A stretch of 64,000 nucleotides of DNA from Deltaproteobacteria bacterium GWA2_38_16 (GTDB lineage Bacteria; Bdellovibrionota; JACOXK01; 2-02-FULL-40-11), in contig MGPE01000011.1 of NCBI GenBank assembly GCA_001797335.1, positions 12,079-76,078 of the forward strand. Reading direction: 5' to 3'. Below the pieces are notes generated by a model. It had not been told where the DNA came from and did no database searches. It was given only the letters and a program-made list of their open reading frames with translations. Position 1 is the first letter of the stretch; each line of letters starts with the position of its first letter. The translations under genes were made by a program, and so were the position numbers. Below are positions 1 to 64,000 of this stretch, piece after piece.

Positions 1-1
1 G

Positions 2-217
2 GTAAAAAAAGAAGGTCTAGCAGGAAAGTGGATATATACCGTCGAAAATAATAAAGCTCATCTTCGTGAAATTAAAATAGGGCTAGAAAGTGCCCAGGAT
101 ATTGAAGTCATAAGTCCCTTAGATACCCAATCCATTGTTGTCACGGCCGGTCAAAGTGAGCTTTTTGATAATGCAACGGTTTCCGTCGTCACACCACCTC
201 CCCATGGAAATCATTAA
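2..217 (+). CDS. RND efflux periplasmic adaptor (membrane-fusion protein), C-terminal fragment; 5' end lies outside the window
   Basis: Frame is open from the window edge to TAA at 215-217 (...IYTVENNKAHLREIKIGLESAQDIEVISPLDTQSIVVTAGQSELFDNATVSVV...). The tail looks like an AcrA/HlyD-type adaptor. Its stop overlaps the ATG (204) of the downstream RND pump. Confidence 0.55.
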   Translation, partial: VKKEGLAGKWIYTVENNKAHLREIKIGLESAQDIEVISPLDTQSIVVTAGQSELFDNATVSVVTPPPHGNH

Positions 218-3200
218 ATTTTTTATTCGACGTCGTATTACGACTTTATTTTTAAATCTAGGCATTTTACTGCTCGGGCTTTTTTGTTTAAATAAAACTT
301 CTATTGATCTTTTTCCACCGATTAACCTTCCTTCGTTAACCATTGCCATTCCAGCACCTGGATTAAGCTCTCAAGATATTGAAAAAAAAATTACGCGTCC
401 TATCGAAGAAATTTTTAATACCCTGCCAAAACTCAATACGATTCGTTCCGAAAGCCAATCCAATCAAGCTACCTTTCAACTAAAATTCAACTGGGGAACT
501 TCTATTGATTTTGCTGCCCTTTCAGTCCGAGAGCTCTTAAAAACCATCTCACTCCCCGAAGAAGCCGAAAGCCCGATGATCTATAGATGGAATCCCTCAG
601 AAGATCCGATTTTAAGAGTCGATATTTCTTCTTCCTACTCCCTCGATAAACTCACGCAAATTGTTGAGCATGTTATCCAACCTCAGCTAGAGCGTATTTC
701 CGGTGTTGCCACAATTCATATTTCTGGGACTCTTCATCCTGAAATCAAAGTAAAGATCGATCCTCAAGAGCTGAGTGGTCGCGGACTCAATCTCTTCCAG
801 GTGAGAGAAATGCTCACCAAAACCAATCTTCAAACCCAAATGGGGACCTATGAAGAAGGAAGATATGCGCTCCCCATTAAACTTAATTCGCAGTTTAAAT
901 CGATAGATGATATTCAAAATCTTCCCCTCTACACAAATCCCAAACATCCTATTCGATTAAAAGATATAGCGCAGATCACCGAAGAATTTGAAGAGACTAA
1001 AACACGTGCTCGTGTTTCAAAACAAGAAAGTATCGGACTTTCTATTAAAAAAGCACAAAATGCCCATACGCTTAATGTTATTAAAGCCATTAAAGAAACG
1101 TTACATGCTATTACCCAAAAAGATCCCCGCCTAACGCTCACCTACTCTAAGGATGATTCCATTTATATTAAGACCAGCCGATCGATTCTCATGTCTAACC
1201 TCTGGCAGGGATCTGTCTTGACCTTTATTGTGGTTCTTATTTTTTTAAGAAATCTCATCGCAACGTTAATTATTTCAATTGCTATTCCAATTTCAGTCAT
1301 TGGAACCTTTGCGCTCATGGAATTTTTTGGTGTCAGTCAAAATGTTTTTTCTCTGGCCGGATTTACCCTTGCAGCCGGCATGGTGGTCGATGGCGCTATC
1401 GTGATCTTAGAAAATATTTATCGACATTGTCAGGAAGAAGGAAAATCTCCCTGGAGAGCAGCGGTGGAAGGAACCGAAGAAATTGCGTTGGGCGTAGTGT
1501 CATCTGTCGTCACTACGATGGCTATTTTTATTCCTGTCGTGCTTTGCATTAAAGGTATTTTTGGAATTTTATTTAAAGATATTGCTTTTACCTTTACTAT
1601 TGCCTTAGCTTTGTCTTTAATTGTCGGTTTTTCTCTTATTCCTTGTGCCTGTGTTCTTTTTTTAAAACGAGAAGGTGGAGTTAAAACTCTTTCTTTTTTA
1701 ACTCATCCCTTTCTCACTAAACCCGCCCTTTGGGTACAACACTTTTTTTTAAATACGCTATCTCATCTCATCGACCATCCTAAAAAAGCTTTTTTCTCTA
1801 TCACCTTTATTTATGGCATTTCTTTTGGATCTATAGCGCTGCTACCAGGATTGGATTTAGTTCCCTTAGGAGAATTTAAAAATTTTTTAATTCAACTTAA
1901 AGGTCCCAAAGGATTTCCCATCGATAAAATGGATCAAAAAACAATGATACTGGAAGAAAAATTATATCAACGCCCAGAAATTAAAACCTTAGCCTCCGAG
2001 ATTGGTCCTCAGACCTCATATCTCTTTGCCACATTAGCTCAGGGGGAAACCTCGTTACCCAAAGCTGATCAGTATTTAAATACTCTCAGAAAAGAATTAA
2101 AACCGCCCGATATCGATACAAAAATTATAGAATTCCAAAAACTTGATACTACCGAAGGATATGGAAAGCCTCTTTCTCTCATTGTTCGGCACTCTGATCC
2201 ACAGATTCGAAAATCTATTCTTCTTCAACTCACAGAGCAGTTTAAAAAAATTCCAGACCTCATTTATATTTCAACGAGCGAAGAAAAAAATGAACCCGAA
2301 ATTCATGTATCCCTAGACCATCAAAGATTAAAAGACCAGGGTCTAACTCCCAAAGAAATTTCCGCTTCTATTTATGCCCATATGAAAGGATTAAAAGGAG
2401 GCGCGCTGGTTCAATCTGAAAAAAATGATATTCCTATTCGCATCATTGAAAAAGAAGAAAAAGAAAAAACGCTAGAAGACCTAAAGCATTTACCTTTTGT
2501 TTCCAAAACCTCTCCTTCTAAAATTATTCCTCTAGAAACATTTTCAGCTTTAAGTCTTTCAGAAGGAGAAACCATTGTTGAGCATACCAATAGTCTTCCC
2601 TCTTCTACTCTTTCTTCCTATTTAAAAACCGATCGACGTTCTTTAGAGCACATTGTCTCTGATATCCATTCTGTCATTAATCAACATCCCACCTGGAAAG
2701 ATTCTATTTTAATTGAAAGCTCGCTTAAAGTATTTAAAGATACATTCTCAGATCTTTTTATTGCGCTCATTATTGCCATTCTTTTGGTCTATATGATTTT
2801 AGCCGCCCAATTTGAATCCTTTTCACAGCCCTTTATCTTAATGCTTACATTTCCTTTAGCCGCTGTGGGGGTTTTGATCGGAGTTAAACTCTGGGGATTG
2901 TATTTAAACGTCATTGTGATGGTGGGGATTATTTTACTGGTCGGGATTACGTGCGATTCTGGGATGCTTCTTATTGAATACACCAATATTTTAAGACGCC
3001 GGGGAATGGATCGAAAAGAAGCTATTTTAACCGCTCTAAAACATCGCATGCGTCCCATTTTTATTACGGTATTAACCGATGTTTTTGGTACCGCTCCTAT
3101 GGCTTTTAGCAGGGGCGCTGGGGCAGAGATGTATCAAGGATTTGGAGTTGTCACCATGTTTGGCCTAACAGCAGCCACGGCTCTTACCCTCATTGCCACC

Positions 3201-3320
3201 CCTATTTTATATATCTTAATTGAAGATGTTAGCGATACGATCCAGCTTAAATGGCTTTGGATGAAAACATTATGGATCCCCGATCAGATCGGGGATGACA
3301 AAAAGGAGCAAACGTTATGA
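204..3320 (+). CDS. RND (AcrB/MdtB-type) efflux permease, copy 1
   Basis: 1038 aa counted from ATG 204. N-terminus MEIIKFFIRRRITT matches the canonical AcrB start. 12-TM architecture with two large periplasmic loops. Motifs FSLAGFTLAAGMVVDGAIVILENI and AAQFESFSQPF are present. The listed 135 TTG start was rejected on homology. Confidence 0.93.
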   Translation: MEIIKFFIRRRITTLFLNLGILLLGLFCLNKTSIDLFPPINLPSLTIAIPAPGLSSQDIEKKITRPIEEIFNTLPKLNTIRSESQSNQATFQLKFNWGTSIDFAALSVRELLKTISLPEEAESPMIYRWNPSEDPILRVDISSSYSLDKLTQIVEHVIQPQLERISGVATIHISGTLHPEIKVKIDPQELSGRGLNLFQVREMLTKTNLQTQMGTYEEGRYALPIKLNSQFKSIDDIQNLPLYTNPKHPIRLKDIAQITEEFEETKTRARVSKQESIGLSIKKAQNAHTLNVIKAIKETLHAITQKDPRLTLTYSKDDSIYIKTSRSILMSNLWQGSVLTFIVVLIFLRNLIATLIISIAIPISVIGTFALMEFFGVSQNVFSLAGFTLAAGMVVDGAIVILENIYRHCQEEGKSPWRAAVEGTEEIALGVVSSVVTTMAIFIPVVLCIKGIFGILFKDIAFTFTIALALSLIVGFSLIPCACVLFLKREGGVKTLSFLTHPFLTKPALWVQHFFLNTLSHLIDHPKKAFFSITFIYGISFGSIALLPGLDLVPLGEFKNFLIQLKGPKGFPIDKMDQKTMILEEKLYQRPEIKTLASEIGPQTSYLFATLAQGETSLPKADQYLNTLRKELKPPDIDTKIIEFQKLDTTEGYGKPLSLIVRHSDPQIRKSILLQLTEQFKKIPDLIYISTSEEKNEPEIHVSLDHQRLKDQGLTPKEISASIYAHMKGLKGGALVQSEKNDIPIRIIEKEEKEKTLEDLKHLPFVSKTSPSKIIPLETFSALSLSEGETIVEHTNSLPSSTLSSYLKTDRRSLEHIVSDIHSVINQHPTWKDSILIESSLKVFKDTFSDLFIALIIAILLVYMILAAQFESFSQPFILMLTFPLAAVGVLIGVKLWGLYLNVIVMVGIILLVGITCDSGMLLIEYTNILRRRGMDRKEAILTALKHRMRPIFITVLTDVFGTAPMAFSRGAGAEMYQGFGVVTMFGLTAATALTLIATPILYILIEDVSDTIQLKWLWMKTLWIPDQIGDDKKEQTL

Positions 3321-3610
3321 TGAAAGCATTTCTCATTATTTGCGACCAAGAACTTCAACCCGAAATGGATTTTTTATTGCGTGCTAATAAAATTGAGCAG
3401 TTTTCTCTTTTTACCCACGTTCAAGGAAAAGGAGAATCTGGACTTAAAACTGGAGATTCCATTGGCCCTGGCTTAAACCATGCTTATTGGATTGTGGTGA
3501 AAGAAAGCCTGGCCACACCATTTTTAAAAGAACTTAAAGAGTTTAAACACAAAAAATTAAAAAATAAGGGCATTCAAGTGTTTATCTTGCCCGTTGAGGA
3601 ATCGTTTTAA
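3317..3610 (+). CDS. Small (97 aa) soluble protein between the two RND genes; tentatively a P-II-like, transporter-associated protein (DUF3240 / PG0541-like)
   Basis: AAGGAG sits 8 nt upstream. ATG overlaps the RND1 stop (ATGA) and its TAA overlaps the RND2 ATG (TAATG). Size and predicted beta-alpha-beta pattern fit small P-II-fold proteins found next to RND pumps. The family assignment is from memory only. Confidence 0.55.
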   Translation: MMKAFLIICDQELQPEMDFLLRANKIEQFSLFTHVQGKGESGLKTGDSIGPGLNHAYWIVVKESLATPFLKELKEFKHKKLKNKGIQVFILPVEESF

Positions 3611-6600
3611 TGAAATTTATTTCATTTTGTGTCAACCGCCCCATTGCAACGATGATGATGCTTTCTATTCTTATCTTTTTTGGGCTTATCAGTTTATGGA
3701 GAATTCCCGTTGATTTATTTCCGAATGTTAGCCATCCCCAACTTTCCATCGTTACCAAATTTGAAAATGCATCGAGCGAAGAAATTGAAAAAAATATTAC
3801 CAAACCTTTAGAAGAAGAACTCTCGTTTTTAAAAAACCTTGAATATATTCGCTCGCTCTCCCAAGAGGGAGAATCTCGTATTGAGCTTATGTTTCGATGG
3901 GGAACGCACATGGATTTTGCAGCTTTAGAAACCCGTGAAAAAATTGATTTGGTCAAATCCCGCCTTCCTGAGGATGCCAACGATCCCATTCTAGAGCGCT
4001 ATAATCCCAATGCTCAGGCCATTCTCATGATTCATGCAGCAGGAGAAACTCAATCTCAAACCGAAAATTTAAGAGAAATTTGTCATGCTCAAGTAAAGCC
4101 TATTTTAGAAAGAATTTTAGGCATTGCACAAGTTAAAATTTTTGGAGGAGAAGAAAAAGAAATTGAAGTGGCATTAAATCCTCATCACTTAAAATCTTAT
4201 GGTCTCTCTTCTGAAGAGGTTATTCATGCCTTAAAAACATCAAACATAAGCTCTCGAGGAGGCACTTTACGAGAAGGCAACATTGATCTTCTCATTAAAA
4301 CCTCTTCCAAGCTTACCTCCACAGAAGACATTTTAAATACTGTGGTCGGTGAAAAAAATAAAAAACTCATCTACTTAAAAAATTTAGGAACGGCTCAGGT
4401 TATTTCAAAAATTAAAAAAGACCATGCGTTTTTAAATGGGGAACCTTCCGTTACATTGGCCCTGTATAAAGAACCCTCTGGCAATACCCTATCTATTTCT
4501 AAAAAATTTCTGAAATTAAAATCTACTCTTGAAAAAGAATCTCACCTAAAACTTAAAGTCACCTATGACCAAGCTGATATTATCAAAGATTCTCTTTCCA
4601 TGGTTAAAAGCAATGCCCTTCAAGGAGCGCTGCTCACGATTTTAATCTTATTTATATTCTTAAAAAATTTTTCAACAACCTTTATTGTCGCTATTTCCAT
4701 CCCTTTTTCCGTTATTTGTTCTTTTTTTCTTCTCTATACCAATGGGGTTACGCTCAACATCTTTTCTTTGGCTGGTATTGCTCTAGCTCTGGGGATGGTG
4801 GTAGATGCATCGATTGTCATCTTAGAAAATATTTTTGAACATCTCTCCCAAGATATTAAACCCAAAACTGCTGCCATCAATGCAACGATTGAAGTGGGAG
4901 GAGCCGTCATTGCCTCCACCCTCACCACGCTGGCGGTGTTTGTTCCCATTCTCTTTGTCAAAGGCCCCTTAGGAATTATTTTTAAAGATTTATCCCTTTC
5001 AATTATTTATGGGCTCATCTTTTCTATGATTATTTCTTTTTCTTTTATCCCCATGATTGCAGCCTTGATTTTAAAGCCTCCTTCAAAAGAAAAATTAGAA
5101 GATAGAATTGATCGGTGGAAAAATATTGTTTTACAAGGGCTTTCTATTTTAAACCAAGTCTATCATCTAGGAACCAAAATTGCCAAAATGTACGAAGATC
5201 TACTTCGACGGTTTACACTCACCCCCAAAGAACTGTACAAAAAAGCCCTAGAACAAACCCATATGGGAGAAAAAACCATTGAAATTATTCAAACCACCGT
5301 TGAAAAACAATTTGAACGAACCTTAAAAGAAGCCATTCAAAGCTGGAAATCAAGAGTGAGCGTGATTGCCGTTGTTTTTATCCTCTTTTTTGTCTCACTT
5401 CTTTTTATTCCAAAAACAGAATTTCTCCCAGAAGCCCTGCAAAATCACTATGAACTCAATGTCCATTATCCTCCGGGAACTTCTCTACTAGCCACTCAAG
5501 AAGGATGTAAAGCAATCGACACCTATTTAAGAACACTCCCTAATATTTCACAAACCCATTTAAAAATTGTGGCCGCCCAAGGAACGTTTTTAATTTATTT
5601 TGTAAAACCCAAAAAAGCCCTAAAAACATTAAGTGACATGAGACACCATTTAAGGAAAATTCCAGACATTCACTTTTCTGTATCGGCTTTAAGCCCCTTA
5701 AATGCCATTACCTCAGGGCTTGAAACCAGAAGTTTAGATTTTAAAATGAAAGGCCCAGACATCGCTATTTTAAAAGCTAAAAGTAAGCTTTTTTCTGAGG
5801 AAATAAAAAAAATAGAAGGCGTCACAGCGGTTGCCATTTCCCATGAATCTTCTGCACCTGAAATGAAAGTAATCATTGACCAAGATAAAGCCGCCGATAT
5901 GGCCTTAACTTCTCAAATCATTGCAAGAAGCCTTAAAGATCAACTCTATGGCATTGAAGCCACAACGCTGAGCCAAGAAGGTAAAAAAGATATATCGGTA
6001 GTGGTGAGAAGTAAAACCGGTGCACTCGACACCCTTCAAAAATTAAAAGACCTCATGATCCCTTCTCCATTAAATATTCATGTTCCTCTTTCAAGTATTG
6101 CCACCTTTGAAGAAGTCTTCTCTCCCTCTATGCTTCCTCGAGAAGAAAAAGAAAGAACGCTCACCCTTCTCACCTCTATTGATTCTTCTACAGCACCAGA
6201 CACAGTCATCCAGCACCTTCCCAACATCAAATTACCCTCTGATTATAGTTTTACAATTGGCCCTCAAATAAAACTTTTTAAGAAATCATTTTCGGACTTA
6301 AAAATTGCAATCATCGTAGCCATTATCTTGATCTACATGGTCATGGCTGCTCAATTTGAATCCCTTCTTCACCCCTTCACCATTTTATTTTCTGTCCCTC
6401 TTTCTCTCATTGGAGTTACGGCATCTTTAGTTCTTTTCCGAGAATATTTAAGTATTTCAGCTTATATTGGAATTATTATTTTAGCGGGGATTGCCGTGAA
6501 TAACGCCATTGTTCTTATTGACTACATCAATATTTTAAGACGCCGCGGAATTGACCGGGAAGAAGCCATTCTCCAGGCTGGGAAAAGAAGACTTCGCCCC

Positions 6601-6846
6601 ATTCTCATGACCTCACTCACCACTATTTTTGGAATGATTCCCATGGCACTGGGGATTGGTTCTGGAGCAGAGCTCTATCAACCCTTGGCCATTGTGATGG
6701 TAGGAGGGATGATTAGCTCTACCCTTCTTACACTTCTTTTTATCCCCACAATTTATTGCTTTTTCGATGATCTTGGCGATATACTGGGTTTTGGATTATT
6801 AAAACTTCAAGTCTTATGGCAAAAAAAATCTTCATCGCCGTTATAA
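3610..6846 (+). CDS. RND (AcrB/MdtC-type) efflux permease, copy 2
   Basis: 1078 aa. N-terminus MKFISFCVNRPIATMMM. Motifs FSLAGIALALGMVVDASIVILENI and AAQFESLLHPF. It is a paralog of copy 1, in a tandem layout like mdtB-mdtC. Confidence 0.93.
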   Translation: MKFISFCVNRPIATMMMLSILIFFGLISLWRIPVDLFPNVSHPQLSIVTKFENASSEEIEKNITKPLEEELSFLKNLEYIRSLSQEGESRIELMFRWGTHMDFAALETREKIDLVKSRLPEDANDPILERYNPNAQAILMIHAAGETQSQTENLREICHAQVKPILERILGIAQVKIFGGEEKEIEVALNPHHLKSYGLSSEEVIHALKTSNISSRGGTLREGNIDLLIKTSSKLTSTEDILNTVVGEKNKKLIYLKNLGTAQVISKIKKDHAFLNGEPSVTLALYKEPSGNTLSISKKFLKLKSTLEKESHLKLKVTYDQADIIKDSLSMVKSNALQGALLTILILFIFLKNFSTTFIVAISIPFSVICSFFLLYTNGVTLNIFSLAGIALALGMVVDASIVILENIFEHLSQDIKPKTAAINATIEVGGAVIASTLTTLAVFVPILFVKGPLGIIFKDLSLSIIYGLIFSMIISFSFIPMIAALILKPPSKEKLEDRIDRWKNIVLQGLSILNQVYHLGTKIAKMYEDLLRRFTLTPKELYKKALEQTHMGEKTIEIIQTTVEKQFERTLKEAIQSWKSRVSVIAVVFILFFVSLLFIPKTEFLPEALQNHYELNVHYPPGTSLLATQEGCKAIDTYLRTLPNISQTHLKIVAAQGTFLIYFVKPKKALKTLSDMRHHLRKIPDIHFSVSALSPLNAITSGLETRSLDFKMKGPDIAILKAKSKLFSEEIKKIEGVTAVAISHESSAPEMKVIIDQDKAADMALTSQIIARSLKDQLYGIEATTLSQEGKKDISVVVRSKTGALDTLQKLKDLMIPSPLNIHVPLSSIATFEEVFSPSMLPREEKERTLTLLTSIDSSTAPDTVIQHLPNIKLPSDYSFTIGPQIKLFKKSFSDLKIAIIVAIILIYMVMAAQFESLLHPFTILFSVPLSLIGVTASLVLFREYLSISAYIGIIILAGIAVNNAIVLIDYINILRRRGIDREEAILQAGKRRLRPILMTSLTTIFGMIPMALGIGSGAELYQPLAIVMVGGMISSTLLTLLFIPTIYCFFDDLGDILGFGLLKLQVLWQKKSSSPL

Positions 6847-7229
6847 GCCTTCTTCTCTTCTCACATTGCTCTTCTATTAAAGTAGGGAAAGTAGAAAAAG
6901 AGAAGGCCTTATCGGGAACCTCCTCCCCAAGTTATGAAGAGCTGTGGCAAGCCGCCTATCAAGTTTCTTTAAAGTATCCTCTACGTGACTTCTCCAAAGA
7001 AGAGGGAGCCATAGAATCCGATTGGATCACAGAAGGAGAATTTACGCGATATCGGTTTTTTATTTCCATTGATTCAGAATCCACTCCCATAGGATTTGAT
7101 ATTGATGTTCAAAGTCAAAGACGAAAAACATCCACCTTCCGATGGCAATGGGTGGAGCCCTCGTTAGATAAATCTGAAAATCTTAAAAACTCCATTCATG
7201 AGCATCTCAAAAAAATTAGAGCTACCTAA
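6816..7229 (+). CDS. Small lipoprotein, DUF3576/BamC-like (tentative)
   Basis: Signal peptide with a lipobox-like LLFSHC. The segment YEELWQAAYQVSLKYPL...EGAIESDWITEGEFTRYRFFISI resembles the LW.A...PL...G.I.TDW...R motif of DUF3576-type lipoproteins. It overlaps the RND2 3' end by 31 nt. Confidence 0.5.
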   Translation: MAKKIFIAVISLLLFSHCSSIKVGKVEKEKALSGTSSPSYEELWQAAYQVSLKYPLRDFSKEEGAIESDWITEGEFTRYRFFISIDSESTPIGFDIDVQSQRRKTSTFRWQWVEPSLDKSENLKNSIHEHLKKIRAT

Positions 7230-7740
7230 ACTTATTTCTTTTTATGGGGCACTGTCTCTTATTGCCCTGCTTTGGATAAAATTTGCACACTTTGACATTG
7301 CTTTTTTTGGGTGGAAAGGATTACCAGAGTCCTACCTCATTGCCTTTTCCCTATTTGCATTATCACAAGGAGCAAGTCATAAAACCAGCTGGGCTGAACA
7401 ATTAGAAAAACTTTTCGCCTCGCTTCTTACTCCGCTTCCTTTGTCACTCATCTTTGGAATTTCTCTTTTCAGTAGTATTGGAGAAGAGCTTCTTTTCCGA
7501 GGGGCCATTCAAAATCAATTTGGACTTGTCGCTGCCAGTATTCTTTTTGGACTCGTTCATTTTCCGATGACAAAACTCATGATTCCTTGGACAGTGATGG
7601 CTATGTTTATGGGATTCGTACTGGGAGGACTCTATATTTACTCTGGCAACCTCCTAGCCCCCATCATGCTTCACTTCCTGATTAATTTTTTAAACCTCTG
7701 GGCCCTCGATCAAAAATATGGGCAAAAATCTGACCTGTAA
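7198..7740 (+). CDS. CPBP family intramembrane glutamic endopeptidase (CAAX protease / Abi family)
   Basis: Multi-TM protein carrying the diagnostic motifs EELLFRG, LFGLVHF and MLHFLINF. Confidence 0.8.
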   Translation: MSISKKLELPKLISFYGALSLIALLWIKFAHFDIAFFGWKGLPESYLIAFSLFALSQGASHKTSWAEQLEKLFASLLTPLPLSLIFGISLFSSIGEELLFRGAIQNQFGLVAASILFGLVHFPMTKLMIPWTVMAMFMGFVLGGLYIYSGNLLAPIMLHFLINFLNLWALDQKYGQKSDL

Positions 7741-7802
7741 ATACAAAAATACATTGCTTATCAAAGCAGCTTAAGTTAAATAAGATTTTAGGAGGTATCG
7801 TT

Positions 7803-8180
7803 ATGAAAACTTTAGTTTTCTCAATCTTATTTGGTCTTATATCTATGGTTGGATTGGCTGGGCATGATCCCAATATTACCGTTACCGTCGATGGAAAAAC
7901 CTATGCCTGTTCTGAATCGGGCACTCCGATCCCTTCCCCTACGAATTGCTCTGAGGCCACGGCTGTGTTTAAAAACAAAATAAATACCTGTTTTAAGAAT
8001 CGCCCTTATTCTGATAAAGCAGATTTTTGTCTCTCAGCAGAATGGCCTAAATTTAAATCTACTGCTAATGATAAGCAGTGCATTTATTTTGCATCGGAAA
8101 CTTGTTTCAGTATGTGCGCAGAAAATTATAACTATTCCGACAAAGCAGACCATTGCAATAAGCTGTGCAACCTGGATTAG
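7803..8180 (+). CDS. Exported cysteine-rich protein (125 aa), unknown family
   Basis: Strong RBS AGGAGG 7 nt upstream. Signal peptide MKTLVFSILFGLISMVGLAG. Nine Cys in the mature part. Internal duplication YSDKADFC / YSDKADHC. Confidence 0.65.
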   Translation: MKTLVFSILFGLISMVGLAGHDPNITVTVDGKTYACSESGTPIPSPTNCSEATAVFKNKINTCFKNRPYSDKADFCLSAEWPKFKSTANDKQCIYFASETCFSMCAENYNYSDKADHCNKLCNLD

Positions 8181-9272
8181 TTGATTGTAAAAAGAAGACA
8201 GTTGGCAGTTCTTCTTCTATGGGGGCTTTTTTTTTCTACCTCCCAGCCTCTCTATGGTTTTTTCTATCATTTTTCAGAGGATCCCAACAATGCGTATCAA
8301 TGGAATAGACAAAACCTGGATAATGGAAAAATCGACACCGGGGATTGGTATGAGTGGTGGTTTTATAAAGTTAATGATCCCAAAACAGGAGATGCTTTCT
8401 TCTTTTGCTATGGGGTTGTAAATCCCTGGGACAAAGATGGAACCTCTGCCCATTCTCGTGCATTTGTAACTTTTGGTGATTTTAAAAAAAAAATAATCTT
8501 ATCCTCCACACATCCCATCTCTCAATTTAACGCAAGCTATGACTCCGCATTTATTCAAGTAGGCAATCATACGTCCGACGGAAACCATCTTGAAGCCCAA
8601 TTTAATGACCAAGGGCACACCGTCCAATGGAATTTAGAGATTCAAAAGAAAATAAGTTGGAATGCCATGGGATGGGGGATGGACCATCCCTCTCTTTTTA
8701 ATATCTATTGGTATCCAGCACAAATGGATGCAGACATCTCGGGGACCTTAATTATTGATGGAAAAGAATATTTTTTTGAAAAAGCAGATGGCTATCAAGA
8801 CCGAAACTGGGGAAGAACGTTTCCAAAATGGTGGTTTTGGATATCTGCAAATTCATTTCTAGAAAATCCCCAAAGTTCATTTGTAGGAGGTGGAGGAGAT
8901 GCTCAAATTTCATATGGAGTACCCGTTCCCACAGCCATTCTCTTGGCCTTACATCACGAAGGTGAACTCTATGAATTTCGTTCGTCTGAACCACACTATT
9001 TTTTTGAATGGAAAATAAATTTAGGTCACTGGGAACTCACCGCAACCAACTTAGATTACCGTCTAAAAGTATTGGCATCTGCCGATAGTAGCCAATTCAT
9101 GGACATACAGTTTCCCACCCCTACCGGCGAAATATTTCATGATTATGAAACCCTGAACGGCCAACTTCATATTGAGCTCTATAAGAATAAATCCTGGCTT
9201 GGTTGGGAAAAAATAGTAGATTTATCAACGAAAAACACAGCCGGCCTTGAATATGGCCAAGATCACCCTTAA
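8181..9272 (+). CDS. Exported tocopherol-cyclase-like (PF14249-like) protein
   Basis: TTG start immediately follows the previous stop. The N-terminus is signal-like. EWWFYKVNDPKTGDAFFFCYGVVNPWD and YQDRNWGRTFPKWWFWISANSF resemble the EGWYFR... and ...NWG..FP..W.W.Q.N motifs of the tocopherol cyclase family. Confidence 0.6.
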   Translation: MIVKRRQLAVLLLWGLFFSTSQPLYGFFYHFSEDPNNAYQWNRQNLDNGKIDTGDWYEWWFYKVNDPKTGDAFFFCYGVVNPWDKDGTSAHSRAFVTFGDFKKKIILSSTHPISQFNASYDSAFIQVGNHTSDGNHLEAQFNDQGHTVQWNLEIQKKISWNAMGWGMDHPSLFNIYWYPAQMDADISGTLIIDGKEYFFEKADGYQDRNWGRTFPKWWFWISANSFLENPQSSFVGGGGDAQISYGVPVPTAILLALHHEGELYEFRSSEPHYFFEWKINLGHWELTATNLDYRLKVLASADSSQFMDIQFPTPTGEIFHDYETLNGQLHIELYKNKSWLGWEKIVDLSTKNTAGLEYGQDHP

Positions 9273-10567
9273 GATTTAATAAGCACAGCCGCAAAAAAAC
9301 CATCCGTACCATGAAGGTGGGGATAGAGTCTTAAATAAGAGTCTTTCATAGATATAGGCATAGGCAACACAATCCCCTGCTTTTGAAGAATAGCAGATGC
9401 AGGTTCTACATGAAATTCCGAATGTTTTTTTAAAAAAGAGGCAATAATTTCTTCATTTTCTTCTGGCAGTAAAGAACACGTTGAATAAACAAATCGTCCG
9501 CCTGCTTTTACAAACATGGAATACTGAGACAAAATGGCACTTTGTTGCATCGTTAACTCTCGAATACGCGCATAGGTAAGCCTAAGCGTTACATCTGGAT
9601 TTCGTCGAAGTGTCCCCATCCCTGAACACGGAGCATCTACGAGAACCACATCAAACATATTTTTTAACTGTCTAATCCCTTTTAAAGATTTCCCTGATAA
9701 AAATCGAGTGCGGATATTGGAAACCCCGGCCCGAACGGTTCTGGGTTTTAATTCCTTCAGTCGATATTCGGATGTATCAGATGCATAAATCATCCCTTTA
9801 TTATGCATGAGCGTTGCCAAATGAAGTGTTTTTCCCCCTCCACCGGCACAGGCATCCAATACTTTTTGCCCAGGTCTTACTTCAGTCAAATAAGAAATCA
9901 ATTGGCTTCCCTCGTCTTGCACTTCAAAAAGCCCTTTTTGAAATAATTGGCTTTTAAAAACATGGGTTTTATTCTTAAATAATAATCCCACTGGGCTAAA
10001 ATGCGTTTCTTGTGTTTCCCAGCCCTCAGCCGTGCGAAATCGTTTTTTTAACTCAGCTCTTGTTATTTTAAGTGTATTGGTTCGAACAAAAAGAGGTGCC
10101 GGCTCTTGCAAAGAGCGACAAAGCGATTCCATATCTGCCATAGAAAAAAAAGTTGCCCATTTTTGCAATACCCACATTGGAATCGAATATTGAAGAGAGA
10201 GCCTAGACAGAGGGTCTTTAGAAGAAAGAAAAAATTTTGCCTTTTCCAAAGCCTTTTTCACCTCTCTAATCTCTTGCGCTTCTAAGGGAAGCTGATGTTT
10301 CCCCTCTTTATCTTGATAGGCGAGATACAGATAGACCATCGTACGAATGGGATAATCGTTATCGCAAAAATTTTGGGCACATTCTAAAAAGGAGCGATGG
10401 CGAAGCATTCCATAAACCGTCTCCGCTACAAAAGCACGATCTTGATTTTTCAAGGTGTGGTGATGCCTAAAAAACTGACTCATCAAGCGATCGGCTGGAT
10501 GATACGAATCAAGAATGATTTCATAAAGCTCAGCCGATGCCTGAATGCAATAGTATTGAATACGCAT
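9269..10567 (-). CDS. rsmB: 16S rRNA (cytosine-C5) methyltransferase, RsmB/Sun/NOP family
   Basis: Motifs DACAGGGGKT, VLVDAPCSGMGTLRRNPD and YSTCSLLPEENE. I chose the start at internal ATG 10567 (MRIQYY...), just downstream of the upstream gene's stop at 10572. Confidence 0.85.
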   Translation of the reverse strand: MRIQYYCIQASAELYEIILDSYHPADRLMSQFFRHHHTLKNQDRAFVAETVYGMLRHRSFLECAQNFCDNDYPIRTMVYLYLAYQDKEGKHQLPLEAQEIREVKKALEKAKFFLSSKDPLSRLSLQYSIPMWVLQKWATFFSMADMESLCRSLQEPAPLFVRTNTLKITRAELKKRFRTAEGWETQETHFSPVGLLFKNKTHVFKSQLFQKGLFEVQDEGSQLISYLTEVRPGQKVLDACAGGGGKTLHLATLMHNKGMIYASDTSEYRLKELKPRTVRAGVSNIRTRFLSGKSLKGIRQLKNMFDVVLVDAPCSGMGTLRRNPDVTLRLTYARIRELTMQQSAILSQYSMFVKAGGRFVYSTCSLLPEENEEIIASFLKKHSEFHVEPASAILQKQGIVLPMPISMKDSYLRLYPHLHGTDGFFAAVLIKS

Positions 10568-10571
10568 AATT

Positions 10572-11762
10572 TTAAACCACTTGCCCTGCCGCCCAGCCAC
10601 TAGACCAAGCCCATTGGAAGTTATATCCCCCGAGTTGCCCCGTAACATCTACCACTTCTCCAATAAAATAAAGCCCTTTTACTTTTTTAGCTTCCATTGT
10701 TTTTGAAGAAAGCTCATGGGTATCTACCCCACCTCGAGTTACTTCCGCTTTTTGGTACCCCACTGTATCCCATGGAGTTATTTGCCAGGCATGAATTTTT
10801 TTAGAAAATAGTTCCAGCCCTTTATCTTTAATCTCTTGAAGAGGCCTGTGAGAAAACCCCTCTTCTTTACATTGACCTTGACAAAAAAATTCTGAAAATC
10901 TCATAGGCCACATCTCAGAAAGAAGATTTTTTATTTCTAGGCGAGGCCTTAATTTTTTGTTTTTTAATAACCACTCATAAGAATTGAAAGCAGGCAAAAG
11001 ATCCAACGTCACCACATCCCCTTTATTCCAATATAAAGACGCTTGAAGAGCCGCCGGGCCACTGACACCCTTATGCGTAAATAAAATATTTTCTCTAAAA
11101 CTTTCTCCGTTACAAGAAACAATGCACTCCATAGAAACACCAGCAAGTTTTTCAAAAAAATTATTTTTTAAGGGGCCTAGCATAAAGCCATCGAGCGCTG
11201 GATGGGTTGGAATCATCTGTAGCCCAAATTGTTTGGCAATTTTATACCCAAAACCACTGGCCCCCAGTTTTGGAATCGAAAGCCCCCCTGTGGCTATGAC
11301 AAGAGAAGACGAGACGAAATCTCCTTGAGTTGTTTTGATTTCAAACTGCTCTTGATTTTTAGCAATGCCGCTAACGCTGCACCCTAGCCCCATTTCAACA
11401 TGGGCTCTATCACACTCACGAATCAACATCTGCACAATGTCTTTGGCCGTGTGATCACAAAAAAGCTGCCCCAGCTTTTTTTCATGAAATTTAATTTTAT
11501 GCTTTTTAACCCATTCTATAAAGTCTTGAGGACTAAATCGAGAGAGAGCCGATGTACAAAAATGAGGATTATTGGAAACATACTGTTCACTCGTCACTTG
11601 CCTATTGGTAAAATTACATCGGCCACCCCCAGAAATGATGATTTTTGATCCAATTTTTTTTGCGTGATCGATGATAAGCGTGCGTCTACCTCGCTTGCCT
11701 GCCTGGATGGCACACATAAGCCCAGCCGCCCCACCCCCAATCACAATCACATCATAAAACAT
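10572..11762 (-). CDS. NAD(P)/FAD-dependent oxidoreductase, HI0933/YhiN (BaiN-like) family
   Basis: MFYDVIVIGGGAAGLMCA Rossmann motif, GGGRCNFTN, and C-terminal GGYNFQWAWSSG. ATG at 11762; the longer ORF begins with TTG at 11774. Confidence 0.85.
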   Translation of the reverse strand: MFYDVIVIGGGAAGLMCAIQAGKRGRRTLIIDHAKKIGSKIIISGGGRCNFTNRQVTSEQYVSNNPHFCTSALSRFSPQDFIEWVKKHKIKFHEKKLGQLFCDHTAKDIVQMLIRECDRAHVEMGLGCSVSGIAKNQEQFEIKTTQGDFVSSSLVIATGGLSIPKLGASGFGYKIAKQFGLQMIPTHPALDGFMLGPLKNNFFEKLAGVSMECIVSCNGESFRENILFTHKGVSGPAALQASLYWNKGDVVTLDLLPAFNSYEWLLKNKKLRPRLEIKNLLSEMWPMRFSEFFCQGQCKEEGFSHRPLQEIKDKGLELFSKKIHAWQITPWDTVGYQKAEVTRGGVDTHELSSKTMEAKKVKGLYFIGEVVDVTGQLGGYNFQWAWSSGWAAGQVV

Positions 11763-11788
11763 CAAACATACCAATTTTCGTCCAATTT

Positions 11789-13270
11789 TTAAAAAAGCAG
11801 TTTTATGTAATTTTTAAGGAAAGAAAAAAAGGCTTTCGCTTTTTTGAAGTAAGAAGGAGAGCCGATGATGTCAGCAAACGCTGTAGCCATTTCACCAGAA
11901 CGCTCAGTATAGGGGAACCACCAAAAGGGTTTTAAAGAAATTCGATCAGAATTAATATGTTTTACTTGAACATATTCTAAAAGCCCTAATGCAGAATGAG
12001 TTCTTCCCAACCCACTTTTTTTATATCCACCCCAGGGTGTTTCACAGAGCGCATGCGTATAGACACAATCGTTAATGGTAATCGTTCCGGCCTCAATTTT
12101 ACGGGCGAGATTTATTCCTCGAGAGACGTCTTTTGTCCAAATAGAAGCACAGAGTCCGAAGGAAGAATCATTCGTTAAGCGAATAGCCTCTTCTTCGGAA
12201 TCAACCATCATGATGGGTAAAAAAGGACCAAACGTTTCTTCTTTCATGATCTTCATGTCTTGCGTTACATTTACAAGAACCGTCGGATAAAAATAATTTC
12301 CTTCTTGTCTTCCCCCCACTAAAATCTTTGCCCCACGCCTCACGGCTTCTTCTAACTGCAGCTCGTATCTTGTCATTTGGCTTAAAAGCGTAATGGCTCC
12401 AATGTCTTTTTTAAGTTTTAATTTTTCCGTTTCTGCTACTACTTTCTCTGTAAATGCTTGAACCACACTTCGTGCCACATACACGCGTTGAACCGATGCA
12501 CACACCTGTCCAGCGTTACTAAATGCTCCCCACACAATTCCTTGAGCTGCTTTTTTAAGATCGGCATCGTGGCAAACAATAGCGGCATCTTTCCCACCCA
12601 ATTCTAAAAGACACGGCGTCATATTTTTTGCCGCTTGTTCTAAGATTTTTTGACCCACTCCTGTAGATCCTGTAAAAGAAATTTTTTGAATCTGGGGGGA
12701 AGATACGATCAAAGAACCTATTTTCCCATCCCCAAAAGAAACATTAAGTACTCCTTTAGGTAAATGTGCTAATTCTCCTATTTCTTTAATAATTTTTGCA
12801 ACTGGAAATACTGCCTCTGAAACCTTTAAAATCACGGTATTGCCCACTAAGAGTGCCAAAACCACTTCTCCCATGGCTATAGAAAAGGGATAATTCCATG
12901 GACTTAAGATGGCCACCACTCCATAAGGATCATAGGTTAAAAAACTTTTTTTATACTTTAAAAGATGAAGCGGAAGAGATTTGTCTTTTAAAATAGAAGG
13001 CGCTTTTTTAACAAAATAAGGAATAAAATCTAAAACCGGAATCACTTCTGCCGTTAACGCTTCTACTCTAGGTTTTCCACACGTTTTAGAAATAATCTCA
13101 GAAATCTCTTCTTTTTTTTGATAAACAATATCTCGAATGGCCAATAAATATTTTCCCCGTTCTTTCAGCGAAAGATTTTTCCAAGATTGAAATGCATTTT
13201 GAGCTTCTGTTAAGAGATAAGAAATCCGCGCTTCATCGTCGATTGTAAATGTATTGTCAGGAGTTTCCAA
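11789..13270 (-). CDS. NAD(P)-dependent aldehyde dehydrogenase family protein
   Basis: 493 aa with ALDH signatures [23 protein letters not shown] (catalytic Cys) and EETFGP. The start overlaps the aspartokinase stop by 14 nt. Confidence 0.9.
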
Positions 13271-13988
13271 TGTAAGTTCCTAGGGAATCATCAAAACTAG
13301 AGGCAATATAGAGAGGCAGTGCATGTTTTTGGGCAAATCGCACGGCATCTGCATGCAAGAGCTTTGCTCCTTGTTCGGCCATCTCAAGCACTGCTTCGTA
13401 ACGACAGGTTTTCATCTTTTGTGCATGGGGGTATTGTTTTGGGTCTTGGGTATAAACCCCATCCACATCTTTATAAAATTCACATTGATCGGCTTTAAGT
13501 TCCACCGCCAATGCTACGGCCGTAATATCAGAGCCCCCTCTTCCTAAAGTCGTCACTTCTTTTTCTATACTCACCCCTTGAAAACCGGCCACAATAACAA
13601 TTTTCCCTCGGGCTAATTCTTCTTTAATTCGAGTAGCCCTAATTTCTAAAATCTTAGCCTCCGTATGAGAGGTGTCTGTTACAATTCCACTTTGAGATCC
13701 CGTAAAAGAAATAGAACATTGACCCAAATGATGAAGTGCCATCGATAAAAGAGACATCGATACTCTTTCACCAGAAGATAAGAGCATATCGAGCTCTCGT
13801 TTATGAGGATGAGGGGTAATTTCGGTGGCAAGTTTTAAAAGATCATCGGTAGTTTTTCCCATGGCAGAAACAACCACCACCAAATCATTTCCCTCTTTTT
13901 TGGTTTGAGAAATTCGCCGAGCAACAGCTTGAATACATTCGATCGTCGCCAGTGAACTCCCTCCATATTTTTGAACAATGAGTGCCAT
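13257..13988 (-). CDS. Aspartate kinase, catalytic amino-acid-kinase domain only (no ACT domains)
   Basis: [13 protein letters not shown]..., [23 protein letters not shown] and [16 protein letters not shown] are collinear with LysC of Bacillus or Thermus up to the end of the kinase domain. The ORF stops at 243 aa, where the ACT domains normally begin. Confidence 0.8.
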
Positions 13989-13993
13989 CGCTA

Positions 13994-14416
13994 TTAGGGT
14001 AATATCACACTGGCAGAGGTTTTGTAAAATTTAGATAAAAACCACCCTGAAAGACCATAAGATACAAAACTGGATACAATTCCTGCCGCCGTATAAAGCT
14101 CTGGGGTACTGAGCGTAATATAAAACCAAAGTTCAGGAATAACGCCGGCTTGAATAAATAAAAGAAGAGAAACAAAAATCGCATAGCGCCCTTCTTTTCC
14201 TCGCCGCCGATCAATAATCAAAAGATAAAGGATCACTAAAATAAAAGCTTCAAGCCCTTTGAGGCTGGCCAGTTGATAAATGGCTGCATCATTGAGCCTA
14301 GCCGGGGGGACCATTTTAAAAATTTTTTGAAATGAAGAATACGAAAACACGGGCACTCCAAAAAAAATAAGAAACGTCACTAAAAGCGCTCCCACAGCTT
14401 TAAAAAAACGTGCCAT
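13994..14416 (-). CDS. Hypothetical integral membrane protein (about 4 TM)
   Basis: 140-aa hydrophobic ORF lying 5 nt upstream of the aspartokinase gene on the same strand. No recognisable motif. Confidence 0.5.
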
Positions 14417-14509
14417 ATATGCCTAAAAACATAGAAGATTTCAAATATAGAAGCAAGATAATTGAGCGAACCATTGACAATACATGTAGTGTCATATATG
14501 ACTGTGGCT

Positions 14510-14722
14510 ATGGGACGCAAAAAAATATCCACCACTGTGTATATCACAGAAGAACAAAACGAAAAATTAAAGCTGTTGCATTCCAAGACAAAGGTTCCGA
14601 TAGCTGAATATATTAGACAGGGGATTGATCTGATCTTAAAATTACAAAGAGAGCATATTCCTGGCCAAATGTCCTTAGATGAAGACCAATTTGGCGAGAG
14701 TTCACCGACACCTTCTCTGTAA
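14510..14722 (+). CDS. Ribbon-helix-helix (CopG-like) DNA-binding protein
   Basis: MGRKKISTTVYITEEQNEKLKLLHSKTKVPIAEYIRQGIDLIL shows the beta-strand then two-helix RHH pattern. It ends 18 nt upstream of lepA. I preferred internal ATG 14510 over the listed 14462 start. Confidence 0.55.
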   Translation: MGRKKISTTVYITEEQNEKLKLLHSKTKVPIAEYIRQGIDLILKLQREHIPGQMSLDEDQFGESSPTPSL

Positions 14723-14740
14723 TCTGATATCACCCCCTTT

Positions 14741-16540
14741 ATGACCGATCCTCAGTATATTCGTAATTTTTCTATTGTTGCCCACATCGATCATGGCAAA
14801 TCCACGCTTGCCGATCGCCTCATCGAAAAAACAGGCACGCTTCCAGCTAATAAAATCCAAGAACAAATGTTAGATTCCATGGATATCGAGAGAGAACGAG
14901 GCATTACGATTAAAGCTCAAACCGTCCGGATGACCTATAAGGCCAAAAATGGACAAACATACCAACTTAATCTCATCGATACTCCAGGACATGTCGATTT
15001 TAGCTATGAAGTGTCTCGAAGCCTGGCTGCCTGTGAAGGAGCACTGTTAGTCGTCGATACCACTCAAGGAGTTCAGGCCCAAACGATTGCCAATGCTTAT
15101 CTTGCCATTAACAATAATTTAGAAATTATTCCCGTACTCAATAAAATTGATTTAAAAACGTCAGATCCTGTAAAAGCCGCTTTAGAAATTGAAGACGTCA
15201 TTGGAATTGATGCAACGGGCGCCCTTCAGGCCAGTGCTAAAACAGGACAAGGGGTTGAAGATATTTTAGAAGCCATTGTTAAAAAAATCCCTGCTCCAAA
15301 AGGATCCCCACAGAGCCCTTTAAGAGCGCTTCTTATCGATAGTTGGTTTGATCCTTTTTTAGGGGTCATTTGCGTCATTCGTCTTTTTGAAGGCTCCATT
15401 CGAAAAGGCATGCACATAGAACTCATGTCCAACAAAAAAACGTTTGAAGTACAAACGTTGGGAATTTTTACGCCCAGTCCTAAAGAAATTGACGAACTCA
15501 TCAGTGGAGAAGTGGGTTTTTTTTCAGCTGCTATTAAAGAGGTCAGGGACACCCGAATTGGAGATACCGTAACCTTAAAAGATTCTCCTGCCACCTCTCC
15601 CCTGCCTGGTTTTCATGATATTAAACCCATGGTCTTTAGTGGATTTTTTCCAACAGAAACTTCGGGCTATGAACCCCTTAAAGAATCTTTGGAAAAATTA
15701 AGATTAAATGACGCCAGCTTTAATTACGAAGCCGATACTTCTTTAGCCCTGGGGTTTGGATTTCGCTGTGGCTTTTTAGGCCTTCTCCATATGGAAATTA
15801 TTAAAGAACGCCTAGAAAGGCACTTTGGATTAAGCCTGGTCACCACCGCTCCATCTGTAATCTACAAAATTATAATGAACGATGGGTCGACGTTAGTCAT
15901 TGATAATCCTGCAAAGCTCCCGGATCCTCATTTGTTTGAGACGGTTCAAGAACCCTATATTAGAGCCTCTATTCACTTACCCAGCAGTTATACAGGGGAA
16001 GTCATGAAACTCTGCGAAGAACGACGGGCCATACAAAGTAAAATGGAATATTTAAGTCCCACACATCTGCTCATGGAATATGAAATGCCTTTAAACGAAA
16101 TGGTGTTTGATTTTTACGATAAATTAAAATCCGTAAGCCGTGGATATGCTTCATTTGATTATGAACTGTTAGATTACAGACCTTCGGATCTTGTGAAACT
16201 CGACATTCTTTTAAATGGCGATCCGGTCGATGCATTGTCTTTAATTATTCACAAAGAAAAAGCCTATTATCGAGGGCGAGAACTGGCTAAAAAATTAAAA
16301 TCCGTGATTCATAAACAAATGTTTGAAGTTGCCATCCAAGCGGCCATTGGATCTCGCATTATCGCCCGAGAAACCATCGGTGCCATGAGAAAAGATGTTA
16401 CGGCTAAATGCTATGGAGGAGATATTACTCGAAAGCGAAAACTCCTGGAAAAACAAAAAGAAGGCAAAAAGAAAATGAAGATGATTGGTAAAGTGGAGGT
16501 CCCTCAAGAAGCTTTCTTAGCGGTATTAAAGATTGATTAA
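14741..16540 (+). CDS. lepA: Translation elongation factor 4 (LepA)
   Basis: [29 protein letters not shown] and NKID GTPase motifs, plus the LepA-specific C-terminal region. 599 aa. Confidence 0.97.
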
Positions 16541-16560
16541 GCGCGTCAAACGTGTTATAA

Positions 16561-17304
16561 GTGGAAAGTTTTGATATGACCCAGAAATATCATGTGAAAT
16601 CTCATGTAAAGAAAGGCATTATTCGTGAATATGTTGAAGCCATTGTTGTTGCCGTTCTTATTGCTCTGTGTTTGAGATCTTTTGTCATTGAAGCCTTTAA
16701 AATCCCTTCTGGCTCCATGATTCCCACACTTAAAATTGGCGATCATATTTTTGTAAATAAATTCATTTATGGACTTCGAATTCCTTACACCAAAATCCGC
16801 TTTTTTCAGTTTCGCACCCCTAAACGAGGAGAAGTCATTGTTTTTATTTTCCCCAATGACAATAGCAAAGATTATATTAAACGAGTTGTGGGTACTCCCG
16901 GTGATACTCTGGAAATGAAACAGGGAACACTTTTTATCAATGGAGAGCCTGTTTCTAAAGTCGTTCAGGCAGAGCGAGCAATTTTAAAGGATATTGAAAA
17001 TCAAGAAGCCTTAAATCTTTATAAAGAAACTACCGGCCAAACCACACATTACACATTATACTATACCCCCAGCTACAAAGAGCCTGAAGATTTTGGTCCC
17101 ATTACCATTCCACCCAATAAACTTTTTGTCATGGGGGATAATCGAGACAACTCTTCTGATTCTAGGGCCTGGCGATTCGTTCCAATGGAAAACATCAAAG
17201 GAAAAGCATTATTTGTATGGCTTTCTTTAAATACAGAACACACATTTTCATTTTTAAGACTCCCAACTATTCGATGGAAACGATTTGGGAAAATTATTAG
17301 ATAA
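16561..17304 (+). CDS. lepB: Signal peptidase I
   Basis: Motifs SGSMIPTLKIGD, YIKRVVGTPGD and GDNRDNSSDSR. The start may be GTG 16561 or ATG 16576. Confidence 0.92.
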   Translation: MESFDMTQKYHVKSHVKKGIIREYVEAIVVAVLIALCLRSFVIEAFKIPSGSMIPTLKIGDHIFVNKFIYGLRIPYTKIRFFQFRTPKRGEVIVFIFPNDNSKDYIKRVVGTPGDTLEMKQGTLFINGEPVSKVVQAERAILKDIENQEALNLYKETTGQTTHYTLYYTPSYKEPEDFGPITIPPNKLFVMGDNRDNSSDSRAWRFVPMENIKGKALFVWLSLNTEHTFSFLRLPTIRWKRFGKIIR

Positions 17305-17308
17305 AAAA

Positions 17309-18223
17309 GTGAATCCGAAGCATATTCTAGGCATGCATGATCTCTCCCGCCCTGATATTCTTTCTATTTTGGCTTTAGCTAAAAAATTTAAAAACACGCC
17401 TAAAGCACCCACTCAAGCATTTTCCCACAAAACCGTTGTCAATTTATTCTTTGAACCCAGCACTCGCACCCGAAGTTCTTTTGAAATTGCCACCAAACGC
17501 CTAGGAGCCAGTTCTATTAATATTACTAGTTCTTCTTCAAGTACTATCAAAGGCGAAACCTTGATTGATACGGCTAAAAATCTAGAAGCCATGAATCCAG
17601 ATGTTATTATTATTCGACATTTTTCTTCCGGCGCACCCTATGTATTATCTCAAGTATTAAAAACCCCCATTATTAATGCGGGGGATGGATTTCATGAACA
17701 CCCTACCCAGGCTCTTTTAGACATGATGACCATTGAGGAAGCCAAAGGAAAAATTTCAGGGCTTACCGTTTTAATCGTTGGAGATATTGCCCATAGCCGG
17801 GTTGCTAGATCCAATATTTATGGCCTTCAAAAAATGGGCGCTAAAATTATTGTCTGTGGACCGCCTACCCTTATTCCGCCAGATATCCAAAAACTACATG
17901 TCGGCGTATCCCACTCTTTAAAAGAAGTTGTCTCAAAAGCAGATGTTATTATGATGCTTCGAATCCAAGAAGAAAGGCAAGACCGCATTCAATTTCCGTC
18001 GAAAAGAGAATATATAAAATATTTTGGGCTCACGTTAGATACCCTAAAACAAGCCAAAAAAGATGTCATTATTATGCACCCTGGTCCTTTAAATCGAGGG
18101 GTAGAAATTGCTTCGGAAGTAGCAGATGGCCCCTATTCTGTTATTTTAAACCAAGTCACCAATGGAGTGGTGGTTCGAATGGCATTGCTGTCTATGCTCA
18201 TGAAAGCCGGGAAAATAGAATGA
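17309..18223 (+). CDS. pyrB: Aspartate carbamoyltransferase catalytic subunit
   Basis: Motifs FFEPSTRTRSSFE, HEHPTQALLD and HPGPLNRG. GTG 17309 gives the typical N-terminus (NPKHILGMHDLSR). The listed TTG 17285 would overlap lepB. Confidence 0.92.
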   Translation: MNPKHILGMHDLSRPDILSILALAKKFKNTPKAPTQAFSHKTVVNLFFEPSTRTRSSFEIATKRLGASSINITSSSSSTIKGETLIDTAKNLEAMNPDVIIIRHFSSGAPYVLSQVLKTPIINAGDGFHEHPTQALLDMMTIEEAKGKISGLTVLIVGDIAHSRVARSNIYGLQKMGAKIIVCGPPTLIPPDIQKLHVGVSHSLKEVVSKADVIMMLRIQEERQDRIQFPSKREYIKYFGLTLDTLKQAKKDVIIMHPGPLNRGVEIASEVADGPYSVILNQVTNGVVVRMALLSMLMKAGKIE

Positions 18224-19494
18224 AACTCGTTATTAAAAATGGCACGGTGATTGATCCTTCTCAAAAACTCAACGCTAAAAAAGATATTTTAGTTGAGGAT
18301 GGAAAAATCAAAAAAATTGGGACTATCAATGAAAATATCACAACCACCATCGACGCGAAGGGGCTTATTGTTACTCCTGGTTTTATTGACATGCACACTC
18401 ATCTTAGAGAACCGGGTGAAGAACATAAAGAAACCATTCGCACAGGATCCGAAGCAGCGGCCAGGGGAGGATTCACCACTATTGTTTGTATGGCCAACAC
18501 AAATCCTGTTAATGACAATGCCTATGTTACTCAATTTATAAAACTCAAAAGTAAAACCGATTCTCATATTAATATCTATCCCATAGGCGCTCTTTCTAAA
18601 GGCATGCGAGGGGAAGAGCTTTCAGAAATTGGAAGTCTTAAAGAGGCAGGTTGCGTTGGCATTTCTGACGATGGAAATCCCGTCATGAATAGTTACCTCA
18701 TGAGAAAAGCCCTGGACTATTGCCGACACTTTCATCTCCCTATTATTTCCCATTGCGAAGATCACTATCTCAAAGGAAAAGGCATGATCAATGAAGGCCT
18801 TCATTCAACCATTCTAGGATTAAGAGGAAATCCCTCTGCCTCAGAAGAAATTATGGTGGCTAGAGATATTGCCCTGGCTCACCTCACCAAAGCCCATGTA
18901 CATTTAGCACACATTTCTACAGAAGCAGCCGTAAGACTTATCGCTGATGCTAAAAAAAGAAGAGTACCTGTCACCTGTGAAGTCACGCCTCATCATTTGT
19001 TTTTAACCGATGAAGCCGTAAAAAATTATGATACCCATTTTAAAATGGCTCCCCCTTTACGATCTTCTAAAGATTGCATCGCTTTAAAACGAGCTTTAAA
19101 AGAAAATATCATTGATGCCTTTGCCACCGATCACGCCCCTCACAGTACATTAGAAAAAAATATTGAATTTGAAGAAGCCGCTTTTGGAGTAATTGGGCTT
19201 GAAACGGCGCTTTCTATTACCTTTAAACTGGTCAAAGAAAAAGTTCTCACCCTTTCTCAATGGGTTGAAAAATGGACCTTAAGACCTGCTCAGATTTTAA
19301 ACCTTCCCAAAGGAACTTTAAAAATAGGCGCTGATGCGGACATTACCCTTTTTAATCCCACCCAAAAAATAAAAATCAATAAAGAAACTTTTAAATCCAA
19401 AAGCCGAAATACTCCCTTTCACGGGTGGAATGTAGAAGGCAATGTATGCTATACCATCGTTGGAGGAAAAGTTGTCTACGCATACAAAAACTAA
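18220..19494 (+). CDS. pyrC: Dihydroorotase (class I, multifunctional-complex type)
   Basis: GFIDMHTHLREPG, DHAPH and the amidohydrolase fold pattern. ATGA overlap with the pyrB stop. Confidence 0.93.
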   Translation: MKLVIKNGTVIDPSQKLNAKKDILVEDGKIKKIGTINENITTTIDAKGLIVTPGFIDMHTHLREPGEEHKETIRTGSEAAARGGFTTIVCMANTNPVNDNAYVTQFIKLKSKTDSHINIYPIGALSKGMRGEELSEIGSLKEAGCVGISDDGNPVMNSYLMRKALDYCRHFHLPIISHCEDHYLKGKGMINEGLHSTILGLRGNPSASEEIMVARDIALAHLTKAHVHLAHISTEAAVRLIADAKKRRVPVTCEVTPHHLFLTDEAVKNYDTHFKMAPPLRSSKDCIALKRALKENIIDAFATDHAPHSTLEKNIEFEEAAFGVIGLETALSITFKLVKEKVLTLSQWVEKWTLRPAQILNLPKGTLKIGADADITLFNPTQKIKINKETFKSKSRNTPFHGWNVEGNVCYTIVGGKVVYAYKN

Positions 19495-20584
19495 AGCGGC
19501 CATCAAAGCTCTTTTGGTTCTTGAAAATGGCAGCGTATTTGAAGGATTTTCTTTTGGTTCTCTAGGAGAAAGAACCGGAGAAATTGTTTTTAATACCGCC
19601 ATGACGGGCTATCAAGAAATCATTACCGACCCATCTTATAAAGGCCAAATGGTTGTAATGACGTATCCTCAAATTGGGAATACCGGTATTAATCACTTTG
19701 ATGATGAATCTGATTCCATTCATATCGAGGGGCTTATTGTTAAAGACTATTGCGATACTCCTTCAAGTTGGCGATCTGAAAAAAACCTGCACCATTTTTT
19801 ACAAGAATTTAATGTTCCTGGAATTTTTGGGATCGATACTCGCCAGCTCACCCGCATTTTAAGAACGGAGGGATCACTTCGAGGGATACTGTCTACTCAA
19901 GATTTAAATCCCAATCAACTTCTTGCCAAAGCCAAAAATATTCCTCTCATGACTGGACAAAATTTAGCATCGAAAGTAACCACCTCTAAAATTCATGAAT
20001 TTAAAGAACGCCCTGCTACCCTTAAACACCATGTGGTTGCCTTTGACTTTGGAATTAAAACTTCTATTTTAAAAAAATTAGTCCTTTGTGGTTCTCGGGT
20101 CACGGTTGTCCCCAGCCATACCACAGCCCAAGACGTTTTAGATCTCAATCCAGATGGCATTTTCTTATCTAATGGTCCAGGAGATCCTGCGGCCGTAACA
20201 GAAATGATCCCTACATTAAAAAGTCTCATTGGCATAAAACCCATTTTTGGAATTTGTCTGGGACATCAAATTTTAGCCCTTGCCTTGGGAGGAAAAACGC
20301 ACAAACTTAAATTTGGGCATCACGGAGCCAACCATCCCGTTCGAAATGAAAAAACAAAAGCTATTGAGATTACCTCTCAAAATCATAATTTTGTTGTCGA
20401 CATTAGTGCCATTCATAAAACCGTTCAGGTTACCCATATAAATTTAAACGATCACACGGTAGAAGGCTTTGAAGATTTAGATCGGAAACTTTTTTCTGTC
20501 CAATATCATCCAGAAAGCTCTCCTGGCCCTCATGATTCCTATTATTTATTTGATCAATTTACAAAGCTCATGGAGGCACAGTGA
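19472..20584 (+). CDS. carA: Carbamoyl-phosphate synthase small (glutaminase) subunit
   Basis: ALLVLENGSVFEGFSFG N-terminus, GICLGHQ catalytic Cys, and HPE near the C-terminus. TTG 19472 has GGAGG 5 nt upstream. The alternative is ATG 19442, which overlaps pyrC by 53 nt. Confidence 0.9.
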   Translation: MSTHTKTKAAIKALLVLENGSVFEGFSFGSLGERTGEIVFNTAMTGYQEIITDPSYKGQMVVMTYPQIGNTGINHFDDESDSIHIEGLIVKDYCDTPSSWRSEKNLHHFLQEFNVPGIFGIDTRQLTRILRTEGSLRGILSTQDLNPNQLLAKAKNIPLMTGQNLASKVTTSKIHEFKERPATLKHHVVAFDFGIKTSILKKLVLCGSRVTVVPSHTTAQDVLDLNPDGIFLSNGPGDPAAVTEMIPTLKSLIGIKPIFGICLGHQILALALGGKTHKLKFGHHGANHPVRNEKTKAIEITSQNHNFVVDISAIHKTVQVTHINLNDHTVEGFEDLDRKLFSVQYHPESSPGPHDSYYLFDQFTKLMEAQ

Positions 20585-21231
20585 TTACGTTTGATGAATA
20601 TTTAAGCCGTATCATTGATACATATACCACCAAAGAATATGAGCATGAACTCATTCGCGCCAAAAAAGATTTTTTTGGTTTTATTGGTACCGTTCATGAA
20701 GAAGATTCTTTTTTTGAAACCTATATGACTGCTTTTATTGAATGGTATATTTTTGATCGCGATATGACTGATAAAGATCTTCCTCCTGTGCGCCTCTATT
20801 ACCGATATAATTTTAAAAATTTTACTGAAGAAGATCAAAAAATCTATAACGACTTTACCAAATTTAGACATTCGTTGTTTGTTGCTAAAAAAGTCACTGC
20901 TTCTACACTCGTGATTCATAATCTTTATGAAGATAAAAAAATATCTATTGAAAATACCTTTCCCACCGCTGGATTTAATGTGGGAGATATTTTTGATGCC
21001 ATTTTAGTTCCCTTCCAGGGACAATGGGCTTTTACCAAAACTTTTTTCTTCCACCCTCAAGAAGTAAAATCTTTTATTATTAAAGAAGTTAAAAAAACAA
21101 GAAATCTGGAACTAAACGTATTGCTTAAAGTCATTATGAGATTACGGCGCTTAAGACTTAAAATGGATCGATACCCTTATGTTTCCCCTTCCCAAATCTA
21201 TACTCCAGAGGAGTTTAATCGCAGTGCCTAA
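20581..21231 (+). CDS. Hypothetical protein (216 aa) inserted between carA and carB
   Basis: GTG start overlaps the carA stop (GTGA). Its TAA overlaps the carB GTG (GTGCCTAA). The protein is soluble with no motif I recognise. Confidence 0.6.
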
Positions 21232-24200
21232 AAGAACCGATATCCAAAAAATTTTAATTCTTGGAGCCGGACCTATTGTGATTGGACAAGCGTGTGAATT
21301 TGATTATTCCGGCACCCAAGCCTGTAAAGCTTTAAAAGAAGAAGGCTATGAAATTATTCTCATGAATTCTAATCCTGCCACCATTATGACCGACCCAGAA
21401 TTTGCAGATAAAACCTATATTGAACCTCTGACCCCTTTTTTCGTTGAAAAAGTCATTGAAAAAGAAAAACCGCATGCCCTTCTTCCCACGCTCGGAGGAC
21501 AAACGGCCCTAAATTTAGCCAAGACGCTGGCTGAAAACGGAATTCTTCAAAAGCATGGCGTAGAACTCATCGGGGCTAAACTTTCTTCTATTCAAAAAGC
21601 AGAGGATCGAGAACTGTTTAAAGAAGCCATGATTGAAATCGGCCTAGAGGTTCCTAAAAGTTCTGTCGTTTCTTCTCTTTCTGAGGCTTTATCTGTCATC
21701 CAATGGGTTGGATATCCTGCCATTATTCGACCTTCATATACGCTGGGAGGACAAGGCGGAAACATCGCCTATAACTTAGAAGAATTTAGAGAAGCCATTG
21801 ATTGGGGATTAAATTCAAGCCCTATTCATGAAGTCCTCATAGAGCAATCCGTTTTAGGATGGAAAGAATTTGAACTCGAAGTAATGAGAGATTTAAAAGA
21901 TAATGTTGTCATTATCTGCTCCATTGAAAATTTTGATCCCATGGGCATTCACACAGGAGATAGTATTACGGTAGCTCCCATCCAAACCTTAACCGATAAA
22001 GAATATCAACTCATGAGAGAGTCAGCGAAAAAAATTATTCGAAAAATGGGCGTAGATACGGGAGGCTCTAACATTCAATTTTCCGTACATCCTAAAACCG
22101 GAAAACAACTCGTCATTGAAATGAATCCAAGAGTTTCTAGAAGTTCTGCATTGGCTTCCAAAGCCACCGGGTTTCCGATTGCTAAAATCGCCGCTAAACT
22201 TGCCGTAGGATATACGCTGGATGAAATTCAAAATGATATTACGAAAGAAACCCCTGCTTCTTTTGAACCCACACTAGATTATGTGGTTACCAAAATCCCT
22301 CGCTTTGCTTTTGAAAAATTTCCTCAATCTGATACAGCACTCACTACTCAAATGAAATCGGTGGGAGAAGTGATGTCTATAGGAAGAACGTTTAAAGAAT
22401 CTTTGCAAAAAGCCATTTGCTCTTTAGAAACAAACCATTTTGGATTTACCTCTCCCAAAGATGCTTCTTTTAGCACAATCGTTAATCAACTTAAAAAACC
22501 AAATGCCGAAAGACTCTTATATATTGGAGAATCTCTGAGGCGTGGATTTACCATAGACCAAATATATGAACTGACCCAGATTGATCCATGGTTTTTAAGG
22601 CACATCCAAGAAATTATTGAATCTGAAAAAGAAGTAAAAGACATAAAACAGGCTAAATCTCTTGGATTCTCGGATTACAGGCTGGGGGTTTTGACCCAAA
22701 CGTCTGAAGAGCAGATTCGAAAGTTACGGAAAGAACAAAACATTACGCCTCAATTTAAAACCGTCGATACCTGTGCAGCAGAATTTGAAGCCCACACCCC
22801 CTATTTTTATTCTACCTACGATGGAGAAGATGAAACAATGAGATCCTTCGCTTCGCTCAGGATGACATCACCAAAAAAGAAAATGATGATCTTGGGTGGT
22901 GGCCCTAATCGTATTGGTCAAGGCATTGAATTTGATTATTGTTGTGTTCATGCAAGCCTTGCCCTCCGAGAAGATGGATTTGAAACCATTATGGTCAACT
23001 GCAATCCAGAAACGGTCAGTACCGATTACGATATTTCTGATAAACTTTATTTTGAACCTCTCACGATTGAAAATATTTTGGCCATTTGTGAAAAAGAAAA
23101 ACCCCAGGGAGTGATTGTTCAATTTGGTGGACAAACTCCTCTTAAACTCTGTAAAGCCTTGGAATATGCCGGTGTTCCCATTATTGGAACCCAACCCTCC
23201 TCTATTCATTTAGCTGAAGACCGGGAAGAATTTTCAAAACTCATTCAAAAACTCAATTTAAAACAGCCTCCGTATTGCATTGCGAGAAATCTTGAGCAAG
23301 CCCGAGAGGTATCCAGAAAATTGGGATATCCTGTCTTGGTTCGTCCCTCATATGTTTTAGGGGGGCGCGCTATGGAAATCGTCTATGATGATGACGCCTT
23401 AGAAAAATTTGTTTTAAAAGCTTTAGAAATTTCAGATCAAAATCAACCCATTCTTCTTGATAAATTTTTAAAAAATGCTCAAGAAATTGATGTCGATGCT
23501 ATTTGTGACGGAAAAGATGTTTTTATTGGTGGCATTATGGAGCATATTGAAGAAGCCGGCATCCATTCAGGAGATAGTACGTGTTCCATTCCTTCCTATA
23601 CTCTAAGCCCAGCTCAACTCGATGAACTTCGGGAACACACCCAAAAAATAGCTTTTGCATTAAATGTCCGTGGACTCATGAATGTTCAATATGCCATTCA
23701 AAATGGGGATATTTATGTTTTAGAAGTAAATCCCAGGGCTTCCAGAACTGTTCCTTTTGCCTCGAAAGCCACAGGTGCCCCCTTGGCAAAAATTGCCGCC
23801 CGAGTCATGGCGGGAAAAACATTAAAAGAACTGGGATACACAAAAGAAATCATCCCCAAAAAAGTCTCTGTCAAAGAAGTGGTATTCCCCTTTATCCGGT
23901 TTCCAGGATGCGATGTGCTTTTAGGCCCCGAAATGAGATCTACAGGAGAAGTGATGGGTTCTCACGAAACTTTTGCCTTAGCTTTTGCTAAAGCGTATAT
24001 CGCTACCGGCTCTGAGCTTCCTTTAAAGGGCACCGCTTTTATCAGCGTAAAAGACGAAGATAAAGAGCGCGTATTTCCTTTAGCCAAAAAATTAAGCGAC
24101 CTTGGATTTAAACTGATGGCCACAGGAGGGACCCATCAATTCTTAAGAGATAAGGGGGTCTTAAGTACCCGCGTTAAAAAAGTATTGGAAGGCCGCCCTA

Positions 24201-24424
24201 ATGTGGTTGATAATCTTAAAAATAATGAAATCGATTTAGTCATCAATACAACCTCTGGCGCCAAAGAAATTTCAGACTCTTATTCCATCCGTCGCACTGC
24301 TCTTCTTAAAAATATCCCCTACTTTACCGTACTTTCTGCAGCCAAAGTCGCCATGGATGCTATTGAGCATCTTCAACAATATCCCTTAACCGTAGAATCC
24401 CTCCAAGAGCGCCTGTCATCGTAG
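21224..24424 (+). CDS. carB: Carbamoyl-phosphate synthase large subunit
   Basis: (M)[32 protein letters not shown], duplicated ATP-grasp halves, and a C-terminal MGS-like domain. GTG 21224 was chosen on N-terminal homology. Confidence 0.97.
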
Positions 24425-24440
24425 TGGGTAGTGGTTTTTT

Positions 24441-24469
24441 CTTGACGCTTATATCTTCTCTGACTAGAC
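24441..24469 (+). promoter_or_regulatory. Candidate sigma70-type promoter for the sugar ABC / glucoamylase operon
   Basis: TTGACG (24441-24446), a 17-nt spacer, then TAGACT (24464-24469), about 34 nt upstream of the ATG. Pattern match only. Confidence 0.3.
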
Positions 24470-24502
24470 TTCTTTAAGTTTATTACAATAGGAGGTTTTG
24501 TT

Positions 24503-25495
24503 ATGAAGAAGGTATCGTTACTTATCCTTTCCTTGGTATGTATTCCTTTAACTCTCAGTGCCCTTCCTAAAAAAGTAAAAATAGGATTTATCTTAAGCAC
24601 GATGCAAGAAGAGCGGTATCAAAAAGATAAAACTATTTTTGAAGAAACTGCCAAATCCCTGGGAGCCGATGTTATTTTCGAATCCTGCAACAACAATGAA
24701 CAAACTCAATCGGCCAAAGTAGAAAATCTATTGTCTCAAGGAGTCCAAGCTCTGGTTATTCAACCGGTTAATAGCGATGCAGCTGGATCATTTGTAAATC
24801 TGGCACATGACGATAAAATTCCTGTTATTGCCTATGATCGCATTATCAAAAATGCCGATCTTGATTTTTACGTCACCCAAGATTCTTTTAAAGTGGGCGT
24901 ACTTCAAGCCGAAGCCGCTGTAAAAGCCACGCATGGCAAAGGAAATTATGTGGTTCTGATGGGACAATCCGGACATTCGGTCGCTCAAGAAATTACCAAC
25001 GGAAATTTAAGTGTCTTAAACAAATATCCCAACATTAAAGTTGTGGTCCAACAAAGTCATGCCAGTTGGTCCCCTTCAGAATCCATGGCAACTGTTGAAA
25101 ATGCTTTGACTAAATATAAAAATAAAATCGATGCTATTTTGGCTAATAATAGTGGAATGGCTCATGGCGCAGTTCAAGCCCTTAAAGAGCAAAATCTTTT
25201 GGGTAAAGTATTTGTGGCAGGAGCCGATGCTGATCTTTCGGCCATTCGAAATATCGTTTCAGGTCATCAACAATTTGAAGTATTAAAAGCCATTAAACCG
25301 TTGGCCGAAGCAGCGGCACGAACCGCTGTTCAATTAGCCAAAAATGAACCTCCAAAATTTGATGAGCTCATTTCAAATGGAAAAACAAAAGTAAAAACAA
25401 TCAATACTCCTGTATATCCTGTCACCAAAGAGAATATTAAAACTCAAATTATAGATACGGGTTTTCACTCAGCCAAAGACATATATCAAAAATAA
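24503..25495 (+). CDS. CUT2-family sugar ABC transporter substrate-binding protein (XylF/ChvE-like)
   Basis: Signal peptide. KIGFILSTMQEERYQKDKTIFEETAKSLGADVIFESCNNNEQTQSAKVENLLSQGVQALVIQP...VIAYDR is collinear with E. coli XylF. RBS is AGGAGG. Confidence 0.88.
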   Translation: MKKVSLLILSLVCIPLTLSALPKKVKIGFILSTMQEERYQKDKTIFEETAKSLGADVIFESCNNNEQTQSAKVENLLSQGVQALVIQPVNSDAAGSFVNLAHDDKIPVIAYDRIIKNADLDFYVTQDSFKVGVLQAEAAVKATHGKGNYVVLMGQSGHSVAQEITNGNLSVLNKYPNIKVVVQQSHASWSPSESMATVENALTKYKNKIDAILANNSGMAHGAVQALKEQNLLGKVFVAGADADLSAIRNIVSGHQQFEVLKAIKPLAEAAARTAVQLAKNEPPKFDELISNGKTKVKTINTPVYPVTKENIKTQIIDTGFHSAKDIYQK

Positions 25496-25515
25496 AAGCC
25501 GTTAGGGAAATCAAG

Positions 25516-27048
25516 ATGGTCGCTCACCCTCTCTTAAGCGTCTCGAATGTTTCAAAATCATTCGGTTCTGTTTCTGTTTTGCACTCTATTACCTTCGAAG
25601 CCCACGCTGGAGAAATCATTGCTTTGGTTGGTGAAAATGGCGCAGGCAAATCAACGCTCATGAAAATTTTAAGTGGTGTATGGCCTCAGGGAAGTTTTAC
25701 AGGGTCTCTTGCGATCTTGGGAGAACCTGTTTTTTTCTCTTCTACCAAATCAGCGCAAAAAAAAGGAATTTCTATTATTCATCAAGAGCTTCATCTTATT
25801 CCTGAACTTTCAATTGCAGAAAATATTTTTCTCGGAAAAGAACCTCATCGTCTTGGAATCATTGATAAAGAAGCGCTTCATCAGTCCACACAAAAAATCT
25901 TACAAGAACTCGATATCTCTCTTTCTCCGACCATTCCGGTTAAATATTTGAGTGTCGGCGAAAAACAAATGATTGAAATTGCAAAAGCCTTAAGTCATAA
26001 AACACAAATTCTCATTTTAGACGAGCCTACTTCAGCCCTAACAGATAAAGAAATTAAAAAACTTTTTTTAGTGCTCAAAAAATTAAAATCGGAAGGGGTT
26101 TTGTGCCTTTATATTTCTCATAAACTTGAAGAAGTATTTGAAATATCTGATAAAATTTTTGTTTTAAGAGATGGAAAACTCGTGGCTCAAAAAATAACAA
26201 CGTCCGCCACCTCTACCCAGATCATTACAGACATGGTGGGACGAGAAATTTCTGAAATGTATCCCCCCCGCACCCCTTCTTTTGGAAAAACAGTTTTAGA
26301 AGTATCGCATTTAACGTGCCGTACCGATAGAGGGAAAAAAATCTTAAACGATATCTCTTTTTCAGTGAGAGAAGGTGAAATCTTAGGATTTTCAGGACTC
26401 ATGGGTGCTGGTCGGTCAGAACTTATCAATACCCTTTTTGGAGCAACAGATTTTGACCTCTTTGGAAATATTTTCTTACAGGGAAAAGAATTTAAGCCCT
26501 CTTCTCCAAGGCACGCCATTGAATCGGGTTTGTCTCTATTAACCGAAGATCGAAAGTTTTCTGGCATTATTCCCCAACGTTCTGTCAGAGATAATATGAC
26601 TTTGGCCTCGCTCCATCACTATTCACATAAAAAAATTATTAATCTTCCCAAAGAAAAAGAAATTGTTAAAAATTTTGTTCAACAATTTAAAATTAAAACA
26701 CAAAGCCTTCGGACAGACATGACTCACCTAAGTGGAGGCAATCAACAAAAAGTACTTTTGGCCCGATGGCTTCTCACCAAACCTAAAGTATTATTTTTGG
26801 ATGAACCCACCCGAGGCGTAGATGTCGGTGCTAAAGTTGAAATTTATACGCTGATGAATGAACTGGCTCGGAATGGAGTAGCTATTCTTCTCATTTCTTC
26901 TGATTTACCAGAAGTTCTTAAAATGTCAGACACCATAGCTATTTTAAACCAAGGATGCCTCACCGGAATTTTACCCTCTTGTGAAGCTTCTCAAGAAAAA
27001 GTAATGCATCTTGCCACTACCAAGGCAACCACGAGGATTGCCGCATGA
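25516..27048 (+). CDS. Sugar ABC transporter ATP-binding protein (fused double ATPase, XylG/RbsA-like)
   Basis: 510 aa. Walker A GENGAGKST, signatures LSVGEKQ and LSGGNQQK, and two Walker B sites (LILDEPT, LFLDEPT). Confidence 0.92.
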   Translation: MVAHPLLSVSNVSKSFGSVSVLHSITFEAHAGEIIALVGENGAGKSTLMKILSGVWPQGSFTGSLAILGEPVFFSSTKSAQKKGISIIHQELHLIPELSIAENIFLGKEPHRLGIIDKEALHQSTQKILQELDISLSPTIPVKYLSVGEKQMIEIAKALSHKTQILILDEPTSALTDKEIKKLFLVLKKLKSEGVLCLYISHKLEEVFEISDKIFVLRDGKLVAQKITTSATSTQIITDMVGREISEMYPPRTPSFGKTVLEVSHLTCRTDRGKKILNDISFSVREGEILGFSGLMGAGRSELINTLFGATDFDLFGNIFLQGKEFKPSSPRHAIESGLSLLTEDRKFSGIIPQRSVRDNMTLASLHHYSHKKIINLPKEKEIVKNFVQQFKIKTQSLRTDMTHLSGGNQQKVLLARWLLTKPKVLFLDEPTRGVDVGAKVEIYTLMNELARNGVAILLISSDLPEVLKMSDTIAILNQGCLTGILPSCEASQEKVMHLATTKATTRIAA

Positions 27049-28151
27049 AGTTTGAGTGGAAAAAATATACCACTCTTTTAGCCCTGGTGGGGCTTGCCAT
27101 TCTTTTAACCTTTTTAACCGATGGCATTTTTATTACCCCTAGAAATTTAACCAATTTAGCCAGGCAAGTTTCGATTAATGGCATTTTAGCCATTGGAATG
27201 ACGTTTGTTATTTTAATTGCTGGCATTGATTTATCTGTGGGATCCGTCGTGGCTCTCACAGGAATTGTCATTGGCCTTTCACAAGTCAATTGGGGATTTT
27301 CCGAGATGGGAATTTTAGGAACGCTTTTATCCTGTGCATTAGCCATTGTGGCAGGAATCTTGTGCGGTCTTTTTAATGCCTACTGGATTACAAAACAAAA
27401 TATCACCTCCTTTATTACCACCCTTGGCATGATGGTCATTGCTCGGGGGCTAGCCCTTATTTTTTCAAACGGAATTGCCATTGCCCCGATGAGCCCAGAG
27501 TTTCAATCCGTTGGGAATGGCTATATTTCTCCCATCGTCTCTCTCATCATCATGGGAGGGTTTTTATGTATCCCCGCTTTCGCTGAGATAACAAAAACAA
27601 AAACTGGGAAAATTTCTATTTCTGCTCTTTTTAATATTTCGCTCATTCTAGGATTAACGTACATATTTTTTAATTATAAGGGTATTCCTATCCCCGTTCT
27701 TCTCTTAGCATTGGTCGCGCTCGGAGCAAATTTTGTTTTAAATCGAATGACCATTGGCCGGTATATTTATGCACTCGGAGGCAATGCTGAAGCCAGTCGC
27801 CTTTCCGGCGTTCCCACTCAAAAAGTAATGTTTTTTGTCTATGTGTTAATGGGAGCTTTATCGGGTTTAAGCGGGATTATTTTAACTTCTCGTTTAAATG
27901 GCGCTATGCCCACGGCTGGAAATTTATTTGAACTCGATGCTATTGCCGCTGTGGTGATTGGAGGAACAAGCCTCATGGGAGGCATTGGAACCATTACGGG
28001 TTCTATTTTAGGAGCCTTTATTATTGGAACTCTTAATAACGGCATGAGTCTTATGAATATTCCTACTTTTTATCAAATGGTTATTAAAGGAGCGATTATT
28101 ATTCTTGCAGTATTTTTTGATTCAAACACCAAAAAACAATCTTCCACATGA
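27045..28151 (+). CDS. Sugar ABC transporter permease (XylH/RbsC-like)
   Basis: 368 aa and polytopic. AGIDLSVGSV and GGTSLMGGIGTI motifs of CUT2 permeases. ATGA overlap with the ATPase stop. Confidence 0.9.
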   Translation: MKFEWKKYTTLLALVGLAILLTFLTDGIFITPRNLTNLARQVSINGILAIGMTFVILIAGIDLSVGSVVALTGIVIGLSQVNWGFSEMGILGTLLSCALAIVAGILCGLFNAYWITKQNITSFITTLGMMVIARGLALIFSNGIAIAPMSPEFQSVGNGYISPIVSLIIMGGFLCIPAFAEITKTKTGKISISALFNISLILGLTYIFFNYKGIPIPVLLLALVALGANFVLNRMTIGRYIYALGGNAEASRLSGVPTQKVMFFVYVLMGALSGLSGIILTSRLNGAMPTAGNLFELDAIAAVVIGGTSLMGGIGTITGSILGAFIIGTLNNGMSLMNIPTFYQMVIKGAIIILAVFFDSNTKKQSST

Positions 28152-30406
28152 TGAAACTTATTCTACTCATTCTATGTATTCTATGTTCGGCGGTACATGC
28201 CGGCGAAGCACCTGGAAAACCCGGCCAACCCCCTCATTGGGCCTCTGCTCAAAAAATTGCTGTAGGAACTTCATATGAAGCCTATGATTTAGATGGCAAT
28301 TACTCTCCTCTCTCAGAAACAGCTCCTATTTCAAAAGTATGGTTTACGATTGCTCAAGGAATTTTAACTGAAACCTATTTTCCAACCATTGACGCCGCCC
28401 AAACCCAATCTACAGAGCTTTTAATTTCCGATGGAAAAACATTTATTGAAGAAGAAAAAAATGGCATTCACTCCATCGAGCGATTAGATGACGAAGCTCC
28501 TCTTTTTCGAGTCACAACTCAAGATCATGAAGGGCGCTATACGCTCATTAAAGATTTTTTTACGCATCCTGAAAGCCAGCATATATTTATTCAATATAGC
28601 ATCCTTCCCAAAATCCCTGGCCTTCACTTTTATTTAGCACATAACCCCAGAGCCAATAACAGTGGCTACCACGACACGGGTCTTATTGAAGACAACCAAT
28701 GGATTGCGCATGAAAAAAATTATTACCAAGTAATAAGCACTTCTCTGCCACTTACTTCTTCAGTGGGTTTTGTAGGAACTTCCGATGGACAAACAGAATT
28801 GTCACAAAAATTTTCATTCACCCCTTCTTATGACAAAGCCAAAGAAGGACACATCCGATTTGTCGGTGAAATTCCTCTTTCAAAAACTACTTCACCCACC
28901 TCTTTTACCATTGTCCTGGGATTTGGATTTTCAAAAGAAGAAGTCATTCAAAAAACAAAAGAGGCTCTTTCCCAAAACAGTGACGCTCTTAAAAAACAAT
29001 ATGTCCAAGAATGGCATTCTTATTTTAATAAACTCTTAAATTTAAGCTCTTTATCTCATGATCAAGGACAGGAATTTTATACCTCTACACTTCTCCTCAA
29101 AAGCCATGAAGATAAGACCTATCCGGGTGCCATTGTGGCCTCTCTCTCCGTTCCCTGGGGAGATCAAAACAGTGAAAATTCTTTTTTAAAAAATTTATTT
29201 TTGTACGCCGAAGATCGGGGTACCGGAGGCTATCATTTGGTATGGCCCAGGGATCTTTTCCAAACAGCCAGAGCTTTGATGAGTCTTCATGATTTTGAAA
29301 CAGCTAAAAATTGTTTAAAATTTTTAAAAAGGATTCAACATACTCAAGAAGACGGTCTGTGGTCCTTTGACGAAAGAAACCTCTCTAAAAAAGGATCCTT
29401 CCCTCAATCCACATGGGTAGATGGCACTTCTTTTTGGCAAGGGCTCCAAATGGACGAGGTGTCTTTCCCCATTATTTTAGCCTGGCATTTGTGGCAAGCA
29501 GGAGAAATTGCCATCAGTGACTATTGGCCCATGATCGAACAAGCAGCCAATTTTATTACCCAATTTGGTCCTTGGACATCTCAAGAACGATGGGAAGAAA
29601 ATTATGGCATTTCTCCGTCGACCGTAGCCGCAGAAATTTCAGCTCTCGTATGCGCAGCCGATTTTGCCGAAGCTAAAGGAGCCCAAGAAGAATCTAGAAT
29701 TTGGCTTCAAACCGCAGATCAGTGGAGTTTAACTCCGGGTAATAATATTGAAGCCTGGACCTTTACCACTTCTGGTCTGTGGGGCAATGGGCGGTACTAT
29801 CTTCGTTTAGACGGAGCCAGTCGTTTTTCTGCCAGTGATCCCGATTATTTAGCGGTTTGGGACCCTAATGATAATAAAAATATTTTTCTAGCCAATTTTA
29901 GTGGCACCTATCTTGAAAAAGAAATTATTGATGGAGGTTTTCTGGAATTGGTTCGCTATGGCGTCAGATCTCCTACCAATGAATTCATTTTAGACTCTCT
30001 TGCTGAATTAGATGAAAAAATAAAAGTCATAACCCCTCAAGGCCCCGCCTGGTATCGCTATCTCTATGATGGATATGGAGAAGAAGGCCGAGGCAGGCTT
30101 TGGACATTTTTAACGGGAGAGCGTGCCCAATATGAATTGGCACTACAACTTAAACGCAAAGCCAATCCCAAAGTTATCATCAATACTCTGGATCAGTATA
30201 TTAAAACTCTGGAAGGCTTTTCAAATGAAGGATATTTATTTTCAGAACAACTCTGGGATAAAGACACTCTTTTAGGGCATCCGACAGGCTCTGCCACGCC
30301 TCTTCTTTGGACCCATGCAGAGTACTTAAAACTTCTTCGCGCAAAGGCGGATCAAAAACCCTTTGAGCTTATCCCCATCGTCTATCAAAGATATAAAGAT
30401 TACTAA
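28148..30406 (+). CDS. Exported GH15 glucoamylase (glucan 1,4-alpha-glucosidase / glucodextranase-like)
   Basis: Signal peptide. N-terminal beta-sandwich domain followed by an (alpha/alpha)6 domain with HLVWPRDLFQTA and QERWEENYGISPSTVAAEISAL motifs. ATGA overlap with the permease stop. Confidence 0.87.
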   Translation: MMKLILLILCILCSAVHAGEAPGKPGQPPHWASAQKIAVGTSYEAYDLDGNYSPLSETAPISKVWFTIAQGILTETYFPTIDAAQTQSTELLISDGKTFIEEEKNGIHSIERLDDEAPLFRVTTQDHEGRYTLIKDFFTHPESQHIFIQYSILPKIPGLHFYLAHNPRANNSGYHDTGLIEDNQWIAHEKNYYQVISTSLPLTSSVGFVGTSDGQTELSQKFSFTPSYDKAKEGHIRFVGEIPLSKTTSPTSFTIVLGFGFSKEEVIQKTKEALSQNSDALKKQYVQEWHSYFNKLLNLSSLSHDQGQEFYTSTLLLKSHEDKTYPGAIVASLSVPWGDQNSENSFLKNLFLYAEDRGTGGYHLVWPRDLFQTARALMSLHDFETAKNCLKFLKRIQHTQEDGLWSFDERNLSKKGSFPQSTWVDGTSFWQGLQMDEVSFPIILAWHLWQAGEIAISDYWPMIEQAANFITQFGPWTSQERWEENYGISPSTVAAEISALVCAADFAEAKGAQEESRIWLQTADQWSLTPGNNIEAWTFTTSGLWGNGRYYLRLDGASRFSASDPDYLAVWDPNDNKNIFLANFSGTYLEKEIIDGGFLELVRYGVRSPTNEFILDSLAELDEKIKVITPQGPAWYRYLYDGYGEEGRGRLWTFLTGERAQYELALQLKRKANPKVIINTLDQYIKTLEGFSNEGYLFSEQLWDKDTLLGHPTGSATPLLWTHAEYLKLLRAKADQKPFELIPIVYQRYKDY

Positions 30407-30451
30407 TTCTAAATAATCTCTTAAGAAATATTTAAGAGATTATTTAGAATT
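30405..30451. terminator. Perfect 20-bp inverted repeat (7-nt loop) between convergent genes; likely a bidirectional terminator
   Basis: AATTCTAAATAATCTCTTAA (30405-30424), loop GAAATAT, then TTAAGAGATTATTTAGAATT (30432-30451). It starts inside the glucoamylase stop codon and is followed by T-rich sequence. Confidence 0.5.
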
Positions 30452-30465
30452 TTATAATACAGTTA

Positions 30466-30990
30466 TTATTTTTTATTATTAAAGATAGGCGGAATGGATT
30501 TAGATCTCACAATTTCTAATGTCCGAAAAGAATTCATCCACTCATGATTGGGATAAGACGTATTGGTATAACCGTAACTTTCTTTCGTCACCCAGTAAAA
30601 ATTTCCCTCTGACCAGTGAGTGGTTTTTTGTGCCGAAGAATGATCGCTCACTCCCACCCCTACTTGATAAAGCCCTGTATTTAAAACAAAGGGAGCTAAA
30701 TACACCGCATAAATATCATTATTCCCGTGATCCCCCACATACGTCATAGGAAAATATACGCCATGAGGTACATCTACATAAAAACGAGCAAAAATCCCCT
30801 CTCCTTGCCCCTCAACTTCTGTCACTCCTGTTTTATAAACTTCCAGGGATACAGTAAAACCACCGTCTTGAGGTAAAGCAAATGGTTCTAAAGAAGGGGA
30901 AAAATTTCCAGCCCAATCAATATTGGCGAAGGCTGAACCGGAGACAAGAAAGATAAAAATACTTAAAAAAGAAAAAAAATGCTTAAACAT
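30466..30990 (-). CDS. Exported hypothetical protein
   Basis: ATG 30990 gives MFKHFFSFLSIFIFLVSGSAFA|N, a signal peptide. No family recognised. The longer ORF starts with GTG at 31005. Confidence 0.5.
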   Translation of the reverse strand: MFKHFFSFLSIFIFLVSGSAFANIDWAGNFSPSLEPFALPQDGGFTVSLEVYKTGVTEVEGQGEGIFARFYVDVPHGVYFPMTYVGDHGNNDIYAVYLAPFVLNTGLYQVGVGVSDHSSAQKTTHWSEGNFYWVTKESYGYTNTSYPNHEWMNSFRTLEIVRSKSIPPIFNNKK

Positions 30991-31035
30991 GCGTAAAAAA
31001 TACACTAAAATTTTACAAAGTCAAGAAATCACTTC

Positions 31036-31064
31036 TTGACAGTTTCACTTCTCCAAAGCATGAT
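31036..31064 (+). promoter_or_regulatory. Candidate sigma70-type promoter for the 31090 gene
   Basis: TTGACA (31036-31041), a 17-nt spacer, then CATGAT (31059-31064). Pattern match only. Confidence 0.3.
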
Positions 31065-31089
31065 ATTTTCTTAAAAAAGGGAGGTATTT

Positions 31090-31788
31090 ATGAATACTAA
31101 AAATCTCTATAAAGCTGGCCGAATGATGGCCATCTTAAGCTTAATTATCGTATTTGGAGGAGCCTGGAAATGTAACTGGCTTAATCCAAAAATTAAATTA
31201 CCCAATGTGAAAGTAACGTTTGGCGATCCTGTCACATTATCTTTACCCCTGTCAGGGCAAGAAATTACAGTCGGTGCTAAATTGGATGTTCCAGATTTAG
31301 AAGGTGCTTTTGTGGAACTGATTCCTCAAATTGGAAATGTTCCCGCCACTGTATTTTTGTCTGTCCCTGCAAAAGTATTTGATAATCCCGCTTTTAGATT
31401 AAGAGATCCTGGTACACTTCCGGGTGGACGTCCTCTGCCTAAAGTAGCCGAAGGAAAACTCCCAGCCGTAGCCCTTGAAGTTCCACAATGGAATAACATT
31501 GTTTTTTATCTGGGCTTAGAAGTAGCAGGCCTATTTGCTCCGACTACAGGAAAAGAACCCGATGTACAATTGACTCTGCCTATTTCGGATAACAGTGGAA
31601 GAAATATTGGTTTTATTACCCGTATTCCGCAAGAAAACGGAGCCAATGGAGGATATTTTGTCTCCTTTAACTGGAACTTGGCTACGACAAATCCTGGAGA
31701 AGCGATTATTCATCGCTCAGATTTAGCGAATGCTTCTATTGAAGGAATTCCGTACGACTTAAGCGAAGTGTTTGAAACTTCCGAATAA
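31090..31788 (+). CDS. Exported or membrane-anchored hypothetical protein (232 aa)
   Basis: RBS GGGAGG. Hydrophobic N-terminal segment MMAILSLIIVFGGAW. No family recognised. Confidence 0.55.
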   Translation: MNTKNLYKAGRMMAILSLIIVFGGAWKCNWLNPKIKLPNVKVTFGDPVTLSLPLSGQEITVGAKLDVPDLEGAFVELIPQIGNVPATVFLSVPAKVFDNPAFRLRDPGTLPGGRPLPKVAEGKLPAVALEVPQWNNIVFYLGLEVAGLFAPTTGKEPDVQLTLPISDNSGRNIGFITRIPQENGANGGYFVSFNWNLATTNPGEAIIHRSDLANASIEGIPYDLSEVFETSE

Positions 31789-31796
31789 GTTTATTT

Positions 31797-31850
31797 GTCA
31801 TCCTGAGCGAAGCGAAGGATCTAGATTCTTCAGCTTCGCTTCAGAATGAC
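31797..31850. repeat. Full-length nested-palindromic REP-like element (two inverted GTCATYC-hairpin-GRATC halves), copy E1
   Basis: GTCATCCTGAGCGAAGCGAAGGATC-TAG-ATTCTTCAGCTTCGCTTCAGAATGAC. Intergenic, between the 31090 gene and rpsT. Confidence 0.7.
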
Positions 31851-31896
31851 TTGAAAACTTGACTTAAAAATATAGAGGTGTTAAAAGTTTCTCCCT

Positions 31897-32160
31897 ATGG
31901 CAAATTTAAAATCCGCAATTAAACGCATCCGTCAAAATCGACGTAGAAACGAACGCAATAAATCCGCCAGGTCCACAGTATCTACAGCAATTAAAGCTGT
32001 TCGTTTAGCTATTTCCAAGAAAGATAAAAATGCCGCTCAACTGGCGCTTAAAAAAGCCATCCCCCTTATTGATAAAGCTGCACAAACAAAACTCATTCAT
32101 CCCAATAACGCGAGCCGTAAAATCTCTCGTCTCACTCAACAATTCAACACACTTTCTTAA
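31897..32160 (+). CDS. rpsT: 30S ribosomal protein S20
   Basis: MANLKSAIKRIRQNRRRNERNKS... is the canonical S20 N-terminus. 87 aa. Confidence 0.95.
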   Translation: MANLKSAIKRIRQNRRRNERNKSARSTVSTAIKAVRLAISKKDKNAAQLALKKAIPLIDKAAQTKLIHPNNASRKISRLTQQFNTLS

Positions 32161-32175
32161 ATAAAACCTAAAAAA

Positions 32176-32236
32176 GTCATCCTGAGAACCAAAGGTTCGA
32201 AGGATCTCAGGGATTCTTCACTACGTTCAGAATGAC
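32176..32236. repeat. Full-length REP-like element, copy E2
   Basis: GTCATCCTGAGAACCAAAGGTTCGAAGGATC-TCAGG-GATTCTTCACTACGTTCAGAATGAC. It lies between the convergent rpsT and holA genes. Confidence 0.7.
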
Positions 32237-32240
32237 GTAA

Positions 32241-33230
32241 TCAAAGAGTATTGACAAAATTGATCAATATATCTTTCTTATTAATATTAACACTTTTGAG
32301 CAGATGATCTGTTTCCAGTGCTTTTTCCCAATAACGTTCAAAAGGCAGCTTTAATGCTTGATCCCGTTGTTTTCGAAATTCATTCCAAAAAAAGGGATGA
32401 ATTCCCAACAATTTTTGTACCTCTACATCCGATTTTTGCGATTTCCATTCCACAGCCTTCCAAAGATTTCTTAAATATCTTAAGACCATGGTAAAAATAA
32501 AAATTTCAGACTCTCCCTCTTCCAACATTTTATATAAAACAATGAGAGTCTTATCTTTTTTTCGATTTCCCAAATAATCTAACAGTTCAAAAATAGAATG
32601 TGTTCGCGTTTCATACAAAAGATCCTTCACATCCTCTTCCGTAATATTCTTTTGATCTCCAACGTATATAGATAATTTTTCAATTTCAGATTCTAACACC
32701 AAAAGATCCCCCCCTGCTTTTTCTTGTAATAAGACACTCGCCACTGGAGAAATCGTTTTTTGATAATACTTTCCAATCCACTCAATCCAATGCCCAACTT
32801 GAGATTCATACGGTTTTTTAAACTCAAATAAGCATTCTTCTTTTTCACAAAAACGAGAAAGAGCATGAGAAGATTTTTTGGAAGCCACAAACACAAAACA
32901 ATATTCTTTAATTTCCTTTTTAAAGAGCTCAGAAAACCAAAGAGCTGTATTTTTTAACATGCGATCAGCATCGGTAAAAATGAAAAGTTTTTGGGGAGTA
33001 AAAAGAGAAATAGCATTAATCTCTTCTTCTAAGGTTTCCAAAGAAATCGTTTCGCTGGAAAAAGTGCGACAATTTTCAGAAGTAACTTTTTTTAAAAATT
33101 TTTTCTTTACCTCTAAAATTAAATGTTTTGAAAAAAACTGAGTCTCATCAATCAAGAAATAAACGGGGCCTATTTTTTTTTGGATTCGATCTCGTAAAGA
33201 CTCAAAAGAAGGTGACGCCATGTTTTTCAA
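32241..33230 (-). CDS. holA: DNA polymerase III delta subunit
   Basis: 329 aa with a delta-like N-terminal pattern (VYFLIDETQF..., SLFTPQKLFIFTDADRM). It sits immediately downstream of lptE with a 4-nt overlap, matching the conserved lptE-holA synteny. Confidence 0.78.
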   Translation of the reverse strand: MKNMASPSFESLRDRIQKKIGPVYFLIDETQFFSKHLILEVKKKFLKKVTSENCRTFSSETISLETLEEEINAISLFTPQKLFIFTDADRMLKNTALWFSELFKKEIKEYCFVFVASKKSSHALSRFCEKEECLFEFKKPYESQVGHWIEWIGKYYQKTISPVASVLLQEKAGGDLLVLESEIEKLSIYVGDQKNITEEDVKDLLYETRTHSIFELLDYLGNRKKDKTLIVLYKMLEEGESEIFIFTMVLRYLRNLWKAVEWKSQKSDVEVQKLLGIHPFFWNEFRKQRDQALKLPFERYWEKALETDHLLKSVNINKKDILINFVNTL

Positions 33231-33757
33231 AAATTTTCAAACATCATGTCATGTGCTTGTTCCATGACATAGACAGCGATTTTTTCAAATGCTTCCCGTT
33301 GTTTAGTCTCATTTTGCAATAAATTCTCACCCGCAGAGTATCGTCTATAATCACTCACCGTTCTCGCCCACAACACTTTTTGATCTTGTCTTCGGATAAG
33401 TGAAACATCCACACTCACATTTACATTATATTCCAACGCTAAAATTTTGGTTCCTCGAGAAGAAATTTGTTTCTCAGACTGAGCCGTAGGATCAATGGAA
33501 ATCTGTTTTACTCGGCCAATAATTTCTGCCTCTGCTTTTTGAGAATCTACAATTTTTATAACTTTACTTTTAAAAAATTCATTTCTTAAAGCTGAGGTAA
33601 ACGTATTCTCGATCCCTGCTTCATTCGTATCATTTTTAAAGGTCGCTATTGAAACGCGTTTAACCCCTCCGGGCAAAGACTCTTTGACACTATAAAAGTG
33701 ATATCCACAAGCCACATGCCCTAAACAAATCATCATCACCAAAAGATAACGAACCAT
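33227..33757 (-). CDS. lptE: LPS-assembly lipoprotein LptE
   Basis: MVRYLLVMMICLGHVAC|GYHF lipoprotein signal. Size and position upstream of holA fit LptE. The longer ORF begins with TTG at 33793. Confidence 0.7.
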   Translation of the reverse strand: MVRYLLVMMICLGHVACGYHFYSVKESLPGGVKRVSIATFKNDTNEAGIENTFTSALRNEFFKSKVIKIVDSQKAEAEIIGRVKQISIDPTAQSEKQISSRGTKILALEYNVNVSVDVSLIRRQDQKVLWARTVSDYRRYSAGENLLQNETKQREAFEKIAVYVMEQAHDMMFENF

Positions 33758-33825
33758 GGGAAGGACGCTAACATAGGGTTGCTTTTCGTTCAATCATTTG
33801 TTAGAGATATGGGAAAGGAGATTTT

Positions 33826-34029
33826 ATGGCACGCGTTACCGTTGAAGATTGTTTAGAAAAAGTAAATAACCGATTTGAGCTGGTTATTCTTGCAACTGAA
33901 AGAACAAAGCAACTCTTAAAAGGTTCTGAACCTTTAATTTCGATGACCGGTAATAAACCGGCCGTCATGTCCCTTCGAGAAATCGCCGCTGGGAAAATTT
34001 ATTTTCTTGAGGATGATAAAGCAGCCTAG
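33826..34029 (+). CDS. rpoZ: DNA-directed RNA polymerase omega subunit
   Basis: [30 protein letters not shown] is the canonical omega N-terminus. RBS AAGGAG. Confidence 0.93.
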
Positions 34030-34031
34030 GA

Positions 34032-34502
34032 ATGTCTAAAAGCCCTCCTCTCGCGTTGGTTGGAACTTTTCTTCAAGATTTTTTTTTCAAAAAACACTGG
34101 TCTTCTAAACTTCATGAATATCGAATTTGGACCCATTGGGAAACATTAGTAGGCCCTCAGATTTCAAAACGCTGCCAACCTTTAAAATTATCGAACCATC
34201 ATCTTACGGTTACCGTTGCAAATTCAACGTGGCTCACTCAAATTCAGCTCATGAAATCTGAACTCATGCATAAAATTTCTAAAGAGTTACGAATTCAATT
34301 AAATGATATTTATTTTAAAGTAGGAGAAATATCACAAGAATTAAAATCTTCGCTTCCGGCCAAAGCTCAAGAAAAAACGCCTCTTTCCGATAAAGAAGTG
34401 ATGAGTTTAAATGTGTGGAAAAATTCAGAATCACACTTAAAAGATTCTGAGTTAAAAAAAATCATCCTAAATATATTAAAACACTACACACCAAACTCTT
34501 GA
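34032..34502 (+). CDS. DUF721 (DciA-like) domain protein
   Basis: W..LVGPQISKRCQPLKLSNHHLTVTVANSTWLTQIQLMKSEL matches the DUF721 pattern. It starts 2 nt after rpoZ. Confidence 0.72.
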   Translation: MSKSPPLALVGTFLQDFFFKKHWSSKLHEYRIWTHWETLVGPQISKRCQPLKLSNHHLTVTVANSTWLTQIQLMKSELMHKISKELRIQLNDIYFKVGEISQELKSSLPAKAQEKTPLSDKEVMSLNVWKNSESHLKDSELKKIILNILKHYTPNS

Positions 34503-34659
34503 AATAATTGACAAAAACTGTCATCCTGTTAAAAATATAGCAGGTTAAAGGTTAAAAATGAAAATAAGGCATCAAAAAAAACACTGTAATTTTAAGCACT
34601 TAAGCAAAGAAATTCTATTAAAAACATGGCATTGTAATTGCATCCATAGGATAGTCGCT

Positions 34660-35322
34660 ATGAAGAACGTTCTTTTGATATGGGCCTTTTTGATGCCGAT
34701 TGTATCTCCCTCTGCCTTCGGTCTATCGTCTGATATCGATTTTTCCTATACAAAACTTGATGAAAAAAATATAGATTTTTCCGAAACCACTCTCCTTTAC
34801 AAAAACATCTTAGGCTATTCTCAAAAAACCATTGCCCCTACCTTTAAGAATCTTTATGGATTTACCACAGACCAAGTTAGTACTTCTCTCACCAACCAGT
34901 CCAGAGCTCAAGAATTGATGAACCAGTCAACCCAAGCCAGTCTCTCTCAAGCCCTATCTCAAATAAAAAGATATTTTAAAAAGAATATTCGAAACTCTTT
35001 TCTCCCTGATCTTGAAGCTGCTCCTTCTACGCCGGTACAAGCCATACCCGTAATAACTTCTTCAGACATTCTTCTCGAAAAAAATAAATTCACCCCTAAG
35101 ATTAATGTAGGAACGGATTATGTTAAACCGGTGCTCTCTATGGGAAACTCATTAAATTCGGGAGTTGACACGAATGTTTCCTATCACAGCAAAGATAAAA
35201 CTTTAGAAGCCATTGTTTCCAAAAAACTCTCTGAAAATACAAAAATCCTGATCGAGAATATGAATCTCTTTTCGGCCAATAATGAAAAGAGAGTTATCTT
35301 CGGAATTCAGTATCGCTTTTAA
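34660..35322 (+). CDS. Exported hypothetical protein; C-terminus ends in ...IFGIQYRF (OMP-like terminal Phe)
   Basis: Internal ATG 34660 gives the signal peptide MKNVLLIWAFLMPIVSPSAFG. The listed ORF starts at 34558. It shares a C-terminal motif with the next gene. Confidence 0.5.
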   Translation: MKNVLLIWAFLMPIVSPSAFGLSSDIDFSYTKLDEKNIDFSETTLLYKNILGYSQKTIAPTFKNLYGFTTDQVSTSLTNQSRAQELMNQSTQASLSQALSQIKRYFKKNIRNSFLPDLEAAPSTPVQAIPVITSSDILLEKNKFTPKINVGTDYVKPVLSMGNSLNSGVDTNVSYHSKDKTLEAIVSKKLSENTKILIENMNLFSANNEKRVIFGIQYRF

Positions 35323-35537
35323 ACATCCCTTATAACCTCATAAAACTACTGTATTTTTATGAATCCTTTGTTTAGTGGCCATCATCGACGCTTAAAATAT
35401 AAGCAACTATGATGATTTAATGATATTCTCATCTAAAATTAATCAAAAAAGCATAATAATTACATATACTTATTAATAAAATAGATTTATGAAATGGCCC
35501 CTTCTTTGCACTATTTAAAGGTAGGAAGAGAAGGCCT

Positions 35538-36260
35538 ATGAAGACTATTTTTACCTTGTTACTCTGTATTCCCTTTTTGGGCATTGCCTATGGGCAAGAT
35601 CTCAGCAACCAAAACATATCCCCATCTCCTTCTCAACCCAAAACGCCTTTGAGCTTTCTTATGTCTACGTTTAATACTCCTTCTTTTCGAGAAACATTGT
35701 TTCAAGAGCAAAACCGTTTTAAACTTTTAAATTTGAGCATTCCTCCCCTTCTGGGAGGAGCAGCAGAGAAAATCTATGAAACAAAACTTCTTCAAGAATA
35801 TACGTCTCACATGACACATCTTGTTTTTGATAATTTAAAAGATACGATGCAAGATAATGTAGCAGAAGCTCTCAAAGATTCTCCCTTTTCTAAGATTATG
35901 GAATTGGCTCATTACTCAAAAAAAATCACGAACACCCTCAAAAAAGAATCCAGTCGAAATATCGCAATGAGCTTTAGCCCTAATTTTCAAGAACCTTCCC
36001 TAGGGGTATCCAATCTGGTATTTGATAAAATGAAGGTCGGCTACAATATCGTATCCGAAAGACCTACTTTTTTTATGGAACAAAAAATTGTCCAAGAACT
36101 CCGAAGCCAATTTTATTACAACATGTTTTTAAAAACCCTAGATACCGCTTTAAAACACCAACTTACTGAGAAAGTAAATCTTCACCTCATCAATCGAAAC
36201 CAATTCACCCGCACACGAGACAAATCGGTTATTTTAGGTATTTCGGTAAATTTAAATTAA
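35538..36260 (+). CDS. Exported hypothetical protein, distant paralog of the preceding gene
   Basis: Signal peptide MKTIFTLLLCIPFLGIAYG|Q. C-terminal TLDTALKHQLTEKVNLHLINRNQFTRTRDKSVILGISVNLN aligns with TLEAIVSKKLSENTKILIENMNLFSANNEKRVIFGIQYRF. Confidence 0.55.
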   Translation: MKTIFTLLLCIPFLGIAYGQDLSNQNISPSPSQPKTPLSFLMSTFNTPSFRETLFQEQNRFKLLNLSIPPLLGGAAEKIYETKLLQEYTSHMTHLVFDNLKDTMQDNVAEALKDSPFSKIMELAHYSKKITNTLKKESSRNIAMSFSPNFQEPSLGVSNLVFDKMKVGYNIVSERPTFFMEQKIVQELRSQFYYNMFLKTLDTALKHQLTEKVNLHLINRNQFTRTRDKSVILGISVNLN

Positions 36261-36277
36261 GAGACGAATCCAATTTT

Positions 36278-36341
36278 GTCATTCCCCGACTTGATCGGGG
36301 AATCTAGAAAAATGGATCCTCCGGTCAAGCCGGAGGATGAC
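36278..36341. repeat. Full-length REP-like element, copy E3 (different hairpin cores)
   Basis: GTCATTC-CCCGA-CTTGA-TCGGG-GAATC ... GGATC-CTCCGG-TCAAG-CCGGAG-GATGAC. It lies between convergent genes, 2 nt from the DUF1015 stop. Confidence 0.7.
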
Positions 36342-36343
36342 TA

Positions 36344-37558
36344 CTAGAGAATCCGGATCAGAGTACCTGAAAGAAGTTTGGGATAAAAATAGGTGCTTTT
36401 AGGGGGCATCACTTCTTGAACATCGGAAACTTTTTTAAGTTGTTGTACAGTCGGTTCCTTTACAAACCATAGAACTTCACTTTTCCCTGATCGAATCAAT
36501 TTTAATGCTTTTTGAAAAGGCTCTCCCACCCCTCTGATATATTCCAAAGATGATATATAGGGTCCAGGAATAATGACCTGCTGAAGAATAGCCACATCCA
36601 ATGCTTTGACTTCTTTAGAGCCCTTCATCTTTTCCAAAATTCTTTTTTTATCCTTTAATGAAAGCTCATAAAAATAAGGATCTTTTGAAAACAGAATTCC
36701 CCACTGATGAGGTTTTAAATTTGAAATCTTTTTCTTTTTTTGAATATAAAATAAAGACTCTAACGTTTTAAGATAGTTTCCCTTATCAAAATCAGAAGTT
36801 TTAGGTAACAAGCGATAAATAGGATTAATAACCAAAGCTGGATCGCTCATATTGGCAAGCATCGTCAACACAAAGTCATGAGTACCGGACATTCCTTGGA
36901 GCTCTCGATATCGAAGCGCTGTCGCAAATCGATGATGTCCATCGACAATATAAAATATTTTGTTGGATAATTTTTTTTGGATTTGAGCTATGAGCCGATC
37001 ATCCGCTATCTTCCAGACTTTATTCACCACTCCGTGGTGATCTCTGGCTTGAATCCATGGCCGATGGCAACCCTTTAAAATACTTTTTTCTAGAAATCGT
37101 GTCGAATCCTCGTACATCATAAAAACAGGGCTTAAATTTGCCTGACAGGCCTTAAGAATTTTTAGCCGATCTGATTTAGGAGCTTCTAAAGTATGCTCAT
37201 GAGGTCTAACATATCTCTTCTTAAAATCAGCCAGGCTCACCGTAAGCGCAATGCAATATCGATGAACCTTGTGCCCCTGATGAGGGAAACTTTGTTCCAC
37301 AAAATAAAAGCACTCTTTAAAATCTTGGACAAGAATATTTTTTTTCTGCCATTCCCTAAACCGCCTAGCGACGGTTTTATACCCATCTTTTTTTGTTTTT
37401 CCTAAAATAATCCGAGCAAAATTATAGGGACTTTTTTTAAAAAATCTTTTTTTCTCATCATTAGAAATGACATCATATGGGGGAACAAAAACATTTTCAT
37501 ATGTTTTTATTTTTTGAGGATTATAAAAGAAAGCTTTAAAGGGGCGAACCTTGGCCAT
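36344..37558 (-). CDS. DUF1015 family protein
   Basis: MAKVRPFKAFFYNPQKI...VPPYDVIS N-terminus and the DGHHR motif are typical of DUF1015 (COG4198). Confidence 0.78.
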   Translation of the reverse strand: MAKVRPFKAFFYNPQKIKTYENVFVPPYDVISNDEKKRFFKKSPYNFARIILGKTKKDGYKTVARRFREWQKKNILVQDFKECFYFVEQSFPHQGHKVHRYCIALTVSLADFKKRYVRPHEHTLEAPKSDRLKILKACQANLSPVFMMYEDSTRFLEKSILKGCHRPWIQARDHHGVVNKVWKIADDRLIAQIQKKLSNKIFYIVDGHHRFATALRYRELQGMSGTHDFVLTMLANMSDPALVINPIYRLLPKTSDFDKGNYLKTLESLFYIQKKKKISNLKPHQWGILFSKDPYFYELSLKDKKRILEKMKGSKEVKALDVAILQQVIIPGPYISSLEYIRGVGEPFQKALKLIRSGKSEVLWFVKEPTVQQLKKVSDVQEVMPPKSTYFYPKLLSGTLIRIL

Positions 37559-38159
37559 ATATTCTTTTAAGTTGCTCTAAAGTAACATCTCCCGAACGAA
37601 TGAGCTGAATGGTATTGTCTCTCACAGAGACAATCGTAGATCCTCTCGAAAAAGAAAGTTCTCCACCGTCCACCGTATAATCAATGCCTTGAGGAAAATA
37701 AGTTTTAACATCCTTTAAAGATTGACTGCTCACAGCACCTCTTTTATTAGCACTGGTAGAAACAATCGGGAATCCATAATAATTTAAAAAAGCACTCACC
37801 CATGGATGAGAAGAAATCCTAAGGGCAATGCTTTCATCATCTCGAATAAGCCAAGAAGGAATTTGAGAAGAAGCATTTAAAACAAGAGTCAGGGGCCCCG
37901 GCCAAAATTGTTCAATAACCTGAAGGGCTGTCTTAGAAATATCTTTAGCCAGCCTTAACACCCATTCTTTATTGGGAATCAACAGAAGTGGAGATTGTTC
38001 CAACTTCCTCTCTTTAAGTTTAAATACTTTTTCAACGGCCGCCCGATTAAAAGGATCACATCCTAATCCATAAACGGTTTCTGTGGGGTAACAGATAACT
38101 CCCCCTTTTTGCAAAACTTCTTTAATAGTTAGAAAATCACTTGGAATGGAGTTTTTCAT
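37536..38159 (-). CDS. tsaC: L-threonylcarbamoyladenylate synthase (TsaC/YrdC/Sua5 family)
   Basis: GGVICYPTETVYGLGCDP, the SANKRG-like motif (STSANKRGAVS), and a 207-aa YrdC-domain size. Confidence 0.87.
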   Translation of the reverse strand: MKNSIPSDFLTIKEVLQKGGVICYPTETVYGLGCDPFNRAAVEKVFKLKERKLEQSPLLLIPNKEWVLRLAKDISKTALQVIEQFWPGPLTLVLNASSQIPSWLIRDDESIALRISSHPWVSAFLNYYGFPIVSTSANKRGAVSSQSLKDVKTYFPQGIDYTVDGGELSFSRGSTIVSVRDNTIQLIRSGDVTLEQLKRIYGQGSPL

Positions 38160-38631
38160 TTTTTCTTAATACCTCTTGAGTCATTTTCTGACGATAATTT
38201 TGGAGACGATGCAATAAGGCACGATCTTGTAATGCTAAAATTTGTGCTGCAAATAAACAACCGTTAGCCGCACCTGTTTTTCCAATGGCCATGGTTCCCA
38301 CAGGAATCCCTTTAGGCATTTGAACCGTCGATAACAATGCATCCAACCCTTGAAGCTTTCCTTCCATGGGAACTCCAATCACCGGAAGAAGCGTATGAGA
38401 AGCAATGACGCCCGCTAAATGCGCGGCCATCCCTGCTCCGGCAATAATCACTGAAATTCCCCTTTTTTGAGCCGATTGAGAAAATTGGAGCGTTTCTTTG
38501 GGTGTACGATGGGCAGAGTAAATATGAAATTCATAGGGAATTTTTAATTCTTTTAGAATCTTTGTCCCTACCTGCATGGTTACGACGTCTGAATCGCTCC
38601 CCACTAAAATGGCAATTTTTGCTTTTGACAT
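38137..38631 (-). CDS. purE: 5-(carboxyamino)imidazole ribonucleotide mutase
   Basis: MSKAKIAILVGSDSDVVTM..., AHRTP and IIAGAGMAAHLAGV motifs. ATG 38631 is preferred over the longer 38673 start. Confidence 0.92.
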   Translation of the reverse strand: MSKAKIAILVGSDSDVVTMQVGTKILKELKIPYEFHIYSAHRTPKETLQFSQSAQKRGISVIIAGAGMAAHLAGVIASHTLLPVIGVPMEGKLQGLDALLSTVQMPKGIPVGTMAIGKTGAANGCLFAAQILALQDRALLHRLQNYRQKMTQEVLRKNEKLHSK

Positions 38632-39896
38632 ACTCGATATCCTATATCTTTTCGATAATAAGCATCTTTCCAATGAATATTTTTAACCGCTTCATAGACC
38701 GCTTGAATGGCTTTATCGTAGGTTTCCCCCAAAGCCACTACATTTAATACTCGCCCTCCAGCCGTTAAAATTTTCCCATTCTTTAACACAGTTCCCGCAT
38801 GAAATAAAGTAACATCCGATAAGGACTGAACTGCCTCTAGGCCACTAATTTCATATCCTGTCTGATATGCTCCGGGATATCCCCCGGATGTCATGACCAC
38901 ACCCACCGCCGGCCTTGGATCCCATTTCAATTGAAGCGTATTTAACTTTCCTTGCATCGTAGCAGTGAGAACAGATAAAAGATCTGACTGCAATCGGCAT
39001 AAAAGCACCTGAGCCTCAGGATCCCCAAATCGAACATTAAATTCTAAAACATAAGGAACTCCTTTAGAAATCAATAAACCAATATATAAAATTCCTTGAT
39101 ACTCTATCCCTTCTTTTTTAAATGCTGATAGCAGAGGATTTACAATTTCTTTTTGAATTTTGGCTTCCCACGTATCATTAAACCAAGAAACCGGAGAATA
39201 GGCTCCCATCCCTCCTGTATTGGGCCCTTGATCCCCTTCCAATATTTTTTTATGATCTTGAGAAGTTGCTAAGGGTAAAAAGTGATTCCCATCCATTAAT
39301 CCCAAATAAGACAGTTCTTCTCCCTCTAAAAAATTTTCAATCACAACACTGTTTCCTGCACCCCCAAATTGTTTTTGTTTCATAAGCATATCCAACGTTT
39401 CTTTAGCTTCTTTTGCCGAGGAACAAATCACCACTCCTTTTCCCTGAGCTAAGCCATCGGCCTTAATGACTAAAGGATACGATACAGATGAAGAAGCAAT
39501 AGTGTCACAAGCTTGATCATACGCATTAAAAATCTGTGCAAGAGCCGTTGGAATACGGTATTTTTGTAAGAGTTTTTTTGAAAAAACTTTACTGGCCTCT
39601 AATTGGCTTGCTTTTTGAGTTACCCCAAAAATAGAAAGCCCTGCCTTTTTAAATTGATCAACAATACCTAAACTTAAGGGGATTTCAGGGCCAACCACGG
39701 TAAAATCAATGGCATGCTCCAAAGCCCATGTTTTTAACCCCAAAACATCCTGAATACCTATAGAGACATTTTGGGCAATTTGAGCTGTCCCTGCATTTCC
39801 AGGGGAAGAAAATAACTCTGTCACCTGCTGACTTTGTTTTAACTTCCAACAAAGTGCATGTTCACGTCCACCATTACCAATGATTAAAACTTTCAT
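38604..39896 (-). CDS. purD: Phosphoribosylamine-glycine ligase
   Basis: MKVLIIGNGGREHALCWKL, ATP-grasp motifs, GPNTGGMGAYSP, EFNVRFGDPE. Confidence 0.95.
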   Translation of the reverse strand: MKVLIIGNGGREHALCWKLKQSQQVTELFSSPGNAGTAQIAQNVSIGIQDVLGLKTWALEHAIDFTVVGPEIPLSLGIVDQFKKAGLSIFGVTQKASQLEASKVFSKKLLQKYRIPTALAQIFNAYDQACDTIASSSVSYPLVIKADGLAQGKGVVICSSAKEAKETLDMLMKQKQFGGAGNSVVIENFLEGEELSYLGLMDGNHFLPLATSQDHKKILEGDQGPNTGGMGAYSPVSWFNDTWEAKIQKEIVNPLLSAFKKEGIEYQGILYIGLLISKGVPYVLEFNVRFGDPEAQVLLCRLQSDLLSVLTATMQGKLNTLQLKWDPRPAVGVVMTSGGYPGAYQTGYEISGLEAVQSLSDVTLFHAGTVLKNGKILTAGGRVLNVVALGETYDKAIQAVYEAVKNIHWKDAYYRKDIGYRVCQKQKLPF

Positions 39897-41596
39897 TTTG
39901 AATATTGAAGGAGCATTTTTTTTGAAGGTAAATAGTTGGGATCATATTCCAACGTTTTATTAAACGCTTCTTGAGCTTCCCCTACTCGATCCAAATGAAT
40001 CAAAGCCACCCCTAATAAATGATATGCGGCTCCATAAAAAGGATCAAAACTAAATACCTTTCGACAGTGCTCAATAGCTTCTTGATAATATCCCAATCGA
40101 ATATGAATATCTGCCATAAAAACATGCGTTAAACTATTTTCATACCGATACCGAAGAGACGTTTTAAGTTCCGATAAGGCCCCCTCTAAATCCCCTTCTT
40201 TTTGCAGAACATAGCCATAGATCATGTGCACTGTCGCATCTTCTTTATTGGTTTGAATTGCTTTTTGAATCCATTCTTTGCCTTGAGCAATATTACCATC
40301 CAGATAATATAACAATCCCAATCCTGCCATCAGTGTCGGAGAAATTCCTTTTTCTTTCAGCATAAAAGAATAGGCCTGAATAATAAATCGATAGCTCAAC
40401 TCTTCTTGAGTATATCGAAAATCCTTATAATAATTTTTCTCATAATCAGGATCTCGTTGAACCATTTTTTCTAAAAATGAAAAAGCCATCTTTCGTTGAT
40501 TTAGTTTAAAATAAATAACACTTAAATAAAGATACGACTGAGGAAGATTAGGATTAATTCGATTAGCATTCATGTATTCCCGAATGGCTTCTTCGTTTTT
40601 ATTGAGTTTCTGAAGTGTTCTTCCCAAATACAAATAAATGAGAGGAAGGTTTGGCTGTAATTGAACCGCCCGTTCAAAATATTTCCGAGCATTATAATAT
40701 TGTTTTTCATAAAAATAGCAGTAGCCTAAATTAAAATGTGCAGGAGAAAAATTAGAATCCTGTTGAATAGCCACTTGAAAATGAGGCAATGCTTTTGAAA
40801 AATTATTCTCTTTTAAATCTAATAGTCCTAAATAATTTTCTATTTCTACGACCCATGTTTTCGGCAATTGTCGATCACTGAGAAGGGTTAAAAACTGCGT
40901 TCGCAGCTGATCACTATTTTTATTTTCCTGAAGATCTAAAGCCAAAAGCCTGACTTTGGCTCTGACATCCGCTGGATTTAAGCTAAGCGCTTTTTGATAA
41001 AGCTCATGAGCTTTTTTATATTCTCCTGCCGACTCTTCTATTTTGGCCTGGTAAAATAAAACATTTACTTTTTGAAATACATCAGAAATTTCTTCTAGAG
41101 GAGGCGTTTTTTCTTTTTGATTGACAGAAACCGTAGATAGCTCAGACTCAAAAGGTTTTTTTATTTCTGGATGAGGAAGTATTCTCCAAATAACAACCAT
41201 AAAGATCACCAATAAAGAACTCCCTCCTATCCAAGGCACCCATCTGCGTTTATAGAGAGGAACCATCTCAATGGGTTTTGGAGACAAGGGTACTTCTTTT
41301 AGTTTAGGAGGAAGTGGCTTTGAAGAAACAGGAGGAGCCGTATATCCCTTCACTCCCGGCTGTGTCACGGAGGTCACTTCTTCCGGAGAGAGATTAACGG
41401 TTTTTTCTTCTTCTACATATTGTGAAAAAGGCGGGCAATCTTTAACATATCCCCAAGGTTGTTCAGAACGGGCAATTTCATCATAGGCACCAATTTCTGC
41501 TTCTCGAATAAGTTTTTTAACGGTTTCTGTATCAAAGGGGCCAATATAGTGGCGCTTGGCTTTTCGAACCAACCATTCTTTAGGAGAGGAAGCCAT
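39893..41596 (-). CDS. Membrane-anchored TPR-repeat protein with an N-terminal GYF_2 (DUF4339)-like domain
   Basis: N-terminus EWLVRKAKRHYIGPFDTETVKKLIREAEIGAYDEIARSEQPWGYV, a Pro-rich linker, one TM (WIGGSSLLVIFMVVIW), then about 10 TPR-like 34-residue repeats. 4-nt overlap with purD and 1-nt overlap with purH. Confidence 0.78.
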   Translation of the reverse strand: MASSPKEWLVRKAKRHYIGPFDTETVKKLIREAEIGAYDEIARSEQPWGYVKDCPPFSQYVEEEKTVNLSPEEVTSVTQPGVKGYTAPPVSSKPLPPKLKEVPLSPKPIEMVPLYKRRWVPWIGGSSLLVIFMVVIWRILPHPEIKKPFESELSTVSVNQKEKTPPLEEISDVFQKVNVLFYQAKIEESAGEYKKAHELYQKALSLNPADVRAKVRLLALDLQENKNSDQLRTQFLTLLSDRQLPKTWVVEIENYLGLLDLKENNFSKALPHFQVAIQQDSNFSPAHFNLGYCYFYEKQYYNARKYFERAVQLQPNLPLIYLYLGRTLQKLNKNEEAIREYMNANRINPNLPQSYLYLSVIYFKLNQRKMAFSFLEKMVQRDPDYEKNYYKDFRYTQEELSYRFIIQAYSFMLKEKGISPTLMAGLGLLYYLDGNIAQGKEWIQKAIQTNKEDATVHMIYGYVLQKEGDLEGALSELKTSLRYRYENSLTHVFMADIHIRLGYYQEAIEHCRKVFSFDPFYGAAYHLLGVALIHLDRVGEAQEAFNKTLEYDPNYLPSKKMLLQYSK

Positions 41597-43161
41597 TAGT
41601 GTTTAAAATGTCTAGTTTTTGTAAAAACCATGGTTATCTTTTTTTCTTTGGCGGCTTGAATCACTTCTTCATCTCGAATAGAGCCCCCCGGTTGCACAAT
41701 AGCGGCCAAATGAGATCCCTCTAAAAGATCAATACTATCTCGGAAAGGGAAAAACCCGTCTGAAGCTAAAACCGCGCCCTTGGTTTTTCCTTGCGCTTTT
41801 TCTAAGGCTTGTTTCACTGCTTCCACTCGAGAAGTTTGCCCTACCCCCATTCCTACTGTATGCGATGCATTGGCAATGACAATGGCATTGGACGTCATGT
41901 GCTTGGCGACTTTCCACGCAAACACCAATGACTCTTGAATAGAGTCTAACACTTTTTCACCTGTCACTACCGTCCAAGGCTTTGGATCTATGGTTCCTAG
42001 GTCCCGATGCTGCACCAGTAATCCACCCGTAATTTTTTTAAAATCCACTTTTTCTGGAGAAACATCTCCGTTAAAATCCAACGTTAAAAGTCTTAGATTC
42101 TTTTTCTTTTCCAAAAGTGACAGTGCTTTTTTATCAAAAGAGGGTGCTAAAATAGCTTCTAAAAAAATCTTATTCATGAGTAGCGCGCATTCCTCTGACA
42201 CTTCTCGATTTAAAACCACAACCCCTCCAAAGGCTGACTGAGGATCTGAGTCCAAGGCAGCTTGAAACGCCTTGGTCATGCTATGCTTATCCCGTCCTAC
42301 TCCACAGGGATTGGTGTGCTTAATAATGACACATATGGGTTCTTTAAATTCTTTGGCAATATCTAATCCATGGTGCAAATCATAAATATTATTAAAAGAA
42401 AGTTCTTTTCCCCCCAATATTTTTGCTTTAGGAATAGAGGGCTCTTGGGTAGTTTCATCCACATACAAAGCCCCTCCTTGATGAGGATTTTCCCCATACC
42501 GCAAATCTTGTACTTTTCGATAGCGTAATTGGAAACTGGGAGTAAAAAACTTATCCGTATCTTTTTGATTATCCGTGAGCCCATATAAATAATTAGAAAT
42601 GTGGCGATCATAAGCGGCCGTCATAGAAAATGCTTTGACAGCTAATCGCATACGAGTTTCAGAAGAAATTTCATGATTATTTTTATTCATTTCTTCTAAA
42701 ATAAGCGCATAATCTTTGGGATCCGTAATCACAATGACATCTTGATAATTTTTGGCAGCTGCCCGAATAAGACTTACCCCTCCGATATCAATATTTTCAA
42801 TGGCATCTGAAAGCGTACAGTCCGCTTTTGCAATGGTTTGCTCAAAAGGATAAAGATTAATAACCACCATATGAATTTCTGAAATCCCAAATTCTTTAAG
42901 CTGTTCTAATTGATGAGGATCGGCACGCCTCACCAACAGCCCTCCATAAATTTTAGGATGAAGCGTTTTAACCCGCCCCTGTAAAATTTCAGGAAATCCC
43001 GTGTAGTCAGACACAGACATGACTTTAATATTATTTTCTTCCAAAAGTTTAGACGTTCCACCCGTAGAAATAATTTCTATTTTTTGTTTTCGAAGCACTT
43101 TAACAAAATCAACAATGCCTTCTTTATTAGAGACAGAAACGAGGGCTCTTAAAATCTTCAC
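41596..43161 (-). CDS. purH: Bifunctional AICAR formyltransferase / IMP cyclohydrolase
   Basis: RALVSVSNKEGI (MGS-like domain), ISTGGTSK, GENPHQ, and the AICARFT C-terminal domain ending in HF(K)H. GTG start. Confidence 0.96.
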   Translation of the reverse strand: MKILRALVSVSNKEGIVDFVKVLRKQKIEIISTGGTSKLLEENNIKVMSVSDYTGFPEILQGRVKTLHPKIYGGLLVRRADPHQLEQLKEFGISEIHMVVINLYPFEQTIAKADCTLSDAIENIDIGGVSLIRAAAKNYQDVIVITDPKDYALILEEMNKNNHEISSETRMRLAVKAFSMTAAYDRHISNYLYGLTDNQKDTDKFFTPSFQLRYRKVQDLRYGENPHQGGALYVDETTQEPSIPKAKILGGKELSFNNIYDLHHGLDIAKEFKEPICVIIKHTNPCGVGRDKHSMTKAFQAALDSDPQSAFGGVVVLNREVSEECALLMNKIFLEAILAPSFDKKALSLLEKKKNLRLLTLDFNGDVSPEKVDFKKITGGLLVQHRDLGTIDPKPWTVVTGEKVLDSIQESLVFAWKVAKHMTSNAIVIANASHTVGMGVGQTSRVEAVKQALEKAQGKTKGAVLASDGFFPFRDSIDLLEGSHLAAIVQPGGSIRDEEVIQAAKEKKITMVFTKTRHFKH

Positions 43162-43196
43162 GCCCAGATTATGAGTATTTTTAAGGTGAATTGCAA

Positions 43197-44315
43197 CTAC
43201 TTTAGCACTACTCTAGGCACTCGATATGATACGGCGCATAAAATTTCCCAAGGAATAGACTGAATACGTTCTGCCATGTCTTCTACTGTTATTTGATTCT
43301 TCCCTTGTTTCCCAAGAATAACTACTTCATCTCCTATCCCAGCTTCAGGAATATGTGTCACTTCGACCATACAAACATCCATGCATACTACTCCAACGAT
43401 AGAAGCTTTTTTCCCCCGAATCAGTACCTCACCTTTATTTGAAAAATTTCTCATCAATCCATCGGCATACCCCATGGGAATGGTTGCAACCCATCCATCT
43501 TGCGTAAAGCGATGCGTATATCCATAGCTAATATAATCTCCCTTTTTCACTTTCTTTAACTGAATCACTTTACTCTTTAACGTCATCACAGGCTTTAATT
43601 CCAATTTTTCTCGAAGTGCTTTGGTGGGATAGGCTCCATAAAGCGTAATTCCAGGGCGCACCAAATTTTCATTCACCCCAAAATCATTTAAAATAGCTCC
43701 GCTATTGGCCAAGTGTGTATAGGGAAATGAAATGGGACTTATTTTTTTTAACTGACGAAATAGTTGAATTTGAGCTTCATTAAAATGACTATGACGCTCT
43801 CCATTGGCAAAATGAGTCATCATTCCTTGAAACTGTATATTTTTAAATTTATTAATTGATTTAAATAACTTATGAGCATTTTCTAAAGTAAATCCTAATC
43901 TATTCATTCCTGTATCTACTTTGATGTGCACCGTTCCTTTTTTATTTTTTTTCTTACAAAAAGCATTATACGCATTTAAAAAATCCAGGTGATAAAATAC
44001 AGGGGTTAAGTGATAGGCCCAAAGCTCTGAAAACGTTTTAGGATCTTGTCCACCCGTCAAAATAACAATGGGAGTTTTAATGCCATTTTCTCTTAAGCGA
44101 ATCCCCTCTTCCAAATACGCCACCGCTAAAAAAGGTACTTTTAATTTTTCTAATCGCGCAGCAATAGCACTATCACCATGGCCATAGGCATTGGCTTTCA
44201 CCACCGCCATGATGGATACTTTAGGCCCAATTTTTTGTTGCAATTGTTTTACATTAAATTCCAAAGCAGATAGGTCAATCTCTGCAACAGTCGGACGAAG
44301 AAGATGTTGGGACAT
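43197..44315 (-). CDS. alr: Alanine racemase
   Basis: AVVKANAYGHG PLP-lysine motif. 372 aa. C-terminal beta domain with the YGY..R pattern. Confidence 0.93.
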   Translation of the reverse strand: MSQHLLRPTVAEIDLSALEFNVKQLQQKIGPKVSIMAVVKANAYGHGDSAIAARLEKLKVPFLAVAYLEEGIRLRENGIKTPIVILTGGQDPKTFSELWAYHLTPVFYHLDFLNAYNAFCKKKNKKGTVHIKVDTGMNRLGFTLENAHKLFKSINKFKNIQFQGMMTHFANGERHSHFNEAQIQLFRQLKKISPISFPYTHLANSGAILNDFGVNENLVRPGITLYGAYPTKALREKLELKPVMTLKSKVIQLKKVKKGDYISYGYTHRFTQDGWVATIPMGYADGLMRNFSNKGEVLIRGKKASIVGVVCMDVCMVEVTHIPEAGIGDEVVILGKQGKNQITVEDMAERIQSIPWEILCAVSYRVPRVVLK

Positions 44316-44382
44316 ATAAACACTTACTTAACTGAAAAAAGATTGAAGTTTCAAGACTATTCTTGATATGAGTATTTTTTAG

Positions 44383-44455
44383 GCCGACGTAGCTCAGCTG
44401 GTAGAGCAGCTCATTCGTAATGAGCAGGTCACCGGTTCGATTCCGGTCGTCGGCT
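44383..44455 (+). tRNA. tRNA-Thr (anticodon CGT/CGU)
   Basis: Hand-folded cloverleaf: acceptor GCCGACG/CGTCGGC, D arm GCTC-AGCTGGTA-GAGC, anticodon arm GCTCA-TTCGTAA-TGAGC, variable AGGTC, T arm ACCGG-TTCGATT-CCGGT, discriminator T. No CCA is encoded. Confidence 0.93.
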
Positions 44456-44464
44456 TACGATTTT
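44453..44464. repeat. Direct repeat GCTTACGATTTT, left copy (spans the last 3 nt of tRNA-Thr)
   Basis: An exact 12-mer recurs at 45038-45049. Confidence 0.65.
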
Positions 44465-44737
44465 CTATGAGGCTTTCTTTTGAGGCATACTAAATCTTTC
44501 GGGATAAATTAAAAAAACGGCCGATAAATCTTCATCTAAATCAGGCCAATGAATCCCAATGCCACTCCCTAAAATTTCAAAATTTAAAAGCTGTGCTTTA
44601 GTTGCATTTTCAAGCTTTGGAGAAATAGATTTATGCCGTTTTATAATTTTCCCAGATGTTGTTTTTATATGTAAATAACCACCTATAATCCAAAATTTTT
44701 CTAATCTTATTTTATCTTCAAGTCTTAAAGAACTCAT
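44465..44737 (-). CDS. DUF2442 domain protein
   Basis: 90 aa. ...YLHIKTTSGKIIKRHKSISPKLENATKAQLLNFEILGSGIGIHWPDLDEDLS matches the DUF2442 pattern. It overlaps the upstream DUF4160 gene by 20 nt. Confidence 0.72.
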   Translation of the reverse strand: MSSLRLEDKIRLEKFWIIGGYLHIKTTSGKIIKRHKSISPKLENATKAQLLNFEILGSGIGIHWPDLDEDLSAVFLIYPERFSMPQKKAS

Positions 44738-44960
44738 ACCACCTCCTTAAAAAGATCTCTCTATTTTCCAAAACAATGGCTTCAATTTTTCTTAATTCAT
44801 GAAGTTTAAAACCACTATTATGAGCCAAACGAACTTTTGGTGCGAGCCAGAATTTACAAAGATGGGAACCTTTTTGAACATGAACATGTGGCTTTTCATT
44901 CCCCTCATTCGAGAAGAAGAAAAATCTGGCTCCATCAATAATAACTACAGTTGGACTCAC
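44718..44960 (-). CDS. DUF4160 domain protein
   Basis: 80 aa. ...FFFFSNEGNEKPHVHVQKGSHLCKFWL is the typical DUF4160 motif (E...PH.HV). It forms the classic two-gene DUF4160-DUF2442 cassette. Confidence 0.72.
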   Translation of the reverse strand: MSPTVVIIDGARFFFFSNEGNEKPHVHVQKGSHLCKFWLAPKVRLAHNSGFKLHELRKIEAIVLENREIFLRRWYEFFKT

Positions 44961-45037
44961 GCTATGCCTCCTAAAACATATATAATATATATCAAATAAT
45001 ATAATTTGTCATCGGTTCGTATAACCTAGCCTCACCC

Positions 45038-45049
45038 GCTTACGATTTT
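45038..45049. repeat. Direct repeat GCTTACGATTTT, right copy
   Basis: Exact copy of 44453-44464. It overlaps the stop codon of the 45040-45696 gene. Confidence 0.65.
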
Positions 45050-45696
45050 AATCGTTTAAAGTAGACGATGAGGCACAGGGCAAAATAGGAAAGTAAAATG
45101 GGGCAGAATAAAAGCTGAGTGATGACACGCCCTAGGAAAAACATTGCCAAAAGATACAGCACTACAAAAAATAAGAAAAAATAAAAAAGAGCCCAGGAGT
45201 TTTCTCCAACCACTTTTTCACTGCGAGCTAACACAACATCGGAAGTTAAATTTTCTTGATACTCTAACATAGAAATAGGCCACACCATAAAATAGTGGAA
45301 GAATGTTTTAATACGAAAAAAAGCTTTTGCGGTTGTCACAAGATAGAGTTTAAGTCTCCCCCCTTCTTCTTGAAGTACATCTATACTCCATAAGGGAGTT
45401 TTCTTTTCTTCCCGTCTAGAAATATAAAATAAAACAAAAAATTCTTGAAAAACCACAAAGACAACCAGTAAGAAAAAATAAAACACATACAGAAATGGCA
45501 AGATCATCCACAAAATGACGGGGCGATCCCCCAATAACAAAGTCGTAGGACCAAAAATTAATACTCCTACTAAAAGACTTAAAATTCCAAGTCCCAAAGA
45601 AAAAACAAAGCTAATGAGCACTAAAATTCCCCCAAAGGGAGTGATGAGCTCTGTAAGACCTTCTTTTAGAATATTAAGGGGAAAGAGCTTATGCAT
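45040..45696 (-). CDS. Hypothetical polytopic membrane protein
   Basis: 218 aa with about 5-6 hydrophobic segments. No family recognised. Confidence 0.55.
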   Translation of the reverse strand: MHKLFPLNILKEGLTELITPFGGILVLISFVFSLGLGILSLLVGVLIFGPTTLLLGDRPVILWMILPFLYVFYFFLLVVFVVFQEFFVLFYISRREEKKTPLWSIDVLQEEGGRLKLYLVTTAKAFFRIKTFFHYFMVWPISMLEYQENLTSDVVLARSEKVVGENSWALFYFFLFFVVLYLLAMFFLGRVITQLLFCPILLSYFALCLIVYFKRLKS

Positions 45697-45780
45697 ATAT
45701 AGGTTTATGGTACGGGAGTTTCCAGCACAAAATCAAGCAGAATAAGACAGGCCCCATTGCGCTCTGTATCTACCTGAGAT

Positions 45781-47439
45781 ATGACAAAGAATATGAAAAA
45801 ATGTGGCTTTCTGGTCATTGGCAGTGGCATTGCTGGCCTCTCTTATGCCCTAAAAGTAGCAGATCATGGAAACGTTCATCTCATCACCAAAGACCGGCTC
45901 GAAGAATCCGCCACTTCCTATGCCCAAGGTGGCATTGCTTCCGTATTTGACGAAAAAGATTCTTTTACACGACACATTCAAGATACTTTGAAATCTGGTG
46001 ATGGACTCTGTGATCCTGCTATTGTTACTCTCTGTGTTACGGAAGGCCCTGCTCGAATCAAAGAACTCGTTCAATGGGGAGTACAATTTACAAAGCAGCA
46101 AAAAAAAGAATTTCATCTCCATCAAGAAGGTGGTCATTCTCACCGACGTATTCTTCACGCTAAAGACACCACTGGAAAAGCTATCTCTTGCGCCTTAATT
46201 CAAAAAGTCAAACATCACCCCAATATTCATATTTTTGAATACCATGAGGCTATTGACCTTATCACTACTCGTAAATTCTTAGATCCCTTGAAAAAAGATC
46301 ATTGTTGGGGCGCCTATGCCTTAAATATCAAAACACAAAAAATCGAAAGTTTTTTGGCTCCTATTACCGTTCTTGCAACAGGAGGATCTGGAAAAGTATA
46401 TCTTTATACCACAAACCCTGACACCGCCACCGGAGATGGTATTGCCATGGCATACCGAGCAGGAGTTGCCATTTCAAATATGGAATTTTTTCAATTTCAC
46501 CCCACTTGCCTCTATCACCCTCAGGCAAAATCATTTTTAATTTCAGAAGCTGTCAGAGGTGAAGGCGGAGTTTTAATTCGAAAAGATGGCACAGCCTTTA
46601 TGAAACGATATACCAAAGATGGCTCTCTAGCCACGCGCGATATTGTGGCTCGTGCCATTGATAGCGAACTTAAGCGCACAGGCGATGATTGTGTTTTTTT
46701 AGATATCACCCATAAAGGGCCAAAATTTATTAAAGCACATTTCCCCCACATTTATAAAAAATGCTTTTCTCTTGGGATTGATATTACAAAAGACCCCATT
46801 CCCGTCGTTCCTGCTGCTCATTATCAGTGCGGGGGAATCATCACCAATTCCCATGGGCAAACTTCTTTAAAAGGACTTTTTGCCATTGGAGAAGTTGCCT
46901 GTACAGGTCTTCATGGCGCCAATCGATTGGCCAGTAATTCTTTATTAGAAGGAGCTGTCTTTGCCCACCGAGCAGCATTGCAATCCCTTGAATCCCCTAT
47001 TCTAAAATCTCAAAAAATTCCTTCTATTCCTCCGTGGAACTCCGGCCGTGCTAAAGATTCCGATGAATTGGTATTGATTGCCCATCTTTGGGATGAAATT
47101 CGGCGCTTCATGTGGAACTATGTCGGCATTGTTCGATCCAATAAACGATTGGAACGCGCCCATCGAAGAATAAAAATTTTACAAGAAGAAATTAATGAAT
47201 ACTATTGGGATTTTATTTTAACCAAAGACCTCATTGAATTAAGAAATATCGCTGTCGTAGCCAAAATTATTATTGAACATTCTTTACGGCGCACGGAGAG
47301 TCGGGGGCTTCATTACACCATCGATTATCCTAAGAAAAATTCTTCTCTTTGTTCCAAGGACACACCTCTTGGCACACCTCACACCCAGGCGCCTCATAAG
47401 AGATACACCGTCTCGCATCCAATTCATAAGGAGCCATAA
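45781..47439 (+). CDS. nadB: L-aspartate oxidase
   Basis: [16 protein letters not shown] motif, [41 protein letters not shown]. 552 aa, with a C-terminal tail longer than in E. coli NadB. Confidence 0.94.
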
Positions 47440-47998
47440 AAGCTTTCGTAGGACATGCCTCTACGCATTTCTGACAGGAACCACACTGATTGACGAGCAG
47501 AGGATCTCTTTCTAACTCTATATTGATTAAAATTTCTCCCAAGAAAACATGCGAACCATAATGGGGATGAATAAGAAGGGTATTTTTACCTATCCACCCT
47601 AAACCGGCACATTGGGCAAAACTTTTTTCTAAAAGAGGAGCCGTATCACAGCACACATACCCTTTTACCTCTGGGGCAAACTCTTGTATTTTATTAAAAA
47701 GTTCTTTTAGTTTTTTCTTCATCACCACATGATACTCATCTCCCCATTCACTGTATGTTTTATATTTCAATGCACAGGAGATAATAGATTTCGCTTGAGG
47801 GAAAAGATGCCTAGGATCTTTTTTGATGGGTTCATGTTTTTTCAAATACATCATTTTCCCGTGATATCCTTTTTCTAACCACCGTTCATAAAAAGGAAAG
47901 TGGAAAGAAGGCAGGGCCAGTGAAATTCCTACTTCCTGGAAACCAATAGCTTTCCCTACTATTTTTATTTCCTGAGATAGCTCATACCTATCGAGCAT
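47330..47998 (-). CDS. queG: Epoxyqueuosine reductase, short form (no HEAT-like C-terminal domain)
   Basis: DUF1730-like N-terminus, [14 protein letters not shown], and ferredoxin motifs [12 protein letters not shown] and CISY...[12 protein letters not shown]. 222 aa from ATG 47998, or 229 aa from 48019. Confidence 0.78.
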
Positions 47999-49385
47999 AT
48001 ACCACTTCCCCTCCCACAACCGTCATTTCTGTTTTTTCTTTGGATCGCACTGAAAAATCTGCCAACTTTCCTATCTCTAGGGTCCCTTTTGTATCTTCAG
48101 AAAATTCCGCATAGGCACCCCCCACCGTGTAAAAATGAACAAATTTTTTAACAAGCCGTGGATCATGCGGTTCAATCGGCGTATCGGATCCTCCACATAA
48201 GGGAATCCCCTTTTTTTTCATTTTGTCAAAAATACCCACAGTGTTCATTCGTTTTTTACCCAAACGCTTTTCTAACCAAGGACGATCAGAAACAATATGC
48301 CAGGGCTGGACAGAGGCAATAATTCCAAATTTTTTCATTAAAGGCAAAACCTTCGGATGACACACTTCTAAATGTTCAAAACGAAATCGCCTGTCTCGAA
48401 CTTCTTTGGGCGAAAAATAGGTATTTAAAATCTCTAATACAAAAATTGATGCTTGATCTCCCAATACATGAAAAATAAGTTGAAATTGGTTTTGAAGCGC
48501 TTTTCGAATAGTGGATACGAGTTCTTTTTCAGTACTGAGCGGCGTACCACAATGACCTGGACTATCTTCATAGGGAGATGAAAGCCATGCCCCTCTCGAT
48601 CCCAAAGCCCCATCGATAAATATCTTTTTAGCTCGAATATTTAAATGATGATTAAAAAGATTAACCTGTGGCTTTGGAAAAGCATTACACGCTTCTTTCC
48701 CATACAAAGCACAAGACACTCGAAGATTCATTTTTTTTTGCTGCATGAGCGTTATTAAAGTTTTTAAGGGAAGAAGTTCAGTCGCCATATCATGCACGGA
48801 AGTAATGCCATCAGATAATAACTGGATTTCGGCTTCCATCAATGCTGCCTCTATTTCATGAGGGGATACTTTAGGTCTAAAAGGCTCGAGATGTTTCATG
48901 GCTTTATCTGCCAAAAAACCCGTAGGATATTTTTTTAAAATATTTGCCTTTTTTAAAAGACACGTATTGACCCACACCGCATGTTCATCCACACGTCGAA
49001 CTATAATAGGAATACAAGAAGAGACTTGATCTAAAAGAAAAAGAGATAACTCAGACCCTTTCCATCCACACACTTCTAACCCAGATGTTTTTGGCGTCAC
49101 TTCTCCCTTTAATATTTCTAAAAGCTCATCTTGAGAGGAGCAAAAACCAACATCCAATTCATATTTTTTGGACCCTAAAAGATACAGATGCACATGAGAA
49201 TCAATCCATCCTGGAAAAATCTCATGCCCCTCCAGATTTATTTTTTTCTTGGCTAAAAGATGTTTAGGAGGTTTTCCAGTACCTAAATCCTGAATCCACC
49301 CCCTACTTGAGGCTAACCAATGGATGCGCCCTTTTCCATTATAAAATAAGGTATCGATAAGCAGCTCCCAACATGCCTGCATCAT
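47988..49385 (-). CDS. Amidohydrolase family protein (YtcJ-like, Amidohydro_3)
   Basis: GWIDSHVHL, RFRFEHLEV and GGSDTPIEPHDP metal-ligand motifs. 465 aa. Confidence 0.8.
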   Translation of the reverse strand: MMQACWELLIDTLFYNGKGRIHWLASSRGWIQDLGTGKPPKHLLAKKKINLEGHEIFPGWIDSHVHLYLLGSKKYELDVGFCSSQDELLEILKGEVTPKTSGLEVCGWKGSELSLFLLDQVSSCIPIIVRRVDEHAVWVNTCLLKKANILKKYPTGFLADKAMKHLEPFRPKVSPHEIEAALMEAEIQLLSDGITSVHDMATELLPLKTLITLMQQKKMNLRVSCALYGKEACNAFPKPQVNLFNHHLNIRAKKIFIDGALGSRGAWLSSPYEDSPGHCGTPLSTEKELVSTIRKALQNQFQLIFHVLGDQASIFVLEILNTYFSPKEVRDRRFRFEHLEVCHPKVLPLMKKFGIIASVQPWHIVSDRPWLEKRLGKKRMNTVGIFDKMKKKGIPLCGGSDTPIEPHDPRLVKKFVHFYTVGGAYAEFSEDTKGTLEIGKLADFSVRSKEKTEMTVVGGEVVYAR

Positions 49386-50217
49386 CTCCCAATTGAGACT
49401 GAAGAATCTCGAGATGTTCTGCGGGCCCCTTCATTGAGGAATGCTTGGCCATATCAATGGCGGAAGGATAAAAATAAGGAAAAGCTCCTGACAACCTTCC
49501 CCCTAAAATAAAACATTCAATATTGAGCAAATTAGAAACCGAGGCAATTCCCCTTCCCAATTTTTTCCCCATTTCTTTAAAAAGCGCCAATGCCTCCGGA
49601 TCTTCTTTTTTAGCTTTTTCATAGAGATCTTTTGAAGTAATCCCAGTTCTTTTTTGAAGAGCAGAGCTCGAAGCAAACGCTTCCAAGCATCCATAATCAC
49701 CACAAGAACAGGGGAACTGATTTGAAAAATCAATTTTAATATGCCCAATTTCACAGGCCATCCCCCGAACTCCCTTCCAAAGCTTTCGGTTTAAAATCAA
49801 TCCTCCCCCCACACCTGTTCCTAAAGTTAAAAAACAAAAAGAATCAATTTCTTTTCCATGCCCCAACCAGGCTTCTCCCAATGCGGCGCAATTGGCATCA
49901 TTCTCTAACACCCAAGGAACTTTTAAAGAGGAAAAACGCTGATAAATATTTTGTCCTCTTAAAAAAGGTAAATTCGGAGCATCATAGACAACCCCCATTT
50001 TTTCATCCATCACAATGGGCAATGCCATAGCTACGGCTCGACAGGTATGCGCTGAAATCCACTGATTGATTTTTTGATCGAGATCTTTAAAAAAATCATC
50101 TCTGCTAAGAGTAGCATGTGCATAGGTTTCTTTTTTTAAAATATGGCCAGAATCATCTATAGAAGCAAATCTAAGATGAGTTCCTCCAATATCAATGGAG
50201 AGGATGGGCTTTGTCAT
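49339..50217 (-). CDS. ROK family sugar kinase (probable glucokinase)
   Basis: LSIDIGGTHLRFA, GTGVGGG and the CSCGDYGCLEAFAS zinc motif. Confidence 0.85.
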   Translation of the reverse strand: MTKPILSIDIGGTHLRFASIDDSGHILKKETYAHATLSRDDFFKDLDQKINQWISAHTCRAVAMALPIVMDEKMGVVYDAPNLPFLRGQNIYQRFSSLKVPWVLENDANCAALGEAWLGHGKEIDSFCFLTLGTGVGGGLILNRKLWKGVRGMACEIGHIKIDFSNQFPCSCGDYGCLEAFASSSALQKRTGITSKDLYEKAKKEDPEALALFKEMGKKLGRGIASVSNLLNIECFILGGRLSGAFPYFYPSAIDMAKHSSMKGPAEHLEILQSQLGDDAGMLGAAYRYLIL

Positions 50218-50785
50218 AGGATATCTCTAAAAAATTTTTTAAAATTTTCTTTCCTTCTGGAGTCAAAATAGATTCTGGATGAAATTGGACACCAAAAACA
50301 AAATATTTTTTATGCTGAATGGCCATGGGAATGTTATCCTCTGTATAAGCGATAGTTTCAATATCAGAATGAATGGGCTTTTCATGATCAATAATCCAAG
50401 AATGGTATCGCATGGCGCAAAAAGGATTTTCCACATTTTTTAAAATACCTTTTCCCTCATGATAAATGCGAGAGGTCTTTCCATGAAATAATGTTGGTGC
50501 TTGTTTTAAGGATCCCCCGAAAACCATCGCCATGGCTTGATGCCCCAAACACACTCCTAAAATAGGAAATTTTTGATAAAAATGCTCAATAAGCTTAAGA
50601 CTCATCCCTGCTTTTTGAGGAAGTCCCGGCCCTGGAGAAATAACCATATGGGTAGGATGTAATGCTTCTACCTCAGCAAACGAAAGTTCATCATTTTTAA
50701 CAACATGAATATCTGAACGCAATTCTCCTAAATATTGAACCAGATTAAAGGTAAAAGAATCATAATTATCAATCACTAAAATCAT
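50192..50785 (-). CDS. Anthranilate / aminodeoxychorismate synthase component II (glutamine amidotransferase)
   Basis: ILVIDNYDSFTFNLVQYLGEL, GVCLGHQ, FGVQFHPES. Its neighbourhood with folC favours a PabA role, but TrpG cannot be excluded. Confidence 0.9.
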   Translation of the reverse strand: MILVIDNYDSFTFNLVQYLGELRSDIHVVKNDELSFAEVEALHPTHMVISPGPGLPQKAGMSLKLIEHFYQKFPILGVCLGHQAMAMVFGGSLKQAPTLFHGKTSRIYHEGKGILKNVENPFCAMRYHSWIIDHEKPIHSDIETIAYTEDNIPMAIQHKKYFVFGVQFHPESILTPEGKKILKNFLEISYDKAHPLH

Positions 50786-50787
50786 CG

Positions 50788-53034
50788 TTATAAATCATCT
50801 CCCTGGCCTGACAGTAATCTTAAATTTTGTTCTTCTCCTTGCTGGTAAAGCCTAGCCAGAGAAAGATGGTCCTCTCCAAAAAGCACACTCACCCCCGCAC
50901 TAAATGCAAAACCACTATCTCTTTTATCTTCAAAATTTAAATTAAGTGCCCAACATTTTGACTTTGGAAAATATGTGGCCTGATATATTTTTTCTAAAAA
51001 CCGATCATTAAAAAGATCGTAGTTTAATGAAAAATTAAATTTTAAAATATCAATAAAATGAAATCCTGCTCCGCCATTCACGGTATGAGAAGGTTCTTTT
51101 CGTTTTCGGACATAATTTAAACGATACACATTGGCCCAAGGATCATTATATTGCATACCATGAGAAATACGCGTTACCCAATGTCTATAAACATCATAAT
51201 CGGTTTCAGAGGTCGCTGTGAAGCCTGCCAACGAAGCTCCCAAAACTCCCCGCACATCACCCCAGGGACGACGATCAGATACATTACTACTCTGGGCTGT
51301 TAAAATATTATAATCTTGATTAAACGCAAGCCTTAAGCCATCCCAATAATTAATAGCAGATGTTTTTTTATCCCTAGTTCTAAAAATAAATCGATTCTGA
51401 AATTCCCAAGACGCTGTATGAACGGTGGCCAACTGATCCAATCCATCAAAAACAGGAATGGTGTCATCTAAGATAACAAAAGGAGAATAGTGATACGTTA
51501 CTTTAGGTTCAATCAAATGCTTTATTTTCTGAACAACTTTTCCTCCATAATTAAAAATGCGGTTAATATTGGTAGAAATGGCTGGCGTAATATCGAGCAT
51601 CAATCTATTTTTATTGTGATCTCCTTCAGAAAGCCACCAATGGGTTTGTCTGGCTCCCATCTGTGGAACCAGTTCAAAATATCTTCCCACTTTAAAGGGC
51701 ATTGAAATAGAGGGGAAAATATCCGTCCGATGAGCTCTCAGTAATGAATCTGTTCCTTCATCGTAAACACCATTATTATTGGTATCTTTAAATTCTCCTC
51801 CGAGAGCATAAAAATTAACATATGAAAAACTGGTCCCAAAAAGAAAGGGTACTCCTATTTTGTCGTCTAATCCCAAATAATCGGATTGATTCATCGCCAT
51901 CGTAAATTCAGGAAGTCGATGAATAATATCCCTACTTGTTTTTCGAGGATCGCTATTTAATAAGCTTTGATAATAGGTTCCTTCGAGGTTAAAAGAAAAA
52001 TTTTCTGTGGTAAGACCTTGAAGCAATTTTGTTTCTAGCCCTGCATCTTGACGCCCTGTAATATCTTTTTGAAAATCCTTCACATACTCACTATCGCTGG
52101 ATACTCTCACTGTCGCCTTATTAAAAAGATTTGGAGTTGAGTAAATGGCATGATCATAGGTGAGGACATAGCGTTCCCGATATCCAAAATCACGCACGAA
52201 TTCTCGATCTTGTAAATAATAAGCATTTAATTTTCCAGAACTTAAGGGATTTAACATATACCGATATTCTAATCCCTCTTTAAATCCTCGCTTGGTTAAA
52301 TATTCCAAAGAAGTCGTGGCATCATGCGACCGCCCCAGGGCTAAAAACAAAGAATTTCGAAGTTGAAATCCAGAAATATCGGATCCCCCAAATTCTGGCA
52401 GTAAAAATCCAGATTGTCGTTCTGATTTCACGGGAAAGAAGAGAAAAGGAGAATAAAAAATGGGGACACCTCCTGCTAAAAAAACAGGATGTGCAGCGGT
52501 AGCATATCCTCCCATGGTAACATCCGCTTTGTAACTCCAAATTTGCCAAGGGCAGGTTTCATCTTCTTTCACTTCACAGGTGGAATATGTCCCTTTATAA
52601 AAATTATATTTTTTATCCCCCACTTTATTGATTTTTTCAGCACGAAGCCTGGAATAGCCACTTTTTACTTCCCCATTAATAATTTCGCCCAAGCGGGTTT
52701 TATAATTGTAAGAAATCTCATGCGCCTTCACAAAAGTTTCTTCAGAAGGAATACTTAAATGCACATTATCCGTAGCAGTAAGATGATTTTTTTTCTTATC
52801 TACTGTCACTTTCCCTGCCGTTAGCACTGTATCGCCATAGGTCAATGTCACATTGCCTTCTAAAATAATCAGATCTTTTTCTACATCTTGAAAATGGCGC
52901 TTGGCCACAAAGTGAAGTGGAAGTTTTTCTTCCATCTGTTCTTTAAGACTTTTAGTGGGTGTTTTTGGCTCTTCTTCTTCTGAAAAAACAGGAAAGTTCA
53001 TCATAAGAATCAGCATGAAAAATATTAATTTCAT
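50788..53034 (-). CDS. lptD: LPS-assembly outer membrane protein LptD
   Basis: Signal peptide. OstA-like N-terminal domain (LEGNVTLTYGDTVLTAGKVTVDKKKNHLTATDNVHL). The large C-terminal region has alternating beta-strand patterns. 748 aa. Confidence 0.87.
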   Translation of the reverse strand: MKLIFFMLILMMNFPVFSEEEEPKTPTKSLKEQMEEKLPLHFVAKRHFQDVEKDLIILEGNVTLTYGDTVLTAGKVTVDKKKNHLTATDNVHLSIPSEETFVKAHEISYNYKTRLGEIINGEVKSGYSRLRAEKINKVGDKKYNFYKGTYSTCEVKEDETCPWQIWSYKADVTMGGYATAAHPVFLAGGVPIFYSPFLFFPVKSERQSGFLLPEFGGSDISGFQLRNSLFLALGRSHDATTSLEYLTKRGFKEGLEYRYMLNPLSSGKLNAYYLQDREFVRDFGYRERYVLTYDHAIYSTPNLFNKATVRVSSDSEYVKDFQKDITGRQDAGLETKLLQGLTTENFSFNLEGTYYQSLLNSDPRKTSRDIIHRLPEFTMAMNQSDYLGLDDKIGVPFLFGTSFSYVNFYALGGEFKDTNNNGVYDEGTDSLLRAHRTDIFPSISMPFKVGRYFELVPQMGARQTHWWLSEGDHNKNRLMLDITPAISTNINRIFNYGGKVVQKIKHLIEPKVTYHYSPFVILDDTIPVFDGLDQLATVHTASWEFQNRFIFRTRDKKTSAINYWDGLRLAFNQDYNILTAQSSNVSDRRPWGDVRGVLGASLAGFTATSETDYDVYRHWVTRISHGMQYNDPWANVYRLNYVRKRKEPSHTVNGGAGFHFIDILKFNFSLNYDLFNDRFLEKIYQATYFPKSKCWALNLNFEDKRDSGFAFSAGVSVLFGEDHLSLARLYQQGEEQNLRLLSGQGDDL

Positions 53035-54254
53035 AAGAAGTATTTTTTTGCCTCAGACACGGTATACAAAGACCCCGTCACACACACAAGATCATTCCTC
53101 CCTGCTTTAGAAATTACGGATGATAGCGCTCCCGGGATTTCGCTACAAAACTCAATTTTATGTTTAAGTTCTGGCATCGTCTCTAAAAGAAGCGGCTTTT
53201 GCAATGCGCGTTTAATGGGAGGTTCTACAAAATAAAAAGAATCTGCATGCGGCAAAAGCATTCTAAACATTTTTTGATAATTTTTATCGGCCATGACCCC
53301 AAAGACCACATGTAATTTATCATACTGAAAATCTGTCTTCAGCGCTCGAAGCAATACCCGAACTCCCGCTGGATTATGCGCACCGTCTAAAAGCACTTTT
53401 GGTTTTTTCTGAACTACTTCTAGCCTTCCTGGCCAAACGGTTTTTAAAAGCCCTTTTTGAATGGCTTCTTTAGAAACCTCCCACTTCTTTTGTAATAACC
53501 GAATAACCTCCAACACGCAGGCTGCATTTTTTTGCTGATGATACTTCCCGGGTAAAGATAAGGATAGTGTTGGATCACTCAAAAAATCTTTCCCCAAAAT
53601 ATAAATAGGCGATTGTTTCTGATGGCAAATTTTTTGAAAAAGTTTTTGAATTTTTTTCTGTGCCACAGCCGTCACCAGAGGAGTTTTGGGTTTAATAATA
53701 CCTGCTTTTTCTAGAGCAATCTTCGTTAAGGTATTTCCAAGAAGTCTTTGGTGATCAAAATCAATAGACGTAATCACTGAAGCCAGAGGGCTTAAAACAT
53801 TGGTAGAATCCAACCGGCCTCCCAACCCCACTTCGACAACTGCAAAATCCACTTTTTCTCGTTCAAAATATCGAAAGGCAATGACTGTCATGAGCTCAAA
53901 AAAAGAAAGTTTTATAGATGTAAAAGCAAGCATCCGATTTGTGTCATTGATAAAATAAATAAGCTCTTTTTTAGAAATCATTTTTTGATTGAGCTGAATT
54001 CTTTCTCGAACATCCAATAAATGCGGTGAAATATACGTACCCACTTTATATCCTGCTTGAACAAGAATCGATGTCAGCATGGCTACGGTGGATCCTTTTC
54101 CATTGGTCCCAGCTACTAAAATTGATTTAAATTTTTGATGCGGATTTTTAAAATAGGTTAGTGCTTCTTGGGTAGACTCAATACTGAGCGTAATTCCTTT
54201 TTTCTCTAGAGAGAAAAGATATGAAAGAGCGTGCTCATACGTATAGATGGGCAT
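53031..54254 (-). CDS. folC: Bifunctional folylpolyglutamate synthase / dihydrofolate synthase
   Basis: GTNGKGST P-loop and Mur-ligase family organisation (EVGLGGRLDSTN, DGAHNP). Confidence 0.9.
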   Translation of the reverse strand: MPIYTYEHALSYLFSLEKKGITLSIESTQEALTYFKNPHQKFKSILVAGTNGKGSTVAMLTSILVQAGYKVGTYISPHLLDVRERIQLNQKMISKKELIYFINDTNRMLAFTSIKLSFFELMTVIAFRYFEREKVDFAVVEVGLGGRLDSTNVLSPLASVITSIDFDHQRLLGNTLTKIALEKAGIIKPKTPLVTAVAQKKIQKLFQKICHQKQSPIYILGKDFLSDPTLSLSLPGKYHQQKNAACVLEVIRLLQKKWEVSKEAIQKGLLKTVWPGRLEVVQKKPKVLLDGAHNPAGVRVLLRALKTDFQYDKLHVVFGVMADKNYQKMFRMLLPHADSFYFVEPPIKRALQKPLLLETMPELKHKIEFCSEIPGALSSVISKAGRNDLVCVTGSLYTVSEAKKYFL

Positions 54255-54262
54255 AGGATGAT

Positions 54263-54817
54263 TTAGAGTTTTGGCAATGTAATCCCACGTTGGCCTTGAT
54301 ATTTTCCTTTGCGATCCTTATATGAAATCGCACAGGGCTCATCACTTTCGTAAAATAAAAGTTGGGCAATGCCTTCATTAGCATAAATTTTTGCGGGGAG
54401 TGGCGTAGTATTAGAAATCTCAAGTGTCACATGCCCTTCCCACTCGGGTTCCAAGGGCGTTACATTAATAATGATACCGCAGCGGGCATAGGTGCTTTTA
54501 CCCAGTGTCACCACCAATACATTTCTAGGGATTCGAAGATATTCCAAGGTTCTGGCCAGAGCAAAAGAATTGGGAGGGACAATACACATATCCCCTTTAA
54601 AATCGACAAACGATTTTGAATCAAAATTTTTGGGATCCACCATGGAATTATTGACATTGGTAAAAATTTTAAATTCATCAGACACACGAATATCATATCC
54701 GTAGGAAGAAACCCCATAAGAAATCACTCCCGTTTTTACTTGATTTTCATGAAAGGGTTCGATCATCTGATGTTCTAAAGACATTCTTCGAATCCATTTA
54801 TCTGATTTAATAGACAT
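54263..54817 (-). CDS. dcd: dCTP deaminase
   Basis: [23 protein letters not shown]-terminus, [18 protein letters not shown]. 184 aa. Confidence 0.95.
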
Positions 54818-54825
54818 AATATTTT

Positions 54826-54859
54826 GTCATCCCGGAAGTGCGAAGCACTATCCGGGATC
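54826..54859. repeat. Solo half-copy of the REP-like element (E4) with a nested hairpin
   Basis: GTCATCC-CGGA-AGTGC-GAA-GCACT-ATCCG-GGATC. It sits in the 62-nt gap between two co-directional minus-strand genes. Confidence 0.6.
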
Positions 54860-54879
54860 CAGTGTTAGTTTTAAATGAG

Positions 54880-56022
54880 CTAAAAAGGTTTGTAAAGAAG
54901 AAATACAATCACATACGGCTGGCTAGACAACTCATCATTTAAACGACTGACAATTTGGACTTTCCCAAATTCAGGCTGAATAACATACACCGTTTCCGCA
55001 TCCCAGTGTTCCAATTTTAATTTTTTCTTTAAAGCAAGCGTAGCTTCATAATTTTCATCCGATCCTCTTACATACAAAGAAAGATATTCTTTGGATTTAA
55101 AATTTTCGGGCAATGCTTCCAGTGGTACCACTTTTCCATAGAGCGGTTTTAAGGAATAATGTTTCTGGTCATGTACGTAAATGGTATTTAAGAGTTTTGC
55201 GATTGAAAATTCTTGAAGCACTGTCTTCCACTGGTCTTCTTCAAATAATTCTTTGGGATGGCTCATCGAAATAAACCGCTTAAAATCCCCTTTTTCCGGA
55301 AAATAATGAAGATAAAGATAATAATAAAAGAGAAAGCTATTCCCATAGTATTTGGCTTGGGAATCGGGAAATTCTTCTAAAGCAACATCTGGATTTTCAA
55401 AATATTTGGTTATCTGAAACTGAGGAATAAAATGGGTTAATTGATACGCAAAAAATTGCGCCAACCCTTCATCCATCCACCGATGGATTTCTCTATTTTG
55501 CAATCGATAATACAGGTGAAACAGCTCATGAGCGATATAAAAATGAAGCTCCTCTTCTTTAATTCCAAAGGGATTTACTAAAATCGCTTCATACCCATGC
55601 TTATCCTTATATAAAGCCGCATAAAATGCCTGATATACATAGGAAGCATTACCCTGGTTAGAAAGCCGATCGGTAAAGATAAAATGAATAGGAGTTTTTA
55701 TTTTTTGACCACTCTGGGAAAATAAAAAATCATACTCTAGCATAAAGCCATTCTCTATTTTTTGAGCCAAGCGTTTATAAAATTCAATAGGCCAAGGTTT
55801 GGCATTTTGGCTATCTTCAAAAAACATAACTCTATCTGAAGAAAGGGTTGGTTTCCCTTCTATGGTTTCAAAAGTTTCTAAGTAAGGATTAAAGTAAGGC
55901 AGTTCTTCTGCAATGCCGCCTATGGATATGACCAAAAAAATAAAGATGCTACATAGTTTCATTAAAGCGCCCTTACCAAACGGTAATAAAAAATACTTAA
56001 AATCCAAAATTGAGGTTGACAT
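54880..56022 (-). CDS. Putative exported zinc metallopeptidase (peptidase MA-like, HExxH)
   Basis: YIAHELFHLYY (HExxH) followed by MDEGLAQFFAY (EGLA.., the third-ligand region of MA(E)-like peptidases). There is an N-terminal hydrophobic segment. An alternative ATG at 55962 gives the cleaner signal peptide MKLCSIFIFLVISIGG. Confidence 0.6.
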   Translation of the reverse strand: MSTSILDFKYFLLPFGKGALMKLCSIFIFLVISIGGIAEELPYFNPYLETFETIEGKPTLSSDRVMFFEDSQNAKPWPIEFYKRLAQKIENGFMLEYDFLFSQSGQKIKTPIHFIFTDRLSNQGNASYVYQAFYAALYKDKHGYEAILVNPFGIKEEELHFYIAHELFHLYYRLQNREIHRWMDEGLAQFFAYQLTHFIPQFQITKYFENPDVALEEFPDSQAKYYGNSFLFYYYLYLHYFPEKGDFKRFISMSHPKELFEEDQWKTVLQEFSIAKLLNTIYVHDQKHYSLKPLYGKVVPLEALPENFKSKEYLSLYVRGSDENYEATLALKKKLKLEHWDAETVYVIQPEFGKVQIVSRLNDELSSQPYVIVFLLYKPF

Positions 56023-56066
56023 ATAAACGATTCTCTTTTACTTAGCAAGCACTGATTTTAAAAAAT

Positions 56067-56921
56067 ATGGAAGTCAATCTCTACCAATACAAAGACTATA
56101 GAAATTTTTTGAAAGATTTTTATGTCGAAAAAAAGAAAACCAATCATTCCTATTCTTATTCCGTTTTCTCCCGAAAAGCGGGGCTCCAATCTCCCAATTA
56201 CTTAAAACGGGTCATGGATGGTTCACGCAACCTAACCCACAGAAATTTAAGAAATTTTGTTGTGGGGCTGGGGCTTAGCAAAAAAGAATCTCACTATTTT
56301 GAAAATCTCGTTATGTTTAATCAAAGCATTCAATCGCAGTCCAAAGACTTCTACTTTGGCGAACTTAAAAAAATATCTGATAAAAATGATGCTGCCTTTA
56401 AAATTGATGGGGCTTATTATGAATACCTTTCTCATTGGTATTATGTAGCCATCCACGAAATGGTCAATCTTAAAGATTTCAAAGAAGATCCAGAGTGGAT
56501 TTGCCAACATCTCAAAAATAAAATTACCAAATCCCAGGCCAAACACGCCCTTTCCTTTTTACTTTCCACTGGGCTTTTAAAACGAGAACCCTTAAAAGGC
56601 ACAAAAGGAAAACTCACCCAAGTTCACCCAAAATTAAAATATTTAAAAGATGTTAAAAATATTGCCATACAAAAATTTCATGAGCAAATGATGGATCTAG
56701 CAAAAGAATCTATTGATCAAGAAGACATTACCAAACGAGAGCCCAGCTCTCTTACCCTCTGTGTAACTGAAAATAATTACGAAGAAATAAAAAAGTTTAT
56801 CCAAGAGTTCCGAGCGGAACTGAACGATAAATTTAGTTGTCAACCAGGGACAGGAAAAGAGGTTATTCAAATTAATTTTCAACTCTTTTCTTTAACCCCC
56901 AAGGAAAGGAGTCAATCATGA
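56067..56921 (+). CDS. TIGR02147 / DUF4423 family protein (HTH-like; the Fibrobacter/Bdellovibrio paralogous family)
   Basis: YQYKDYRNFLKDFYVEKKKTNHSYSYSVFSRKAGLQSPNYLKRVMDGSRNLTHRNL...LSKKESHYFENLVMFNQS matches my recollection of the TIGR02147 N-terminal signature. Confidence 0.72.
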   Translation: MEVNLYQYKDYRNFLKDFYVEKKKTNHSYSYSVFSRKAGLQSPNYLKRVMDGSRNLTHRNLRNFVVGLGLSKKESHYFENLVMFNQSIQSQSKDFYFGELKKISDKNDAAFKIDGAYYEYLSHWYYVAIHEMVNLKDFKEDPEWICQHLKNKITKSQAKHALSFLLSTGLLKREPLKGTKGKLTQVHPKLKYLKDVKNIAIQKFHEQMMDLAKESIDQEDITKREPSSLTLCVTENNYEEIKKFIQEFRAELNDKFSCQPGTGKEVIQINFQLFSLTPKERSQS

Positions 56922-57832
56922 AAACAAAAAATATTTGGCTTATGCTCATCTTAACATTTTTAAGCATGCCTATTATCACGTGGGCAGGCATTGGAACCGA
57001 TGTTGGAGGAGGCGGCGGCGGAGTGGATGAAGAATATCATCCTCACAGACATCCTTCAGATACTCCAAAAATTCCAGCAGATGCTCCTTGGGAAGGACTC
57101 ACTACCTGGTGTTCCTCGACAGAAGCAACGCTCAGGGATTACAAATCCTACGCCCGAATGGTCAGCGGCAATTACGCCAGAGTTCGAGAAACGTTGGTCA
57201 CAGGTTTACAAATTGCCCGAGACAATTATCAAAGACCGGGCCCAGAACCCATGCCTTTTGAACTTTTGACCTTGCGATCCATTCACAGAGCCTTGGAACT
57301 CAATGACGTTTTATTTGAAAATGGTGGAGAATTTGAAAACCAAGTGGTTTCAAATCTCCTCTCTCATTTTTATAATTTCATCATCGATGTAAATTTGAAT
57401 TTTGATAGAACCTACACCATCCCATACTTTCAGCACCACCATTTATGTCCAGACCCTTCACGGCACGCACCCAATTGTCCCTATCGCCCAGTCTCTGAAG
57501 ATAATTTCTATGCAGAATTTGGGAAATATGCCCTTAAGCTCCTCTCTCTGGCGCTGGATCGAATGGAAGCCATGGGATCCGATAAAAACGAACTTATTTT
57601 ATTTGAAGCCATTACGGGTTGGGCACAGGTGGATTTGGCAAACTCTATCTTTAGAAGATACTACGATTGCCAAAGAGCTTCTCTTTGGGATTTAAACCAA
57701 ATTATTCACAATTTCTTAAATGAGCGAAAAAGTTATTTTCCCGATAGCCGAATGCTTATTCTTCACACACGGCAACGGGTAAAAGAAATCAAAGAATCCC
57801 TCGTCAATATTGAATATGGAAGGAGAAGATAA
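56918..57832 (+). CDS. Exported hypothetical protein P1 (304 aa; Gly tract and His/Cys-rich motifs)
   Basis: ATGA overlap with the upstream stop. RBS AAGGAG. Signal peptide MKTKNIWLMLILTFLSMPIITWA. G6 tract. HPHRHP and QHHHLCPDPSRHAPNCP motifs. Confidence 0.6.
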   Translation: MKTKNIWLMLILTFLSMPIITWAGIGTDVGGGGGGVDEEYHPHRHPSDTPKIPADAPWEGLTTWCSSTEATLRDYKSYARMVSGNYARVRETLVTGLQIARDNYQRPGPEPMPFELLTLRSIHRALELNDVLFENGGEFENQVVSNLLSHFYNFIIDVNLNFDRTYTIPYFQHHHLCPDPSRHAPNCPYRPVSEDNFYAEFGKYALKLLSLALDRMEAMGSDKNELILFEAITGWAQVDLANSIFRRYYDCQRASLWDLNQIIHNFLNERKSYFPDSRMLILHTRQRVKEIKESLVNIEYGRRR

Positions 57833-57834
57833 TC

Positions 57835-58659
57835 ATGAAAACTAAAATCATTATATTTCTATGGAGCATCCTCATACTACCCTCACTCGTAGCACATGCA
57901 GACTTACAAAACTTTGTCAGGCTACATGATTACTTTGATAATACGCTTAAAATTCAAGCCGGTAGTTTTGTGGGGCGTGGGTTAACGTCAAACACAGAAT
58001 ATCAAATGACGCTTCTTCAATATTCCAATGAAGCCAAAGAAACCTTTGTAGTCGTTCTTGAAAAGCTCGATAACAATCTGAACATCGTACATACTCGAGC
58101 TTATTTTGCGACTCCCATCACTGACACTCAAAGCGATTTATTTGAATTCGTGTTGGATCGAGAAAAAACCATGCTTCTTCCACCTTTCGAAGGAAAAGCG
58201 CCCATGACGCTAAACCTCAGTAAAGTTGAAAAAGATCACATGATGTTAGAGCTAAAACCCTTGGTAAGCGATCCACAGTTTAGTGAAATTATTCGATTTC
58301 ATTGGGGCAGAACCCCTCAAGTGTATGTGGGGCTAAGAGATACCCGATTTATCGCTGGAAAAAATGAAGTCCGCTTGTGGAGTGATAACGAAGGCTCTTG
58401 GGCAGACCTCACGATTGCAGACACTCCAAACGCCGGAGGAACTTTCCGAGTTTCTGACGAAGGAATTCCAGGGCTTTTTGTTTTAAGACGCATTGTGAAA
58501 GACCGCTATAGCCAAGAAGAAAGTGAACAAATTGCCTATGTTCTTTATTTCTCACGGCGTGTTTCCACCGCATTTTTAGGAATGGGACGAAGCAGCACAA
58601 AATTTGTAACTACACTTCCCACACTTTCAGAAAATAGCTGGGAACTCAATCAGGATTAA
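57835..58659 (+). CDS. Exported hypothetical protein P2 (274 aa, beta-rich)
   Basis: Starts 2 nt after the P1 stop. RBS AGGAG. Signal peptide MKTKIIIFLWSILILPSLVAHA|D. Confidence 0.6.
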   Translation: MKTKIIIFLWSILILPSLVAHADLQNFVRLHDYFDNTLKIQAGSFVGRGLTSNTEYQMTLLQYSNEAKETFVVVLEKLDNNLNIVHTRAYFATPITDTQSDLFEFVLDREKTMLLPPFEGKAPMTLNLSKVEKDHMMLELKPLVSDPQFSEIIRFHWGRTPQVYVGLRDTRFIAGKNEVRLWSDNEGSWADLTIADTPNAGGTFRVSDEGIPGLFVLRRIVKDRYSQEESEQIAYVLYFSRRVSTAFLGMGRSSTKFVTTLPTLSENSWELNQD

Positions 58660-58662
58660 GTC

Positions 58663-60717
58663 ATGAAGCACATTCGCATTATCCTTGTCATTTTTGTCAT
58701 TCTGAGTGCCGTAGGCACGAAGAATCTCTACGCCCAAAATTCCATCTTCGACGAAGGGGTCGATACCACCATCCGCCCAGAAGATATCACTCAAGATCTC
58801 TACCAGTGGGCACAAAACACTGCTTTAAAACTTAAAAAAGTCCTAGAAGATATGCGAAATTTCGACCTTCCTGAAAAAAGAGCATTCTTGATTAAACACA
58901 TTCAAGAAAGTGTCGAAGAAGCTCAAAATATTAGAGAGCTTCTCCTCATGCGCTTTGCTTTAAATCGCGCTCTAGATTTAAATAAATCTTTTTCTGATCA
59001 AGACGATGAACTTTCTGTAAACTATGTTTTAATCCCTGCAATTAGACAAGCTATTGCGCTCTATGAAAGAGAAGATCTCCCCTATTTAACAGCCACCCTC
59101 AATCAACAAAATATCCAAGACATTCCTGTCCCCTCTTATGCTGCTTTTACTAAAAATAATATTAGCTATTTACTGAATATCTCAAACCTTACTCCTTCTT
59201 ATGTGAGCCAATTTGAAATTTTAAAAAATACAATTGTTTGGGTAGTTAATGACTTACTTCGATCTTCTGAAACCAAAAGAAATCCTACAAACTCTACTTT
59301 AATTTTAAATCTTGAAGAACTCTATTTTAAATATGAAAACACACCTATTGAAAACATCGATTATGTTCTCAATAATAAAATCAGAAGTGCTCTTTTAAAA
59401 ACTCAACATACGATGGCCATTGAAAAAAATGCCAAAGAAATGCCTCCGTTTATTCTCTACACCGCCCCTAATCACACATCGGATTCCACAAATTCCCCCT
59501 TTACTCATCAACTCCCCGAAAAACCCAAAGAACCTGGGATTCTTCAAAGAATTTTTGAAGAACGGTCTATTGAAAGAAGATACGAAGACATATCCATAGA
59601 ACATCTGAGCATTGGAGCAGGCTTGAGACAGATTCAAGCAGAAAGCTCTCAAGGTAAAACTGAAACCAGAAATGTTCTCCATATTCCACTCAATATTCTC
59701 CGAGTAAAACATCCTAATAAAGGAGAGTTTTATGTTTTAAAATCAGAATTCGACATGACTCAAAATCAAGAATTTCTCCAACACAACCTAAAACTTTTAG
59801 GCGGACATTATCTTTGGAATATTGATAATGGCCCTATCTCCCTTGGCCCTTATGCCAATCTTGTCACCTTTAAACGAGATGAACTGAGAAATTTAGAATT
59901 TGGACATTGGCTAGAATTGGGGCTGGCTTTAAACATCCAACCTTTTAAAAACAAACGTTTTTTTATTCATGCCAAAGCCTATGCACACCCATCTTTCAAT
60001 GCACAAGACAGTCAATATTCAGAGCTGAATCATATGAATCTTCCCCAAGATGCCTCTCCCGAGTGGAAAGAAGAACTAAAACAACTAGAGGCCAAACACT
60101 ATAATGCTGAAACGGCCGCCATTAAAGCCTCTGAAGCCAAAAGAGATTCTCTCATGGCCACGGGAGAATATTATATTTATACAGAACTGAATGGTAACCA
60201 ATGGGTAGCTCACAATGGAGAGAGATACTGGAGAACCTACGGCCACAAAGTTTTAAATGACTCTGATCGCACAACACTCTTAAAGACAGATAAAATAAAT
60301 GATTTCAAAGAGTATGGATTTATGACGTTAGAAATGGATGCCGAATGGATAAAGTCTATTAAAAGACAAGATGATCTTATTTTACAATTTGGAGGACGCA
60401 TTACCAATATGCACGTAGATGGTTATGATAACAACACCTTACCCCAAGTTCATCGAGATCGTTATAGCAATAAAGCCACAGAAACCAGCTCATTTTTCAC
60501 ATTACAGTACAGACTTTACGATATAGGCAGTCGAGACTTTCTGGACTCATATAACGACAGCAAGCTCTTTAATATGGGCCCTGTTCTTGTCATTTCTTAT
60601 GAAACCCTAGATAACCCTCTAGCTAAAAATCTCATGAGCTTTTTTAATCCTGACGCCGCCTCCCATGCGATCACGAAAACTGAAACATGGAGTATGTATG
60701 TTAAATTCGATTGGTAA
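58663..60717 (+). CDS. Exported paralog P3 (684 aa): helical N-domain plus beta-rich C-domain ending in ...VKFDW
   Basis: Starts 3 nt after the P2 stop. Signal peptide MKHIRIILVIFVILSAVGTKNLYA|Q. Shares the IFDEGVDTTIR, IQESVEEAQ..RELLLMRFALNRAL, DLPYL and KYENTP motifs with P4 and P5. The C-terminal aromatic residue is OMP-like. Confidence 0.65.
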   Translation: MKHIRIILVIFVILSAVGTKNLYAQNSIFDEGVDTTIRPEDITQDLYQWAQNTALKLKKVLEDMRNFDLPEKRAFLIKHIQESVEEAQNIRELLLMRFALNRALDLNKSFSDQDDELSVNYVLIPAIRQAIALYEREDLPYLTATLNQQNIQDIPVPSYAAFTKNNISYLLNISNLTPSYVSQFEILKNTIVWVVNDLLRSSETKRNPTNSTLILNLEELYFKYENTPIENIDYVLNNKIRSALLKTQHTMAIEKNAKEMPPFILYTAPNHTSDSTNSPFTHQLPEKPKEPGILQRIFEERSIERRYEDISIEHLSIGAGLRQIQAESSQGKTETRNVLHIPLNILRVKHPNKGEFYVLKSEFDMTQNQEFLQHNLKLLGGHYLWNIDNGPISLGPYANLVTFKRDELRNLEFGHWLELGLALNIQPFKNKRFFIHAKAYAHPSFNAQDSQYSELNHMNLPQDASPEWKEELKQLEAKHYNAETAAIKASEAKRDSLMATGEYYIYTELNGNQWVAHNGERYWRTYGHKVLNDSDRTTLLKTDKINDFKEYGFMTLEMDAEWIKSIKRQDDLILQFGGRITNMHVDGYDNNTLPQVHRDRYSNKATETSSFFTLQYRLYDIGSRDFLDSYNDSKLFNMGPVLVISYETLDNPLAKNLMSFFNPDAASHAITKTETWSMYVKFDW
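58696..58726 (+). repeat. REP-like half-element inside the P3 signal-peptide codons
   Basis: GTCATTCTGA-GTGCC-GTA-GGCAC-GAAGAATC encodes VILSAVGTKN. The flanks match those of the intergenic elements E1 and E2. Confidence 0.6.
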
Positions 60718-62776
60718 AACACTCTTTCTTCTTCTGGTCATTCTGAGTGCCATCGGCACGAAGAATCTCTATGCACAAGAAGCATCTTCTATCTTCGACG
60801 AAGGCGTCGATACCACGATTCGCGCAGAAGACATTGGGGATGATGTACGCATGTGGGCACAGAATACGGCAATTCAACTGACTAAAGCCCTTAGAAAAGT
60901 AAAACAACTGAGTAGCGATCAAAAAAGAAAATTCTTAGAAGAGGCCATCCAAGAATCTGTTGAAGAAGCACAAACTCAAAGAGAGTTGCTTTTAATGCGC
61001 TTTGCTTTAAATCGCGCCCTGGCTATCAATAAATTTTTTGATGATACGAGTTCAGAACTGGCATACCAATATGTTTTAATCCCCAGTATTAAAGAAGCTA
61101 TCGCTCTTTATAATGAAGCGGATCTCCCCTACTTAAATGCCAATCAAGATAGAGAGATCCCTACTCAAGAAATTGGAGTTCCACCCTATGCCGCCTTTAC
61201 TCGAGCTAACATGCATTACCTTTTAAATATCTCTAACATTCACCCATCTTATAAAACACAATTTGAACTATTAAGGCTTTCTATTGTGTGGATGGTAAAT
61301 GATATTTTGCGCTCCCCTCAAGCCAAAAGAAACTCTACTAATGCCAATATTATTTTAGATTTAAAAAAAATCTATTCTAAATATGAAAACACACCTGAAA
61401 GCGACATTACCTATACGCTCAATAACAGCTTAAGAGCAGAAATCTTAGAAGCCTATAAAACATTAGTTGTAGAAAGTAATGCGGCAAAAATCCCGGCCTT
61501 TATGGTATATTCCGCTCCAAACCATCCTCACGAAAATATTGAAATAGCTGCGCCAAAACCTAAAGAAGAAAATAGCCTTCTCACCCGAATGCTTGCAATG
61601 AAAAAAGACGCCAAAGAATATTCCGCCACTCGCTATGGCTATTTTAATACAGGCATTGGGGGGGGAACATATACGCAGACAAGCGACAATGAAGAAAAAA
61701 CTCAAGGAATGATTGCTCTTCAATTTAAAGTTTTTCATTATGAAACACCCGAAGCGGGGCAAGAAGCCTATGGTGCAAAAGGGGATTTTATTCGAGTGGG
61801 CACAGAATTCCCCAGACAAAATATAGAAATTTTAGGTGCAAAATGGGCTTGGCCTGTGAGTGACCATCTTGCTCTAGGCCCTTATATTAGAATTCTTAAA
61901 CGCACACGAGATAATACACGCTTAACAGAAGATACCCGCTGGTTAAATGCAGGAATCAATTGGCAAATTCAACCGTTTGATTCTAAAAAATTAACAATTA
62001 ATATTGCTACCTATTATGTACCAGATCCAAAATGGGGCGCGGTAACATTAAAACATTTCACAATGGGGGATGTATCTGAAGGATGGAGAAATGATTTAGC
62101 CGCTCGTGAGGCTCAGTATCAAGATGAATGGACACAACAAATTCAATCTTCACAACAAAGGGCTACTCAACTCCAAGGCGTGGGATATAGACGTTACACA
62201 GATGAACAAGGGCGCGAGTGGATAGATGTCCCTGGTGCAGGAAGAGAAAACGATCATAAAATTCTTACTGATGGTGATCGAAACACCCTCATTAGCCAAG
62301 AAAATATGTTTGAAAGGCGACGTCGCGCTTTTGTTGTAGAAGCCGATGCACGGCTCGTTGGATCTTTTAAAAGATATAATGACATTGCGTTAACCCTGGG
62401 GGGTTATTACGAAAACATGATGATGGAAGATTTTAAGCGTAATTTGCCACAAACAAATGCTCAGATCTATAAAACACGTTTTGAAAATCATGGACTCCAT
62501 GGCACTCTTGAATTTCGTCTATGGGACTCCGAAAGAAAAGGAATAAATCATTACTGGGATAGACCTACCTATTCCTATCGAGACGAAGAATATACCTGGT
62601 CTGCCCCCGATTATGACAAAAAAGATGTTACGTTTGGCCCAACCCTTGTTATTTCCTATGACATGGATGATAACCAAATTGGAAAAAACTTTGTAAGTTA
62701 TTTTAACGCTGACAGAGCCAAAGACATACCTTCTCAAACAGAAGTTCTTCAAGTGTACATAACATTCGATTGGTAA
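60698..62776 (+). CDS. Exported paralog P4 (692 aa), same two-domain architecture as P3, ending in ...ITFDW
   Basis: ATG 60698 has GGAG 5 nt upstream and overlaps the P3 3' end by 20 nt. Signal peptide MLNSIGKTLFLLLVILSAIGTKNLYA|Q. The listed ORF starts at 60665. Confidence 0.65.
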   Translation: MLNSIGKTLFLLLVILSAIGTKNLYAQEASSIFDEGVDTTIRAEDIGDDVRMWAQNTAIQLTKALRKVKQLSSDQKRKFLEEAIQESVEEAQTQRELLLMRFALNRALAINKFFDDTSSELAYQYVLIPSIKEAIALYNEADLPYLNANQDREIPTQEIGVPPYAAFTRANMHYLLNISNIHPSYKTQFELLRLSIVWMVNDILRSPQAKRNSTNANIILDLKKIYSKYENTPESDITYTLNNSLRAEILEAYKTLVVESNAAKIPAFMVYSAPNHPHENIEIAAPKPKEENSLLTRMLAMKKDAKEYSATRYGYFNTGIGGGTYTQTSDNEEKTQGMIALQFKVFHYETPEAGQEAYGAKGDFIRVGTEFPRQNIEILGAKWAWPVSDHLALGPYIRILKRTRDNTRLTEDTRWLNAGINWQIQPFDSKKLTINIATYYVPDPKWGAVTLKHFTMGDVSEGWRNDLAAREAQYQDEWTQQIQSSQQRATQLQGVGYRRYTDEQGREWIDVPGAGRENDHKILTDGDRNTLISQENMFERRRRAFVVEADARLVGSFKRYNDIALTLGGYYENMMMEDFKRNLPQTNAQIYKTRFENHGLHGTLEFRLWDSERKGINHYWDRPTYSYRDEEYTWSAPDYDKKDVTFGPTLVISYDMDDNQIGKNFVSYFNADRAKDIPSQTEVLQVYITFDW
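60737..60767 (+). repeat. REP-like half-element inside the P4 signal-peptide codons
   Basis: GTCATTCTGA-GTGCC-ATC-GGCAC-GAAGAATC encodes VILSAIGTKN. Confidence 0.6.
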
Positions 62777-62781
62777 AATAT

Positions 62782-64000
62782 ATGAATAAAAATATTTTTA
62801 TACTCTTTTTCGTCATTCTGAGTGCCATCGGCACGAAGAATCTCTATGCGCAGGACTCCATCTTCGACGAGGGGGTAGATACCACCATTCGCGCAGAAGA
62901 CATTGGCGATGATGTACGCATGTGGGCACAAAATACGGCATTGAAACTTAAAAAACTTTTGAAAGAAGTTAAAAAAGGCACTTTTCTAGAAAAAAGAGTC
63001 CTGATTCTTCAAACCATTCAAGAAAGCGTTGAAGAAGCTAAAGATAGACGAGAGCTTCTCTTAATGCGCTTTACCTTAAACCGGGCGCTAAAACTGGAAG
63101 AAGAATTTAATAATCAACATGATGCCTTGGTGGTTCACCACATTTTACTCCCTGCTGTAAAACAAGCCATTTCTCTTTATGAACAAAGCGATCTGCCTTA
63201 TTTACAATTTAACAGTGGAAAACCGGAGGCCGAAATTGAGCCCCCTAATTATGCAGCCTATACCAAAACCAATATTGGATATCTTTTAAATGCTTCTAAT
63301 ATGAATAAGACTTTAGAGGGCCAATTTAACATTGCCAAAATATCTTTAGCCTGGGTGGCCAAAGACATTCTTCGCTCCCCTAAAGCCAAAAGAAACTCTG
63401 CTAATGCTGATATTGTCATCCAACTTCAAAAACTTTTAACGGAACTAGAACCTATTCAAAAATGCAACATTAATTACAAACTTAACAACAAACTCAGAAA
63501 CACACTCTTAGATCTTTTAGAAAAAATTGTCCCAGAAACATCCTCCGAACATATTGTTCCCCCACTGTGTTATCTAACACCCAAAGATCTTGTAGTAGAT
63601 TTAGAAAAAGAGCTTGAAAAGATCCTTGATCTTACGACGTATATAAATAGCATTTCAGAACGCGATGGAATACTGCGTCAGTGGTATTATCAACATCAAC
63701 CTCAAATAACCATACCGACAATAAGCACTCTTTGTTGCTATTTGAACAGTTCAGAAATAAAAAATGAACTTATACGAGATTGGTTTGATATAAAGTATCA
63801 ATCTTTGAATTTAAAACAACTACTGAACTTATGCGAACAATCTAATTACCATAGCACAAGAGATTACATGATTAAAAAATATTTTAATGCTAAATATGAA
63901 ACTCTATCCACAGAAGAAACAAAAACATTAGCCGCCTGGTCAAATAGCTATGAACTAAAAGATTATATCTTAAGCAAAAAAGTACAATTAAATATGTCAC
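62782..64000 (+). CDS. Exported paralog P5 (partial, more than 406 aa): shared N-domain, then a different C-terminal region of about 33-residue repeats; 3' end lies outside the window
   Basis: It is not in the ORF track because no stop occurs before the window end. My hand translation from ATG 62782 is open to 63999. MNKNIFILFFVILSAIGTKNLYA|QDSIFDEGVDTTIRAEDIGDDVRMWAQNTA... is a paralog of P3 and P4 over about 260 aa. Confidence 0.6.
   Translation, partial: MNKNIFILFFVILSAIGTKNLYAQDSIFDEGVDTTIRAEDIGDDVRMWAQNTALKLKKLLKEVKKGTFLEKRVLILQTIQESVEEAKDRRELLLMRFTLNRALKLEEEFNNQHDALVVHHILLPAVKQAISLYEQSDLPYLQFNSGKPEAEIEPPNYAAYTKTNIGYLLNASNMNKTLEGQFNIAKISLAWVAKDILRSPKAKRNSANADIVIQLQKLLTELEPIQKCNINYKLNNKLRNTLLDLLEKIVPETSSEHIVPPLCYLTPKDLVVDLEKELEKILDLTTYINSISERDGILRQWYYQHQPQITIPTISTLCCYLNSSEIKNELIRDWFDIKYQSLNLKQLLNLCEQSNYHSTRDYMIKKYFNAKYETLSTEETKTLAAWSNSYELKDYILSKKVQLNMS
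62812..62842 (+). repeat. REP-like half-element inside the P5 signal-peptide codons
   Basis: Identical to the P4 copy: GTCATTCTGAGTGCCATCGGCACGAAGAATC. Confidence 0.6.

What the first reader, a model, noticed from the sequence alone, without database searches (positions are those of the whole stretch)
58696..58726. Intergenic-type REP-like hairpin element embedded in the signal-peptide codons of all three paralogs
The 31-nt sequence GTCATTCTGA-GTGCC-NNN-GGCAC-GAAGAATC occurs at 58696, 60737 and 62812. Each copy lies 20-37 nt downstream of the preceding cistron's stop codon and encodes the h/c-region VILSA(V/I)GTKN of the signal peptide. Its flanks (GTCATYCTGA ... GAAGRATC) match those of the half-units of the intergenic palindromic elements at 31797 and 32176. 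It can fold as ATTCT/AGAAT plus GTGCC/GGCAC stems with tandem G-A mismatches. So the same DNA appears to carry two functions: a structured repeat at each cistron boundary (a possible mRNA stabiliser, processing site or attenuator) and protein-export information. Either a repeat element was captured as coding sequence, or signal-peptide DNA seeded the repeat family. I do not know this situation to have been described.
Basis: seen in the sequence. Interest (0 to 1): 0.7.

Follow-up and report, generated by a model that had tools for sequence, protein, structure and literature searches.

The report
Hairpin repeat reused as signal-peptide codons
A small hairpin-forming DNA repeat that is scattered through this bacterial genome has been taken up, in frame, as part of the export signal of a family of tandemly duplicated secreted proteins; this is a real and tidy case of a phenomenon (repeats embedded in genes) that is already known in outline.

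Summary
The 31-mer GTCATTCTGAGTGCC-NNN-GGCACGAAGAATC occurs at 58696, 60737 and 62812, in frame, as V-I-L-S-A-(V/I)-G-T-K-N of three tandem paralogs. A fourth copy lies just beyond the window.

It belongs to a dispersed hairpin repeat family: GTC tag, AT-initiated palindrome, then C. The window holds 12 copies. A covariance model built only from copies outside signal peptides finds all three at E about 1e-5, and nothing else.

The family matches the published CGTC-tagged REP superfamily (Neisseria dRS3/NTS, Rickettsia RPE-4/6, "Ssn-related motifs"). The repeat was therefore captured by the gene; the signal peptide did not seed it.

Constraint acts on the nucleotides. Across four paralogs, 0 of 10 element codons vary synonymously, against 71% elsewhere.

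Sixteen of 23 family signal peptides carry such elements. They come in different variants, both orientations and nested remnants. Elements also sit in frame in CarB, LipB and E2 linkers.

What the hairpin does, at DNA or RNA level, remains inferred. No Ssn nuclease gene was found in the sequence held. In-frame repeats and one MITE-derived signal peptide are already published, so this is a new variant of a known kind, of moderate interest.

The parts
58696..58726 (+). 31-nt hairpin repeat copy 1 (loop GTA), codons 12-21 plus the first base of codon 22 of paralog 1 (VILSAVGTKN-L)
   Evidence: Exact pattern hit. Folds as predicted. Found by model R1, which was trained without signal-peptide copies: 33.2 bits, E 1.4e-5.
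60737..60767 (+). 31-nt hairpin repeat copy 2 (loop ATC), in the signal peptide of paralog 2
   Evidence: R1 30.8 bits, E 5.5e-5. The same junction was recovered on independent metagenome contigs L001 and L014.
62812..62842 (+). 31-nt hairpin repeat copy 3 (loop ATC), in the signal peptide of paralog 3
   Evidence: R1 34.1 bits, E 8.1e-6.
58663..58734 (+). Signal-peptide codons of paralog 1 (MKHIRIILVIFVILSAVGTKNLYA | Q...). The element supplies 11 of the 24 residues.
   Evidence: ORF and translation. The n/h/c layout and the A-Q junction align with family members that have no element. No signal-peptide predictor was available.
60698..60775 (+). Signal-peptide codons of paralog 2 (MLNSIGKTLFLLLVILSAIGTKNLYA | Q...). 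The start overlaps the end of paralog 1 by 20 nt.
62782..62850 (+). Signal-peptide codons of paralog 3 (MNKNIFILFFVILSAIGTKNLYA | Q...)
58663..60717 (+). Paralog 1 gene (684 aa): conserved all-alpha N-terminal domain plus a C-terminal part ending ...YVKFDW
60698..62776 (+). Paralog 2 gene (692 aa)
62782..64000 (+). Paralog 3 gene (409 aa in full; it runs off the window end). Paralogs 4-7 follow on the same contig.
32176..32206 (+). Intergenic family copy with the same 31-nt architecture (inner stem GAACC/GGTTC). It forms an inverted pair with 32212-32236, downstream of rpsT.
32212..32236 (-). Intergenic family copy, partner of 32176
31797..31821 (+). Intergenic 25-nt family copy, upstream of rpsT, paired with 31824-31850
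31824..31850 (-). Intergenic family copy, partner of 31797
22842..22866 (-). Family copy in frame inside carB (peptide RSFASLRMT). This is a 7-residue insertion in the inter-domain linker relative to E. coli CarB.
3275..3299 (-). Family copy read through as the C-terminal tail (WIPDQIGDD...) of the 1061-aa ORF 135..3320
36278..36304 (+). Intergenic family copy (perfect-stem type), in an inverted pair with 36315-36341 between convergent genes
36315..36341 (-). Intergenic family copy, partner of 36278
54826..54859 (+). Intergenic 34-nt family copy between dcd and the next gene

Best explanation
**Proposal.** The 31-mer is a copy of a dispersed, oriented hairpin repeat. The layout is an unpaired GTC tag, a palindrome that begins AT and ends AT, then an unpaired C. 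It is of the CGTC-tagged REP / dRS3-NTS kind and was captured in frame as the hydrophobic core and c-region of a Sec-type signal peptide.

**History (inferred).**
- The capture happened in an ancestor of a subfamily of tandemly duplicated secreted proteins.
- Paralogs 1, 2, 3 and 5 inherited it.
- In other members, other variants of the same repeat family replaced or nested into one half of it, in either orientation.

**Why it is tolerated (inferred).** Reading frame 1 of the forward element (V-I-L/P-S...) and one frame of the reverse element (I-P-A-F-A-G-M-T) are hydrophobic. Elsewhere the genome keeps copies only at other permissive places, namely linkers and tails, and often in a hydrophilic frame (H-P-E-R-S-E-G-S).

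**Shown here.**
- Membership of the repeat family.
- In-frame coding of the signal peptide.
- Recurrence across the protein family.
- Nucleotide-level conservation of the stem and tag beyond what the peptide needs.

**Inferred only.**
- The hairpin is still recognised as nucleic acid. The most likely form is single-stranded DNA bound by the unidentified protein that maintains this repeat family.
- The precedent is that the Neisseria NTS is bound and cut by the GIY-YIG nuclease SsnA through the same GTC and C determinants.
- On this reading it would mark the unit boundaries of the paralog array.

**Confidence.** The figure of 0.5 is for the whole statement, including the inferred DNA-level recognition. 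For the shown part alone (a captured family repeat that is both coding and constrained at nucleotide level) I would put it at about 0.9.
For: **Family membership**
- A generic hairpin definition that does not use the 31-mer's inner sequence finds 33 elements in 165 kb of this clade. Markov simulations give 0.1.
- Model R1, built from 16 copies outside signal peptides, retrieves all 12 window copies and nothing else. The three signal-peptide copies score 30.8-34.1 bits (E 8e-6 to 5.5e-5), the same as the training member at 32176.

**Agreement with the known kind**
- The published CGTC REPs have a (C/T)GTC tag and stems starting with AT. They equal dRS3 and RPE-4/6 (PMC3733652).
- In the Neisseria NTS, the three bases before the palindrome govern cleavage. 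The C right after the palindrome governs binding (PMC11893778). Both features are invariant in this family.
- Perfect-stem copies in the same genome fit the published SRM motif: 10 hits against 0.15 expected. Three of these hits lie in family signal peptides: the reverse elements of paralogs 4 and 6 and of P0012.

**Nucleotide-level constraint**
- Among paralogs 1, 2, 3 and 5, the paralogs differ synonymously at 40-45% of shared codons.
- The 10 element codons show 0 synonymous variation, against 62 of 87 elsewhere. The longest invariant run elsewhere is 3, and the permutation P is 0.00085.
- 0 of 28 non-loop bases differ, while 2 of 3 loop bases differ between paralog 1 and the others, 15-21 of the 30 upstream bases differ in every pair, and 3-5 of the next 14 bases differ in five of the six pairs (paralogs 2 and 5 are identical there).

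**Repeated capture and turnover**
- 16 of 23 family signal peptides read at DNA level carry an element or remnant, 9 forward and 8 reverse. The two conserved neighbouring secreted-protein genes carry none, 0 of 8.
- Left-half-only remnants exist: L135:1654 holds the first 23 nt and L004:8039 the first 17 nt.
- Right-half-only remnants also exist: GGCACGAATCTC follows a reverse element in L136, L137 and L003.

**In-frame copies in housekeeping genes**
- CarB has a 7-aa insertion relative to E. coli.
- LipB has a clean 9-aa insertion relative to 2qhs.
- The E2 acyltransferase carries copies in its linkers.

**Direction of capture**
- The exact 31-mer is found nowhere else in the JGI metagenomes except at this same locus.
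- The sibling 25-mer is in at least 120 viral contigs.
Against: - **No recognising protein.** No Ssn-like GIY-YIG gene was found in about 190 kb of clade sequence, nor in 1 Mb of viral contigs carrying the 25-mer. Only a small part of each genome was available, and the query sequences were recalled from memory.
- **Motif mismatch.** The 31-mer and all CTGAG...CGAAG variants with tandem G.A mismatches do not fit the published SRM motif. They also differ from the described 8-9 bp stems with 4-5 nt loops.
- **Orientation.** Orientation in the signal peptides is mixed, 9 forward and 8 reverse. This argues against a strand-specific DNA role tied to the gene.
- **No net insertion.** Signal peptides without the element, such as paralog 7, have the same length as those with it. 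No clean insertion can be shown at this site.
- **Alternative source of identity.** Perfect identity of four copies could come from short-patch gene conversion rather than selection.
Confidence: 0.5

Rival explanations
1. The hairpin acts in the mRNA, as classical REP elements do. It sits 20-37 nt past the stop codon of the upstream cistron in a polycistronic transcript. There it would block 3'-to-5' exonucleases or serve as a processing site, setting the relative amounts of each paralog. It is simply also translated as part of the next gene.
For: - Its position just after the upstream stop codon is the typical place for REPs between co-directional genes (PMC3733652).
- The RNA hairpin is stable, -12.2 kcal/mol with z about -3.6, and forms within 111-nt contexts.
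- A palindrome folds in the RNA in either orientation, which fits the mixed orientations seen across the family.
- Synonymous-site conservation fits an RNA structure as well as a DNA one.
- In paralog 4 the single stem mismatch is G.U on the mRNA strand and C.A on the tagged strand (read from the sequence).
Against: - A pure RNA stem would not need the invariant unpaired GTC tag and trailing C.
- The junction between paralogs 6 and 7 has a 164-nt spacer and no element at all.
- No transcript data were available.
- There is no T-run, so it is not a terminator.
Confidence: 0.25
2. The element has no present function as nucleic acid. It is a dead captured repeat that now serves only as signal-peptide codons. 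The four copies are identical because of recent short-patch gene conversion, or hairpin-stimulated copy correction, among the paralog 5' ends.
For: - Gene conversion clearly happens in this array. Paralogs 1 and 4 are 95.7% identical over 855 nt, against about 57% synonymous identity for other pairs.
- Paralogs 2 and 5 are identical for at least 14 nt past the element.
- Contig L001 carries a paralog 4 / paralog 1 hybrid.
- Degenerate copies exist elsewhere in the family: paralog 4, P0005, and a decayed SHPERSSGS in E2.
Against: - The identical block coincides with the element to the base at its 5' edge in all four paralogs. Random-level divergence begins immediately upstream, and synonymous changes begin within 5 nt downstream. 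Conversion tracts would not be expected to end at the same place four times.
- The first 17-23 nt are also identical in two other organisms whose proteins are only about 45% identical.
- The loop varies while the stem does not.
Confidence: 0.2
3. The resemblance to the intergenic repeats is a coincidence of the codon usage of hydrophobic peptides, or the signal-peptide DNA itself gave rise to the repeat family.
For: - The forward translation VILS... is a plausible hydrophobic segment in its own right.
Against: - Pattern and model statistics exclude chance: 0 hits in shuffles and E about 1e-5 from a model trained without these copies.
- The repeat family is phylogenetically far broader than the protein family (PMC3733652; PMC11893778).
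- The family also occurs in reverse orientation and in other reading frames.
Confidence: 0.02

Closest known systems
CGTC-tagged REP superfamily (Di Nocera, De Gregorio and Rocco 2013, PMC3733652), which includes Neisseria dRS3 and Rickettsia conorii RPE-4/RPE-6
   Same: - Short (24-34 nt) dispersed palindromes with a (C/T)GTC tag at one end.
- Stems begin with A-T and T-A pairs, and there is a short unpaired tail.
- Stem and loop sequences are heterogeneous.
- Copies are often arranged as inverted dimers and are mostly intergenic, close to the 3' ends of genes.
- Some copies sit inside genes, including at protein N-termini.
   Different: - The 31-mer has a 5 bp + tandem G.A + 5 bp stem with a 3-nt loop, not an 8-9 bp perfect stem with a 4-5 nt loop.
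- Its tail is CTC rather than CCA.
- The host is an uncultivated 'Deltaproteobacteria' MAG lineage that the paper does not list.
- The paper regarded many N-terminal copies as probably extragenic (wrong start calls). Here the copy must be translated, because the conserved mature N-terminus follows it with no other start codon.
- Recurrent use as signal peptide within one family is not reported there.
Neisseria Transformation Sequence (NTS) / Ssn-related motifs and the GIY-YIG ssDNA nuclease SsnA (Chenal et al. 2025, PMC11893778)
   Same: - The architecture is GTC + ATTC... palindrome ...GAAT + C. These are the positions that govern SsnA cleavage and binding.
- Copies cluster around genes for surface or secreted proteins.
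- The element-gene-element layout occurs (seen around rpsT in the window).
- Perfect-stem copies in this genome fit the published SRM motif.
   Different: - The 31-mer itself does not fit the SRM motif.
- No ssn gene was found in the sequence held.
- The paper does not mention coding or signal-peptide copies.
- Cleavage by an Ssn enzyme is untested here.
Rickettsia palindromic elements inserted in frame in protein genes (Ogata et al. 2000, as cited in PMC3733652 and PMC2229807)
   Same: - Palindromic repeats are tolerated in frame at permissive places in proteins. CarB, LipB and the E2 linkers here behave in the same way.
   Different: - RPE-1 is 100-150 bp and adds a surface-exposed peptide segment.
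- Here a 24-40 nt element supplies a functional targeting segment, and no net insertion can be shown in the signal peptide.
Yersinia YPAL/RU-2 MITE forming part of a predicted signal peptide (YPO1552; Delihas, reviewed in PMC2229807)
   Same: - A mobile repeat read in frame contributes hydrophobic residues to a predicted signal peptide of an exported protein.
   Different: - That case is a single locus with a 168-bp MITE of an unrelated family.
- Here there are many paralogs and orthologs, several element variants and both orientations.
- Here there is also evidence that the hairpin nucleotides stay constrained.
Classical REP/BIME elements as mRNA stabilisers in operons (E. coli malE-malF type; my own knowledge, not tested here)
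   Same: - A stable hairpin sits shortly after the stop codon of an upstream cistron in a polycistronic unit.
   Different: - Those REPs carry a GTAG tag, are associated with RAYT transposases and are extragenic.
- Here the hairpin lies inside the next coding sequence.

Membership tests
CGTC-tagged REP superfamily (dRS3 / RPE-4 / RPE-6) | Terminal (C/T)GTC tag at one end of the palindrome | tested here: met
   GTC is invariant in all 21 aligned copies. The base before it is T, G and C in the three signal-peptide copies; the paper allows TGTC variants, which covers copy 1, and copy 3 has the canonical CGTC, but copy 2 reads GGTC, which the paper does not list.
CGTC-tagged REP superfamily (dRS3 / RPE-4 / RPE-6) | Stem whose first two pairs are A-T and T-A | tested here: met
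   ATYC...GRAT in every copy.
CGTC-tagged REP superfamily (dRS3 / RPE-4 / RPE-6) | Stem of 8-9 bp, loop of 4-5 nt, tail about CCA | tested here: not met
   The 31-mer has 5 bp + G.A/A.G + 5 bp, a 3-nt loop and a CTC tail. Perfect-stem copies in the same genome (3275, 36278, 36315, and the reverse elements of paralogs 4 and 6) do meet it, with tails CCAT/CCAG. The 31-mer is therefore a variant subtype.
CGTC-tagged REP superfamily (dRS3 / RPE-4 / RPE-6) | Many dispersed copies, mostly intergenic, often as inverted dimers | tested here: met
   12 copies in 64 kb and 33 in 165 kb, against 0.1 expected. Dimers lie at 31797/31824, 32176/32212 and 36278/36315.
NTS / Ssn-related motif (target of GIY-YIG nuclease Ssn) | Fits the published degenerate SRM motif HGTCWYN(0-2)YYVSBRHN(0-5)WNVSBRGN(0-2)RNCYNB | tested here: not met
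   The three 31-mers and the copies at 31797 and 32176 do not match. Ten other copies in the clade do, against 0.15 expected.
NTS / Ssn-related motif (target of GIY-YIG nuclease Ssn) | Three conserved bases before the palindrome and a C directly after it (determinants of cleavage and binding) | tested here: met
   GTC and C are invariant in the family alignment. Their roles are taken from PMC11893778.
NTS / Ssn-related motif (target of GIY-YIG nuclease Ssn) | A cd10448 GIY-YIG (ssn) gene in the genome, usually flanked by the repeats | tested here: inconclusive
   None was found in the window or in about 190 kb of related loci by motif, Pfam or phmmer. Only a few percent of each genome was available, and the phmmer queries were recalled from memory.
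NTS / Ssn-related motif (target of GIY-YIG nuclease Ssn) | Strand-specific binding and cleavage as single-stranded DNA | not testable with these tools
   This needs the purified enzyme and oligonucleotides.
In-frame palindromic insertions of the Rickettsia RPE kind | The element appears as an in-frame insertion relative to homologs that lack it | tested here: inconclusive
   Met for CarB (7 aa) and LipB (9 aa). For the signal peptide, members without the element have equal length, so replacement rather than net insertion is seen.
REP-type mRNA stabiliser or processing site | Stable hairpin shortly downstream of the stop codon of a co-transcribed upstream gene | tested here: met
   20, 36 and 37 nt after the stops. 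RNA energy -12.2 kcal/mol.
REP-type mRNA stabiliser or processing site | Transcript ends or differential stability at the hairpin | not testable with these tools
   No transcript data were available.
Intrinsic terminator / attenuator | G+C-rich stem followed by a run of T | tested here: not met
   The stem is followed by TCTAYGC. The consensus scan reports none of the three sites.
Sec-type signal peptide | Basic n-region, hydrophobic h-region, c-region with small residue at -1, aligned with the cleavage site of relatives | tested here: inconclusive
   Read from the sequences: MKHIR / IILVIFVILSAVG / TKNLYA|Q. The A|Q junction aligns across 23 family members, with or without the element. No signal-peptide predictor or experiment was available.

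The most novel reading that the evidence does not exclude
The hairpin is an active dual-use module. An Ssn-like or other single-strand-DNA hairpin-recognising enzyme still binds it inside the signal-peptide codons. Purifying selection keeps it because it sets the ends of recombination tracts, or serves as the landing pad for further element insertions, at each unit of a cassette-like array of secreted proteins. These proteins share an N-terminal domain and swap C-terminal modules. On this reading, signal-peptide DNA would be a preferred and selected harbour for a genome-dynamics signal, not merely a tolerated one.
Probability: 0.15. Interest if true: 0.7.

Novelty: new variant of a known kind. 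Interest (0 to 1): 0.45.

Why it matters
- **Overlapping constraints in 31 bases.** One short stretch obeys two codes: a protein-export peptide and a conserved nucleic-acid hairpin of a widespread repeat family.
- **Wider reach of the repeat family.** The dRS3/NTS-type family is extended to an uncultivated groundwater lineage and to a G.A-bulged subtype that the published search motif misses.
- **A use for selfish hairpin repeats.** They can supply ready-made hydrophobic segments, which suggests one route by which secreted-protein families renew their leaders.
- **Annotation.** Peptides such as [17 protein letters not shown] and HPERSEGS in predicted proteins flag repeat-derived segments. These can be genuine coding sequence.
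- **A test case for the Ssn field.** If the hairpins prove to be recognised by an Ssn-type nuclease, the locus would test whether such sites shape recombination among surface-protein paralogs outside Neisseria.

Tried and rejected
- **Rfam.** The gathering-threshold scan of the window found only one tRNA; no described RNA family covers the element.
- **Terminator or attenuator reading.** Rejected, because no T-run follows the stem.
- **Ssn / GIY-YIG gene search.** Nothing was found by any of these routes, so the Ssn link stays an inference:
  - motif regex on ORFs;
  - Pfam scan of ten small window ORFs;
  - phmmer with three GIY-YIG sequences recalled from memory, against about 190 kb of clade loci and 1 Mb of viral contigs.
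- **Exact 31-mer in JGI metagenomes.** The only hit was the same locus, L014. The variant is not visibly mobile outside the family.
- **Context census in viral contigs.** A census of the sibling 25-mer in 120 viral contigs was too noisy to use, because high-GC contigs give spurious long ORFs. I use it only as evidence of wide distribution.
- **Contig L001 (P0001).** It looked at first like an ortholog with a swapped signal peptide at the element border. In fact it is a paralog 4 / paralog 1 hybrid whose switch lies 462-537 nt into the gene. It says nothing about the element.
- **Paralog 7 leader.** Its element-free leader shows no convincing trace of a decayed element: about 38% identity over 45 nt, by eye.
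- **Protein function.** Pfam finds nothing for the paralogs. The N-terminal domain model has no match to solved structures. The family's function stays unknown.
- **Literature.** Sequence-string searches for the peptide translations found nothing.


Full report
**1. The observation**

The pattern GTCATTCTGAGTGCCNNNGGCACGAAGAATC has exactly three matches in the window, at 58696, 60737 and 62812 on the + strand. All 28 specified bases match, and shuffles gave none.

The three copies lie in frame near the 5' ends of three tandem paralogous genes. They encode V-I-L-S-A-(V/I)-G-T-K-N, followed by L-Y-A-Q.

- The probable starts are ATG 58663, ATG 60698 (GGAG lies 8 nt upstream; it overlaps the end of paralog 1 by 20 nt) and ATG 62782.
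- The hairpins begin 37, 20 and 36 nt after the preceding stop codons.
Energy is -6.6 kcal/mol as DNA and -12.2 as RNA, with z about -3.5.

The window is part of contig DOGW01000005.1 of the MAG GCA_003528305.1, labelled 'Deltaproteobacteria bacterium'. The contig continues with paralogs 4-7, and paralog 5 carries a fourth identical 31-mer.

**2. It is a copy of a dispersed repeat family**

The flank pattern GTCATYCTGA-N(5-30)-GAAGRATC gives 8 hits against 0 expected. The intergenic copy at 32176 has the same 10+5+3+5+8 layout with a fully compensated inner stem, GAACC/GGTTC.

A generic definition uses only GTCATYCY, a 5-nt arm, its reverse complement, and then C. It finds 12 copies in the window and 33 in 165 kb of non-redundant sequence from this clade. 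Markov simulations give 0.1.

The inner stems differ from copy to copy but stay complementary. The unpaired GTC, the AT-initiated outer stem and the trailing C are invariant.

I built a covariance model from 16 copies that are not in signal peptides.

- It finds all 12 window copies and nothing else.
- The three signal-peptide copies score 30.8-34.1 bits, E 8e-6 to 5.5e-5.
- That equals the score of the training copy at 32176.

Chance resemblance through codon usage is therefore excluded.

**3. What the family is**

A text search for the perfect-stem variant led to Chenal et al. 2025 (PMC11893778).

- The Neisseria NTS is CGTCATTCCCGCGMAVGCGGGAATCYRG and contains dRS3.
- The small GIY-YIG nuclease SsnA binds and cuts it, as single-stranded DNA only.
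- The three bases before the palindrome govern cleavage, and the C after it governs binding.
- Cutting of incoming DNA at NTS shortens homology and lowers recombination.

Di Nocera et al. 2013 (PMC3733652) had classed such repeats as CGTC-tagged REPs.

- The tag is often TGTC, stems start with AT, and the tail is about CCA.
- The class equals dRS3 and Rickettsia RPE-4/6.
- They noted copies inside genes, including at N-termini. They suspected many of the N-terminal copies to be extragenic.

In my data the perfect-stem copies fit the published SRM motif, with 10 hits against 0.15 expected. The 31-mer and the other CTGAG...CGAAG copies with G.A mismatches do not fit it.

The 31-mer is therefore a variant subtype of a known superfamily. 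A 25-nt sibling (GTCATYCTGAGCGNAGCGAAGRATC) is present in at least 120 viral-metagenome contigs, so the subtype is widespread.

**4. Captured repeat, not a seed**

The protein family is tiny: 22 relatives among 5.8 billion proteins, all from a few groundwater MAGs. The repeat family spans phyla. The signal peptide cannot be the source of the repeat.

**5. Constraint on the nucleotides**

Paralogs 1, 2, 3 and 5 differ synonymously at 40-45% of the codons that encode the same residue.

- Among 97 residue-conserved degenerate columns of the N-terminal 290 residues, 62 vary synonymously.
- The ten element codons (V I L S A . G T K N L) never vary.
- The longest invariant run elsewhere is 3. The permutation P for a run of 10 is 0.00085. 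A simple product gives about 4e-6.

At base level:

- 0 of 28 non-loop bases differ in any pair;
- 2 of 3 loop bases differ between paralog 1 and the others;
- 15-21 of the 30 bases upstream differ;
- 3-5 of the next 14 bases differ, except that paralogs 2 and 5 are identical there.

It comes out the other way.

**6. Recurrence and turnover in the protein family**

The signal peptides of relatives read like translations of other variants and orientations of the same repeats:

- (W)IPAFAGMT, ILAFAGMT and IPAFSGMT, which are reverse elements;
- VIPSTARNL, VIPSIARDL and VILSDPTRGGARNL, which are forward elements.

At DNA level, 16 of 23 signal peptides hold an element or a remnant, 9 forward and 8 reverse. 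None of the 8 signal peptides of the two conserved upstream secreted-protein genes does.

Composite leaders show the history.

- L135:1654 has the first 23 nt of the 31-mer, then CCTT, then a complete second element.
- L004:8039 has a reverse element, two 21-nt truncated left halves (one of them GTCATTCTGAGTGCCAT...), and a complete element.
- L136, L137 and L003:11227 have a reverse element followed by (G)GCACGAATCTCTTCGCCCAA, the right half of the 31-mer type.

The simplest reading is that the 31-mer type was already in the leader of an ancestor of this subfamily. Other family elements later replaced or nested into one half of it.

**7. Other in-frame copies**

- The copy at 22842 lies in carB and adds 7 residues (RSFASLR) in the linker between the oligomerisation domain and the second pre-ATP-grasp domain, relative to E. 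coli CarB.
- The copy at 3275 is read through as the C-terminal tail of a 1061-aa ORF.
- In the sister genome (L005), LipB has a clean 9-residue insertion SHPERSEGS, and both linkers of an E2 acyltransferase carry copies.
- A linker in family member P0019 carries SHSEAQPKNL.

Leaders use the hydrophobic frames, while these linkers use the hydrophilic frame H-P-E-R-S-E-G-S. This fits survival only where the translation is tolerated. The numbers are small.

**8. How it probably works**

Shown:

- membership of the repeat family;
- in-frame coding of the signal peptide;
- nucleotide-level constraint;
- recurrence across the family.

Inferred: the invariant unpaired GTC and C are the determinants used by SsnA on NTS. 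They suggest that the element is recognised by a protein as a single-stranded DNA hairpin. Such a signal at every unit of a recombining paralog array could delimit recombination tracts. Paralogs 1 and 4 share 855 nt at 95.7%, and contig L001 is a hybrid of the two.

Against this: no ssn gene was found in the sequence held. Orientation in the leaders is mixed, and the 31-mer does not fit the SRM motif.

The RNA-level rival is a REP-like stabiliser or processing site for the upstream cistron. It fits the position after the stop codon, and it fits the fact that the stem forms in RNA in either orientation. It cannot be tested here. It does not explain the conserved unpaired tag.

The third rival is a dead element homogenised by short-patch conversion. 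The block of identity ends at the element's 5' edge in all four genes, which weakens this rival. So does the identity of the first 17-23 nt in organisms whose proteins are about 45% identical.

**9. Comparison with what is known, and novelty**

In-frame palindromic repeats are known: Rickettsia RPEs and intragenic GTAG/CGTC REPs (PMC3733652). One MITE that partly forms a predicted signal peptide has been reported (YPO1552; PMC2229807).

New here:

- the host lineage;
- the G.A-bulged subtype;
- systematic use, in several variants and both orientations, as the leader of one paralogous family;
- the synonymous-site evidence that the hairpin is still constrained inside coding sequence.

I rate it a new variant of a known kind, with moderate interest (0.45).

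Noticed in passing
window 22842-22866 (- strand), inside carB 21179..24424: A repeat copy sits in frame in carbamoyl-phosphate synthase large subunit (peptide RSFASLRMT). It gives a 7-residue insertion relative to E. coli CarB, in the linker before the second half of the enzyme.
   Followed up: yes
window 3275-3299 (- strand), end of ORF 135..3320: A repeat copy is translated as the last residues (WIPDQIGDDKKEQTL) of a 1061-aa ORF. The next ORF (3317..3610, weak P-II-like Pfam match) starts 18 nt after the element.
   Followed up: partly
window 31797-31850 and 32176-32236, flanking ORF 31897..32160: An 87-aa ORF that looks like ribosomal protein S20 (judged by eye) is bracketed on both sides by inverted pairs of the repeat. 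This is an element-gene-element layout like that described for NTS in Neisseria.
   Followed up: no
L005 (GCA_001798085.1) 5141-5332, 6256-6280, 8693-8717: In the sister genome, LipB carries a clean 9-residue SHPERSEGS insertion, and the E2 acyltransferase has copies in both flexible linkers (one of them decayed). Four copies crowd the 3' part of an aroE-like ORF, which may be truncated by them.
   Followed up: partly
L001 1928-3991 (ENA contig k141_1037827): Protein P0001 is a hybrid: the 5' end of paralog 4 (to about nt 462) joined to the body of paralog 1 (from about nt 537), followed by paralog 2. This is either a real recombinant strain or an assembly chimera. The identical stretch at the switch is only about 75 nt.
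   Followed up: partly
window 58687-58695 and L002 12075-12083: Paralogs 1 and 5 have a 9-nt partial duplicate of the element's 5' end (GTCATTTTT, GTCATTGCC) directly upstream of the 31-mer. L004:8090-8131 has two 21-nt tandem truncated left halves. These may be footprints of slippage or of the insertion mechanism.
   Followed up: no
window 58738-59457 and homologs (alignment A2): The conserved N-terminal domain of the paralogs is predicted with confidence as an all-alpha bundle (pLDDT 89.7). It has no Pfam match and no significant match among solved structures. The C-terminal parts differ between paralogs: tails ending in F/W, WD40-like, FGE-sulfatase and HEAT-like.
   Followed up: partly
window 56067-58659, and the same gene order in L003, L004 and L006: The paralog array always follows a DUF4423 gene and two small secreted-protein genes (about 304-339 aa and 253-274 aa). 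This is a conserved locus of unknown function in four genomes.
   Followed up: no
L002 9169-10004 (just past the window end): An 85-aa and a 193-aa gene with overlapping stop and start interrupt the array between paralogs 3 and 4. They were not characterised.
   Followed up: no
This repeat subtype is therefore widespread, and it also occurs on sequences classed as viral.
   Followed up: partly
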